DNA of 64,000 nucleotides from contig CM074821.1 of NCBI GenBank assembly GCA_037447605.1, positions 558,001 through 622,000 of the forward strand, in the 5' to 3' direction. The notes under the pieces are model-generated. The model was not told where the DNA came from, ran no database searches, and worked only from the letters and a program-made list of their open reading frames with translations. Position 1 is the first letter of the stretch, and every line of letters begins with the position of its first letter. Position numbers and translations under genes: made by a program. This document shows positions 1 through 64,000 of this stretch, one piece after another. Source of the DNA: Zygnema circumcarinatum SAG 698-1b (Eukaryota > Plantae > Zygnematophyceae).

Positions 1-62
1 GGTACAGCAAACAAGTTTTATTTTTTCTAATTTTTTTGTCGCGGGAGATTTAATGAATTCAG

Positions 63-1485
63 AGGAAAGTTCGGCGGTGGATGAATGAGCGGCTGCTGAG
101 AGACTTGGCGGGTCCACTGGACGCCATCTCCATCGCTTCTCTCTATGCCCCTCCGCCATGGGGTACCTCTCTTCTCCTTCTCCCTCTCTTCTCCCTCTCA
201 CTCTCTCCTTTCTCTCCCTCTCTTCTCCCTCTCCCTCTCTTCTCCCTCTCCCTCTCCCTCTCTTCTCCCTCTCCCTCTCTTCTCCCTCTCCCTCTCTTCT
301 TCCTCTCCCTCTCTTCTCCCTCTCCCTCTTCTCCCTCTCACTCTCCTTTCTCTCCCTCTCTTCTCTCCTTTCCCCCTCTCTTCTCCCTCTCCCTCTCTTC
401 TCCCTCTCCCTCTCTTCTCCCTCTCCCTCTTCTCCCTCTCCCTCTCTTCTCCCTCTCCCTCTCTTCTCCCTCTCCCTCTCTTCTCCCTCTCCCTCTCTCC
501 TTTCTCTCCCTCTCTTCTCCCTCTCCCTCTCTTCTCCCTCTCCACTCTTCTCCCTCGTCCTCTCTCCTCCCTCTCCCCCTCTTCTCCTTTCGCCTTTCTT
601 CCTCACACTCCCTCTCTCGGTCCCTCCGTCTTTCCCTCGTTCCCAGTGTTCTTCTCTCTGTCCCATCTCTCATTTTTTCCATATGCTTCTCTCTTGCTCC
701 CTTTCTACCTCTCTCGTGTTGTTCTCCCCCATGGATCGTTGTCCTTTCTCTTTCTCCCCACGCACACGCTCCCTTCCCACTCTCTCCCTCACACGCTCTC
801 CTTCCTCCGCTGTGCTTCTCTTCCTGTCAGTCTTGCCTCAACCTGGTCCATAGGAATGAACTGTTAGTGGCAGGATATGTCTGAATTCACCAAAAGGTGT
901 TATTTTCCTTCTTCCTTCTCGTTCTCCTTTTTTTCATGCATCTTTTTCACCTTGTCATGCTTTAATCCCTCCATTTAAGGTCTGCAGGAGAAAAGACGGA
1001 ACCGACAGTGCTTGAGAGGGTGACTTCCGTTGACTTTGACTATGGGTTAGTTCGAGATGTGTCGGCATGGGAACCGTTTCGGAACAGTGTGGACATGGAT
1101 AAGCAGGTGAGAACGACAGAAACTAGGACAGAGAAATTAGATGTTGTTACCAGAGCAGCTTCATTGCAGCTCCATTGCTTTTCCTGGGGGGGGGGTGGGG
1201 GCAGAGAGAGAGGGAGAGAGAGAGAGAGAGAGTGAGGGAGAGAGAGTGGTGAGGGAGAGAGAGAGGGAGAGAGAGCGAGAGAGAGAGAGAGGGAGAGAGA
1301 GGGTGAGGGAGAGAGGTGAGTGAGAGAGAGAGGTGAGGGAGAGCTCGAGGTGCGAGGGAGAGAGAGAGAAAGAGAGAGAGAGGGGGACAGAGAGAGAGGG
1401 AGAGAGAGCGAGAGAGAGAGAGAGAGAAAGATAGAGAGGAGAGAGAGGGGAGCGGGAGGGGGAGCGGGAGCGAGCGAGAGCGAGC

Positions 1486-1527
<42 letters not shown>

Positions 1528-3289
1528 ATTCACACTTGTTGTTGTTGTGTTGGCGAGCAGGAGAGGTTTCTCTCCCGCAGGCAGCGAGGCCCTCCCGCGG
1601 AGGGCGAGGCCTTGGCCGCGTGGCGGGCGGTGGAGCACAGCGCCAGACTGGCACTCAGAAGGACGGCGGACTGGCCCCTGCTGGGAGAGCTCGAGGTGAG
1701 GGAGAGAGAGAGAGAGAGGTGAGGGAGAGAGAGAGAGAGGTGAGGGAGAGAGAGGGAGGTGAGGGAGAGAGAGGGGTGAGAGAGAGAGAGAGAGGTGAGG
1801 GAGAGAGAGAGGTGAGGGAGGGAGAGGGAGAGAGTGAGGGAGAGAGAGGAGAGGTGAGAGAGAGAGGTGAGGGAGAGCTCGAGGTGAGGGAGAGAGAGAG
1901 GTGAGGGAGAGAGAGAGGTGAGGGAGAGAGAGAGGTGAGGGAGAGAGAGAGGTGAGGGAGAGAGAGAGAGGTGAGGGAGAGAGAGAGTTGAGGGAGAGAG
2001 AGGTGAGAAGAGAGAGAGAGGCGAGGGAGAGCTCGAGGTGAGGGAAAGAGAGAGGTGAGAGGGAGAGAGAGGTGAGTGAGAGAGAGAGGTGAGGGAGAGC
2101 TCGAGGTGCGAGGGAGAGAGAGAGGTGAGGGAGAGAGAGGTGAGAGGGAGAGAGAGAGGTGAGGGAGAGAGAGAGGTGAGGGAGAGAGAGAGGTGAGGAA
2201 GAAAGAGAGGTGAGGGAGAGCTCGAGGTGAGGGAGAGAGAGTGGTGAGGGAGAGAGAGAGGTGAGGAAGAGAGAGGTTAGGGAGAGCTCGAGGTGAGGGA
2301 GGGTGAGACGCTCTCTCGTCGCACTGTGGGAGGGAGGCTCTGTTCGCCTTGAAGCAAAATGTCTCTTGAATAGACCTCAATCTTAGAAAATTGTCCTCTA
2401 AGCAAAAAGTATCCGTAAAGCGGACATCAAAACCAGTACTTTGGTGAAGTAATGGTCCTCCTACAAATCATAACTGATTTCAACTTGATCTCGTAAGCGA
2501 GAAAAAAGTATTCCCATAGCAATGCTTTTACCATTGGCAACCCGTAATAGAGAGAATTGGCCGAGTGAACCTGCCCTGCAGGAAAAGCTGTTAGAGTTTC
2601 TGCAAAGAGAAGGAGAGCAGCTGGAAGAGGAGGAAATTCATTTCGAGCTCGACACTGCCTTTCAGCGATTGCTGCTTCGTGGGCTCTGCCAGGTTTACCC
2701 CCCCCTCGCTTCAATTCAAGGCTTTTTTTAGGGCACGGAAGCTAATTCTGTAATTGGTAAGAGTTTTAGTGGTTTGGAGTTTTTCAAGGTTTAGGTCTTT
2801 TGTGGTCCGGGAGACTTGTTTGGATAGGTATAAGGGTTTTAGGGGGACTGGTTTCTTATCCTTCTAATGTTATGAGCCTTTTGAGTGATAGGGTTGTCCT
2901 TATAGCACTTCTAGGTTATTCTTAACTTCTTAAGTTCTCATTTCAACGGTCGCCACTGTCAAAATGAAGCATTTACGATTCACTGTCTACTCCAAACCCA
3001 ACAAACAAACTCCAAACTCTCTCTGTTCACTCTATCCACTAACTCCAAACCTTTTGTTCCGTTTTCCTTTTTCCTTCGTGTTTTTTGGAATCTTTCCTTT
3101 TGTCAGTTCCATGGGTTGACAGCCTACACCCTTCGTGATGTCCAAGTTGGAAACGATACCTTGCCAAGCTGTGTGGTGAAAGTTCGGAGTCGGAAGGTTC
3201 TCGAAGGAGAAGGGGGAGCTCGAAAGCAGGGCAGAAGCTCGGTCCGCCTCTCTCACGTTTTGGCTGCAGGAAGGGAAGCTCCCCTCTAG
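63..3289 (+). CDS. R3H-associated/R3H domain protein (R3HDM4-like), 5' part outside window
   Basis: Exons 63-162, 988-1106, 1561-1695, 2582-2692 and 3107-3289 (TAG), all AG/GT bounded and joining in frame. Translation includes RKVRRWMNERLL..LYAPPPWG and FQRLLLRGLCQFHGLTAYT, recognised as an R3H-assoc plus R3H-like layout. Confidence 0.8.
165..830. repeat. Intronic CT-rich microsatellite, (CTCTCC/CTCTT)n
   Basis: Near-pure pyrimidine tract inside the first visible R3H intron; source of the S/L/P-rich ORFs. Confidence 0.9.
1696..2305. repeat. GA-rich minisatellite built from GAGGTGAGGGAGAGAG units
   Basis: Repeats begin at the exon-3 donor site and reiterate it. Confidence 0.85.
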
Positions 3290-3823
3290 AAGCCCTAGGG
3301 CTCCCTCCCTTTGTTTTTAACTTTTGGAGGGCTATGAGAGAGAGAGAGAGAGAGGGAGAGAGAGAGGGGGGAGAGAGAGAGAGCCCCATGTGGGACCTGT
3401 GGAGCGAATCGCTGTTGCTGGTAACGGGTAACAACTGTACATATGGGAGACATGGAAGCTGAAGAGGCAGAGTGAAGAAAGGAAGGGAAAGGTTTGTATC
3501 AACGTTTAGTTGGCGACTTGCAGGTCCCACATGCAAGGCTAGGGCTTTGCTTTAAGAAAATAATGATTATTGGGCATGGTTTGGGGTAGTTGGCAGAGTC
3601 TCAGAGCAAACGAAACCAACAGGAAGCGCCAGTTTGTTTTTAGGCTTGAATTACGCGAATCCCCATTTAGGGTTTTAGGTGATTTCCGGGCTTTGGGAGC
3701 AGTTGGCAAAATGGTGGCACAAGAATGCCCTTATCCTTAAGCCCCCGCAAGAGCACTTTGGGTGGGTCCTGTGCATGGCTGTTGGCTGTCTTGTCTTGGG
3801 GATAAAGCATTTGATGGCATGGG

Positions 3824-3877
3824 CCAATCTTGGATTGCCACGTAAACATCGTGTCTGACGTGACGAGCTGTGATTGG
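3824..3877. promoter_or_regulatory. Dyad of ERSE-like elements upstream of eEF1B-gamma
   Basis: CCAAT-cttggattg-CCACG-16 nt-CGTGA-cgagctgtg-ATTGG, about 440-490 bp upstream of the ATG at 4312. Confidence 0.6.
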
Positions 3878-4311
3878 CCATATGCTTTGAAGGATACCCC
3901 TAAATGGATCTCCTCTCAATGGCTGGTCAGTTTCTATGACTCATGCCTTGACATCCAACTGGAACTGCAACTGGAACTGGAACTGTAACTGAAACAGGCT
4001 GATTAGCTGTTACAATTTCGCCCAATTTTGTTTGTTATAATATGGAACGGAATCGTTTATTTGCAACGGGATCTTTGACGACCGTGCCGTACGGAAGATT
4101 CTACATGTACGGACAGTGATTCCTCCCCGAACCCTCGTGAGGGGGAGAGGCGCTAAACCCTCCGCCGCCTGTCGACTTTTGGAAGCTTCCGTTTTCCCTC
4201 TCCCTCGCGCACTCCCACTCTCTCCCGAGCTCCCTCTCTCCCACTCTCTCTCCCTCTCTCTCCCGTGTGAGCGTGCAGTGAGGCAGGCGGGTGGCGGAGG
4301 CAGGGGGAGAG

Positions 4312-7300
4312 ATGGCTCTGGTGAGTACAAAGCTGCTTTCCGCGGCCGCATTCACTGCTGCGATGTGCTTGTACGCGCCATATTTGAGTGTCAGCGTGAG
4401 CTTTTAGGGTTTCATCGTGGCTATTGATAATGCGTCTGATGAAAGAACATAGAACTTCTCAAATTCTTTTTCAAACATGGATCGTACAGTTTTTAGTCGA
4501 ATACCGCTTGTTGGATGCATGAATGCATTCATGTTTTAGCTGTAACAAATTGCTTGCTGAAGCACGCGTTGCATTTATTTGCTGTTTTGTTTTGTTTTTT
4601 TTTGTTGCAGAAGCTGTACACGTCTCCCGGCAACAAAAATGCGTTCAAAGCGCTCATTGCCGCTGAGTATGTGGGCATGAAGCTGGAGGTGTTGCCCTTC
4701 GAGTGGGGGGTCACCAACAAGTCGCCGGAGTTTCTGAAGCTTACGCCGATTGGAAAGGTATATGCATGTGCTTGTGCTCCTTGGCATTAAACTCAGACAT
4801 TAAAGGGGTGAGAGAGGTTTTTTCTCTATTTTTTTCTTTGACAAACGCTCAGAGATAATTCTTGCATCGTTTTCTCAGAGCGGGTTGTTATTTTTGCCTA
4901 CTTTTGAGTATGTAGTATTTCTGCAGTTTCTGAAGTGCTGAAGAGATCTAGCAGGAGCACGGCAGGAGAGCCTGTAATAAGCGGACCTGTGAAGTGTGTT
5001 AAAATGTTATTTCTTACCTTTTTTTTTTGTTGTGTTTTGTCTCTCTGGTGAAGTCGTGTTCTGATTCACTGCGTTTTTTTTCTCTTCGTTTTATTCTTCC
5101 TGTATCACCGTACAAAGTGCACATGCATATGCATGTTTGCAAACATCTGTACATACACATTGACGTGCTTTCATTTTTTTATGTTTCGTGGTTTTTCGTA
5201 CTATCGTGCTTTGCCTTTTGTTTGTACGTGTTTTTTTTTGACTGGAGGTTTTTCTATTCGGATTTTTGTCGATTAACTTGCACTGGCGATATTGAAAGGT
5301 CATGCTTACATAGATTATTTTGTTGTGGGTTATAAAGCATTTTCTTGCTTTTCTTGTCAGGAATGTGACAAGTTTGCAACGCTTTCCCTGAACGGTTTTT
5401 TTTTTTGTGCAGGTTCCCGTTCTTCAAACCCCGCATGGATCTATTTTTGAAAGCAACGCCATCGCTCGGTACAGTAAGTCTTTTTTTTTCTTTACAAACT
5501 GCTCGTTGAACGCAGGCTTTACTTTCAGAAGCAGCCGGGCTTTTTCGGTCACTTTTGGGGCACACAACGAGAGTGGGGATGGGGGGGGGGGAGAGAGGGG
5601 AAATAGGAAAGGAGGGAGAGAGAGGTAGAGAGAGGGTGAGGAGGGAAGGGGGCAGGGGCGGAGAGTTGGGGTGAGATAGGGAGAGTGCGGGATGGACGGT
5701 TGGTGAGAGCGGGAGAGGAGGGGAGGGGAGAGGGGGTGAGAGAAGAGGGAGAGATCGAGGGAGGGAGATGGGCCAAGAGAGGGAGAGAGTGAGAGAGAGG
5801 GAGGGGACGGGGGGAGAGAGGGGGGAGGGATGGAGGGAGAGTGAGGGAGAGGGGACAAGAGAGGGGGAGAGAGAGGGGGAGGGATTGGGGAGAGAGAGGG
5901 ACGGGGGGGGGAGGGGAAGGGGGGAAGGCATGGAGGGAGTGAGAGAGAGAGGGGGAGAGAGCGGGGGAGTGATGAAGGGAGAGAGAGGGAGAGGGTGGGA
6001 GAGGACTAGAGAGGGGGAAGGGAAGGAGGGAAAGAGATGAAGAGGGGGAATGGGATGGGGGAGGGAGAGAAGGGGAGGGGACTCGGGGAGAGTGATATGG
6101 GAGAGGGATGGAAGAGGAGACAGGTGAGGAGGGGGAGTGAGAGAGAGGAGGGATGGAGGGAGAGATTGGGAGAGGGGGCAGGACAAGGGGGGGAGAGGGC
6201 GAGGGATGGAGGGAGAGGGAAGGTGAGGGACGGAAGAAGAGAGAGATGGGAGTTTTGTAGGAAGGAGAGGGAGGGAGGGGGAAGAGAGGGGAAGAGTGGG
6301 AGGGATGGCGGTAGAGAGGGATGCGGGGAGGGGACAAGAAAGGAGGAGAGAGAATTGGGGGATGAAGAGTGGGAGAGGAAGCGGGAGAGAGAGCACTCAC
6401 GTCCCTATTAGAATGATTCCTGTTATTCACAGTAAGTGATGGTTTTTCTATGCGAGTGTGCTATACTCGTAAGGGCCTCACTCGTTAACTTTTTTTAATG
6501 TTGTGATATGAACCAGCGGGCCCTTTAGTCACTTCTTCCTTTGATTATGACTGCTTGATGCATGTCCTGAAGCTCGTCTGAATGAGCGGATAAGCAGATA
6601 AAGAACATGCCGCTTATGATCTGGATATTTTATTGTTCCAAGCTGATTTTGGGACTAATGATGTTTGTGTGGGGTACGTTTGTCTGGGTGCAGTTGCCAG
6701 GCTTTCCGATAAGCCGAGCCTTTATGGGGCGACTCTTCTGGATATGGTGAGGGCTTGATAAGTGATATGCTCGTGGAGCTTTTTTCTGCCCCCTCTCCCC
6801 TCCCTTTTCCCTCCCTTTTACCAATCCCTGCCCTTTCCCTCATTTTTTATCATAGGCACACAACACTGCCCCTTCCCAGCCCGCTCACTTTCTCTCTCCC
6901 TCCCCTCTCTCTCTCTCGTTGCTCACCGTTCCCGCCATTGTCTCTTTGTCTCCATTCCAAGTGAGGGAGATCGAAGCTGTCTCTCGACTTCAATTCTTAC
7001 TCGCTGGAGTAGGAAGTGCAAGTATTTGAAGTATATAAGAAGAAATGTTTTGGAAGCATATACAGCGAGTGTTGCAGAATAGGTTACTCGCTGTGAATGA
7101 TGACATGTGCATTATGATGAAGTAAAGTGTATGTCAGTGTTAGGGATTTATACCGAAGGGGAAGGGTGTTAAGAGTCTTATGTAATGGTGTATGTTCCCT
7201 GTGGGTCAACAAGCTTGAGTCATTTCCTCTCCGTAACGTCTTTATGTGACATCTCGACGCTGCTTCTACGGTTATTGTGTTTGAATTACAGGCACATGTG

Positions 7301-9485
7301 GAGCAGTGGATTGATTTCGCATCCAATGAGATAGACACTCCTTTGAGCAGATGGGGCAACCCTCTTCATGGATACGGCCCTAGAATTAAGGAGGTATGGA
7401 CGCATTTCCTGTACTTGTGCTGGACACCTGCTGTCCATAATCTGAATGCATGGCTTTGAATGTTAAAGAGCTTCAACTTTAGTTGTGTTGACAAAGTGCG
7501 AAGTGGTAAACTGGTTCTAATCCTTTTCTTCCCGGATCGGGAGAGTGTTTCCAAGCAAATGCTCTTTGTTACGTTAGCGACATATCCACTTTGGATGTAT
7601 AACGTATTTTATTTATGTATTAATGTATATTGCTGGAAACCCTATTTGCAGGTAGAAGAATCAGCTATTGCTGCCTCAAAAAGGGGTCTCGCTGCTCTGA
7701 ACTCATTCCTAGCAGACAATACGTACCTTGTGGGACACTCCATCACCCTCGCCGATATTATCGCTGTATGCAGCCTGTACAACCCCATTCAGGGTCTCCT
7801 GTCGGAGGAGTTTATGAAGGACTACCCCCACGTCAGCCGATATTTCTTTACGGTTGCCAATCAGCCCAAGGTGAAGAAGGTGATTGGTGAGGTGAAGCAG
7901 TGTGCTGTGACCCCAACAAATGTTCTTCCAAAGAGCCAATCTCTTGGACCAAAGAAGACTGCAGAGACACCCGCACCCACTCCCGCACCCACTCCTGCAC
8001 CCACTCCTGCACCCGTGCCCGCAGTCAAGGTATATCTTAAATTCTCTCGTTTCTCTCTCCCTTTTTTCTCGATACGTCCAAAAGGAATAGGAGTAACAGT
8101 CACAGTTTGTAAGGATTCTGTGCGCTTTTCTCGGAGTGTTGAAGCATGATATGCAGAGGAGGGAACTTGCAAATTTCCTTGGATAACGTTGTATGGGTTT
8201 TTCTTGCATCCTAACGCTTGGATATTTGCTGTGTATCAGCCCAAAGAAGCTGCACCAAAGGCAGAGAAGAAGCCAAAGGCGGCTCCTGCACCCCCACCTC
8301 CTGCTGCTGATGATGATGAGGAATTAGAATTGGCACCAAAGCCGAAGGCAAAGAATCCCCTTGACTTGCTTCCCCCGAGTCCAATGGTAATGGATGCTTG
8401 GAAGAGATTATACTCCAACACGAAGGCCAAGGATTTCAGAGAGGTGGCCATTAAGGGTGAGTTTTTAGCTGAAGGAGGCCTAATTGCCGAATTTGGTAAT
8501 GGGAAAGCTTTCTCCTCCTTACGTTGCCCTCTTTCCTCGCCTCACCTCGTCTCGTCCCCTTACTTCCTCCCTTTCCTTATACATGTCCTTCCTCCTCTCG
8601 AGTCCTTATATCTCATTATGCAACTGGTCGCTCTTCTGTCGCAGCTGAGCATATAAAATCTGCTCTCAGGCTAACGCTGAAAATCTTTGAATAGCCTGCT
8701 AAATTCAGTAACCCCTGAAATTTTTTTCTCTTTTACTTACACTGCTGTTAACTCTGCCTTGCGAATGCAGGCTTCTGGGAGATGTACGACCCAGAGGGCT
8801 ACTCCCTTTGGTTCTGTGACTACTTGTATAATGATGAGAATCAGGTGAAGTTTGTGACTCTCAACAAGGTGAGCGGCTTCTTGCAGCGAATGGACCATGT
8901 CCGCAAGCACGGATTTGCAAAGATGTGCATTTTGGGCGACGATCCTCCCTATATCATTAAGGGAGTGTGGCTTTTCCGAGGGCCGGACGTCCCAGAAATG
9001 GTGAAGGAGGAGTGCTATGACGCAGAGCTTTACAAGTGGACAAAGGTAGTGAATTTGGGCGGCCCTTTTCCTAATCATAATGTGCTGCATATCAATTAGT
9101 CAGTTAGTCAGTTTATCGGTCTAACTCTGTAGCTCGGAAGGGCTACTGGTTTGGAACCTGAAAGGACGGAAATGTGGAATGGATCCTGCTTTGGATTCTC
9201 GAACCCTAAGTTCTTTGGAATTGAGATATCCAAGATGTAAGATTTACTAGATGCAGATTATACACAATAATATATATATTCTGTGAGGGGATGCCAGGAT
9301 GTAGTGTTGAGCATTTAGAACTCGGATGCATACCTTTTTGTGTCGCAAGTCTCCTGATTTCGTTGCTTTTGTTTCTGCAGGTGGATATCAATGACTCCGC
9401 ACAGAAGGATTTGGTGAGTGATTACTTTGAAGAGCCGGACGTGATTGGCGGCTTGACTTTGGTGGAGGCCAAGTGCTTCAAGTAG
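4312..9485 (+). CDS. EEF1G: Translation elongation factor 1B gamma (GST-like N domain plus EF1G C domain)
   Basis: Exons 4312-4320, 4611-4757, 5413-5473, 6694-6746, 7292-7393, 7652-8029, 8240-8456, 8771-9045 and 9381-9485 join in frame. Motifs GKVPVL..FESNAIARY, VEQWIDF, KNPLDLLPPSPMVMDAWKRLYSN, FWEMYDPEGYSLW and EAKCFK*. Confidence 0.97.
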
Positions 9486-10454
9486 AGAGAGAGACTGGAA
9501 CATTTTGAGGATCCATGCGGCCTTCCGTCGGAGGTGACGGAAATCGTGGAAATTTTGGATGTAGGCAGTGGCTGGGCTTTGGCTGGGAGATGTTCCATGT
9601 TGCATTAACGATTTGCTAGATTTTGAAAAAAACGGAAAGTGATGATCCATGCGGAAATCTCACACCATTTCACTTGAAGGAGGCTGCCGGGCTTGGCCTG
9701 GGGAGCCTTCTCTATGATCGCCATTGGAGGCATAGTAGAACGGTTCTACAAGGAAAGCTTTTATGGAGGCAGTAGAGAGGATGAACCTGAACGGCTTTTA
9801 GAGGCAGGCGGAGAGGAGAATACATGATCAGGGGGCGGCAGCTTCCTCGCAGCTTCCCCATTGTTGTCAAATTCGGCTCTTCGCTCATTGAGTAGTACTC
9901 GTGTCTGGAAGTTGCTCAGTAATTGGTGAAATCTGTGAAGAGCAACTTTTGGTGAAGGCTGAAACGTGGGGTTCACGGCTGTCATGGGCTGCGTGGAGTA
10001 TGACGGAACACCTGCGTGGAGTGGCCCTTAAACCCTGAGTGTGGCGCATGAGTCTTGTCATGCGGCATATTTTGAATACTCCCAAAGCGGGCTGCTTACT
10101 CTGTACTGAACACTCTTGTCCAGGTGCAACTTTGACTCAAAGCAATGCTTGCAGGGGGCAGGGGCTCACTCGGGAGCTTTTTGAATGGGGGTCATGACTG
10201 AAGGACTCTTAACCGAGGGTATTTCCTGACAGACTGAGTCCTAACTAGGTAATATACGAACGAAAATGTGACTAGGCAAATAAGTAAGAGGAAATTATTA
10301 TTATGTACACTCCTTTTTGTTGGATACGAACCTTTTAAAAAAATCCCAAAACCCTACAACCTGAAGTAAAATCTGACCAGCGAAAAAAAGTGTGCTTCTA
10401 GCCAAAAAAGGTGCGTAAATAGACCCTAAATAAGGATAAAGAGGATTTATTAAT

Positions 10455-10538
10455 AGGGGGCAGGATAACCAAAATGGGAGGGTAAATTTTTCAAGAAGGA
10501 GATTGGATATCCTAAATAGGGGGCGCAGTATCATTTTC
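10455..10538 (-). mobile_element. Solo degenerate TIR related to the MULE at 11505-12847
   Basis: Reverse complement ggaaaatgata..ccccc..ggatatcc..aaattt..ctcccattttggttatcc resembles the 11505 TIR. No partner or TSD found. Confidence 0.45.
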
Positions 10539-10913
10539 CTTTATGAAAAACATTTAAGATACGTCTGGTTGGATAGAAGCGAGGAATAAGCGTGATTTCT
10601 GAGCTGCACCATTTGGCCAATTCTTACTGAAGTTTACTCAGTCATCGTTTAATCGTTTAGGAAGTTGCTGACGATGGCTATGACTGCCTTCCTTCCTGTA
10701 GAAATTAAAGGCTACGATTTATGGCTATCAATGGCTACGTCTTTCAATTTAGTAACTAGTCCATGACTGCGATTTCCCTTTAGTAAGTGGGCGATGGTAG
10801 GGACCTTCCTCTTAGTATCAGTCGATGGCTACGCCCTCGACCTCACAAAGATCCCAGGGCTCCCATTTTGTGAACATGTGTGTTAGGGGACTGAACCAGA
10901 ACCAAAAGATCGT

Positions 10914-11202
10914 TTTTAGGGTTGCAAGGGTTTTGAGGGTTTTGGGGTCTTTAGGGTTTTCAAGCCTCTTAGGGTTTTCAAGGTTTTCAAGGTTTTGTGG
11001 GCTTTGAGGGTTTCGAGGGTTTTTAGTGTTCTGAGGGTTTTTAGGGTTTTGAGGGTTTTCAAGGTTTTAGGTTTTTTAAGGTTTTTAGTGTTTTTAGGAT
11101 TTCAAGGGTTTCTAGGGTTTTTAGTGTTTTAGGGTTTCTAGTGTTTCGATGTTTTTTTAGGGTTTCTGGGATTACTAGGGTTTCGAGGGTTTCGAGGGTT
11201 CA
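10914..11202 (+). repeat. Degenerate interstitial telomere-like array (TTTAGGG variants)
   Basis: Runs of tttaggg, tttcaagg and ttttgaggg. Confidence 0.8.
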
Positions 11203-11864
11203 GTCCGCGCGATCGGCGAGTGCCGCATTCCGTAATTTAAAGAAGCGAGTAGTGGACAAAAAGAGAAGGAAAATGGCATTGATCTCACGATGGCGGTGAT
11301 GGCCGAAATCAACATGGGGAACCACGAGGAACTGGTCGCAAAGGACCCAAGCAAAAGAGAAAAAAGCGGAGAAAGGAGCAGAAAGCCACGCCTCGGCTCA
11401 ACAACGCTTCAAGCCCTCCCTGAAAGCAGCCGCGAAGCTCGCCAGAGGAAGCGGTGGACCGCTCTCAAAGGACCGCCCAATTTTTATGAAATAGGAAATT
11501 CAAAGGAGAATGATAGACTTTCCCCCCTTTTCGGATATCCTCTCCCCCTTTTCGGGAAATTTCGTACTCCCATTTTGGCTATCCACTCCCCCCTCCTCTA
11601 TTTTTATTTTTTTGTTTCTCCTCTCACACATCAACGCAATGCCCGCAAACACATTCGCAGAAAGAGAGCAAAGCAAATAGAGAGAAAATAGAGAAAAAGA
11701 GGAGAAAGAAAATAGAAAAAGAGAGAAAGAGAGAAAGAGAGAGAAAGAAAGAGAAAAAGAAAGAGAGAATGAGAGAAATGCTTGGAAGGTCCAAATGTAC
11801 GCATCCTTCGGTTTTTCTCGTAAAAACGCAAATCTTGCGCTAAAAGTCAAATAAGTGGCATTCA

Positions 11865-12540
11865 TCCTTGACAATGTTCAACCAAGGCATTCCAACTCGG
11901 TTTGTCTTGTAAGTCGCATCCATTACGAAGACATTGTTGTACTCATTTGCAAGCTTGGATCAGTCCGGGTGAGTAAAGAATAAACCTGTAACAGCGTCTT
12001 TGATCCCAAAACTAACTTCAAAGATGAAATTGTCAACACTCAGGGTTTCAATTAGGGCCACAATGGGGGGGGTTTCACCATGCAAAAAATCTGTCCTCTA
12101 TGCGGCGATCTCATTGTACCCTACACTTTTGGTCGTATGCTGGTTCTTGTACTGGGATTGGAGGGTAGAAATTATGGATGGAATGCTGGCGCCGTTTTGT
12201 CAGACCTTGACCATCGCCCGCGGAATTGAAAGATTCCGCCGGTGGAAAGGTATTGATTTCGATTGCAGAATTCGGTTCGGAAACCGCGGCTCCCCCCGAA
12301 CCTGTCTGTCACGTCCGTACTTCGAAATAGGTTACAAAAATGAGATACAGGCTCGGCGCCCGAGCCTGTCGAACGTCCACTTTTGGCGAAAAAGGCCTGC
12401 CGTACAACGCGGAATTGGCCCGACGGGCTCGCGGAATTGGTTTGGCGATGGTCAAGGTCTGACTCCCCCTATTCCTTCTCGTGAGTATTCAAGCACCTCA
12501 TCTCGGCGTACCTAGTGGAAATGACGTAATTGTGCTCTTC
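11865..12540 (-). pseudogene. MULE/FAR1-type transposase fragment
   Basis: Minus-strand translation ..LHGETPPIVALIETL..GLFFTHPD*SKLANEYNNVFVMDATYKTNRVGMPWLNIV matches the MULE D-x-TYKTN..MPL motif. In-frame stops and an insertion interrupt it. Confidence 0.85.
12199..12463. mobile_element. 265-bp MITE-like insertion nested in the MULE transposase
   Basis: Perfect 20-bp inverted repeats GTCAGACCTTGACCATCGCC (12199-12218) and GGCGATGGTCAAGGTCTGAC (12444-12463); subterminal GCGGAATTG repeats. Confidence 0.7.
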
Positions 12541-12933
12541 AACGATGGCTATTACAACCCACACGTCCTTCTTCTTAGAAAACGTTGCCTTGATCTTAAA
12601 AGGGAAATTTTTCATGCGGCTTGAGGTATGCCTCGTCTTGCTACTCTCTTCCTTACCTTTATCCCTGTAGGTCCCACTGCTAAAGCATTACACGAGAAGA
12701 GGAGAGAAGTGGAGGGCAGGGGGGGGGGGGGGATATCTCCTCCCGAAATACTCAAAACAGGGGGAGTGGATAGCCAAAATTGAAGCACGAAATTTCCCGA
12801 AAAGGGGGAGAGGATATCCAAAAAGGGGGTAAAGTCTATCATTCTCCAATTCAAAAATAATTTTTGGTCGATGGGAATCTTCGTACGGTACAAAGGGGCT
12901 CTGAGAGTGCTCCGAGTAGCGGTGACTAAGAGT

Positions 12934-12996
12934 GGTCCATTTCTTACTAAAGTGGTTGACCAAGAACTGGTCAACCACTTTAGTAAAAAATGGACC
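12934..12996. repeat. 63-bp near-perfect palindrome/hairpin
   Basis: ggtccatttcttactaaagtggttgacca-agaac-tggtcaaccactttagtaaaaaatggacc: 29-bp arms, one mismatch. Confidence 0.85.
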
Positions 12997-13730
12997 TGAG
13001 GCTGGCTAATTTTGGCCACCACTCACTATGACGCAAGCATTTGGCGAACTCCGTTGTTAACGACGTCAGCAAACATAACATCAAACGAGGGCTCGCACAG
13101 CTGGGCAGAATTGGCCGTAAAAAAATGTTTCTTCTTGTCACGTGTCATGTCCTTAGCCATGATGTTTTCTACCGTACACAAGGATTTTTTTTTCTGGCTG
13201 ATCCTCTCGCTAAGCGCGGGCGGGAAATTGTCGTTTTGGGGAGTTCGAGGTTGTCGGTTTGTGGTTGTTTGTCGCTTGCGGAAGCCTGAAAACGCGGGGA
13301 AATGTCGGTTGGTCTATGCCACCTCGAGATTCTCGTCGCGAAAAAACGCCAGGGTCACAAAACGACAAGATCTACCGACAAATGATCGGACCGCTGTCGT
13401 TTGACGGCGGGCGCCGCCTTTCTACCACTGCCAGGCGCCGGGATAATACGACAAACCGACTCTGTGAGGACATGCGTGGACCATTCATGGCTTGCCACGT
13501 GTCAAATAGTCGGCCAGGCGCCGAAGTGGCGACGGCGGGCATCCAGCCGGCGGCAGCGGGCGGGCCGGGCGGAAATCTTTGTCGTTTTGTGTCATCTGAG
13601 CGGCAAGGCGGCGGCGGGCGGCGGGCCGTGCGACGGCCCATGAAGAGCAGGCGGCAGGCGGGCGGTGACCGGTTTGGGGCCGCGGCCCGAACGGTGGCGC
13701 TACATAGTTGTTGTTGGTGACGTTGTTGGC

Positions 13731-13908
13731 GTCCATGAGAGCCATGTTTGTGTTGTTCTTGGAGTCCATGACAGCCATGTTGGTGTTGTTGTTGGAGTCC
13801 ATGAGATCCATGCTGGTGTTTTCGTTGGATTATGTTGTTGTTAGAGTCCATCAGAGCCATGTTGGTGTTGTTGTGGGCGTCCATGAGAGCATGTTGGTGT
13901 TGTTGTTG
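13731..13908. repeat. 33-bp minisatellite, about 5 units
   Basis: Units gtccatgagagccatgttggtgttgttgttgga start at 13731, 13764, 13797, 13846 and 13879. Confidence 0.8.
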
Positions 13909-16604
13909 CTTGTGTTTTGTGAGCATTCATAGAGACACGTGTGCGCAACACCCACATGTGAAGGGCGACTGCTCTTCATGGTCCGTCGCACGGTCCGCCG
14001 CCTCGCTGCTCAGATGCCAGATAACGACAAAGCCGCCCGACCGGCCCGCCCGCTCCCGCCGGCTGGACGGCCCACAGTCGCCGGTTCGAGCCTGGCAGAC
14101 TAAAGTGCACGTGGCAGACTCCGAATGGTCCACCTCTCTCAGAGAGTCTGTGTATCCGTACAGACGGTTTGTCGTATCAGCACGACCCCGTGCTGTTAAA
14201 ACCTCCAATGGGAACCCGCAACGTCCTCAAATAACCTACGTGGCTACTTTTCATTGGTCAAGTGGGCCCACCAGCAGCTCACATTTGTACATATCGTAGA
14301 GGTCAAAATCTCAGAATCGGAACCTCTTGCAATTTTGCATCAGGTTTCAATAATAAGACAAAAAGGACCACTTCACCGCTCACAACAGACAAATTTTTGC
14401 CAACATGGCAGCATCTCACTCGTTCACATAATGAAATGTCGCTTGGACAACTGTACCGTCCGATTTGATCGGACTGTCCGTATAGATTCCAAAAACCGTA
14501 CGGAAAGAAGAACATCGCGAAATTTCCTGGCAGCTTCAATTCCGTGGGACCGTCCGTTTGAGTTGGCGTTAACGGCACTGCGCAATTCTCCAAATCCGAA
14601 TTTTTGGCAAATCTCCATACCAATAGAATTCCACCACGTGACGAAGCTGACGGAATCAGGGCCCGTGTGTCCAAAAGTGCCACCTGTCCAACAGGGCGGC
14701 ATCATTTGTCGCAATAATAAGGACAAATGTACGGACCATTCAAAAGTTATCTGCACTGCCCTGTGTGGAAAGGCCTGGCTATGTAGTATGCCACGTGGAA
14801 ATACGTGATTGGTGTAAGGGCAAATTCTGAACTAAAAATCGAGATCTCTAGTGTGTTATTAGCGATTAGTCTGTTACGTCTTGGCCGCAAAAAACAAATA
14901 ACGCAAAATCGGACCGTACCATTTGTACAGTCTTGAAAAGCAGGACAGTTCGTACATAAGTACGGACATTTTAACATTCCGATCGTCCGTACATCTGGAC
15001 CGTTCCAAAAAATTGGAAAAAGAACCCGCCTGCCGCCGAAAGTTGCAAAGAACCCTAATGCTGTATCCGACCACAAAAATAGTTTTTATCTGCCCGAAAT
15101 TATTCAGGCAGCGAGAAACAAGTTTCATGGTTCACAACCAGAAGCCTTCGCCCCACTCACCTGCCCGGAAACGAAATATCTCTGCGACGGGCAACTGCCG
15201 GAGATACGACAACGCCAAAACATATTGCAGATGGAAAAACATATTTGCGATTACGGCGCAGCAGTTGGAGCTGGCGATCGGACCAAGGGGCGCCTCCCTC
15301 CCTCCCTCCCTCCCTCCCTCCCTCCCTCCCACTCTCTCGTCTCGTCTCCTCACCTCCCCTCTCCTCTCTCCCTCCCTCTTCTCCTTTCTCCCTCTCTCCT
15401 CTCGCGTTCCCTTTCTTTTGTCTCCCTCTTTCCTCCCTCCTCTCTTCTCCTTTCTCGCTCGCCTCTCTCCTCTCCTATCTCCTCCCTCTCTTTCCTCCCT
15501 CTTTCCTCTCTCCTCTCTCCCTCTCCCCTATTGCCCCTCTCCCCTCTCCTCCCGGGCAAGCCATGTTTCCCGACCTGTTCCGACAATGCAGCGGAGCTTA
15601 TGTCCCGCCATGAACACAGAGGTTCCCATTCTCCCTCCTCCCTCCCCCCTCTCCCTCTCCCTCTCCCTCTCCCTCTCCCTCNNNNNNNNNNCCCTCTCCC
15701 TCTCCCTCTCCCTCTCCCTCTCCCTCTCCCTTTCCCTCTCCCTCTCCCTCTCCTTCTCTCTCTCCCTTGCTGAACTCGTCGGTTTTCTCCGCGGTAGAGG
15801 CCACCTCCACGTGTCTTGAAACTGAGCTGAACGAAACTGAAACTGACAGTGATGATTTTAGAAATACATAGGAACTCTTCAGTACTCTTGGGTGGGTGCG
15901 GGTGTTGAGCATTCGTTTCCATCGAAGGCAGGTCACATGGAACTAAGAGGAGCTGAGGTCTCTCTTGTACAGTCGATATAGTTTTGAAGGAAGGAGAGGG
16001 GGGAGGGACGAGGGAGGAGAGTGGAGGGAGGAGGGAGGAGGGAGGGACGAGCGAAGAGAGAAATGGGAAGAAGAGGGAGAGGCAGCGGATGGGAGGAGAG
16101 AAGAGAAAAGGCCGGAAAGGGAGGTAGGCATTGCACAAAGAGCGCAAGAAAGTGGGTGTGCGAGAGGACGAGAGAGAAATAATCGGCGAAAGAGGGGGAG
16201 AGGGGTTTTTAGGGAGACAGCGAATCTGTGTGTGTGTGAGAGAGAGAGAGAGAGACTGCTGTTCTGGGGCTGTGACGTGTGAAAATTATAGAGTCATAGC
16301 TGATCTGAGTGAGGAGGAGAGCGGAAGTAACTAAGCTGTAGACGACGAATGCAGAAGTTTTACCACTGGTTTCTTAGTAGCCCCTTTTTGCCAGTCCTGT
16401 GAATGCAGTTTGTGGAAAATTTCGATCGACATTACCGACTTCGTACTGACATTGAAGCCGCGCACGGTGCTCTTCTTTGCAGGTTGAACGGAGGGATGTG
16501 TCTGCATACGTGATGCTTCCCAGCGTCCCCATACCCTAATTTGACTTTGACAAAGATAGATTCAGATTCACGAAGTTTTATTTATTTTTAAATTGTGAAG
16601 TCGG

Positions 16605-19600
16605 ATGAAGACTCAGGATCGGCGGCGCAAGAATGATGTTTCCGGGAAGTTTCAGATCTCAGACAGCTTGAAGAATTTGCTGGAAGGAGGGCCTCGCTGG
16701 AAGAATGACATAGTTTCCCCCAAAGGAAGTGACTTTATCGATAAAGAATCACATATGGAGTCGGAAAAGCCGAAACCTCATCCAGCAATCTCGCCAATTG
16801 CGATGGGGGTTTCAGTTTCCTCTAAGAAGCTGTCAACTAGTGTGAGTCTGATTAAGATGGGAAAGGAGCTGGAAGCCGTGGCAATGCGCCAACAGAGCAT
16901 GAAGAGAGAGACAGAGTGGGGAGAGTGGAGAGAGAGAGGCGAGAGAGGGAGAGAGGAAGAGGCACAGAAGAAGCAACCGATGGAAGACGCTAAGAAATCA
17001 GGGTTAGGCAGATTAGGGTTCGGGAAATTAGGGTTAATGTTTGGGAGGTCCCACCCGGCAGTGGGAAGTGCAGAGAAGCAGTCAGTTATGGCGTCCAAGG
17101 AAGTGGTTAAGACGAGAGATAAGGGAGGTGTGAAGGAGAGGGAGGAAGTAGGGGGCAGCCAGAGGTGGTCCAGCCGGAAAGTAGCGGGAGGGGGGGAGAG
17201 TGGGAGATATATGGAGGAGTGGGAGAATCATGAGGATGAGTTGTCGAAGGAAGAGAGGGAAGCGTACAGGAGGGAGAGGCCTTTGATGAAAATGATGACA
17301 GATGTACCCCCGAGAGTGCGCTATGGGGAAGAGAAGGCGATGTTGAAGCGGCAAATATCTGAAAGGTCGTCGCTGGATCCGCCTCCTTTTCCCTTCCAAG
17401 AAAGAAGAGAAAAAGGAGAGGCGCTCCGACGGAATGGGGAGAGAGGGCGAGAGGAGGAGAGTGATAGTGTCCAGAGTGTGATTGTGAGTGACGAGATCGA
17501 GAGAGGGATTTATCCTTCGAACGCGCAGGTGGGAGAGGGGAGGGAGAGAGGAGGGAGAGGCGAGATGGGGGAAAGTGAGCGAGTAGCTGTAGAGCACAAC
17601 AGCCGCGTTATGAGTGGAATTAGGGCTGACGTCAGAAACTCTTCCGTGGCAGTTAGCCGGAAAGTAGCGGGAGGGGGGGAGAGAGGGAGATATATGGAGG
17701 AGTGGGAGAATCACGAGGATGAGTTGTGGGAGGAAGAGAGGGAAGCGTACAGGAGGGAAAGGCCTTTGATGAAAATGATGACAGATGTCCCCCCGAGAGT
17801 ACGCTATGGGGAAGAGAAGGCGACGTTGAAGCGGCAAATATCTGAAAGGTCGTCGCTGCGTCCGCCTCCTTTTCCCTTTCAAGAAGGGAGAGAAAAAGGA
17901 GTGGCGCTGAGACGGGAGGGAGAGAGAGGGCGAGAGGAGGAGAGGGATAGCGGCAGCCAGAGTGGGATTGAGAGTGACGAGAGAGAGAGAGAGCGAGAGA
18001 GAGGGTTTTATCCCTCGAACGCGCAGGTGGCAGAGGGGAGAGAGAGAGGAGGGAGAGGCGAGAGGGGGGAGAGGGAGCGAGTAGCTGTAGAGCACAACAA
18101 CCTTGTGGGAGGAATTAGGGCTGACGCCAGAAACGCTTCCGTGTTAGGGCTCGTGGCAGTTAAACCTGTTGCGGATCTGCAACGGGACGGGATTCCGTCC
18201 ACATATGGACCTGCTCGGGATGTGCGTCACGGAAGCGTGGAAATGAACGCGAACGGGGACAACAACTGGAACGGTAATTGGCCGCATAGAACTGCGCCAG
18301 AACGACGGACGGGTGACATGTATCCGTCGGAGCACGAGGACTGTCGACCATGGAACGGGGAAGATCCGTACCAATCAGAAGGCGACACATGGCGGCAGTT
18401 GAACGAGGAGGAACGCTCGTACATGGAGCGGCGGAGGTTCGAGGAGGCGGAAATTAGGGTTAGGGTTGGCGGAGGAGGAGGAGGGCGGGGGAGGTGCGAG
18501 GAGGGGAGAGAGAGGGTGGAGAGGGGAGAGAGAGAGCGCTTCCTGTGGCAGGCCAGGCATGAAGGTAGCTACAGGAGGGAGGGAGAGGGAGAGGGAGAGG
18601 GCGAGGGTTACGGGAGGGAGGGAGAGGGAGGGCCGTACAGGAGGGATGGAGGTGCGCGGTGGGATGGCGAAGGAAGATGGGAAGGGAGAGAGGGGGGACG
18701 GAGGTGGGAGGGAGGAGGGAGGGAGGGTACAGAGGACAGCGACTCTCAGCATTCGGATGTTTCAGCGTGGGGGAAGTGGAAGTGGAGATTCAGAAATCGA
18801 CAGACTGTGAGTCGGAGTCCGAGTCCGGAATATTTTTATCGCTCCGACAATTCTGTATGGGGGTCTGTGAAGTGCAGTGAAAGCGAAGATGAGGTTGCGG
18901 ACATTAGGGTTGCAGTAATCCCTGTTGACATTCCCATTGCTGTGCCCATAATGCCCCAGAATATGCAGGGAGTGGTAGTGTCTGCTTCCGGGGTGAGGTG
19001 GGAGGTGGGAGACGAAGGAGGGATGAGAGAGGGAGGGAAAGATTTGAAGGCAATGGCTGCAGTGGGAGAACGAGAGGCTTTCAAGGAGCGCATGGAGAAT
19101 AAAGAAGTGCGTGGGCTTCAGGACCGTCCCAAACTGCAGTCATTAGGTTTGGAGTCAGGGGGCGACTCTTTCTCGAACGACGAATCTGAGCGGAGACTTA
19201 ACTTTTTGTCGGAACCTTCCCCTTCTCCGCTTCTCTATTTGAAGAAAGATGGCGCTGGTGTCCATGAAGCTCCCACTTCTCCCATTTCGCCTCTGCAAAG
19301 GAGCAATTTAAGGAGCAGTTCGAGTAACTCGTACAAAGGGTCTGCATCGCCTTCGGAAGTGGCTTCTTCGAATCTTATTTTAGACGAGTCGGGGCCTCAT
19401 CTATCTGCAGGAGAAGCTCGTCCTACCTCTTCTTATGTGCGAGAGTGCAGCAGTCCTCAAGGCCAGGGCGTTTTTGGGGAGCAGTTAGGGCAAGTCGATA
19501 GGCACCCGCGGAACTTTTTGGAATTTGAAATTCCGGCAGAGACTATGAATGGAAACTACTCGGATTTCAGCAACAGCATGACGCCTTCTCCGGAGAGGAG

Positions 19601-21321
19601 AAATGCTTTTACTGCACACACTCCTTCAGAGATCAATTTGCCAGCGATGGATTCTGTTGAAGACACGTCAACTCTAGGGTCAGGCTTTGATAAAGTCAAT
19701 GCATCCGTAGCACGGAATAAGGAAACCTCGGTGTTGGAGGAGGAATTGTATCCGAATGTGATGTTAATAGAGGTGTCTCCTAAACCCCGTCGAGCTCCCT
19801 TTCTCTCCTTCAAACCTCCTGCTTCGCCATCTCCGGAAGGGGAAGCTAAACCTAAACAGCGGAAAGCAGCTTTTGTACCGACACCGGCTGCTGCTTTCCC
19901 CTCCGTAAAGCTGAGTACTTCTGATGCAATATGTGAATCTTCAGTGGAACGAGACAGCAAGGAGGATCAAGCGTCGACGATGGGAGTGAGTTTTCTGCTT
20001 TATTCTCTCTCTCTCTCTCTATGCACTTTCATGTTTTCCGGACTTTTTGCAGGCTTCCTATTCTGTCTTGTTCTAAAATGTGGAGAGATGAAGTGTGTCT
20101 GACTCGCCCTCACAACCTGCAGGGAAACGGAAGCAGTGAAATTCGCTCCAAGGCAAAGGCAGCAGCTCGAATGCGAGGACAATCTGCCCCCGAGTTTCTC
20201 AACTGGTATGATGCAAACGAAGATTCGGAAAGCCCTTCAGAAAGTGATGATGCGTCCACTCCAGGAATGAGGGCTCGTACGTTTGGAAGGGAGGGAAGAA
20301 AAAGTCGGAAGGAGAAACCTGGTCTTAGGAGGGGGAAAAGCAGAGATTTAGTAGCTGCTAAAGATGTGCCAATAGGGTGCTTGAGGGAGAACCACTGGGA
20401 GGTCAGAGAGCTTCCTACTTCAGCAAAACGCTTTCAGAAAAGCGATTGGCCTTCTGCTGCTGTTGTCTCCCATCCGACTTCAAAAGACTCTCTTGAGGGA
20501 AAGAGAGAGGTAGTGGAGAGGGCGGAGAGGTTGGTGCATTTTAGGAGAAATGCAGGAGAGGAGTTCAACTTAGTAGAGAATGTGAAGCTTCCGCGAACCT
20601 TCTCTGTGCCGGATGTAGTGAAGCCTCCAACTGTACGGCTTCCGCATAGATCGGCATCTGCAGGTCATCCTTCAGAGAGGCAGGTGCCTCTTAAGTTGAA
20701 AAGCGAAAACCGGCTGGTGGAGGTGAGTCATCTCCATATGCGAAAAGCAGCATTGTCTCCCACTATGATATCCTCTCCCTTCCTCCTCTCCTCTTAACTT
20801 GTAGCCCCTCCCTCCCTCCCTCCCTCCCATTCTTTCCTTTCCTTTGGACACTTTATTCCTAGCTGTCATTCTCTCCTTTGTCTCTCGTTAGCAATTGCCT
20901 GCCTCTCAAGCTTCAATCTTGTCTTTTCCTCGCCCTCAGTCCTATTCTTGTCGTTTTCCTTCTTTCCGTCACCTTTTCCTTTCTTCCATTCCTGGAATTC
21001 ACTCGCCTGATCGTACTGTTTACCTTTCCTACTCTCCTCCAGCTCAATGCCCCCACCCCTCCTCCCCTTTCCTCCTTACCTCCTCCCCTCCTCCCCTCTC
21101 CTTTAAAGCCTCCATTTCTTGCCTCTCTTTCTCGCTCTCTCTCTCTTTCTCTCTTTTGCCGCTTTGTCCTCCCACCCTCTCCCCTTGCTCCCTCTCTCTT
21201 CATCTCCTGTCAGAGACATCACCAGGGGGTTAGTCTTCACAAACCATTTGCTGACTCCACAGGACAGCCCAAAGTTTTTTTCCCAAATCCCCTTGAAGAG
21301 AATGGAAATCTCCCTACTTGA
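16605..21321 (+). CDS. Large uncharacterised, mostly disordered E/R/G/S-rich protein with an internal tandem duplication
   Basis: 3.4-kb open exon 16605-19985 (donor GTGAGT), exon 20123-20722 in phase, tentative last exon 21214-21321. No recognisable domain. Confidence 0.65.
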
Positions 21322-22077
21322 GCTATTATTCACATGCTTCTTCCCTCCGTTTCCGTTCTGTTCTGCAGTGCCGGTGGTGCCATGCACACCTCATAATCCC
21401 TCCGACTCTCCCTTCGATTCCCTCAAAGTCCCAAAAGTTGCGTTGCTCCAATTGTCGCAATGTCACTGCCCTCTCTCCTCCGCCCCCCGCCTAGCTTCAG
21501 CGCCGAGGAGGAAGCTTCCCAAGGTGCAGCCATGGCTGCCAACTTACCTGAGAAACCACGAGGAGAAGCTCGAGTACCGGCCAACGGACAACATAGAAGC
21601 TCGTTGCAGGAGGGAGCGCTGCGGAGTTAAGCTCCGGCGCTTAACCCTAAAACAGAAAGGGGATAAGCACGGAAAAGGCTCTCTTCCCATTCTCGCCTTA
21701 GGATTAGGGTTTGGAGACGGCTCTGTAGCATGCCGCAAGGCGAGGGAGGGGCTCTCCCTTTACTTCTCGCGATCCGATGAAGATTTTTTGTTAGAGGGTG
21801 GAGGGAAATCGCACTCTGTGAAGGTCTAATGGTTGCGTCGCCGCTCCTCCGTGCTTCAGAAGCAATTGATTAGGGTGGTAGTTATTATTATTCTTCTTGT
21901 TTAATTAATTTGAGTACGTGATTGGCAAATTGTCATTGTCAGATTTTTGCTTCCATTTTTTTGGATGGCTTTCCAATGATGATTGCGTTTTGGAGAAGGA
22001 AAAAAACGAAATTGGAGCATGTGGCGGCTTTGCGGCACCGAAGCCAATGGCTAAAAAATGAAACTGCGCTTTTGTGG

Positions 22078-22395
22078 CCCTAACCCTAACTCTAATCCTG
22101 AACCCCAACCCTATCTCTAACCCTAACTCTTAACACTAACCCAACCCTCACCTAACCCTAATTCGAAACTCTTCCCCTGAAGCATTACCCTAACCTTAAC
22201 CCGAATCCTGAACCTCAACCCGAACCTCACCTGACCCCAAAACTTACCCTAATCCTAAACCCTAATCCTAACCCTAACCATAAACCCTAATCCTAATCCT
22301 GAACCTCAACCCTAACCCCTACCTGACCCCAACCCTTACCCTAATCCGAAACCTTAACCCGAACCCTAAAACCCTAACCCTAATCCTAATCCTAA
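22078..22395 (-). repeat. Interstitial telomere-like array, (CCCTAA)n variants on the + strand
   Basis: ccctaa, cctaat and cctgaa tandem units. Confidence 0.85.
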
Positions 22396-22537
22396 GTAAG
22401 GCAGCCGTGCTTTGCCACGTCCCGCCGTGTTTGGAAGTCGGAACAGTCTCAACTTCATCGGCCTGCGATTGTTTCACGGAACAGTTCCGCTCCATGACGC
22501 AATACCGTTACGAATTTTCGAAATTGAAATATTCTTA

Positions 22538-23237
22538 GGGGGCGACTATTTACAGTGTACGGATTCTGAATGTAGTGTACGATTTCACCGGGCAGCAAAA
22601 AAAAGGTTTTTTTTGGCGAAAAATGCTGTTTCACACTTTTCAGAATAGATACAGACCTTTTATCGTCGGATGTACGGATGGTGATTTGAAATGTACGAAG
22701 CGCGCGCGTCTACAAGGTATAAGGGCGCAACACGTGGAGCGACATGATTGGTCGCGGCAACATATGACGTGGCAAGTATGTTTGGGACCGTGACGTGACG
22801 AAACGAGACGCAAAAAAAGTGGAGTCCGCGGACGGCAGTCGGAAATGGCGGGAATTAAAACTGACAGATTTTTCCTGAAACACGCTACGTTATGTGCCCT
22901 ATCTTTTTTTGTCAGTTTGAATTCCCGCCATTTCCGACTGCCGTCCGCGGACTCCACTTTTTTCGCGTCTCGTTTCGTCACGTCACGGTCCCAAACATAC
23001 TTGCCACGTCATATGTTGCCGCGACCAATCATGTCGCTCCACGTGTTGCGCCCTTATACCTTGTAGACGCGCGCGCTTCGTACATTTCAAATCACCATCC
23101 GTACATCCAACAATAAAAGGTCTGTATCTATTCTGAAAAGTGTGAAACAGCATTTTTCGCCAAAAAAACCTTTTTTTTGCTGCCCGACGAAATCGTACAC
23201 TACATTCAGAATCCGTACACTGTAAATAGTCGCCCCC
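22538..23237. mobile_element. 700-bp foldback element (long-TIR, MULE-like non-autonomous) with 8-bp TSD
   Basis: Arms of about 330 bp are near-perfect reverse complements starting GGGGGCGACTATTTACAG, with a short central spacer. TATTCTTA at 22530-22537 and 23238-23245. Confidence 0.92.
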
Positions 23238-23440
23238 TATTCTTAATGTCATCATTATATTTCTATATTCTATTCGATCCAAAATATTATCTATCTGTGA
23301 TTTTTCGCGGCGATACGGTCGCTCCCGGCGGCCGCCGTCCCAAGAGGGAACTTGTCAGTGAAAGGGAGGGCAATTAGAACGCAAAAGGAGGGCCGTGTAG
23401 TAGAATTCAAAATCAAAAATTCTAAAGTCAGGCCGTTTTA

Positions 23441-23610
23441 TAGAACACTTTCAGAATGGCCGGAGAGTTGTACGGTCGTACCGCTGAACTGTACGGTCAG
23501 GGCCAGTCTAATTTTGAGATTTTATATTCGTACAACCGAACAATGCGAACATCTATGGTTGTACGATTGTTGAAGTACAACGGTAGTACGGCCGTTCTAA
23601 AAGTGTTCTA
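23441..23610. mobile_element. Small MITE-like element
   Basis: 22-bp inverted repeat tagaacactttcagaatggccg / cggccgttctaaaagtgttcta (2 mismatches); GTAC-rich interior; no clear TSD. Confidence 0.4.
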
Positions 23611-25053
23611 AAAGTCTGGTACTTTTAGATATTAACACGTTCTAACTCCAGTATCTAAAAATCGAAAACTCGCTTCAACGAACAAATGTCAATCCCTACT
23701 CCCTAGTTAGAAATGCTTATTTGTCGTATTTGTACGAATCTACGTACGGACAGAAAACGACAGCCCTCGGCCCGTTGGCCCGCGGCCTTACGGGCGGGCG
23801 CCAGGGCTGGCACAAATTCGGAAATTCAAGAAAATTTTACCGAAAAAAAATCCATTGGGTAATTTTTATTCTGTCGGGCACAATAAAAGCCCTTTCCAAA
23901 AAATAATTCATCGGCTCTGTACCATTCTGAAGTAATATTTTGTAAGTAATTTTTTTTTTTTTTTTTTCTAACTGCGGGCATTTTCCAAGAAATTTACCAT
24001 TTCCAATGTAACTTTTTGGTCTTCAAAATTTTTTTGGCGCGTGTTTGGTCCGAGATTCTGTCCCTCAGGCTGCACAACAGCTGTCATCCCTTGTTTGTTA
24101 GCTGTAAATTCGTACATGATTTTGTCCGTAACTGAAATCGTACGATCAATATCGAATCCGCCCGACCAAGACGGCCTCTGATTGGCTTCTCGAAGATTTT
24201 CTTGTCAGAAAAAATCCCAGTCCGTGCCCAGTCCTTTTTTTTTCTCTGAAGGGAAAAAAATAAACAGATCTAATTGATTGCGGTATATTCCAGGGGCCTG
24301 CCCGACCCTACCGACAGAATCCCGCCCGGGCGTGAACAAAATCTTGGCAAATTCCACCGTCTTATTTGCGAGGAAAGCTAACCGATTCTAGAAGACGTGT
24401 CGGACGTTGATTGGTGTCACCGACGTGAAAGTACGGTCCGTCCGCGGCCTGACACCTGAGAATTTGTCGGTTTGTATGACGAGGGCCACGTCATCATGAA
24501 TGTTACAAAAACGACGCAAAACGACAAATTTTATGGGTTCATACGCATGTACCATGTGCTCCATGTGCGCTGTGCGGTCCGTACGCTTTGGCGCGAGGGA
24601 AAGAGAGATCCGCACGGATCCACCGACAGCGGCTCGAGGCCGGACTGAGAGGGAGAGGGAGTGGGGAGGAGCCAGGGAGGGAGGGAAGGAGGGAGAGAGG
24701 GAAAGGGAGTGAGGGAGAGGGAAAGGGAGTGAGGGAGAGGGAAGGGAAGGAGGGAGAGGGATAGAGAGAGGTGAGGGAGAGAGGGAAAGGAGAGAGAGAA
24801 GGGAAGGAGGGAGGGAGAGAGGGTGGGAAAGGAGGGAGAGGGAGAGAGAAGGGAGGAAGGAAGAAAGAACGGAAGGACGGAGAGAGAGAGATAGAGGGAG
24901 AGGAAGGAAGGAGGGAAGGAAGCGCAGAGACAAGGCGAGGAGGGAGGGAGGGAACGAGAGAGAGAGAGAGACAGACAGAGAGAGAGAGAAAGTGAAAGCT
25001 CAGAAGGGCGCGCAGGGCGAGAGAGAGAGAGAGAGAGAGACCCTACTCGCAGC

Positions 25054-26526
25054 ATGACGACCTTCATCCCGCCGAAGGAGACCGGCGAAGTCTCCCGCAT
25101 TCTATGGCGGCTGCCCGTCCTCCTCCTCAGCGTCGCCCTCCTCCTCTTCTTGGGCAACGCCTCCCTCGGGTACACCTTCATGCGGTCGCAGCCCTCGGGC
25201 CACCCTCCCCCCGTGCAGTGGCCCATGGCGGAGGGATACAGGAGGGAGGGGAAGCTCTCTACGCAGCTGCACCGCCTGCTGGTCGAGGAGGGTCTGGCAG
25301 GGCGGCGGGCGGGGAGGGGGAGGGAGAGGGAGAGGGAAGGGGGGAGGGAGGAGAGGCTGAAAGTGACGGTGGTCAACAGTGCTTCGCGGCACAACGAGAT
25401 TGTGTTCTGGCTCGTGTACACCCTCCGATTGGTTCCGGATTTGGATCTGACGGCGTACAATAACTGGACGAAGCACGGGGCGAGGCAGTTTGTGGAGAAG
25501 ATGGATCGGCCCAAAAGGTTCAAGATTCGAGCCATCGACGACTTTGAAGAAGAGGTCTCCGCTGAGAGTGACAATCCTGACGTGCTGTTTCTAGCTACCT
25601 GCGGGAATGAATTGGCGAATATCGGCGCGACTTTGAGGATGTTGCTGAAGTTCAACCCTAATCTGAGACTGATCTGCATCAACCATCATTCTGAGCTTAT
25701 CTTAAACAACACCAAACCGCTTCTGCCTTTTGCGAAGGCTAAGGCGTTGACCTTCGTCAGTTTGGCACCTCATATAGCGGATTTTGTGAAATCAAATATT
25801 ATTCCTAAGCTGGTAAAAACCTCTCCGCAGTTCGCCCATGTTCCAAGCCTGCATGCTCCTCTCACCTTTATATATGAGCCCATGTTTCCCTGCCCTCGAG
25901 ACATGTCGGAAATCTACCCCGCCGCTTTTCCGAAGGGCACTTCTTGTTTTAGCGACTTTGCCATTCAGGAAAAAGTGGAACTTCACCGACGAAATTGCAC
26001 GCGTGTACTTCAAGGACTGAATGAGAAGCTGAAAAAGCAACCACAAGAGTGGCAAACTTTTCATCTGAACCTGTTGGGGGTCAGTAAGCCGAACACGACC
26101 CTTCCGAAACTTGTTGGTAAGAAATTGAGGTTTTTCAAGGGGCTTGATTACAAGGAGTTTTATGGGAGGCTACATCACAATGCAGCTTTGCTGCCGGCAT
26201 TTCGTTTGGGAGCTCCTTACCTCAATGTTTCGCCCTACACAGCAGCCGTTTCACTCATCGCAGGTGTTCCCTTCATAGCGGATGAGAAGTTCCTAAAGAC
26301 TCACAATATCTTTCAGGAGGATGATGTCTATCTGCAGGAGGAGGGTGAGACTGTAGCAGACACTATTGAGCGGATTAGGAGGTTAAGTATGGCTGAAGTC
26401 GTAGAAAAGAAGAGGAGGCTCGCTGCATTAAACCTGAGGTTGATTCTGAAAAATGTCCACCAGTTTAGGTCACTTATCAGAGAAGGGGCCGTGGACAACA
26501 CGACACTTGCTGTCCAAAGGAGGTAG
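25054..26526 (+). CDS. Intronless type-II membrane protein, putative glycosyltransferase-like
   Basis: 490-aa ORF with a short N-terminal tail, hydrophobic anchor (LPVLLLSVALLLFLG), a stem, then a globular domain with H-E-I..., HH, LAPH, FAIQ..RRN and L-D-Y..FY..LH...ALLPAF segments that resemble uncharacterised algal GT-B-like proteins. Function is inferred. Confidence 0.7.
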   Translation: MTTFIPPKETGEVSRILWRLPVLLLSVALLLFLGNASLGYTFMRSQPSGHPPPVQWPMAEGYRREGKLSTQLHRLLVEEGLAGRRAGRGREREREGGREERLKVTVVNSASRHNEIVFWLVYTLRLVPDLDLTAYNNWTKHGARQFVEKMDRPKRFKIRAIDDFEEEVSAESDNPDVLFLATCGNELANIGATLRMLLKFNPNLRLICINHHSELILNNTKPLLPFAKAKALTFVSLAPHIADFVKSNIIPKLVKTSPQFAHVPSLHAPLTFIYEPMFPCPRDMSEIYPAAFPKGTSCFSDFAIQEKVELHRRNCTRVLQGLNEKLKKQPQEWQTFHLNLLGVSKPNTTLPKLVGKKLRFFKGLDYKEFYGRLHHNAALLPAFRLGAPYLNVSPYTAAVSLIAGVPFIADEKFLKTHNIFQEDDVYLQEEGETVADTIERIRRLSMAEVVEKKRRLAALNLRLILKNVHQFRSLIREGAVDNTTLAVQRR

Positions 26527-26849
26527 TCAAAGAAGCCGCTTACAGACTTTAGTATCGTTATTATTCGTTAAGTATTAAAAAATAATTTTTTACATGTTTT
26601 GCTTTTGCTTAATGTTATATTCACTGCCAACAGCTTCGTATATCTACATCATCAACTCATGCTTTGTGTTCTTGTCAAGGCAAATGGGGAGGCAAATGCC
26701 TCCTCTTTTTACCCTTCGTTACCTTTTACCCCTTAATACCTTTTTACCTCATCCCTTATTCTCAGCGAGTGGACACAAGTCTGCATTGGGGGAAAGAAAA
26801 CGCTCGTTCTTATCCTTCATGAACCCTGCACTATTTTCCCAGGCATTAT

Positions 26850-27665
26850 TTGCTCCTCTCTTTCACGTTCCCCTCCTCCCTCTTCCATCAACCTCATCGT
26901 TTTCCCTCTCCTCCCCTTACACCCTCTCTCTCTCGAAAAAACATCTCCCTCCCTCTCCCAATCCCCCCTTTCCCCTGCTCCCTCCCTCCCTCCCTCCCAC
27001 GCCTCCCTTCCTCCCTACATCCCTCTCTCCCCTCCCTCCCTCCCTGCCTCCCTCCCTCCCTCCCTCCCTCCCTCCCTCCCTCCCTCCCTCCCTCCCTCCT
27101 CCTCCTCCTCCCTCCCTCCTCCTCCCTCCCTCCTCCCTCCCTCCCTCCCTCCCTCCCTCCCTCCCTCCCTCCCTCCCTCCTCCTCCCTCCCTCCCCTCCC
27201 CTCCCTCCTCCTCCCTCCCTCCTCCTCCCTCCCACCTTCCCCACCCCTGCCCCCCCCTCCCCCACCCCCTGCTCCTCCCTCCCTTCCCCCCTCCCTCTCC
27301 TCCCCCTCCCCCTCTCCCTCTCCCCTTCTCCCCCTTCATCCCTCCAACCCCCGCCTCTCCCCCTCTCCCCTCTCCCCTCTCCCCCTCTCCCCCTTTCCCC
27401 CTCTCCCGCTCGCCCCCTCTCCCCTCTCCCCCTCTTCCCTCTCCCCTCTCCTCTCCCCCTCTCCCCTCTCCCCTCTCCCCTCTCCCCTCTCCCCCCTCTC
27501 CCCTCCCTCCCTCCTCCTCCCTCCCTCTCCCTCTCCCCTCTCCCCTCTCCCCTCTCCCTCTCCCTCTCCCCTCTCCCCTCTCCCTCTCCCCTCTCTCCCC
27601 TCTCCCCCTCTCCCCCCTCTCCCCCCTCTCCCCTCTCCCTCTCTCCCCTCTCCCCTCTCCCCTCG
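26850..27665. repeat. About 800-bp polypyrimidine tract, (CCCT)n/(CCCTCT)n
   Basis: Almost only C and T on the + strand. Confidence 0.9.
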
Positions 27666-28497
27666 GCCTTCCAAACCCTGCCACCTGGCACGCGCCTGCG
27701 GTCGCCCATCTCTCCATTCCGTTCCGTTCCGTTCCGTTCCGCGGAATTGCGCCATGCTGTTGCATGCAGAAACAACGCCGATCTTTGCGTCGACTCCCTG
27801 AATAGAACACCCGCTCGTGGGAACCGGCCGTTCTATGGTCATGGTGTACCCTCCGACAGTTTAACTGTGGCCGCCTCCCATGGAACCCCTCCCATGCCCG
27901 GCCTGCCTGCCTGCCTGCCTGGCTCTTGCAGGGCTCGCGATGAATAATAGAGTGAATTTCAATTTTCAATTCGAATTCCAAAAAAATAAAGCAGTTCTGC
28001 TTCCCGAGCGGATGCTGCCCAAGATACTCCGAAACTCTGAAAACAACGGAAAACTCTCGAGGGTCCGCTTCCACGTCCGAGTTCTTTTCCGCATTTTTTT
28101 TTTGTTCTACCACTTCTTTTTCCCGTTCGCTTCTGGTTCTTGTGAGGCTGCAAACTCGGAACAGTTTTCCGTTTCGCTAGAAGACAACCTGATGCGATTA
28201 TTTGGCTCTGATAGGTCGCACGGATTTTTAGTTTTTCTAAGCAAAAGTTGCGAGCCACATGAGAAAAACGACAAGATCCAACGGTTGAGATACAGCGAGG
28301 GGACACGTGGCGCGTCCTCGAGGAAAGTCCGAAAATCCCGGAGGCGGCGCTTCACGCCGGTCGCGATTGGCGGGGACGCTGACACGTGACAGGCATGTTT
28401 GGCATGGCGCGCAATCGCTGACACGTGACCGAATCGGCGACCAGCTAGCTGTGTGCCTAACCGACACACTTGTCGCGTTGGCGTGTCTGCGTATCGA

Positions 28498-29976
28498 TAG
28501 GGTTTAGGCTTAGGGTTAGGGATTACATTCAAGGGTTAGGGTTCAGGGTGAAGGTTCAGGGTTTAAGGTTTAGGGTTAGGGATTAAAGTCTAGCGCAGGG
28601 TTCATGGTTAAGGTTTAGGGTTAGGGATTAAAGTCTAGCGCAGGGTTCATGGTTAAGGTTTAGGGTTAGGGATTAAAGTCTAGCGCAGGGTTCATGGTTA
28701 AGGTTTAGGGTTAGGGATTAAAGTCTAGCGCAGGGTTCATGGTTAAGGTTTAGGGTTAGGGATTAAAGTCTAGGGTTAGGGTTCAGGGTGAAGGTTCAGG
28801 GTTTAAGGTTTAGGGTTAGGGATTAAAGTCTAGCGCAGGGTTCATGGTTAAGGTTTAGGGTTAGGGATTAGGGATTTTAGGGCTTAGGGTTAGGGATTAA
28901 AGTCTAGGGTTAGGGTTTCAAGGTTAGGGTTTAGAGTTTAGGGCTTCGGGTTTAGGGTTTAGAGTTTAGGGCTTCGGGTTTAGGGTTTAGAGTTTAGGGT
29001 TTCGGGTTTAGGGTTTAGGGCTTAGGGTTAGGGATTAAAGTCTAGGGTTAAGGTTCAGGGTTTAAGGTTTAGGGTTTAGGGCTTAGGGTTAGGGATTAAA
29101 GTCTAGGGTTAGGGTTCAGGGTGAAGGTTCAGGGTTTAAGGTTTAGGGTTAGGGATTAAAGTCTAGCGCAGGGTTCATGGTTAAGGTTTAGGGTTTAGGG
29201 CTTAGGGTTAGGGATTAAAGTCTAGCGCAGGGTTCATGGTTAAGGTTTAGGGTTAGGGATTAAAGTCTAGGGTTAGGGTTCAGGGTGAAGGTTCAGGGTT
29301 TAAGGTTTAGGGTTAGGGATTAAAGTCTAGCGCAGGGTTCATGGTTAAGGTTTAGGGTTTAGGGCTTAGGGTTAGGGATTAAAGTCTAGGGTTAGGGTTC
29401 AGGGTGAAGGTTCAGGGTTTAAGGTTTAGGGTTAGGGATTAAAGTCTAGCGCAGGGTTCATGGTTAAGGTTTAGGGGTTAGGGCTTAGGGTTAGGGATTA
29501 AAGTCTAGGGTTACGGTTTCAAGGTTAGGGTTTAGAGTTTAGGGCTTCGGGTTTAGGGTTTAGGGCTTAGGGTGTGGGGGTTGGGGTTTGGGGTTTGGGG
29601 TTGGGTTGAAGGTTTAGGGTTCAGAGTTTACGGATTAAAGTCTAGGGTTAAGGTTCAGGGTTAGGGTTTAGAATTGAGAGCTTAGGGTTTAGGGATTACA
29701 TTCAAGGGTTAGGGTTCAAGTCAGGGTTTAGAGTTGAGGGCTTAGGGTTTCGGGATAATAGTCTAGGGTTAGGGTTCAGGGTGAAGGTTCAGGGTTTAAG
29801 GTTTAGGGTTAGGGATTAAAGTCTAGCGCAGGGTTCATGGTTAAGGTTTAGGGTTTAGGGCTTAGGGTTAGGGATTAAAGTCTAGGGTTAGGGTTTCAAG
29901 GTTAGGGTTTAGAGTTTAGGGCTTCGGGTTTAGGGTTTAGAGTTTAGGGCTTCGGGTTTAGGGTTTAAGGTTCAGA
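28498..29976 (+). repeat. 1.5-kb telomere-like satellite (TTAGGG/TTTAGGG) with 45-bp higher-order units
   Basis: Unit gggttagggattaaagtctagcgcagggttcatggttaaggttta repeats at 45-bp period (e.g. 28576, 28621, 28666), mixed with variant blocks. Confidence 0.92.
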
Positions 29977-30291
29977 GTTCCAGACGCCGCTGGTTTCGGA
30001 TTTCAGAATGGCATAAGCTTTCAAGAGTTTGTGGTTTCCCCGTGCCGGAGGGCTTATCGGGGTTCAAGGTGCCGCATGCCGCATGCATGCATGCATGTAT
30101 GCATTTATGCTTGTATGTATGTATGCGGACCACTCGCAAACCCTAAAAACTCTGTGAACCTTTTCGTTTGGAACGCGTATGGCATTTATTTTTGATATGT
30201 ACATTTTACATTTGAGCCGGTCGGTCCCGCTTTCGTTTTTTGTGCTCCTCGACTGACTGACTGACTGACTGACTGACGCACTGCCCAGAAG

Positions 30292-30516
30292 CTAAAGGTT
30301 CCGCTCGTTCGGTTCGAACCACGGGAAGTCCAAAAACTCGAACACTTCGCGCTCCGTCTTGAGCGGCACGCTCTCATCCGACCGTGCGACCTGCATGCAT
30401 GCATGCATGCGTGCCAGGTGGCAGATCGGACGGCGGTTAGCGCCCGGCGGAGCCTTGCAGAGCATGCGGCGATGCATGTATGCGATTTGCTGGATTGAAT
30501 GGATGAGATGATGATG

Positions 30517-30548
<32 letters not shown>

Positions 30549-30562
30549 GATGATGGTGGTGG

Positions 30563-30608
<46 letters not shown>

Positions 30609-32812
30609 GATGATGGTGGTGGTGATGATGATGATGATGATTATGATGATGATGATGATGATGATGGTGATTATGATGATGATGATGATGATGATGATGG
30701 TGATTATGATGATGATGATGATGATGATGATGGTGATGGTGATTATGATGATGATGAGATTATGATGATGATGATGATGATGAGATGATGATGATGATTA
30801 TGATGATGATGAGATGATGATGATGATTATGATGATGATGAGATGATGATGATGATTATGATGATGATGAGATCATGATGAGATGATGATGATTAGATGA
30901 TGATGATTAGATGATGATGATTAGATGATGATGATGATGATGATGATGAGGGCATTTTCTATTACCGAGAAACAACAAGATGACTCCAAGCTTTACTAGT
31001 TATATATATACATAGGGAGATACTATTTACGCACCGTTTTTGTCTAGATACACACCTTTTTTCAACGGTCAGATTTTATTTTAGGGGTTTTTAGGGTTTT
31101 GGGGGGGTTTTTTATTTTTGGTTTTTTACCTTCTGCCCGTAGCGGTCCTTCACGACGGGGTACAGCCCGTGGTCGTCAAGTTTGTACCCCTTTTTATCCG
31201 CCACAATTCGCAATCTGAAAATAATTTCAACCGCGTCCCCCCTGCCACGTGTCAGGTGAAGCAGGCAAGCTCTGCCCTTTTTCCTTTCTCCTTCCAACGC
31301 GAAGAAACTGCCCCAAACCCAAAACCCCATTTTGAGCAAGAGCTCGCGGACTGAAAAAAAATGAAAATTTGGACCAAAAGCAACCTCCGGTTGAGCACGT
31401 CGTTGCCGGTCCACGCGATGAGGCCGAACGGAAATTGGTCCAAGGGGTACACCTGGTGAGCCAAAACCCCTTCAATTAAAAAAAAAAAAGAAAAACACAC
31501 ACACACACACACACACAGACACATAGAAGAAGTACAAGTCATACGTTTCTTTCCTGCCGAGGAGGGAGGGAGGGGGGGAGGGAGGGAGGGGAGGAAAGGG
31601 GCTAATTTCAATTCCTTTTATTAAATCTTTTTGTTCTAATGACCTACTAATTAAGCTCAGGATTCAAACTATATCCTGTTCGAGTTCTTGAATCATTTAG
31701 TTAGGGACAGTGAACAATAGTGATTTTTTTTTTTTTTTTCCCCACCTTGAAATCGATCCGGTGGCGCCGGTCCCTCCCCGGATAGCAGCACAGCCCAAAG
31801 TACGTATCCACTCCCTTGTCCGTTCCCTGCCAAACCCTAACTGCGAACGGAGTAAATTACAGCATAGAAACCGGGAAACCCTAACACATGGAGGACAGCT
31901 GCTTGGCTTGACCCAGACCCATGCCATGAAATCATGACGTCAGCGTGATGCTTGATGACGTGGCAGAAACCCAATCAACCAGGAACACAATTTTGGCAGC
32001 TTTTTTTTGCAGACGGAAAAATGCCCTGTTCTATGTGTCTGATGCGTTCAAGCAGCCTCCGTACATTTTTGTCCTTTTCCCCTATCAGTTTGTCTTTACC
32101 TCCACACTGTGGGTGGGTCCCACCAGAAGGTCCTCCTTGAGGAATCCTTTTTCCTTCAGTCTTTGAATGAGGAGAGGAAGCACTCCTGCATGGCTGCCAG
32201 ATGGCAATAAACGACAAAAAAAGGGTCAGACTAAAGGTCCAAATTACTCCATTTTTTGGGCCCAAAGAAGTACCTTGGGACTCTATTTCTTGATTAATTC
32301 ATTTAATTAATTAATTAATTAATTGATCTCTATGTAGAAACACCGACCTGCAAGACTATGGCAGCTGCTCTAGCTTAAAGGAGCAGGAAGGAGGAGCCAT
32401 TTTTTTTTTTTTTCACTAAGGATGAGTGCCAAACCGCGCTGCCAGGTCTCCTCCGCTTTAACTTAGTCAAATCAGGTCTCATTCGACTAACCAAAGTGAC
32501 CAAAAGTACTAAAAGTTCTAAAAGTACTAAAAGTACGCTTAGGTCGAGAAAACGGCGAGCCAAGCGCACTGCCCGACTGGGCCTCCCTCCCTCCCTCGTG
32601 CGGTTCGGATTTTGGGGTTTTAGGGTTTTTAGGGGTTTTGGGGTTTTTAGGGTTTATAGGGTGTTTAGGGTTTTGGGAGGGAGCGTGGCTCGGGAGGTTC
32701 GAACCTGCGACCGTCCGCGTGCGAGAGCAGAAGGTCCACGTCGCCGGACTGACCCCGCCCGCGCCGATACGACCCGCCGCAGACCACCCGCATCTGCACG
32801 CACGCAACCCAT

Positions 32813-32865
<53 letters not shown>

Positions 32866-33294
32866 CCTCCCTCCCTCCCCTCCCTCCCCTCCCTCCCTCC
32901 CTCCCTCCCTCCCTCCCTCCTCTCTCTCTTTCTCTCTCCCTCGTCTCTCTCTCTCTCTCCGCCCATCTGCCCCCTCCCACTCTCCCTCTCTCCCTCCCTC
33001 CCTCCCCCCTCCCTCACATTCTCACTTTCCCTCCCCTCTCTCTCTTCCCATCTTCCTCCTCCATCCCTCCCTCTCTCTATCTGCCTTTCTCTCTTGACCT
33101 CTCTCCCTCCCCTCTCTCTCTCTCGTCCCTCATCTTCCCCCTCCCTCCCTCTCTCCCTCCCCCCTCCCTCTCTCTTTCTCTCTCTCACTCTCTCCCTCTC
33201 GCTCTCTTTTCCTCTCTCTCGTTCTCAAACACTCTGCTCTCCTCTCTCTTACTCTCTCCTTTTCCAATCGCCCTCCCTTCCCCCCCCTCTCTCT

Positions 33295-33326
<32 letters not shown>

Positions 33327-35029
33327 AACACATTCCCCTCCCTCCCCCTCCCCCACTCACCGTATCCCCAGCTTTGCACCCCATACTCCCATTAATCTTC
33401 GGTTAAAGCAAGCGTAGTTTACCCCCGGCTGAACTTCTTCCGCCGTTTCTTTTACAATCCTCTCCATCACTGCCACCTGGCATCCGTACAGAATTTAAAA
33501 TGGGCCAAAAACCAACCTAGAATCATTTGAGTAATTCATCAAAAGTTGAAAGTAAAGAAGAGCTCTAATCTCAGATAACTCTAACATTTTTATAAGAATA
33601 AAAAACAGCAGTAGCACATTAGCCACACCTTAAACATGCATTTCATTCCGCTCTAGTGATGTCATGTCACATCATGTCACGCGTCACGTCACGTCACGTC
33701 ACGTCACGTCACGACAACAATAACGGTGCAAAAAAATGTGAGCAGACGTCGAGTTTCATTGTGTGACACTTGTCACAAGAGCTTCTAAAAGTTGAAATTT
33801 CGATGCATTTCTATGGTCAAAAAAGGAAGTTTGACCAAAAATAAGAAACCCCCAACAAATTTGGTGCTTAGTACCAGCCAATCGCGTCCGGCCACGTGGA
33901 AAATGCGGCATTTCTGGTAATCGAACGTTACATATTTACTGAAAAATGGACGGCTGGGATGCAGTAGATCCATCAGGCCCCAAAGGAAAGGACAGGTGGG
34001 AGAGAATGGGATTGGTTTGGAGGAAAAAACTGAACAGGAAACTGGAAGCATAGAAATGTCCCATTTACCTCGTGCCGGGGTATTTTTGTATTTATATCGC
34101 GGTGAAATTTAATTCCCGTCCGCTGCGCAGAAGTGAGAGAGGGCTCCTTAAGAAGGGCCTCCAATGAGCCGTATCCCATTTTGTAATATTTTTCCGCAGA
34201 ATGGGGTCCAATACCCCATATAGACCCAAATAGGATTAGGGTGCGAGTCTGACAAAGAAGAAGCCACAAGTGGGAAAAGGGCAGAGGAAGGGAAGGAGAG
34301 GAGAGAGGGAGAGGGAGAGAAGAGGGGGGAGAGAGTTGGTGGAGCACGCGGGAGAGAGGAGAGGGAAGGAGAGGCGAGGGGGAGTGGGAGAGAAGAGGGA
34401 AATGAAAGAAGAGGGGGGAGAGAGTTAGCGGAGTGGGAGAGAGGAGGAAGAGCGAGGATGAGTGGGAGATGAAGGAGAGGGAGAGGGAGGGGAATGGGAG
34501 AGGACAGAGAACGGGAGCGATAGGGGGATGGGAGAAGGAGAGAGGGAGAGAAAGTCGGATAAGTCGCCAGGGTTGGAAGTTCTCAGAGGGGGGAGAGGAA
34601 GAGCAAGAGAGGAGAAGAGGGAGAGAGCAAAGGTAGAGAGAGCATACAAAATTCAGATAAATAGAGAAGGGAGGGAGTAGGGAGAGATAGAGGAGGAGGA
34701 AAGTGAAGAGGGCGAGAAGGAAAGAGGTAAAGCAAAGAGAAGAACACCTTGAGAGGGGAGAGGAGAGGAGAGGAGAGGAGGCGAGGGTTGGATGAGGGAG
34801 GGGACGAGGGGATAGAGAGAGGTGGGAGAGATGGGGAGTCTGAACATTGCGAGCGGCAGAAAGAAGAGTTTGAAGGCACAACGGAGATTTCCCCTCACCC
34901 TTTCATCTCGTTTGAAGTTCTCCAACCTCTGCAGCTTGCCCGTCTTCAGAATCTCATCAATCTGAAAATCAACGCAAACGTTTCTGCTTAATCTCTGCCC
35001 CCCTCTCTCTCTCTCTCTCTGTGTGTGTC

Positions 35030-35063
<34 letters not shown>

Positions 35064-38000
35064 GCCCGTTCTTTCAATTCCTATTCAACTTCCCCACTTT
35101 CCCTCTCTCCCCCTCCCCCTCTCCCTCCGCATCCTCTCGCACCCCTCCCTCCCCTCCCACTCTCTCTCACTCTCTATCTCTCTCTCTCTCTCACACACAC
35201 ACACACCCCACTTGCAGACCCCTTCACAAGAGTTACGGCAGAAGTCGTTAAACCCACAACTATCCTGAAATTTCTCCCCCTTTCAACTGCTTCACATCTT
35301 GCTATTCTGCTTTAGTCACATTTTAGCTATTTCTGCTCCTCACCTGACTAAGCAAAGATGGGCCGATTGCCGGAAAGCCCTTCACCTGTTCCACATCAGT
35401 TATACGGAACGGAATTTTTTCGAGCACAGAATTGGCCTTATAGTATGAAAAGGACCTCCTGTCATCGCCAAGGGCTGCAGCCAAAAGAAAAAAAAAAATT
35501 ATTTTCCGAGCAAGCAAGAAAAAGTTGCATTGAAGTCGCAGAGAACGGGCAGTTTGAAAACTTTCAACTGCAGAAGATGCCTAACAAATCAGGGAGATTT
35601 CTCCAAAGGGTTTTTGAAACCCAATTCTTTTTGCATGGGACATTACAAACAAATTTCTGACTATACAAGGATGAGCGAGATTTACCATCTTTATATATGT
35701 TTTTAAGCTCTGTGAAGGGCTTGGTTATATGGGTGTTCAAATCAGGTGGTCTATACTCCCCTGAATCCTGCACCAAATTTCAAACATAAGACATAATTAC
35801 AATTACGTTTCAGCATCAGTTTCAGTGCTGGAAAATCCATAGAAAAACCTACCAAATTTTTTTTTCCTCAGCAAACTTAGGTCTCAAAGATGATGTAAAG
35901 ATGGTTCACCTTCTCCCCTTCGGTACTCTCTTTTGACATCGTTGACATCACCTTCCCCTTCAAACTGTCGACCTCTACATCACTTTGTAGTCCAACATCA
36001 TCACATCCAAATCCATCTGATCTCTCCCTAGTGAAACTTCCCAGAAGCTTCTCAGCGGTCTTTCTCTCTTTCCCCTCCTCTGAACTCCTCCTCCTTTTTT
36101 TTTCCTCTCCTGCCCGTGCACTGTCCCGGATCACATTCAACCAATCCTGTCTCTTCTCATCTGCAGCTTCATGCTTCAACGAAATTTTTTCCGACTGCCC
36201 GGAAATTTCTTCACCTCCTTCTGCTCTCCATCCTCTACCTTCCCCACCCCTCCGATCAGTATGTTGGACCCTCCCAACATCACCTTTCTCCCTAACACTA
36301 TCCATCGCAACATCACTTTCGGGCATGTTTGACGGAACGGAATCAGTTTCAGTTTCCTCCTTCTCTGAGCTCAGGGAAGCCCTTGAAGGCGGGCTTTGGG
36401 TTTGGCTCAAAGACTCATCTAAAAAAGTTGCATTTCTCGCATTTTTCATGTGCTTAAACCTTATAGGAGGACTCTTGGGGGGTTCAGAATCTCGAACATC
36501 CTGCTCCTGCTTAGTAGATTTCCCCAGCTCGAACGGAGTAGTTGGCACTAATTCTCCTCTTTTTAGGCATTCTTCTATCCAATCAAATGACACACAGACC
36601 TGTACAACAACAAAAAGGAAGAAAAGAAGTGAATCGCCAATCGAGAAGGGACTATTCATTAGAGAAGGTAAAAGAGGGAAAACTATGCTCATGCACACTC
36701 TCATAAACCAAACTGTGGCTCTTTCTCAAGTCAAGGTTTTCGCCCTCCCTACCGCCCTCCTCACTCCTCCCTCCTCCCTCCTCCCTCCTCCCACCTCCCT
36801 CCTCCCTCCTCCCTCCTCCCTCTCCTCCCCTCCCCTCTTCTCTCTCCCCTCTCCCTCTCCCCCGCTCCCTCTCCCCCGCTCCCTCTCCCCCTCCCTCTCA
36901 CTCTCTCTGTCCCCGCCCCCTCCCCCGCCGTTCCTCCCTCCCACCCTCCCTCCCACCCTCTCTCCCTCTCCTGCTCCCTCCCTCCTGCCCTCGTCTTCTG
37001 TGTTTCTCTCTCCCTCTCTGCCTCTGCAACATGCGCTGCATTTTTCGGCAGAAACGGACATCCCTACAATACATGCAGCAGCGATCCATTTCTTATGATG
37101 CTCCAAGAACACGGAAAAATTCAACGACCAACCAACAGCCAACCAACAACCAACCAACAGCCAACCAACAACCAACCAACAGCCAACCAACAACCAACCA
37201 ACAGCCAACCAACAGCCAATGAATCGCCAGAATTGAGATCAGACCACGCGGAGTCTCCCTGCTCGCAACTCTCCAAGGCGGAGCACAATGCGCTCCCAGC
37301 TGCTGGCCACTACATGCGTGACACTTGGCGAGAGGTGATTGGCCAGAGAGCCGCCCAACTGCTCAATCTTCTTGCGCCAAACCTGCAACAGATGGAAGGA
37401 GGACTCTTCACTAATGAGCATTCCCCTGTTCATAGTCAGGGGTCGTTTCAGTTGCAGTTTCGTATCAGTTTCCATTTCATTCTCGGTATTTTATCAATGT
37501 ATGTTTGCTACCTTTCAGGATTTCCAAGGCTGTCGGCTAATTTTTCATATATGAAGTTGATTTTCTTGAATGAAGTTAATTGATCTGCACATGCTTTTAA
37601 TCAGCCATTTTTTTAACAGTTTAAATCCGTTTTTTTTCCCAAAGCTCCAATATATCTCTCCAACGCATTAAAGCGAGCACCTGTGGAGTCGACCTTTCTT
37701 TAGGAAAGATAGTTGACCAACCTCCAAAAGTTCTCTCTTATAAAAATTGAATGTTTTAGCAATGACATAGTTTTTCCAAATTGGATTAAAAAACTTAATC
37801 CCTAAAGTTTTTTTTATTAACTATAATATGAAGCATCCCTCTCCCTCGCCCGCTTCTCTCTTCCCTTCCCTTTATTTGTGTTCTCTCACTCTCTCTCTCT
37901 TCTCTAACTTCTCTCCTTCACCCTTCACCTCACCTCCCTTCGCCATCTCGCTCTCTTCTCCATTTCCCTTAGCCTCTCCTCCTCCTATGTCTTTCCCCTT

Positions 38001-38372
38001 TCAATCTCTCCGCCTCTCCCCCTTCCACCTCTCCCTTCCCCTCTCGTCTTCCCTCCGTCCTTCCCCCCTTCCCCCCTCCTTCCTCTCTCCATCTCATTCT
38101 CTCTCCCTCTCCTTAACTCATCATCTCCTTCCATCTCCCTTTCTCTCTCCCTCTCTCCCTCCCTCCTTCTCCCTCCTTCCTTCCCTCCCTCCCTCCCTCT
38201 CTCCTTCCCTCCCTCCCTCTCTCCCTCCCTCTCCTCCCTCCCTCCTCTCTCTCCCTCCCCTCCCNNNNNNNNNNCCCCCCCCCCCCCCCCTCACCTCCAC
38301 CCGGCCAGCCTGCACGCCCCCCTCCACGAGCATCAGCCGCAACGCCTGGAAAAGGCCTCCCTTACCCGCCAT
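30292..38372 (-). CDS. POLL: DNA polymerase lambda (X family; BRCT, 8-kDa lyase and catalytic domains)
   Basis: Exons 38372-38295, 37382-37245, 36599-35910, 35767-35686, 35474-35344, 34961-34899, 34248-34069, 33476-33423, 32793-32705, 32193-32100, 31826-31746, 31452-31385, 31214-31130 and 30390-30292. Motifs RRSFSYYKA, IWGIGP, GGSYRRG..SGDVDLL, RIDFK, AWTGN and EPNERNL*. Confidence 0.95.
30499..30949. repeat. (GAT)n trinucleotide microsatellite, about 450 bp, in the last POLL intron
   Basis: Direct reading; produces the poly-Met ORF. Confidence 0.95.
37125..37218. repeat. AACCAACAGCC/AACCAAC minisatellite in POLL intron
   Basis: Tandem aaccaacagccaaccaac units. Confidence 0.8.
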
Positions 38373-38380
38373 GGCTGCGT

Positions 38381-38410
38381 GCCACGTGGCGCTTCTGGGC
38401 GCCACGTGGC
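38381..38410. promoter_or_regulatory. Twin perfect G-boxes as a 12-bp inverted repeat just upstream of the POLL ATG
   Basis: gccacgtggcgc-ttctgg-gcgccacgtggc. Confidence 0.5.
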
Positions 38411-38692
38411 GGCCTTCCAAGCCCCGACACTGCCACCTGGCCGACGCTGTCGGCGACCCGCCGAGTCCCCCGCGCCGGCGTTCCATGTGCCGCAGTTCCA
38501 GTTAGTTTGGTTTCCCCTTCCATGCTCACCGTTACTCGGAAATGTGTTTTACGGGAATTTCGAAATTCAAGTGTCACGATTTCAGCTGCAAAGCTTTTGC
38601 GGCCAAAGCACTGCGCCGATTGGCCCACAATTGCCATTTATTAGTTTCCGTCAAATTTTCCAATTTTTAATAATATATTGTGAATCTATTAT

Positions 38693-38746
38693 CCAATCAC
38701 TATCAGACACGTCATCACAATTAAACAGGTGGCGGAATTTAATTGG
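38693..38746. promoter_or_regulatory. ERSE-like dyad in the POLL/ATP-delta bidirectional promoter
   Basis: CCAAT-cactatcag-ACACG-16 nt-GGTGG-cggaattta-ATTGG. Confidence 0.55.
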
Positions 38747-39084
38747 ATAATTTACCTACGCGCACTATACTGTTACCGTACATTGTTGTACGGAATTGTC
38801 GCCTGGTCCAGTTTTTCTCTGCAAACCAAGATCCTTAAACCGACAGTTTTTAGTGCCTCCCTCTCTGACCTAAAGTGTCCTCTCCCTCCCTCCGCCTCCT
38901 CCCTCCCTTGGGCCTCTCTCCCTCCCCATCCCTCTCGCGTGCAGGAGGGCCGCCTGCTGTACTGTAAGAGCTCCCCCCTTCCCGCTCCTGCAAGAGGAAG
39001 GCCTTCCTTGCTCTCCACTTTCCCCTCTACCTCTCCACTCTCTCCTTTCCCTTCCTCTGCTTTCTCTCCCTCTGCTCTCCCGCC

Positions 39085-40756
39085 ATGTTCCGCCAGGCAG
39101 CACGCCGTCTCCTGCAGCCTTCTCTGGGAGGCGTCCGGCGCTATGCTGATCTGCCGGAGGGATTCAAGGAGGCATTTAAGAAGGTGGCTCCAAACCTGGA
39201 CCTCCCTCAGACTCCCTCCACCTTCCTCAAGGAGAGGCCCGCCATTCCCTCAGCCATTCCAGAGAAGCTGACCGTCAACTTCGTGCTGCCGCACGAGATG
39301 CCGTTCACCAACAAGCAGGCGAGTGATTTTTGCCAAAGATCTCCATGTATACGCCCTTTTTTTTTGTTTTTATAAATGGTGATGATGGTGATGATGATGA
39401 TGATTCCGGCAATGTCGCATGGAAACTCGTTTTTGGAGGCTCCATGATGAGGTAAAGTGATGCCGGAATGTGTTTAGTGTCCGATGTACCTAAAGCCGCA
39501 TTTTGTTGGAGTCTGCTCGTGCAAGCAGGGCAACCCTAACATGCAACCCTAGTTACTTCTTTAGAATGTGGGAAGAGTAATCATTTTTTTAGCCTCTCGT
39601 ATATGTAAGCCGAAATATGTTCCGTATATTCCAGTGCTTGTAGGGCACGCCTGCCTCACTGCGGAGTCGGGACAACTGTTGCTTTCAAACCAGCACAGAC
39701 ATCCGTCATCATATGTCTTTTTTCTCTTTATCTTTGAATGCGTTGAAGATGATGTTAGGGTCGCCAATATTAAATAGAATAGGTGCAGGTGATATCGTCT
39801 TAAAGATATCAAGTAGTGGAACGGTTGTCCTGCTTGCAGACGCCAACTCAAAGTTTTTGCTGAACTGACATTTTTTTTGCCGCATTTGGCTTTTTGGATT
39901 TTTTTCTGTGCGAGTTTTGAGCTGCTCCATCCCTGTTTGAACATTGGCTGTTGAAATTGCTCAAAACTACAGCTCAGCCAAATCTGGTCTGCATTTGTAA
40001 ATCTGAGCGTGTTGAACCTGATCACTGCTTTCCCGGCTGTGCTCATCTGTTCAGGAATGTATACTGTGGTTAAGGCTAATGGAGTATGCTTCATATTGAA
40101 GCCCTCGTTCTAATTATTAAAAATTCAAAGATTATCAATGTACTTGTGATAAAGTATCATTTAAAAGTTAGTTTTGACGTATGCAGTCTATGTGGACAAT
40201 GTGACAGCCAGTACGAGAGTGATGGAAGCATATGCAGCACTTTGTTTACGGATACAAAAAGACTTGGAGGACATTTACTTGCACTTTGTTGGACTGTGTT
40301 GTCGCCTATCCTCTCCAATCGTCTCTGCAATCAGTATTATTCATTAGCTTAACTCCCGCTTTTGTTTTGTGTGTATTCATGCTCTCACAATGGGGAACTG
40401 CTCCACTGCAGGTCGACCAAGTCATCGTTCCTGCAACATCAGGACAGATGGGAGTCCTCCCCGGCCACGTTCCCACCATTGCAGAGTTGAAACCCGGAGT
40501 GCTCTCTGTCTTCGAAGGAGGCAGTGAGACTAAGTACTTTGTCAGCAGCGGGTTCGCCTTCATCCATGCGAACTCAGTCTTAGATGTCTGCGCCGTTGAA
40601 GCCGTTCTCCTCGACACCATAGATCCGGAGGAGGTGAAGAAAGGACTTGCTTCCTACACTGCCAAGCTCGGCTCTGCCTCAACAGACCTCGAGAAGGCGG
40701 AGGCACAGATCGGGGTGGAGGTGCATGCAGCCATGAACTCTGCATTGGGCTTGTGA
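39085..40756 (+). CDS. ATP16: Mitochondrial F1 ATP synthase delta' subunit
   Basis: Exons 39085-39318 and 40412-40756. Presequence [10 protein letters not shown]; [40 protein letters not shown] and [14 protein letters not shown]. Confidence 0.96.
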
Positions 40757-42015
40757 GAGCAGAGGCTATCGCAAGTGTGAGGAAAGAAGAGAAGCTGAGA
40801 TATGTTGAGTTTGAAGTGGAGAGGTTTTAAGGAGCCGTTAAAAGCTCGGGCGCTGCGCCAATGCCTTTCTCCTGGTCCCAATCTTGTAGTGCACAAATGT
40901 AACTCCACAAATTGGTAAGTGGTAAGAGCTTCCTTTGTGAGTTACATGCCCTTTGTCTTGCCGATTTTAGGGCCCTATTTTTTCTTCTTTTTCTGGGCTT
41001 CTTTTTTTCCAATGGGACTTTGTTAGGCGTAGGATATGATCCGACGGCAGAGACAGGGATTCCTCTCAATTGGTGGAATGTGATGAGCATAGAGAAGCTG
41101 AACTTTTTAATTATGATCGATCATCTGCATGTAATGTGTGTCATGTTGTCTTTAGGTTTCCCTGTTGAACATGGCTAGTTTGCCGGTTTTGAACGAAAGG
41201 GGGCGGACTTGTGAGGGCTGGTTCAACTGCAACTGGATACTTGGGAGAGTTATACCATACATGCGATGAACAGAGCAAAAATTGACACAAAGGAAAAGGT
41301 AAAAAAGTACTTAAGTTGCAATTAGATAAGGTACAGATTCCAACTCGAGTTTTTACAAATTTAGCGCCTTCGGGTACTTTGCTGTAATGGATATGCAGGG
41401 CGTCGACCAGCTACTCTTCCAGCCTAATTCCATGTCGCAGTCTCAGTTTCGTCTAACGAAATATTCCCCGCCGCTCCATGTCGACAAAAAATTGCAAACG
41501 ACCAATAGAGCGAGCTTGTGCCTATCTTACCACCGACTCTTAGAACTGATGTTCAAGTAAAAGAAGAAGATTCATCATCGAGTTTTCTGCTTCCCGTCAT
41601 CGACATCGGGATCAGATGCGTGCGAAGGTGGAAATTATTACTTTTGGTTTGATTAAACTCTAAAAAAAATTGACTTGAAAACAAGCACATCCAGGTGCTG
41701 CACGTAACCCTAAAACTTACATGTCTCACAACCTCTTATTGCGATCCGCCACTTCTATGTGACAGACCCGGCAGGAACCCTAAAAGCCTGGAACCCCTGG
41801 AAATCTCTAGCTTCTTGGGACCTTAAACGAGAAGAAAAATCTCCTAACAGCAAACCTTAAACCCCTAAAAATGTGATGGAACACGATCTCGTTGCATTTG
41901 GAAGGCAGCGGTGTCTGTGTGCAGCCCACTTGTACACCACCCCTACCATTTTATGTTACGTTTATTCTTGTTATTATTATTATATTAGTACCATAAAGTG
42001 CTGCAGAATTGTGCA

Positions 42016-42176
42016 CTAAGGAGGGCGGCGCAAGCCGAGGAAGAGTGCGATTGCAATGAGAAGGCTGAGAGAGAGCCTCCCTCCAGGGAGAAGCACGGGG
42101 GCCTGCTTCAGCACCTTCTTCATTTTCCTGCAGATCCGTCCCAGGAATGGAAAAAAATAAAATAAATAAGGGGGGG

Positions 42177-42209
<33 letters not shown>

Positions 42210-43929
42210 GGGGGGGGGGGCAGAGAGAGAGAGCGAGAGAGCGGGGGAGATGAGCTTCAAAAAAGGAATTGGCGCTCAGTCGGCAGAGGAGGAAGGAGCA
42301 GCACCTGAAGGGACTCCCATATCGAAGCACCCACGCCATCAATGGGGGTAGAACTCCAAACAAAAAGCAGTTCGCATATAGTCCTGCAAACTCTAAGGAA
42401 GATGAAAATATGGCGGGACACGACATTGCCAGAATTAAAGGTGGAAGAATGGCGGCTGTATATATCCATATCTTCTTAGCTGCTCTTCCGTCTCTCTCGT
42501 CCGCACTCGCTACATTCGACAGAAGGACAGAATCTTCATAGGAATCGCCGCTTTTCGCATCAGAAAATTTGAGGGTATGCTTCCACATGTCAATTGTGTC
42601 AGATAACTGTTTCGGAAAGCTTAGCGCGTATCCAATCAAAGTTGTTCCTAGGGCGGAGAATGCAAAAGCGCGCACACAGGGAGCTGCCGATGTGCCTAAA
42701 GATAGGAGCAGTTTGATTGGGTCAGCTGACTTGGAAGCAGAAGTAGATAAAGTAGGAGCTATTCCGAGGATCACTGTGTTCCATGCAAGCACCATAGCCA
42801 GAGGGATAGCCCCTCCAAGCAATACAGCTTTCCGAGACCGCCGAACATTGCCCTTTAAAAGGCTGCATATGAGAGGAGTCACTACATGAAACCCTAATGT
42901 TAGCACCGTAATTGGGACAGCCGGGAGCATTGCCGTAGATGTCCATACTGACTTTCTAAGAGCCTCCCCGAATGCGATATGCGGCAAACCAAAGGCCAAA
43001 AGAAGCATGGAAGATGTAAGCATTAGCACACAAAGTCCTCGGTTGACGGAGTCGATCAAAGTGAAAGGGCCTCTAATAGCAGCGAATGAAATGGCGGCTG
43101 TGCAGGCCAACGATGCGACAGGTGGCGCAACGAAAGAGCTCGTTGCTGCAGATATTATGTCGCCGAGCCCGGCAATGCAGGCCACTAGTAAAGCGTAGTT
43201 CAGAGCTCCATACACAGAAGCTGCTACCAGGGCCATCCTTAACCCTAATGTCTCTGCAGCAAGCCCGGTAAAGCTCACTTCCTGCCATCCATTCGCAGCC
43301 ATGGCGGCATGACCGACTTCCACAACAAGCAGAATGGAAGCCATGACGTACGACCAGCTGCCCACGATGATGAGAGTGGAGGGCAGTAGCCCTGCTGGGA
43401 GGGTGACAGCTGGCAGCCCGAGAATGCCCGGCCCGACCGCTGTCCCCACTACGAGACTGACACATGTCAAGATGCTTCTCTCCTCACCCGCTCCCTCTCC
43501 CTCTCCCTCTCCCTCTCCCTCTCCCTCTCCCTCTCCCTCTCCCTCTCCCTCTCCCACTCTTTCGCCTGCTTCTCCCCTTTCTCCTTCAGAGAAGCTACCT
43601 TCCAGAGCGCTTCTCTCAGGCGCTGCATTCCGCCAGTCGGAAGAAATGTCTGCATTTTGAGCGCGTACTCTGTTCCCCCTCTTTGAAACGTCTTGCCTTC
43701 TCCTCCAAGTGCTGGCGATCAACCGCCACGTGGAGCCATCAGGGCTTTCGCAGCTGAGCTTTCTAATGGACGATCGACACCTGGCAGAGTCCTGGGAGAC
43801 AATGCTCACGTGTCTCCCTCTGATTGGGTGAAAGGCTCGGGAGAAGGAGGAGAAAGCTATGTCTGTGTGACACGTGGCAGAGAGGGACAGGTGGCCTTGT
43901 AAGCCGCGTAGTTTAGAGGAGCCGGACAT
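42016..43929 (-). CDS. Tryptophan/tyrosine permease family (TyrP/Mtr-like) transporter, probably plastid-targeted
   Basis: Exons 43929-42305 and 42127-42016. Ser/Arg-rich N-terminus, VVGTAVGPGILGLP, LTLGFHVVTP and about 11 hydrophobic segments. Confidence 0.88.
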
Positions 43930-44828
43930 GGAGACGAGGCGAAGAAGCAGGAGTTGAATTTCTATTCCAAAAAATATGTCAACTTTTGTTCATATCTGTT
44001 CCAAAAAAAGGTGAGCCTTTCCTCTCTCTGCCACATTTTTAGGGTTTCTGAAATCCAAGATGGCTGCTTCAGGTCGGGGAGTTTTCTTGGCGTCTGTGAA
44101 ACATCACCTCTGCATTAGGGCATATCCGACTCCCAATTTTCGAGCGGAAATTTTTCCTTTAGTACTAGTGACGATTATTAAGTCTTGCATTCCCTCTTCT
44201 AAGGGACGTCGCGAAGCTCTTGGAAGCCATGGCGCCTAAAGTTAGGGTTAGGGTTTGAGGAGCTGCAGGACCGTGCTATGCTGCTATTCCTATGAAGAGG
44301 TTCCATGCACACTGATCTCAGTTTGAGATTCTGTGATAGCGTTGACTTTGAACTGGCAGCCGTTACAGTTCAGAGCGTTGATTGATTGTAACAGGACGGG
44401 AAGAGCATGGAGACATATCGGGATACTACAATATATTTCGGACGGCCACCCGGAAAAACCCTCTGGCCTACTTAGGGTGGGGTTCCATCAGCCCGTTATT
44501 CCGACGTGGCGTCGTAATGGACGACGACCCATGGGTTCCATGAGGCCGTTTCCGCCTACGTGGCGCCGACGTGGCGCCACGTGGTAACGAGGCACCGTTC
44601 CACAGGATGCTGCTCCGGAGGTGGTGTAACGCCATTACGACCATTCGCGTGCCGCCACGTGGCTACCGAAGATCCGCCAGCGTGCGACTGCCACGCTGGC
44701 CAACGGCGTTCTGATGGAACTCGTCGTTCCATCTGAAAACGGCATCCTACGTGGACCGTAACAAGCTCGTTACGAAACGGGCTGATGGAAACCCACCCTT
44801 AGGGTGGGTTTCCATCAGNNNNNNNNNN

Positions 44829-46112
44829 CCCTCTCCCTCTCCCTCTCCCACTCTTTCGCCTGCTTCTCCCCTTTCTCCTTCAGAGAAGCTACCTTCCAGA
44901 GCGCTTCTCTCAGGCGCTGCATTCCGCCAGTCGGAAGAAATGTCTGCATTTTGAGCGCGTACTCTGTTCCCCCTCTTTGAAACGTCTTGCCTTCTCCTCC
45001 AAGTGCTGGCGATCAACCGCCACGTGGAGCCATCAGGGCTTTCGCAGCTGAGCTTTCTAATGGACGATCGACACCTGGCAGAGTCCTGGGAGACAATGCT
45101 CACGTGTCTCCCTCTGATTGGGTGAAAGGCTCGGGAGAAGGAGGAGAAAGCTATGTCTGTGTGACACGTGGCAGAGAGGGACAGGTGGCCTTGTAAGCCG
45201 CGTAGTTTAGAGGAGCCGGACATGGAGACGAGGCGAAGAAGCAGGAGTTGAATTTCTATTCCAAAAAATATGTCAACTTTTGTTCATATCTGTTCCAAAA
45301 AAAGGTGAGCCTTTCCTCTCTCTGCCACATTTTTAGGGTTTCTGAAATCCAAGATGGCTGCTTCAGGTCGGGGAGTTTTCTTGGCGTCTGTGAAACATCA
45401 CCTCTGCATTAGGGCATATCCGACTCCCAATTTTCGAGCGGAAATTTTTCCTTTAGTACTAGTGACGATTATTAAGTCTTGCATTCCCTCTTCTAAGGGA
45501 CGTCGCGAAGCTCTTGGAAGCCATGGCGCCTAAAGTTAGGGTTAGGGTTTGAGGAGCTGCAGGACCGTGCTATGCTGCTATTCCTATGAAGAGGTTCCAT
45601 GCACACTGATCTCAGTTTGAGATTCTGTGATAGCGTTGACTTTGAACTGGCAGCCGTTACAGTTCAGAGCGTTGATTGATTGTAACAGGACGGGAAGAGC
45701 ATGGAGACATATCGGGATACTACAATATATTTCGGACGGCCACCCGGAAAAACCCTCTGGCCTACTTAGGGTGGGGTTCCATCAGCCCGTTATTCCGACG
45801 TGGCGTCGTAATGGACGACGACCCATGGGTTCCATGAGGCCGTTTCCGCCTACGTGGCGCCGACGTGGCGCCACGTGGTAACGAGGCACCGTTCCACAGG
45901 ATGCTGCTCCGGAGGTGGTGTAACGCCATTACGACCATTCGCGTGCCGCCACGTGGCTACCGAAGATCCGCCAGCGTGCGACTGCCACGCTGGCCAACGG
46001 CGTTCTGATGGAACTCGTCGTTCCATCTGAAAACGGCATCCTACGTGGACCGTAACAAGCTCGTTACGAAACGGGCTGATGGAAACCCACCCTTAGGGTG
46101 GGTTTCCATCAG
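44829..46112. other. Apparently identical copy of 43535-44818 immediately after a 10-N gap (probable contig-overlap artefact)
   Basis: Offset 1294 bp. Copy 2 starts in a (CCCTCT)n tract and copy 1 ends in the MITE array, both typical contig break points. Confidence 0.75.
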
Positions 46113-47864
46113 CCCGTTATTCCGACGTGGCGTCGTAATGGAGGACGACCCATGGGTTCCATGAGGCCGTTTCCGCCAACGTGGCGCCGACGTGGCTGCC
46201 ACGTGGTAACGAGGCACCGTTCCACAGGATGCTGCTCCGGAGGTGGTGTAACGCCATTACGACCATTCGCGTGCCGCCACGTGGCTACCGAAGATCCGCC
46301 AGCGTGCGACTGCCACGCTGGCCAACGGCGTTCTGATGGAACTCGTCGTTCCATCTGAAAACGGCATCCTACGTGGACCGTAACAAGCTCGTTACGAAAC
46401 GGGCTGATGGAAACCCACCCTTAGGGTGGGTTTCCATCAGCCCGTTATTCCGACGTGGCGTCGTAATGGAGGACGACCCATGGGTTCCATGAGGCCGTTT
46501 CCGCCAACGTGGCGCCGACGTGGCTGCCACGTGGTAACGAGGCACCGTTCCACAGGATGCTGCTCCGGAGGTGGTGTAACGCCATTACGACCATTCGCGT
46601 GCCGCCACGTGGCTACCAAAGATCCGCAAGCGTGCGACTGCCACGCTGGCCAACGGCGTTCTGATGGAACTCGTCGTTCCATCTGAAAACGGCATCCTAC
46701 GTGGACCGTAACGAGCTCGTTACGAAACGGGCTGATGGAAACCCACCCTTAGGGTGGGTTTCCATCAGCCCGTTATTCCGACGTGGCGTCGTAATGGAGG
46801 ACGACCCATGGGTTCCATGAGGCCGTTTCCGCCAACGTGGCGCCGACGTGGCTGCCACGTGGTAACTAGGCACCGTTCCACAGGATGCTGCTCCGGAGGT
46901 GGTGTAACGCCATTACGACCATTCGCGTGCCGCCACGTGGCTACCGAAGATCCGCCAGCGTGCGACTGCCACGCTGGCCAACGGCGTTCTGATGGAACTC
47001 GTCGTTCCATCTGAAAACGGCATCCTACGTGGACCGTAACAAGCTCGTTACGAAACGGGCTGATGGAAACCCACCCTTAGGGTGGGTTTCCATCAGCCCG
47101 TTATTCCGACGTGGCGTCGTAATGGAGGACGACCCATGGGTTCCATGAGGCCGTTTCCGCCAACGTGGCGCCGACGTGGCTGCCACGTGGTAACTAGGCA
47201 CCGTTCCACAGGATGCTGCTCCGGAGGTGGTGTAACGCCATTACGACCATTCGCGTGCCGCCACGTGGCTACCAAAGATCCGCAAGCGTGCGACTGCCAC
47301 GCTGGCCAACGGCGTTCTGATGGAACTCGTCGTTCCATCTGAAAACGGCGTCCTACGTGGACCGTAACGAGCTCGTTACGAAACGGGCTGATGGAAACCC
47401 ACCCTTAGGGTCAGTTTCCATCAGCCCGTTATTCCGACGTGGCGTCGTAATGGACGACGACCCATGGGTTCCATCAGGCCGTTTCCACCAACGTGGCGCC
47501 GACGTGGCTGCCACGTGGTAACGAGGCACCGTTCCCCAGGACGGTCCGAAGAAGGGGGTGTAACGCCATTACGACCATTCGCGTGCCGCCACGTGGCTAC
47601 CAAAGATACGCCAGCGTGCGACTGCCACGTTGGCTGGAAGCCTCTTGCAAACCCTAAAAAACTGTCGGCAGCGACGCGCGTACGGTAACCGCAGTGGGCC
47701 ACGGCGGACGCTGCAAATCGTGCACGTGGCGATCGCTGATTGGAAAACGACGTTTTGATGGAACTCGTCTTTCTATCTGCAAAACGGCGTCCTACGTGGA
47801 CCGTAATGAGCTCGTTACGAAACGGGCTGATGGAGAATGGCCCTTAGGGTGGGTGTCCATCAGC
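45769..47864. mobile_element. Tandem array of PIF/Harbinger (Tourist-like) MITE units separated by TTA
   Basis: Units 45769-46092, 46096-46420, 46424-46748, 46752-47076, 47080-47404 and 47408-47843 (longer variant), plus the start of another at 47847. 23-bp TIRs GGGTGGGTTTCCATCAGCCCGTT; every junction is exactly TTA. Confidence 0.8.
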
Positions 47865-48227
47865 GTTTTTTCGCCGACGTGGAGGTACAGGCGTAGTTTT
47901 GGAGGATGATGTGGCGCCGTCGTGGCGCCGACTAGGACCGACGTGGAGGTACAGGCGTAGTTCCCTAGAACGACGGTATGTTGGAACGTGGCAAAAAAAA
48001 AAAAAAAGTTTGATGGGTTCGATGGGCCAATGGGATGCCTTAATGGGAGTATCGTACGAACCCTACTATTCACCTACTGTACTGTACCTCCAGATCGCCC
48101 ACAATCGTACGGTAAAACCTACAGTACAGTAAGAATGTACGGACGAAGTTTCATGTAGAACGTCGCAAGCGTCCAAGTTCTTTGTTGGTCGCATTGGGTC
48201 TCCGCTGGTCGTTGTCGGTTCAGCTAG

Positions 48228-48281
48228 TCAATCACAGCCTGCCACGTGTACAAAGCTTGCAACGTGCTAAGCTTTGATTGG
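48228..48281. promoter_or_regulatory. ERSE-like dyad between the divergent permease and kinase genes
   Basis: TCAAT-cacagcctg-CCACG-16 nt-CGTGC-taagctttg-ATTGG. Confidence 0.5.
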
Positions 48282-49341
48282 TAGTTTGATAGTAACTCAA
48301 ACTGAGTCCCGCCGTATCCCGGCCAACTGTAGGCCGATAACTTGTCGCTTTTGCCGCATTGATGAAATGCGTTGCGCTACACGACAAGGAGACGGTACGA
48401 ACGCAGACTGTCCGTTGATGCGGGTCTGTTCGCATGCGGGGTCCGTGTTACCTGGGTTGCCATCCGTACGTCTATTGTTTGTCTTTCTGCGAACATGGGG
48501 TCTTTTCCCCGCGTCCGCCCCCAAGGGACAGTCTGGATTCGTACGAGCGTCCTTGGACGCTTGCGCACGAAGTCGCCGATTCTCATAATTTGTACAAATC
48601 TGTCCGTTGGCTGACGACGTCACCCTCCGTCAGCCTCCTCATAGCGGTGGTTAGGAAGGAAATTATTTCTTCAAATGTTACTTTCTGACCGTTCATCGTC
48701 CTAGCCAATGAAATGCCCTCAGTTTTCGTCAACGGTTCCCTCCAGCCAATCTCCTGCCCGACAGTAACTTTCATTCTGCCCAAGATTCCTCAAGAGCGGT
48801 AAAATTTCCCTTCCGTACATATCCATCCGTACATCCCTCGATTCGCGGGGCCCTAACCGACCCCGGCCTGACCGACATTTTACGACCGCAGTTTCGGCCT
48901 TGCACGTGGCGCCAAAAGGTCGGTGCGTCGTCCAGCCGACAATCCACCGTCCCCTCCACGTGCCATCTCAAAAATCTGACCGTTGCTGAAACATGTGACG
49001 GGATCGGACGGCCAGGATTGAGCGCCGGGTACTTCAGGTGCCTGGAGGAGACCGTCTGTTCCTTGAAAGCGTCCTGCCGAGGCGCCTCTTGCAGGAGGAT
49101 CCCAGCAGCAGCAGCAGCAGCAGCCATGGCGGCGGTCCTTCTTCCAAACCCTAAAGCATGCGGAGCCGTCTCCTCGCCCGCACATGGATGACGCCGTATT
49201 GACATCTACGCGTGATTCCGGAGCCCCTGATGCCCTCCAAACCGCCATCTGCGAGCGGTCCCAAACCCTCCTTGTCAGCTCCCAACTGCCCTGAACGATA
49301 GATAGCTTGAGACCTTGGTCCTGAACACTGCCCTAGGCGCC

Positions 49342-52300
49342 ATGATGAAGCATCCGCAGGAGTTTCACATTGGCGTGGCGGTGCGTGACGACGCGGCGAG
49401 CGAGCAGGCACTGGAGTGGGCGCTGGCGGAGTTCGGCATTCCCGAGGCGCTGCCGCATCTGCTCTTCACGCTCATCCATGTCGTCTCGGATGTTCCCAAC
49501 GAAAGTGCGGTCTTTCTCTCTGTCTCCCTCTCGCTATGTCTCTCCCCCTCCCTCTCTCTCCCTCCTGCCCTCTCTCTCTGTCACTCGCGCTCGCTTTCTC
49601 GCCCTCGTTTTGTCGACCTCCGTCTATCTCTCCTCTCTCTCCTCTCTCTTCCTTTCTATCGTTCGCAACCACTTTCTCTCCCTTCCTTTATCACTCCCTC
49701 TCTTCGTCTTCTCCCTCCCCCTCTGGCTTCCCCTCTCTTTCTCGCTTTCCCCCCTTCCTCGCTCTCCTTTCTTTCCTCCTCTGTCCCTCTTCCTGCGATT
49801 TACGCTCACTCTTACTCTCTCTTTCTCCCTCCGTCTATCTCCTCTCTTCCATGAAACATAGGGGATGGAGTGCGGAAAAGTGAAAAGTAAGAGGCAAGCT
49901 TTGTGACTGTGAAGAGGGGGCCTGCCCTGCTTTCTACACTTTGCCTAATGTTGAAAAAGGAGGATCCTTCCCTGAAAGCGGTCTTACATTGTATACATAG
50001 TGTTGAGTAGGGTTTCTCGGAGCCAAAGCGGCTTTTGGTGTTGGCTGGCTGCGTGACATTTCATTTAACAAGCGACAGTATCAAACAAAAAAAGAAAAAA
50101 GTGGCCAGTTGATTCATTCCTTTTACTCAGACTTTGGAATTAGGGGATGCAGGTGGGAAGCTTATTCGTGTCAGTGAAGCGGAGCCTTCTGCAGTGGCGG
50201 AACATCTGAGTGAAAATGTTTTGCCCTTTTTGATGAGGCTGCAAGACTTCTGTGATGAGACAGAGGTGAGAGAAATCTGTCCTTTCTCTGCATAATCTAA
50301 GGATGATTGGAAGAATGAAGGAGCTGCTTTCCTAACATTTATGCCTTTAGAATGCCATGTCCCTACATATCTGAGAAATAAATGGCAGAGGGGCTTCTCA
50401 AGCTTGTGTCGATGCAAAAAAGATTTTATGCTGGCTGATGGTTTCTGTACACGTGACGTTGCTCGCAGGTGACATCATCCATAGAAGTCGTAAAGAATGA
50501 CTTGAGGCCAGAGGCAATTATGGATGCTGCAGCGCGTCTCAGTGTGGGAGTGCTCGTATTGGGAGGCTCTCCTAACACGACCACGTATGCATTTTGTCGT
50601 TGTTTTGCCTTTCCTCCACTCTCCGTTTTGTTGCTCCGTGCAAACATTGGAGATCCTGACGGTAGCCATCCCTAGAGATTTTACTTTGTAAGGCCTTTTT
50701 TTGCTTTGGAATTGTTGCAGGTGGGGAACTATCGCGTACTGCACAGCTACGGGGAAGCAGCCTCCTGGGTGCATTGCCATTTCCATAGTGAATGGTAGAA
50801 AGCATAAGGAGGTGTCAGGAACGGGAGAGCTTGTATCAAGTCAGAGCTTCTCTCCCTCCTCTGTCCTCGGAGTTATTGAGAGTGAAGCAGAGGGAGGAGG
50901 GAGCTCCCAGTCATCCTTTGGGAGCACCCCAAATGGTAGTGCCCAGATGGGAACGACAGGAATGCTTATGGGACCCAGTTCTTTGGCTCCAAGCACAGTC
51001 TCCAGGAGAGAGAGATGGCAGAACCGCAATATTGGGAGAGAGGAAGATGCACTCTATTATGGGGGAGCTCTGCATGTAGATGTCGATGTAGCTGCCATGG
51101 ATGGTAGCGTGGAGGGAGAGAATTCATCTCCTAATCTCCCCCGCGCTCACTCACCATCGGGTCATCCTTCTACATTGTCTCCCTCACGTCAATTGGGTCC
51201 TGGTTCTGAACTGTCGAGAGTATCACCTCGACGCCTTCCTCCTCCACTGCCCACAATCATAAGTTCTCCCAGCAGAACTCCTCCAGAATCGCCTCAAATG
51301 TCTTCTATGGCAGCAGAGGTTCATCCACTAAATGAAGAGAAATCAAAATTGGATGAAGAAGTGAGTGGTGCGAAAACGGACGAGCCGCAAGAGAATGGGG
51401 AAAGGGAGAGCGATCCAACTGTAGGGATTGAAGGGGAAAGGGTTGAGAAAGTTGGAGCTGTGAAGGAAGCAGAGGAGGTAGAGAGGGGTGAGTCTGTTGA
51501 AGTTGACGAAAGACGCACTGAAGCTGCGGATTCTGTGATCGAGCTTGCAGCGAGTTTTGCCGATGATCAATTGAGAGAAGATAATCCTCAGGACGCTAAA
51601 GAAGTTCAGGAGTCTTCCACAACTTCAGGAGCCCCAGATGCAGTATCATTGGAAAGTACGCAGCTTGCGGCAACTGATACTTCTACGGCAGTTGAAGAGA
51701 CTGTTGGAGAGATACAGAAGAAAGAAGGAGAGGCTGTGGGAACAATAGCTGTGGATGAATCTGCAGAGCCACAGGTGGAGGACTCGACCACTGCAGATGA
51801 GGGTGAGTGTGGGTTAGCCGAGGAGGCAACACAAGGTTTGGAAGGTGGAGTTTTAGAAGATGAGAAACTGAAAATGAAGGTCGTGGACATAGAAGAGGTT
51901 TCTACAAATACCGAATCATTGGGGCAAGGAGAAGCGGGTGAAGAAAGAGAACATGCTGAGTCCTCCACTTCTCAAGAAGCGAGCAGCGCAGATGTCGCAG
52001 TGAGGGATGAGGAAGCGTCTGTTAGCAATCAGGGGATGGAGAAAGGTGCAGAAGGTGAAGTTTCTGAGATTGTCGTGCCAGAAGGGGTGCCAGGCCCTTC
52101 AGCTGACAATAGTCTCTCGCTATCATCCCCTGAAGTGACACAAGCTGTTACAAGTGAAGGTGGTGAAGATGTTTTCTTTGATTCTGTTGTTTCTCAGGGT
52201 GAGGGAGAACCTGAACAATTAGATAGGAAATTGTCAGGAGTAAACATCATTGATCTCTCTTCAGGAGATGAGATGCCTCCAGTGGGGGAGGATGGTCTGA

Positions 52301-54289
52301 CTCCTCTCCAGCGCGCTCGTTTGGCGTATAGAGCAGGAAATCCACACTCTGGTCCTTCTGCTTCTTCCCAGTCATATTCAGGAGAGGGCTCAGGGGACCA
52401 AGGAGGAGGGGGGAAGGTGGAGTTTGCTCTCCCTCCTCCTAGCATCACTCGTGCAGCAAAAATGTCCGGAAAGCTCGCAGCAAAGGCCAACCTACCGACA
52501 TCTATGGGAGGAAGAGTAAGTTAAGAATTAGTAATCATACTCTGCTGGGAAGAGGGCCGAAAGGAGGGTGGGAAGGGTGGGGAGGGGGGGGTTGGGAAGG
52601 GAGAGAGAGGGGGAAGCGCGCGCGCGCGAGAGAGAGAGAGAGAGCGACGTCATGCTTGCTTACCTGCAATGTCTCAGTGGCTGAAGTAGGTGTGTGTGGT
52701 TTCTTGCAGGGTAAGATGGACCGGAAGGCTAAGGAAGAAGCTGAGGTAGCAGTTGGGAGAGCCATCAGAGAGAGCATGGGGCAGTCGAACGTGCCCCTTA
52801 TGGTTCCGCGGGTGAAAACCGACTTTAAAGTTTACACAATGAAAGAGCTGCAGGCAGCCATGGATCACTTTTATCCCAATCATATTCTGGGGGAAGGAAG
52901 CTATGGAATTGTGTATCGTGGAATGCTGGATGGAGTGGACGTCGCCATTAAACAGTTGAAAAATCCAGAGCATAATGCCGCAATGGAGGAGATTGAGAGG
53001 GAACTGGAAGTGCAGAAGAGATGTGAACATCCTAATCTAGTGAGATTGTTGGGATATTCTGTGGAAGATCGAAGCTTAGTTTATGAGTATTTGTGTAATG
53101 GCTCGCTAGAAGATCGACTGCTTTGTATGGGAGGCTCACCTCCACTCCTCTGGCCAGATCGATGCCGAATAGCTATGGAGGTAAGCTCGATTTCCGCTTG
53201 TTATGAGACAAGCTCCCTTCTCTTTTTCTCAAAGTAGTAAATTTGTGAAGTAGTTGTTTGAGACCCTTTTCTTTCTCGCAATGCACTGGTAGAGAGTGAA
53301 GCTGTCGCGTGAGAAAGATATTGTGGTGTTAACTATTGCATGTCCGTTTGCAGGTAGCTGCGGCTCTCCATCACTTACACACTCGCACTCCTCCCATAGT
53401 TCATCGAGATGTGAAACCTGCAAACGTATTACTGGATGAACACTTTGTTGCAAAACTGGGGGACGTGGGGCTCGCTCGGCTCATGGCTGACATGCAGAAC
53501 GGAAACACTCACATAGTCAGGAAATCAGTCATAGTTGGAACAGAGCATTATGTTGATCCTGAGTACCTCTGTGCAAGGAGGGGCTATTTGGGCCCCAAAT
53601 CCGATGTTTACTCGTTTGGAATAGTGCTCCTCCAATTGTTAGTAGGGGGCATTCCGAACCTCAGGAAAATAGACATTGCTGTGGAGCAGGACAATCTTAA
53701 CAGTCTGCTCGATCCCAGAGCTGGAGATTGGCCCAAAGGCCTTGTTATGGATATGGCAAATTTGGGTCTTTGGTGCTCCGAAATGGACCGAAAGGATCGG
53801 CCAGACTTAGAGGAAGAAGTGATTCCTGCATTGCTTGAAATATGCGAGGGAGCTGCGGCAGAGGTGATGGAGCAGGAACGCAGGAAAGATAGAGCTGTGG
53901 AGGAAGCGAGAGTGAGGGAAGAAGCTCTTGCTCTCGCACGGGAGGAAGCTGTTAAGCTGAAAGAGGCTGAAATGAAAAGGCTGAGTGATGAGAGAGTCGC
54001 TCAAGCAGCAGCAGCTGCTGCAGCAGCAGCTGAGAGAGAAGCGATTCTCAACCGTGCTTCTGTAAAAAGCCTTCCCGGTAGCCCTGCAAATAGACCGGCA
54101 CTTTCTTCTCCTCCTAAGCCTGCAGATTCGCAGAAGGCAGCTGTGCATGTGAAAAGTAACTCTGTTTCTTCTCCTGCTCATGCAAAAGCAGCAGTTCTGC
54201 AGGGTCCTATTCCGGTAGCTTCTGCAAGAGCCCCTCCTCCCCCTCCAGCCATGGAGGCTTCTGGAGGCTGCGCGTGCGTTATATTGTGA
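49342..54289 (+). CDS. USP-domain receptor-like cytoplasmic kinase (RLCK-IX type) with long acidic linker and C-terminal CaaX
   Basis: Exons 49342-49504, 50153-50265, 50469-50584, 50721-52515, 52710-53180 and 53354-54289. USP motifs (IGVAV..S..ALEWAL, TLIHV, VLVLG); kinase GEGSYG, VAIK, HRDVKPAN, GDVGLAR, GTEHYVDPEY; ends GGCACVIL*. Confidence 0.9.
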
Positions 54290-56543
54290 GGAAAAGCGTC
54301 TGCAATTGAGGAAGATGCTGCATGAATAAGGGTGAGTCTCGATTCGTATAAAGATTGAAGAATTTGATTCCAATCATGTTGATGTCCTTGCATGGTATAG
54401 CCAAGACCAGTATGGCAGTTGGGCTTGTCTTCACTAAACAGCTCCCTGTTGTTCACTCTCCATGTCTATGTCAGCTCTTGTCTCCCTTTGCCTTAATCAG
54501 GGGTTATATTATGCTTTATGAGCATCCTCTTGTTTCGACACTGTCTCTTTTCTTCATTCAGTTCAAGTGATGTAAAGCCTTTTTTGGTCAGGTGCATGAT
54601 CGGCGCTGGATTTTTAGATTCTCCGTTCTAAGATTTTCTGTAAGGTTTTGTGGTTTCCTTTTCCGTGAAAGCAGGACGATATCTCACTTTTTATTTGAAG
54701 GAACAGTCTTAGCAAAGAGGCGTATTTCCCACCAGTATTGCGAGACTGCATTCTGCGTACAGATTCTGTTACTGCTGGCTATGTTTGGGGGAATTCCTAC
54801 TGTAGATCTAGGGATGCAGATCGTTTATTAAACTGTAACAAGCTACGTGGATCCTCCATTTCTATGTGGGAGGCAGAAACCATTGTTAGGAAACCCAAGG
54901 TTGTTATCTTGGGCGAACATCTCATATGGACTTCAGTCAAAGGACTTATGACTTGTCTATTTTCAAGTGGAGCAATTCCTGAAACACTGAAGGCATGGGT
55001 CTGTCCGCTTCGTAAGCACGAGGTGGAGATATTCGCCAAGGAAGGAAAGACAAGACATGATTTTGCCGCTGCTGTCCTCTCTCGTAAGGGCTCTGCAGAT
55101 CCTGGCTGGAGAAAGAAACCCTAAACAATATAATCTGTGAACTCTTCCCTCCCTATCTGAACTGAGATTATCGCGGGCATACTATAGCAGTTGATAAGTA
55201 GCTACTTAAAGTTGAAGCTTGAATCCGCCCAATAGCAAGAAGTAGTCAGCCCATGCTTTGTATAGATAATCATTTGTTGATTCTTGTGCCTTATATCATT
55301 TGTTCGGACGAGCATTAGCGCAAAGGCATGATGGTACTTTGCGTACTTAATTTCATAAACTTACAAATGTTCAGTTACAGCTTTTCAGTTGCAGCTCTGC
55401 AAGAGACTGCGTACGTGTCCTTTCAGTCGCTCTTCTCAGCTCTCCGTTGTTTCCCTTTTACTGCCGAAGGTCCTCGTCAACAGTGAAGTTCAAATTTTAA
55501 ATGTTTGTAGAGCCAACAAGTTTCTCACTTGGTTACTTCGCTGATTGGAGATTGTCCGTCAGTTGAGGAACGGCTTTAATGCGAATTGCAACGAGTGTCC
55601 CTCTCCCTCTCACTTACACTCTCCCACTCCGTCTCCTTCCATCCCTCTCACAACCCGCCTCCACAAGCAGGATTGCTTTTGCTTAGAGGGTTCCAAGTTC
55701 CAACATCATGAAAAGGTCGGAAATTGAAACCCGCACAATCGATCTGCTGCTTTGGAAAAAACATAACTGTATGCTTTTATTCCATTTCTGTCACATGAGC
55801 GCTAAAGATTGAAATTCCCACTGTTCCACTTGTGCATCATTTGCCATCTTTGTCATAGAGTACCTGTTAAAGGAAGGATGTGGCACTGATCTCACGATGC
55901 CGATGCCATCAAATGAACATGGACAAAATCATCATGGGTAACCACGACGAACTGATCGCAAAGGACCTAAAGAGAACGGGTTAAGGGTTTTTAGATTTTT
56001 AAATCTGGTCAAACCAAACCCACAGTGCAACAACACACGTTCGAAACGAAAAGGGGAAGACCTCTTCTCAAGGAACGGTATGACTCACATACAGCGGTCG
56101 TTACCGAGTCCTAGCTTTTATGACTAATGGTAAACCCCTTGGCTAAGCTGTATAATAAAAGCTAACCATCACTCCGCACACGCCCTTTCCCTCCCTCAGC
56201 TTCACTACCACACATCCTTCTATCCTTCCCAAATCTTTATACAAGAGTTACTCCGAGATTGACCCCTACACTGGTAAACCGCCTACTCCCTTTAGTAACA
56301 CGGGAACCCAACTTCGAAAATCGAAGAATTCTTCACTCAGATGGCGGGCCCACAGTTTGTAGTGTGCAGTTTGCTCTAAGTCCCCCCCCTTACAATTCTC
56401 CGCCTTCCCTCAAAAAATCGTCGCTCCGGTGAGCAACCAATGACGACCAATAAGAGACTTTGTGTAAAACAAGGATTTTCAGGCACTTCCGTGCAGCTGA
56501 ACAGCTCCATCCCTACAGCTGAACAGCTCCGTCCTAACGGGTT

Positions 56544-59500
56544 TCATGCAATTGGTTCGACTAATTTACTGGCCGGAACACGGTGCCTCCGTTCCACATA
56601 AGCAGCAGGGAACCAACCCGCCTTCCCTTTGGCTTCCCCTTCAGCCCATCCAGTTGGAGAAACCTGCAAACGTGAACCTCCATGAATGAGAAAAGGTGAA
56701 AAGAGGGGGACGGAGGGTGGGAGAGGAAACATATCTAGAGAGCGAGAGGGCGAGAGGGTGCAGACGGGGAGAGGCTTCGGAAGAGGACAAAGACGGGGAG
56801 AGACGGAGGAGAGAGAGAGGGAGAAAGTCAGGGAGGGAGAGGAAGGGGAATACGTGAGTGGGTTCCAGGGAGAGAGAGAGAGAGAGAGAGAGNNNNNNNN
56901 NNGCAAACTAAAAAAGACAAGGAGAAGAAGATAAGGATGGACGGGGAGGGGGGATGGAGACACAGAGAGGGGCAGAGATGATAGAGGAGGAGATGGCCGA
57001 AGGAAAGCACGACAGCAGAATAGAGAGAGTCAGACAGGGAAAGTGGGAGAGGGGGGGAGATGGAGAAAAAAAGAGAGACAAAGGGGGAGGAGCCAAAGAG
57101 AGAAAGAAAGAGAGAGACTACATAATCTGCATCTTATATCATTACCCACCTCTGCAAGATAATACTGCCCCTTCTTGCTTGCTGTTGTCTGTGTCCCATT
57201 GGCTCGAACCTCTTCATACGAGGGAGGAGGAGAGGTGAATGGGTTGGAGGAAGGATCAGCTGTGGGAGGGGGCATTGACTCGCTCCTTTGTCTCTCACTC
57301 ACCATCTGAGCCATACATTAAAACGATTGTGAACAATGGATTTACCACAAGGGAGATTACAGCGGAAAGAACATTATAAAGTGAGGACAATGCAAAATTA
57401 GTACAGCGAAAGGGAACCACTTCAAAAAGGTACTCACGCACACCATAAATCTCACTAGAAAATGGGACCTTTCTTTCTAAACTAAAAGTCAGATGAGTAC
57501 GATAGGTACAGCCAAACGAATAGTTCTGCTTACCTGATTATGCAGCTGGTCGAAAATTTCAGCTGCCCGTTGATGATAGGAGCGCTCAGCTTCTACCTGT
57601 TCCCTCAACCTCTCCGATTAGGCCTATATGCACGCCTGATGCAACTACTGAGCCCATGAAAAAACAATCGTTAAAAAACGAAAAACAGAACACGGCTTTA
57701 CCATTCCTTCTAGTGGTTGTCCATAACTCCTACAACATGACATCAAATGCAAAATGCGGTAAACCCAAAGTAAAGTCGATCGTAACAAAGCAGTCAGTCA
57801 GGCATTCCCCGTCAAGCTGCTCTTGACATGAACCCTTTGATTGTCCCTGAACAGGCATATGCATGAGCCCATCCCTTCCCTCCCTTCCCTCCCTTCCCTC
57901 CCTTCCCTCCCTTCCCTCCCTCCTTCCCTCCCTTCCCTCCTTCCCTCCCTTCCCTCCCTTCCCTCCCTCCTTCCCTCCCCTTCCCTCCCCTTCCCTCCCT
58001 TCCCTCCCTTCCCTCCCTTCCCTCCCTTCCCTCCCTTCCCTCCCTTCCTCCCCCTTCCCTCCCTTCCTCCCTCCCTTCCCTCCCTTCCCTCCCTTCCCTC
58101 CCTTCCCTCCCTTCCCTCCCTTCCCTCCCTTCCCTCCCTTCCTTCCCTCCCTTCCCTCCCTTCCCTCCCTTCCCTCCCTTCCTCCCTTCCCTCCCTTCCC
58201 TCGCTTCCCTCCCTTCCTCCCTTCTCTCCCTTCCCTCCCTTCATCCCTTCCCTCCCTTCTCTCCCTCCCTTCCCTCCCTTCCCTCCCTTCCCTCCCTTCC
58301 CTCCCTTCCCTCCCTTCCCTCCCTTCCTCCCTCCCTTCCCTCCCTTCCCTCCCTTCCCTCCCTTCCTCCCTCCCCTTCCCTCCCTTCCCTCCCTTCCTCC
58401 CTTCCCTCCCTCCCCTTCCCTCCTCCCTCACCATAGCAATGAGACGCTGCAAAGTCAAGCGCTGTTGCTGAGCATCGACTGCGCTCATAGCCGAGGCCGC
58501 CTCCCTCCCCAACACTCCCATCGCGCTCGAAAGTTCGGACATTTTCTGCTCTGCTTGAGAGAGCCTCTGAGCAGTGTCGGCTGTTCCGGTGCCATCCTTA
58601 GCCTTTTGGGTGAATTTGTACACGAGGGAGGACTGCAGAAGGGAGAAAGGGAACACGTTAGGGGTGAGGGAGAATGTGGGAGAGGGGGAGAGATGTGTGG
58701 GAGAGGGGGAGAGGGAGGTGGGAGGTTCGGAGGCCGAAGAAGTGAGAGAAGGGTGGACGGATGAGGAAAGAGGGGGATGGGGATGGACAGAAGTTGGGTG
58801 GATTGGGGATGTGAGAGACAAGAGAGGAGAGAGGGATCACGTTCTAGAAGGTGGAAGATGAGAGGAAACAAGAGAGAGAGTGAGAGGGGTAAGAGATTGA
58901 AGATAAGATACAATGCGACAGAGTGAACCATATTCATCATTATCGTCACACCCCGACAATTCAAAATGCCCAGAGTTGTAATATAAAGATGTAACGGCCC
59001 TTCAAGTGGAAAAAGAGTACAGGAAAAGAGTAGCACAGACATACAGACAGACAGACAAACAGACAAACAGAGACAGACAAACAGAGACAGACAAACAGAG
59101 AGAGAGAGAGAGAAAGAGAGGGAGGGGGAGGGAGAGGAAAGGGAGAGGACCTGTGACTCCGCTTCCTGACGCAGCTTATCATAGCGCTGCGTCAGCATGC
59201 GCGCATCATCCAAAGGAGCACCATTCACCATCGCCTTCAAAGGTTCAGCCACCTGTCACATACCCCACTAATGTTAGATTTTCAGAATCGTTTAGTTTCG
59301 AAATTCGACATAATATTGTCTAGAACCACTGGAAGTGGCATTTACTTGGCACAGATTCACATATTACATGTAGGGTTCCAGTAATATATGCATTAAGCTA
59401 CTGGAAATTTCCCCACATGGTTCTGTCTCTAGCAATACAACCAAAACTCTGGGCCAACTACACTAGCAAAAATGATTCAGGGCAAAGGTAGCTAAACAGC

Positions 59501-62136
59501 CGAAACAGGTCTATTTCTTCCCTATCTCTACTTGTCTATGTACAAAGATGAAGTCTACCACTCAAAAGCACCGTAGATCGTATGGGAAGTGTGAAGTGCT
59601 GATAGTCTACCTTAGTTCCCTGTCCAACATCAGCAGAATGAAAGAGAGAGAGAGAGACTTCAATTCAAACAAATATTCTATTTATCCAATTTGGCTCGTC
59701 TGCTAGCAATCACATCACCTGTGCTGTCAGATTGCGATGAAGAGTATCCCGTTCCTTCTCCATAGTGGACCTCGCATTGCTGTAATGGAGAGCAGCTTTG
59801 CCCAAAGTCACACCAATACCGGGACCCTCTGTTCCGTATTTTCGACAGGCATCCGCTAATCCTTGAGCTGCAGAAATGGCCATGTAAAAGTAGGAAAGAA
59901 GGGAAATGGGGTTGAGAGTTTGGGGTTGAGTTTGGGGTTGAAATGGAGAAATTACAAGAGCAAGCATAACATGATGCTGGTTAGAGACAACTAGACATAA
60001 TGATGTGAGAGAGGAAGTCATTTCACCCAATGTCCACCTCATTACACCTCAAGATGCAGAGCATGTATGAGAAACAAATTCGTATTGTTTCATCTTGTCC
60101 CCCTTCTTCCCTCAAATGTGAGAATGCGACTTCTTACAATGCTCAGATTGCTTCGTTCCGGTAAATATGAGGCCCTCCACTCCTCGCACAATGTCCCGTT
60201 GAAAATGCTGCGAAAACATCAGAGGAGATTTTCCTTTTGTCTCAAATGTGTGAAGTCAGTTAAGAGGAACTACTTCAACTTCACATTACGGGTTTCAATT
60301 CCTCGTTCTAAAAGGTTTGCCTTACGCTCTCATACCCGCCCTTCTACCCCTAAGTGAGCAAATAATCTCGCATACAATATGCTTCAACAAGCAGAAAGAT
60401 GGGTGCCTTCAACCAAAAGAAAGAAAGAAAGAAAGAAAGAAAGAAGGGGCAGTCAAGAAAGGAGTGTGAACCAAAAATCAATTGAAGCGCACATTTCTCG
60501 AAAATGAGGGAGAGAACAACAATGATCAAATTGCTCCTTCAAAGAATTCTTCAAATGAAACCATGTCTCTCGGGCACAAATGAGTTTTCCAGCCACTCAG
60601 TCTCACCATTCCCCGAAAGTTTCCTCTCCAGACTCTCCCTTACTTCGAATCCAACATCTATCAACAGAACTTTCTCACTTCAGAAGATATAAGCTTCGCT
60701 TAGACCTCACATACAATACCTTTCGCACTTCTTCTTCTTCGTTTTCACTTCACAATATGAAAAGGGCATGAAGTGTTCCCTCCACAAACATACCAATGAA
60801 GGTTTTTGCAGAACTTTTGAGCAAGAGCATTGAATGGATTTCGTCTCTTTCCTAAAATTCCCACCTTGCCAGCCCTCGTTGTTGTATACAATCGCTCCAA
60901 CTGTTGGTGCCTTTCAAGTTCTGCCTCATCGATGATGATGGTCTCACTGTGCTGAGGACCGGCAGACCCCGAGAATGTCTTCTTCACCGCCTGTTTATTC
61001 GGCCAAAATAAAATCAAACAAAACAAGGTGAAGTATGAGTAAAGCAGGACAGATGCTCACAACATTCTCCTTCACAAACTTGAGGCCAAAAATAAGTGCT
61101 CTTTCAGACCTATGACAAGAAACTATTTTCATGCAGGTAAGTGCCGGTGCATATCCAGCCCCAGTTATACAGGTTTGAGAAAGCTACCAGAGAACACTAG
61201 ATAAGGTTGCATACATAATCAGGTAGAGACTGCAATTCTAAACATTCAAACCTGGTGGGCTAGAAATGCATTCACTTCCCTTGCATGCTCTACAATATCA
61301 TCAGAATCCCAAAATGTAGACATGCAGCATTCTGAAAGGCAAAAGCTCGATAAATTGACAGGATGTTCAAACTAATCTGTGAGTTTAAGTTACTGCTGTT
61401 GAAACTCTCTTGACTCTGTCGGGATGTAATAGCCATACTGTCTAAAAATAGCCTACAAGAAACAATCACGCCTGGGCTGTGAAATATGCAACCATAGAGG
61501 TGTTTCCAGATATGATGACTTCTAGCACATCTTCATTCTGGAGAACGCGATAGAAGTAGAGCTTAAAGACGATGCTTTCTAAGCAGAGCCGCTGTGTCTC
61601 TAGAGCATTCTACTTATTTGGGAATGAAGCAACTGGGTCATTGGTCAGTCACTCAAGCACATATCTGTTGCACTTCTGGAACTCCTCTTCACGGATCAAA
61701 AGAATCTGACCTAGCAAGTCGATATTTAGCTTCCAGATTCTTTTACCAGCGTCTTCCAGTCTTACAATAGATCATACAAGCTAGAAATCCATTGGGTTAA
61801 AAAGCTCTGCAGCATCACATGCCTCCATAAATATAGATGTGCATTCAACCATGCACTCGCGGCATCAATGATTCCCCATCAAAGCACAGATGGGTCAGAC
61901 TCAGAAACTGCAAAGGCTTTCAGGTCTGGCTCCGAAAACGAAGAACTTAAATCAATGGGCTGTGCAGAATTCTTGCCCTCAAAAGGTACAAATGATATCC
62001 AGGAAACGACGAACTGCAATGCATCTCCTAGCATTGGCTAAGTACACTTCAACAACCAGAAATTCAATCAACACTCAGTGCAGGTCACCTGCTGTTGCTT
62101 GGCCACCGACTCCCGTATCTTCCGCAAAGTCTCCAT
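56544..62136 (-). CDS. BAR-SH3 domain protein (SH3P2-like)
   Basis: Exons 62136-62089, 60990-60865, 60207-60138, 59867-59719, 59252-59151, 58632-58432, 57596-57534, 57305-57150, [exon for the N-half of the SH3 domain not visible, probably in the gap at 56893-56902] and 56663-56544. Motifs HFQRDIVRGVEG, QQQRLTLQRLIAMVEAER and GWAEGEAKGKAGWFPAAYVERR. Confidence 0.93.
57871..58425. repeat. 9-bp minisatellite (CCCTTCCCT)n in SH3P intron
   Basis: Dozens of ccttccctc units. Confidence 0.92.
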
Positions 62137-62729
62137 CTTGAAACGGAGCAATAATCCCTCGCAGGGACACTGCCTCCCTCTCCACTCTCTACTCTCTTCT
62201 CTCTACTCTCTTGTCTTTCACCTCTCTCTCCTCTCTCTGCTCTTCACTCTCTTCTCTCTTCTCTCACCTCTCTCTCCTCTCCTCTCTCACCTCTCTTCGC
62301 CTCTGGACCCTCTCAACGCTCCGAAGACAAAAACAGATGCGTGCAAAAGTATGTCAAATGCCGTGGATCATCATCTCTCAGCCTTTGAATGAATAGCTCG
62401 ATTCGTTCGAATTATCACTCCCCAACGTTTCAATCATTTATATTATTGATCGAATCTCAGGCATGTTTCCTGAACAGATCATGTCACCATCCCCCCAGAC
62501 CTCCATGGCTGCCAAGCTCTCTGAAGCAGGTATCCATGGCGGCAACTGCAAGAAGTCGTCGTTTAGGGTTTCGCGCTGTTCAAAAAAGGGGCCCACTTTT
62601 TCGGCAACGGCAGGAAAGGTTTCCATGTGAAAGCTGTTCCGTTAACCGTTGCAAATGTATACAACCAATAACTATTCGCCACGCAAGCAATAAAATTCTC
62701 TCCTGAAATTTGAAACTCAGACGTATTTG

Positions 62730-62936
62730 CCAATCAGGGTTTGTCACGTCAGATTATTGTTACACGTGGCAAATTGAGATTGGTTGAAATCCACACAGCT
62801 AACAAACCGGGTTTCCAGTTTCCAACCTGGTTACGGTCAGATTTTCAAACCGCGCACGCGTGGTCCTCGACGACATGGAACCACGCTAATATCAACAGAC
62901 ACAGTGCGTTCTCTTATCCAATGATATTGTGCCACG
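62730..62936. promoter_or_regulatory. ERSE-like dyad (62730-62783) plus a third half-site (62918-62936) upstream of the SH3P gene
   Basis: CCAAT-cagggtttg-TCACG-16 nt-CGTGG-caaattgag-ATTGG, and CCAAT-gatattgtg-CCACG. Confidence 0.6.
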
Positions 62937-64000
62937 TCGCATTGCAAATTGTGTTCGGGCATAGAAACCATGGTTGTTAGAAATTTGAGTTTGGTCAACG
63001 CCGGTTGAATTTTCTGCCTTCCGCAGGACCGAAAGGTGTCGTTGGCGGGACTACCAACCGGTGACCGCTACTGGAAACTGAAGCGCAAAGAAACCGTAGA
63101 TACTGACACAACAGTTTTTACTTAGAAACCGGAAGGGGGAGGCTTATGAACCCCAAGCAAACCATGGCCAACGAACTCCTCATGAACTTTGCAACCATTG
63201 CCTGAGCATTGTACTTGATCAACATCCGCCATTGCACTAATTACAGCTTGCCTAAGGCTTCCTCTCTAAGCTAGAGAAAGAAAAGATACTTCAACATCAA
63301 CATGCTATTGTCAGTATGTGCGCAAAGCGAAGCGAACGCGCTAGTGGTAGCGCACAGCCGCACGGGATAGCGATACCGCCAAGTTGCAAGTTTGCACAAC
63401 GAAATGGAGGAGCTCGCTGAACCCAAATGCAGAACTTGCTACAAGAACTTGGTTCCAAGTTCGAGCGGTCGGATTTCCATAGAGCCATCCCTGCCAAAGG
63501 GCAATCCTTGCGCCATGGCATCCATCCGCGTGCATGCATGCATGCATGCGGGCATGGCATGGCTGCAGCCCCGGCAGGGCACATTTGGAGACATGACCGC
63601 ATGGTCGCTTTCTTCATCATTGCGAACTACCGAACGGGCGAGCACCGTCCAACGCGGATTCGCCATCTGCAAGCATAGTACACGTGGCGAGTCCTCATTG
63701 TGCGCGGCCAAAATGTCGGTGCAAAGTCGGCGCAATATGTCGATTCCGCCACGTCGCTTGCGAAACGTGCGGTACGTGGCCGTGTCCAGAAGTGCCATGT
63801 CACTATTATCCAACTTTCGTCGGCGACCGTCGGCCGGCCGTCAACTTGCCGGCTGACCGTCCCGATTCCGTAGGCAGAAACGGACAAAAAATTGAAATTT
63901 TTAAGGTTGTTCGTACAGCTCGAAGTGCCAGATCTCCTTCCAGATATCCAGTTTCCTGCGCGCTGATTGGTCGGACGGTTCCAGGGCGGTTTTTGGGGCA

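Follow-up and report, generated by a model that had tools for sequence, protein, structure and literature searches.

The sequence examined is a 64-kb window of Zygnema circumcarinatum SAG 698-1b, taken from one assembly of this streptophyte alga. A transporter gene of the Trp/Tyr-permease family, streptophyte type, occupies positions 42016–43929 on the minus strand, and the intergenic region upstream of this amino-acid permease gene holds a stack of repeat units, U1 to U7, joined end to end on the plus strand. The locus is interrupted by a 10-N scaffold gap at 44819–44828, which the preliminary description had overlooked. Positions 43535–44818 and 44829–46112 (both plus strand) are identical at 1284/1284 positions, an exact redundancy that brackets the gap, and repeat families D1–D9 recur across it with a spacing of 1294. 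The left-hand copy includes a second print of U1 (44475–44798) and runs 17 nt into U2; what appeared to be a solo copy with TTA flanks at 44475–44798 was rejected, since it is U1 assembled twice around the gap. Discounting the redundancy, 546 bp separate the first ATG of the permease open reading frame from the start of the array upstream of it. Because the contig on the left breaks off within the array, the copy number should be taken as a minimum or as uncertain; short-read assembly of the repeat could have distorted it, and even the order of units.

TRF returned one array at 45765–47634 with a period of 328, 5.7 copies and 97% matches, in keeping with the 328-bp repeat first described. Allowing up to 3 mismatches, the 23-mer GGGTGGGTTTCCATCAGCCCGTT occurs 13 times with alternating strands, where shuffled sequences lead one to expect 0; the family ends can be written as GGGTGGGTTTCC. 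Perfect 23-nt TIRs bound the four 325-nt units U2 (46096–46420), U3 (46424–46748), U4 (46752–47076) and U5 (47080–47404). The initial reading of all regular units as 325 bp with 23-bp TIRs holds for these four, but not for the left edge unit U1 (45769–46092), which is 324 nt long and whose 5′ end carries one mismatch relative to its own 3′ end (GGGTGGGG). To the right of U5 lie the 436-nt variant U6 (47408–47843) and, after another TTA, U7 (47847–47990), a truncated 5′ part of a distant relative that contains an internal 64-bp direct duplication. Both had been reported, the second as a diverged start at 47847.

A TTA stands on either side of every unit from U1 to U6, including the left edge (45766–45768, plus strand), so the earlier observation that a single TTA joins the units and precedes the first was accurate. 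The sequence CCC-TTA-GGG is found at each of the six junctions, where the TIRs are complete. The 49-bp palindromes described between near-identical units were found as four identical TIR-TTA-TIR copies at 46070–46118, 46398–46446, 46726–46774 and 47054–47102, and degenerate versions span 47382–47430 and 47821–47864. The TTA itself extends the palindrome, so the arms may equally well be read as 24 nt long around a single central T. The stack opens exactly where TTA meets GGG, and the flank to the left has no homology to the unit; such a start would have roughly a 1% chance if the 328-bp repeat had arbitrary phase. At the other end the stack finishes in the truncated U7, so that no pair of TTAs in unique DNA can be seen to flank it. 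The word satellite, which had been applied to this locus, overstates approximately 6 units at one site. Classical satellites form arrays of at least hundreds of units, occupy many loci, or both, whereas the window has a single locus with 5.7 regular copies, better called a short tandem TE array.

By their sequence features, the units look like Tourist-type (PIF/Harbinger) MITEs. Elements of this kind typically have TIRs of about 14–25 nt with a GG(G) start, a 3-bp target-site duplication that is usually TTA/TAA, many dispersed copies, and an autonomous partner that shares their TIRs and encodes a DDE transposase and a Myb-like ORF1. The units are MITE-sized at 324–436 nt and non-coding: no open reading frame in the region is longer than 93 aa, and the period, 328, is not divisible by 3. 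Their TIRs start GGG-TGG-GTTT (pattern GGG-NNN-GTTT). The junction site, CCC-TTA-GGG, matches only in part the 9-bp PIF target consensus C-W-C-TTA-G-W-G that Zhang and colleagues reportedly described in 2001. PIF-type ends of ZmPIFa, PePIF1 and OsPIF2 start GGGNNNGTTT, and the unit TIRs, which share this start, together with the TTA spacer fit the PIF/Harbinger-type ends tabulated in PMC6327408, as the preliminary description had proposed. The stack is probably composed of non-autonomous cut-and-paste transposons of Tourist type, with a PIF/Harbinger transposase as the mover. The single-strand fold of the unit is strong (z = −9.5), and the TIR core TTCCA..CCGTT recurs in several internal copies on both strands. 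Rfam miRNA-hairpin matches on the junction palindromes were set aside as look-alikes, scoring 24–30 bits against gathering scores of 60–90.

No transposase was recognized among 9 open reading frames tested, the four longest of the window included. Queried with U2, U6 and U7 at word size 7, blastn gave no match in the 64-kb window beyond the locus, and a scan of the window for any TWA-GG...CC-TWA element with matching ends recovered the array alone. Metagenome contigs scanned with the TIR pattern and with an internal 31-mer yielded 0 hits each.

The core units carry a pattern of shared variants that bears on how they multiplied. With U1–U5 diverging by 0.3–2.5%, the array is young; it is also still CpG-rich. 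U2 and U4 differ at 1 site and U3 and U5 at 2, whereas neighbouring units differ at 3–4. U3 and U5 have 195A, 205A and 401G in common, U4 and U5 share 116T, and U5 and U6 share 382G. At alignment columns 116 and 195 all four combinations are present. A derived G at column 48 is common to U2–U5, while U1, which also has 3 private changes and a 1-nt deletion, keeps C, as does U6. Units two apart are closer to each other than neighbours are, and this, with the four-combination mosaic, shows duplication and exchange within the array to be the route by which U1–U5 were amplified.

A different picture emerges at the right end, where U5, U6 and U7 are unlike in body, in length and in TIR tips. U6 is 29–31 sites away from the core units, has an extra block of approximately 110 nt, and carries a replaced patch at unit positions 134–150. 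Its own two ends disagree at 3 of their first 12 positions. The same GG-to-CA change at positions 5–6 is found in both tips; the estimated probability of this coincidence is ~0.004. The first 17 nt of U7 match the canonical TIR at 16/17 positions while its body is ~57% identical, an identity that exceeds shuffles in 499–500 of 500 trials. At a uniform identity of 65%, one or fewer mismatches in 17 would be expected with P ~0.007; this TIR-versus-body argument, like the TIR-covariation argument for U6, depends on few positions. No 3′ TIR partner for U7 was found across the window. Divergence along the stack is asymmetric, from 1–2.5% in U1 to ~9% plus indels in U6 and ~43% in U7. Since the left edge unit is so little diverged, an old, symmetric array in decay at both edges does not fit, and separate insertions next to the end of a resident element would account for the three unlike right-end members better than decay in place.

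Taking both patterns into account, we consider it fairly probable that members of one TIR family were stacked by insertion and that the 325-nt form was then amplified in place. In a first step, the relative represented by U7, the 436-nt U6 and the 325-nt form would have become adjacent, each later element entering the TTA that flanked the end of a resident element. There, TTA and the resident GGG/CCC tip would form the palindromic CCC-TTA-GGG, which resembles the extended target preferred by PIF-type elements. Because each insertion duplicates the TTA, exactly one TTA would be left between neighbours. The second step is visible in the variant pattern: a 328-bp repeat, made of the 325-nt form and one TTA, multiplied in place to at least 5 units through unequal exchange, which included duplication of a two-unit block and was followed by exchange among units. 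The preliminary description had suggested independent insertions followed by amplification. Its first half agrees with the three unlike relatives at the right end, but does not extend to U1–U5, which arose by duplication and exchange within the array.

A history with a single MITE insertion is unlikely. All other units, U6 and U7 too, would then derive from in-place duplication of the unit plus its TTA, through slippage between the 3-bp flanks or unequal exchange between them, and U6 and U7 would be old monomers at the edge that were not homogenised and decayed. The core units did clearly amplify in place, tandem arrays are commonly most diverged at their edge monomers, and U6 has 195A, 401G and 382G in common with U3/U5, as a related array member would; MITE arrays in corals have also been ascribed to slippage and not to transposition (PMC2872659). 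What a single insertion accommodates poorly is the strong asymmetry of divergence between the two edges, the non-uniform decay of U7, in which the TIR was kept as the body changed, and the appearance of the same change at both tips of U6.

Other origins fare worse. Rolling-circle copying of a circle made of the element and one TTA, excised or recombined, followed by reinsertion as a concatemer, has been proposed for Bari1 arrays (PMC5932611) and would produce uniform head-to-tail units. We regard it as improbable here: on its left the array is bounded not by a random cut but by a clean, complete TIR with its TTA, no TIR bases are missing at the junctions, and U6 and U7, which differ from the other units, would be left unexplained. 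Similarly improbable is the proposal that each unit represents its own insertion into a re-created TTA, with little or no amplification in place. Every junction does have intact TIRs and exactly one TTA, and the reference list of PMC6327408 points to reports of a strong target-site preference for PIF elements. However, independent draws would not be expected to give the similarity of units two apart and the four-combination mosaic, both of which unequal exchange predicts, and the derived state in U2–U5 is absent from U1 and U6. An ordinary palindrome-containing tandem repeat without a transposon origin would suit the lack of dispersed copies in the 64-kb window and of metagenome-contig hits to the TIR pattern or internal 31-mer, but is very improbable given the phase of the array, which falls on the palindrome centre at the left boundary, the PIF-like ends and spacer, and the presence of the same ends on variants with different bodies.

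Stacking by insertion followed by amplification has a close precedent in Drosophila melanogaster. Junctions bearing a target-site duplication are the signature of double insertion in tandems of the P element, hobo and R1, and hobo expanded to about 16 copies (McGurk & Barbash 2018, PMC5932611). Those tandems resemble the Zygnema stack in their head-to-tail order, intact ends and spacer of one target-site length, in growth by unequal exchange, and in a location near the 5′ region of a gene. They differ in that the Zygnema stack has a PIF/Harbinger-type spacer, the 3-bp TTA, is built of 325-nt MITEs instead of autonomous elements, holds three unlike family members, and has an insertion history read from one assembly. 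By analogy, the locus would be a single clean example of the route known from Drosophila, in which double insertion is followed by unequal exchange.

Tandem arrangements of MITEs and related elements have been described elsewhere. The piggyBac-type CMITEs of corals (Wang et al. 2010, PMC2872659) also form tandem arrays of whole MITEs, units and spacers alike being highly similar, and their amplification was ascribed to in-place duplication; they belong to another superfamily (TTAA versus TTA), and mixed stacks of diverged relatives were not reported. Plant MITE multimers, including a Tourist dimer in sorghum, and self-insertion were documented by Jiang & Wessler (2001), as summarised in PMC5172404. 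According to that summary, Tourist and Stowaway MITEs often land in or beside other MITEs and some families favour self-insertion; the cases it covers are mostly nested or two-element ones, with no 328-bp periodic array. The non-nested SaTar MULE arrays of guayule and rice (PMC5907723) are likewise uninterrupted, end-to-end arrays of different elements. They are formed by unrelated, microsatellite-targeted MULEs with atypical flanks, whereas the Zygnema elements are relatives with one TIR in common, and the 3-bp site that joins them is typical of the superfamily. Finally, a MITE has given rise to a tandem repeat in the MITE-part satellites Xstir, miDNA4, pearl/HindIII and DTC84 (PMC12628747, PMC9659126). 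In those satellites an internal segment was amplified, in contrast to the Zygnema repeat unit, which is the whole element plus its flanking TTA.

Conversion of a dispersed transposon into a tandem repeat has been documented mostly in Drosophila and a few animals. The present locus offers a compact instance in a streptophyte alga, with both proposed steps still legible, unlike relatives being stacked at one 3-bp site and the youngest then multiplied in place. Being one locus in a short-read assembly that is broken, it is neat as an example but not surprising. If many such stacks exist genome-wide, that would argue that the target preference of PIF/Harbinger-type elements by itself generates satellite seeds. 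A bolder idea, to which we give little credence, is that the family homes to its own ends, the resident CCC tip with its TTA mimicking the palindromic target favoured by its transposase. Copies arriving later, those of other TIR-sharing subfamilies among them, would then prefer the ends of old ones, producing non-nested end-to-end stacks genome-wide and repeatedly seeding tandem arrays, and promoters would gain dense clusters of ACGTGG/G-box motifs. To call the stack a site-specific, growing record of element activity, as was done initially, is speculation.

The array also brings approximately 37 ACGTGG motifs, 12 of them perfect G-boxes, to a position upstream of the transporter gene. On motif content, these may have a regulatory side effect on the permease.

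Tandem Repeats Finder places a single array at 45765-47634 of the window (period 328, 5.7 copies, 97% matches). The 23-mer GGGTGGGTTTCCATCAGCCCGTT occurs 13 times at ≤3 mismatches, on alternating strands, and was absent from 100 shuffles. Cutting at the ends of this sequence delimits U1 (45769-46092, 324 nt), U2 (46096-46420, 325 nt), U3 (46424-46748, 325 nt), U4 (46752-47076, 325 nt), U5 (47080-47404, 325 nt) and the variant U6 (47408-47843, 436 nt). TTA flanks both sides of each unit from U1 to U6, with the copy preceding U1 at 45766-45768, and after another TTA a seventh piece, U7, begins at 47847. U7 contains an exact 25-nt direct repeat (47874-47898 and 47938-47962, 64 bp spacing), representing an internal duplication, and terminates at a run of 15 A near 47996. 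Abutting ends create 49-nt palindromes at 4 junctions and degenerate versions at 2 more; because TTA lengthens the palindrome by one base per side, each junction also reads, no less validly, as two 24-nt arms with one T between them. The repeat array, the 13 matches to the terminal inverted repeat (TIR) and the TTA at every unit bear out the TTA-joined units with inverted ends of the preliminary description, which had also reported the 49-bp junction palindromes, the 436-nt variant and the TTA-joined start at 47847. Its overall observation stands, with an important assembly caveat.

That caveat concerns one of four 10-N scaffold gaps in the window, at 44819-44828, which the preliminary description had missed. 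The 1284 bases on either side (43535-44818 and 44829-46112) are identical base for base, and this redundancy reflects two overlapping contigs left unmerged, the overlap ending within the array: the left contig stops 17 nt into U2, and the right contig starts upstream and crosses the array. An extra unit at 44475-44798, considered as a solo insertion, was rejected, since the 1284-base identity makes it U1 printed twice; annotations in either copy are likewise counted twice. Given the assembler's trouble at the array, the number of units, numbered here U1 to U7, is a minimum or uncertain figure. The further gaps lie at 15682, 38265 and 56893. The first two are inside or adjoin CT-rich microsatellites (15630-15767 and 38135-38264), so repeat lengths beside them are unreliable, and no repeat is listed at 56893.

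In an alignment of U1-U5, nine columns are variable. Units two apart resemble each other more closely (1 difference for U2/U4, 2 for U3/U5) than neighbours do (3 or 4), a pattern characteristic of the duplication of a two-unit block. All four pairings of the G/T at column 116 with the G/A at column 195 exist among U2-U5, which requires exchange or conversion between units. At column 48 a G is common to U2-U5 and a C is present in U1 and U6, so that the ancestor of U2-U5 is younger than their split from U1. U1-U5 thus grew by duplication and exchange inside the array, not by separate insertions from a dispersed family. Of the earlier proposal that insertions were followed by amplification, in-place amplification of the like units holds on the variant pattern and multiple insertion is plausible for U6 and U7; separate insertions do not hold for U1-U5.

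Several features speak for a transposon nature of the unit. Its ends are perfect 23-nt inverted repeats, it is MITE-sized and non-coding (longest ORF 93 aa, period not a multiple of three), and its single-strand fold reaches -101 kcal/mol (z = -9.5 vs shuffles). The TIR core TTCCA...CCGTT is repeated several times within the unit on both strands, and subterminal binding sites of transposons often recur inside the element in this manner. The array starts exactly at TTA/GGG, next to a left flank without homology to the unit; if the phase of the 328-bp repeat were arbitrary, such a start would have a chance of about one in a hundred. The unit start, GGG-TGG-GTTT, fits the GGGNNNGTTT pattern of PIF-type ends (ZmPIFa, PePIF1, OsPIF2), and the PIF/Tourist flank is usually TTA (PMC6327408). 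The Tourist/Harbinger assignment made in the preliminary description is therefore likely on TIRs, TTA, size and boundary, and falls short of proof: the 64-kb window holds no copies of the unit outside the array, no empty site was seen, none of the nine ORFs tested (the four longest of the window included) is a transposase, and metagenome scans for the unit gave no matches. At the left edge of the stack TTA is seen in unique DNA; the right end is truncated, and so the flanking pair is not demonstrable. Compared with Rfam, the junction palindromes (46065-46124 and others) gave sub-threshold miRNA-precursor matches of 24-30 bits against gathering cut-offs of 60-90, and membership in those families was rejected in favor of hairpin look-alikes. 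If transcribed, the junction hairpins could feed small-RNA pathways.

U6 differs from the core units (U2-U5) at 29-31 sites; it has ~110 nt of additional sequence in one block, and a patch spanning unit positions 134-150 has been replaced. Both of its tips read CA at positions 5-6, where canonical ends have GG (GGGTCAG... and GGGCCAT...). We estimate a probability of ~0.004 for this pair of changes to arise at both of two mirrored sites 436 nt apart, and in-place decay would not yield them. Hairpin-templated repair would make each tip match the tip of its neighbour instead. U7 matches the TIR at 16 of its initial 17 bases (even at a uniform 65% identity, ≤1 mismatch in 17 has P ~0.007), and the body is ~57% identical to U2 or U6, a weak but real match that scored above shuffled sequence in 499 and 500 of 500 trials. 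Such a pairing of conserved ends with a diverged body is typical of distinct MITE families that use a common transposase. At the left edge, U1 has diverged by just 1-2.5%, which does not fit an old array decaying from its two sides. We favor three separate arrivals, those of U7, U6 and the 325-nt form, each of which would have entered a TTA beside a resident end; this reading is inferred from few positions at a single locus. A single insertion followed by in-place duplication alone, in which U6 and U7 would be edge units that decayed, is unlikely, as asymmetric divergence and the TIR patterns speak against it. A rolling-circle concatemer would leave the clean left end and the unlike neighbours unexplained and is improbable, and we give very little credence to every unit being a separate insertion, which the distribution of variants in the core units contradicts. 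Least credible is a plain palindromic satellite, which accounts for neither the boundary phase nor the shared ends on different bodies.

With successive arrivals, each insertion into a flanking TTA would duplicate those 3 bp and leave a single TTA between neighbours. Zhang et al. in 2001 reportedly described the PIF target as the palindrome C-W-C-TTA-G-W-G. An element end plus its TTA gives CCC-TTA or TTA-GGG, which agrees with that target at its outermost C and G, and abutting two ends creates a symmetric site. This likeness makes repeated use of the same TTA by later insertions plausible, not proven. An extended 9-bp target preference has been reported for PIF-type elements (PMC6327408). A motif of target-site-duplication length in the junction is McGurk and Barbash's signature for double insertion of P elements, and hobo expanded to ~16 tandem copies (PMC5932611). 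Self-end targeting, if it were a genome-wide property of the family, would raise the significance of the locus.

We file the Zygnema array as another case alongside known tandem arrays of MITEs and other transposable elements. Corals have whole-MITE tandem arrays of piggyBac type, ascribed to slippage (PMC2872659); in plants, MITE multimers, a Tourist dimer and family-specific self-insertion are known (PMC5172404), and guayule and rice carry uninterrupted end-to-end arrays of unrelated MULEs (PMC5907723). MITE-derived satellites mostly amplify an internal segment, not the whole element (PMC12628747, PMC9659126). A shallow literature search found no report of an array of whole Harbinger-type units.

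Counting the redundant stretch once, the array begins 546 bp upstream of the initial ATG of an ORF of the Trp/Tyr-permease family (42016-43929, minus strand; Pfam E = 4e-62), whose nearest protein clusters are streptophyte. ACGTGG is present in 37 copies in the array (45769-47990), or 17.8 per kb vs 0.29 per kb elsewhere, with six per unit, all on the same strand; two per unit are perfect CCACGTGG G-boxes. The CCGACGTGG motif is kept in U7 despite its diverged body, suggesting that it may have a role in the element, such as that of a putative protein-binding site. Alternatively, these motifs may form a putative cis-regulatory cluster upstream of the permease. CpG observed/expected is 1.24-1.39 in the array vs 0.68 for the window.

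A short GTTAGGGTTAGGGTTT lies in the left flank of the array, at ~45545. Large interstitial telomere-like arrays are found at 28498-29972, 22078-22395, 10912-11200 and 32610-32674, comprising TAGGGTT x221 (with 20-, 27- and 59-nt higher-order periods), CCCTAA x52, and the 9-mers GTTTTTAGG and TTTAGGGTT. The ORF at 50701-52524 (plus strand, 607 aa) has no Pfam match, and for that at 16605-20102 (plus strand, 1165 aa) the best is a sub-threshold SPATA48 (16.9 bits vs a cut-off of 27). At 30502-30949 the trinucleotide GAT is repeated ~153 times (86% purity).
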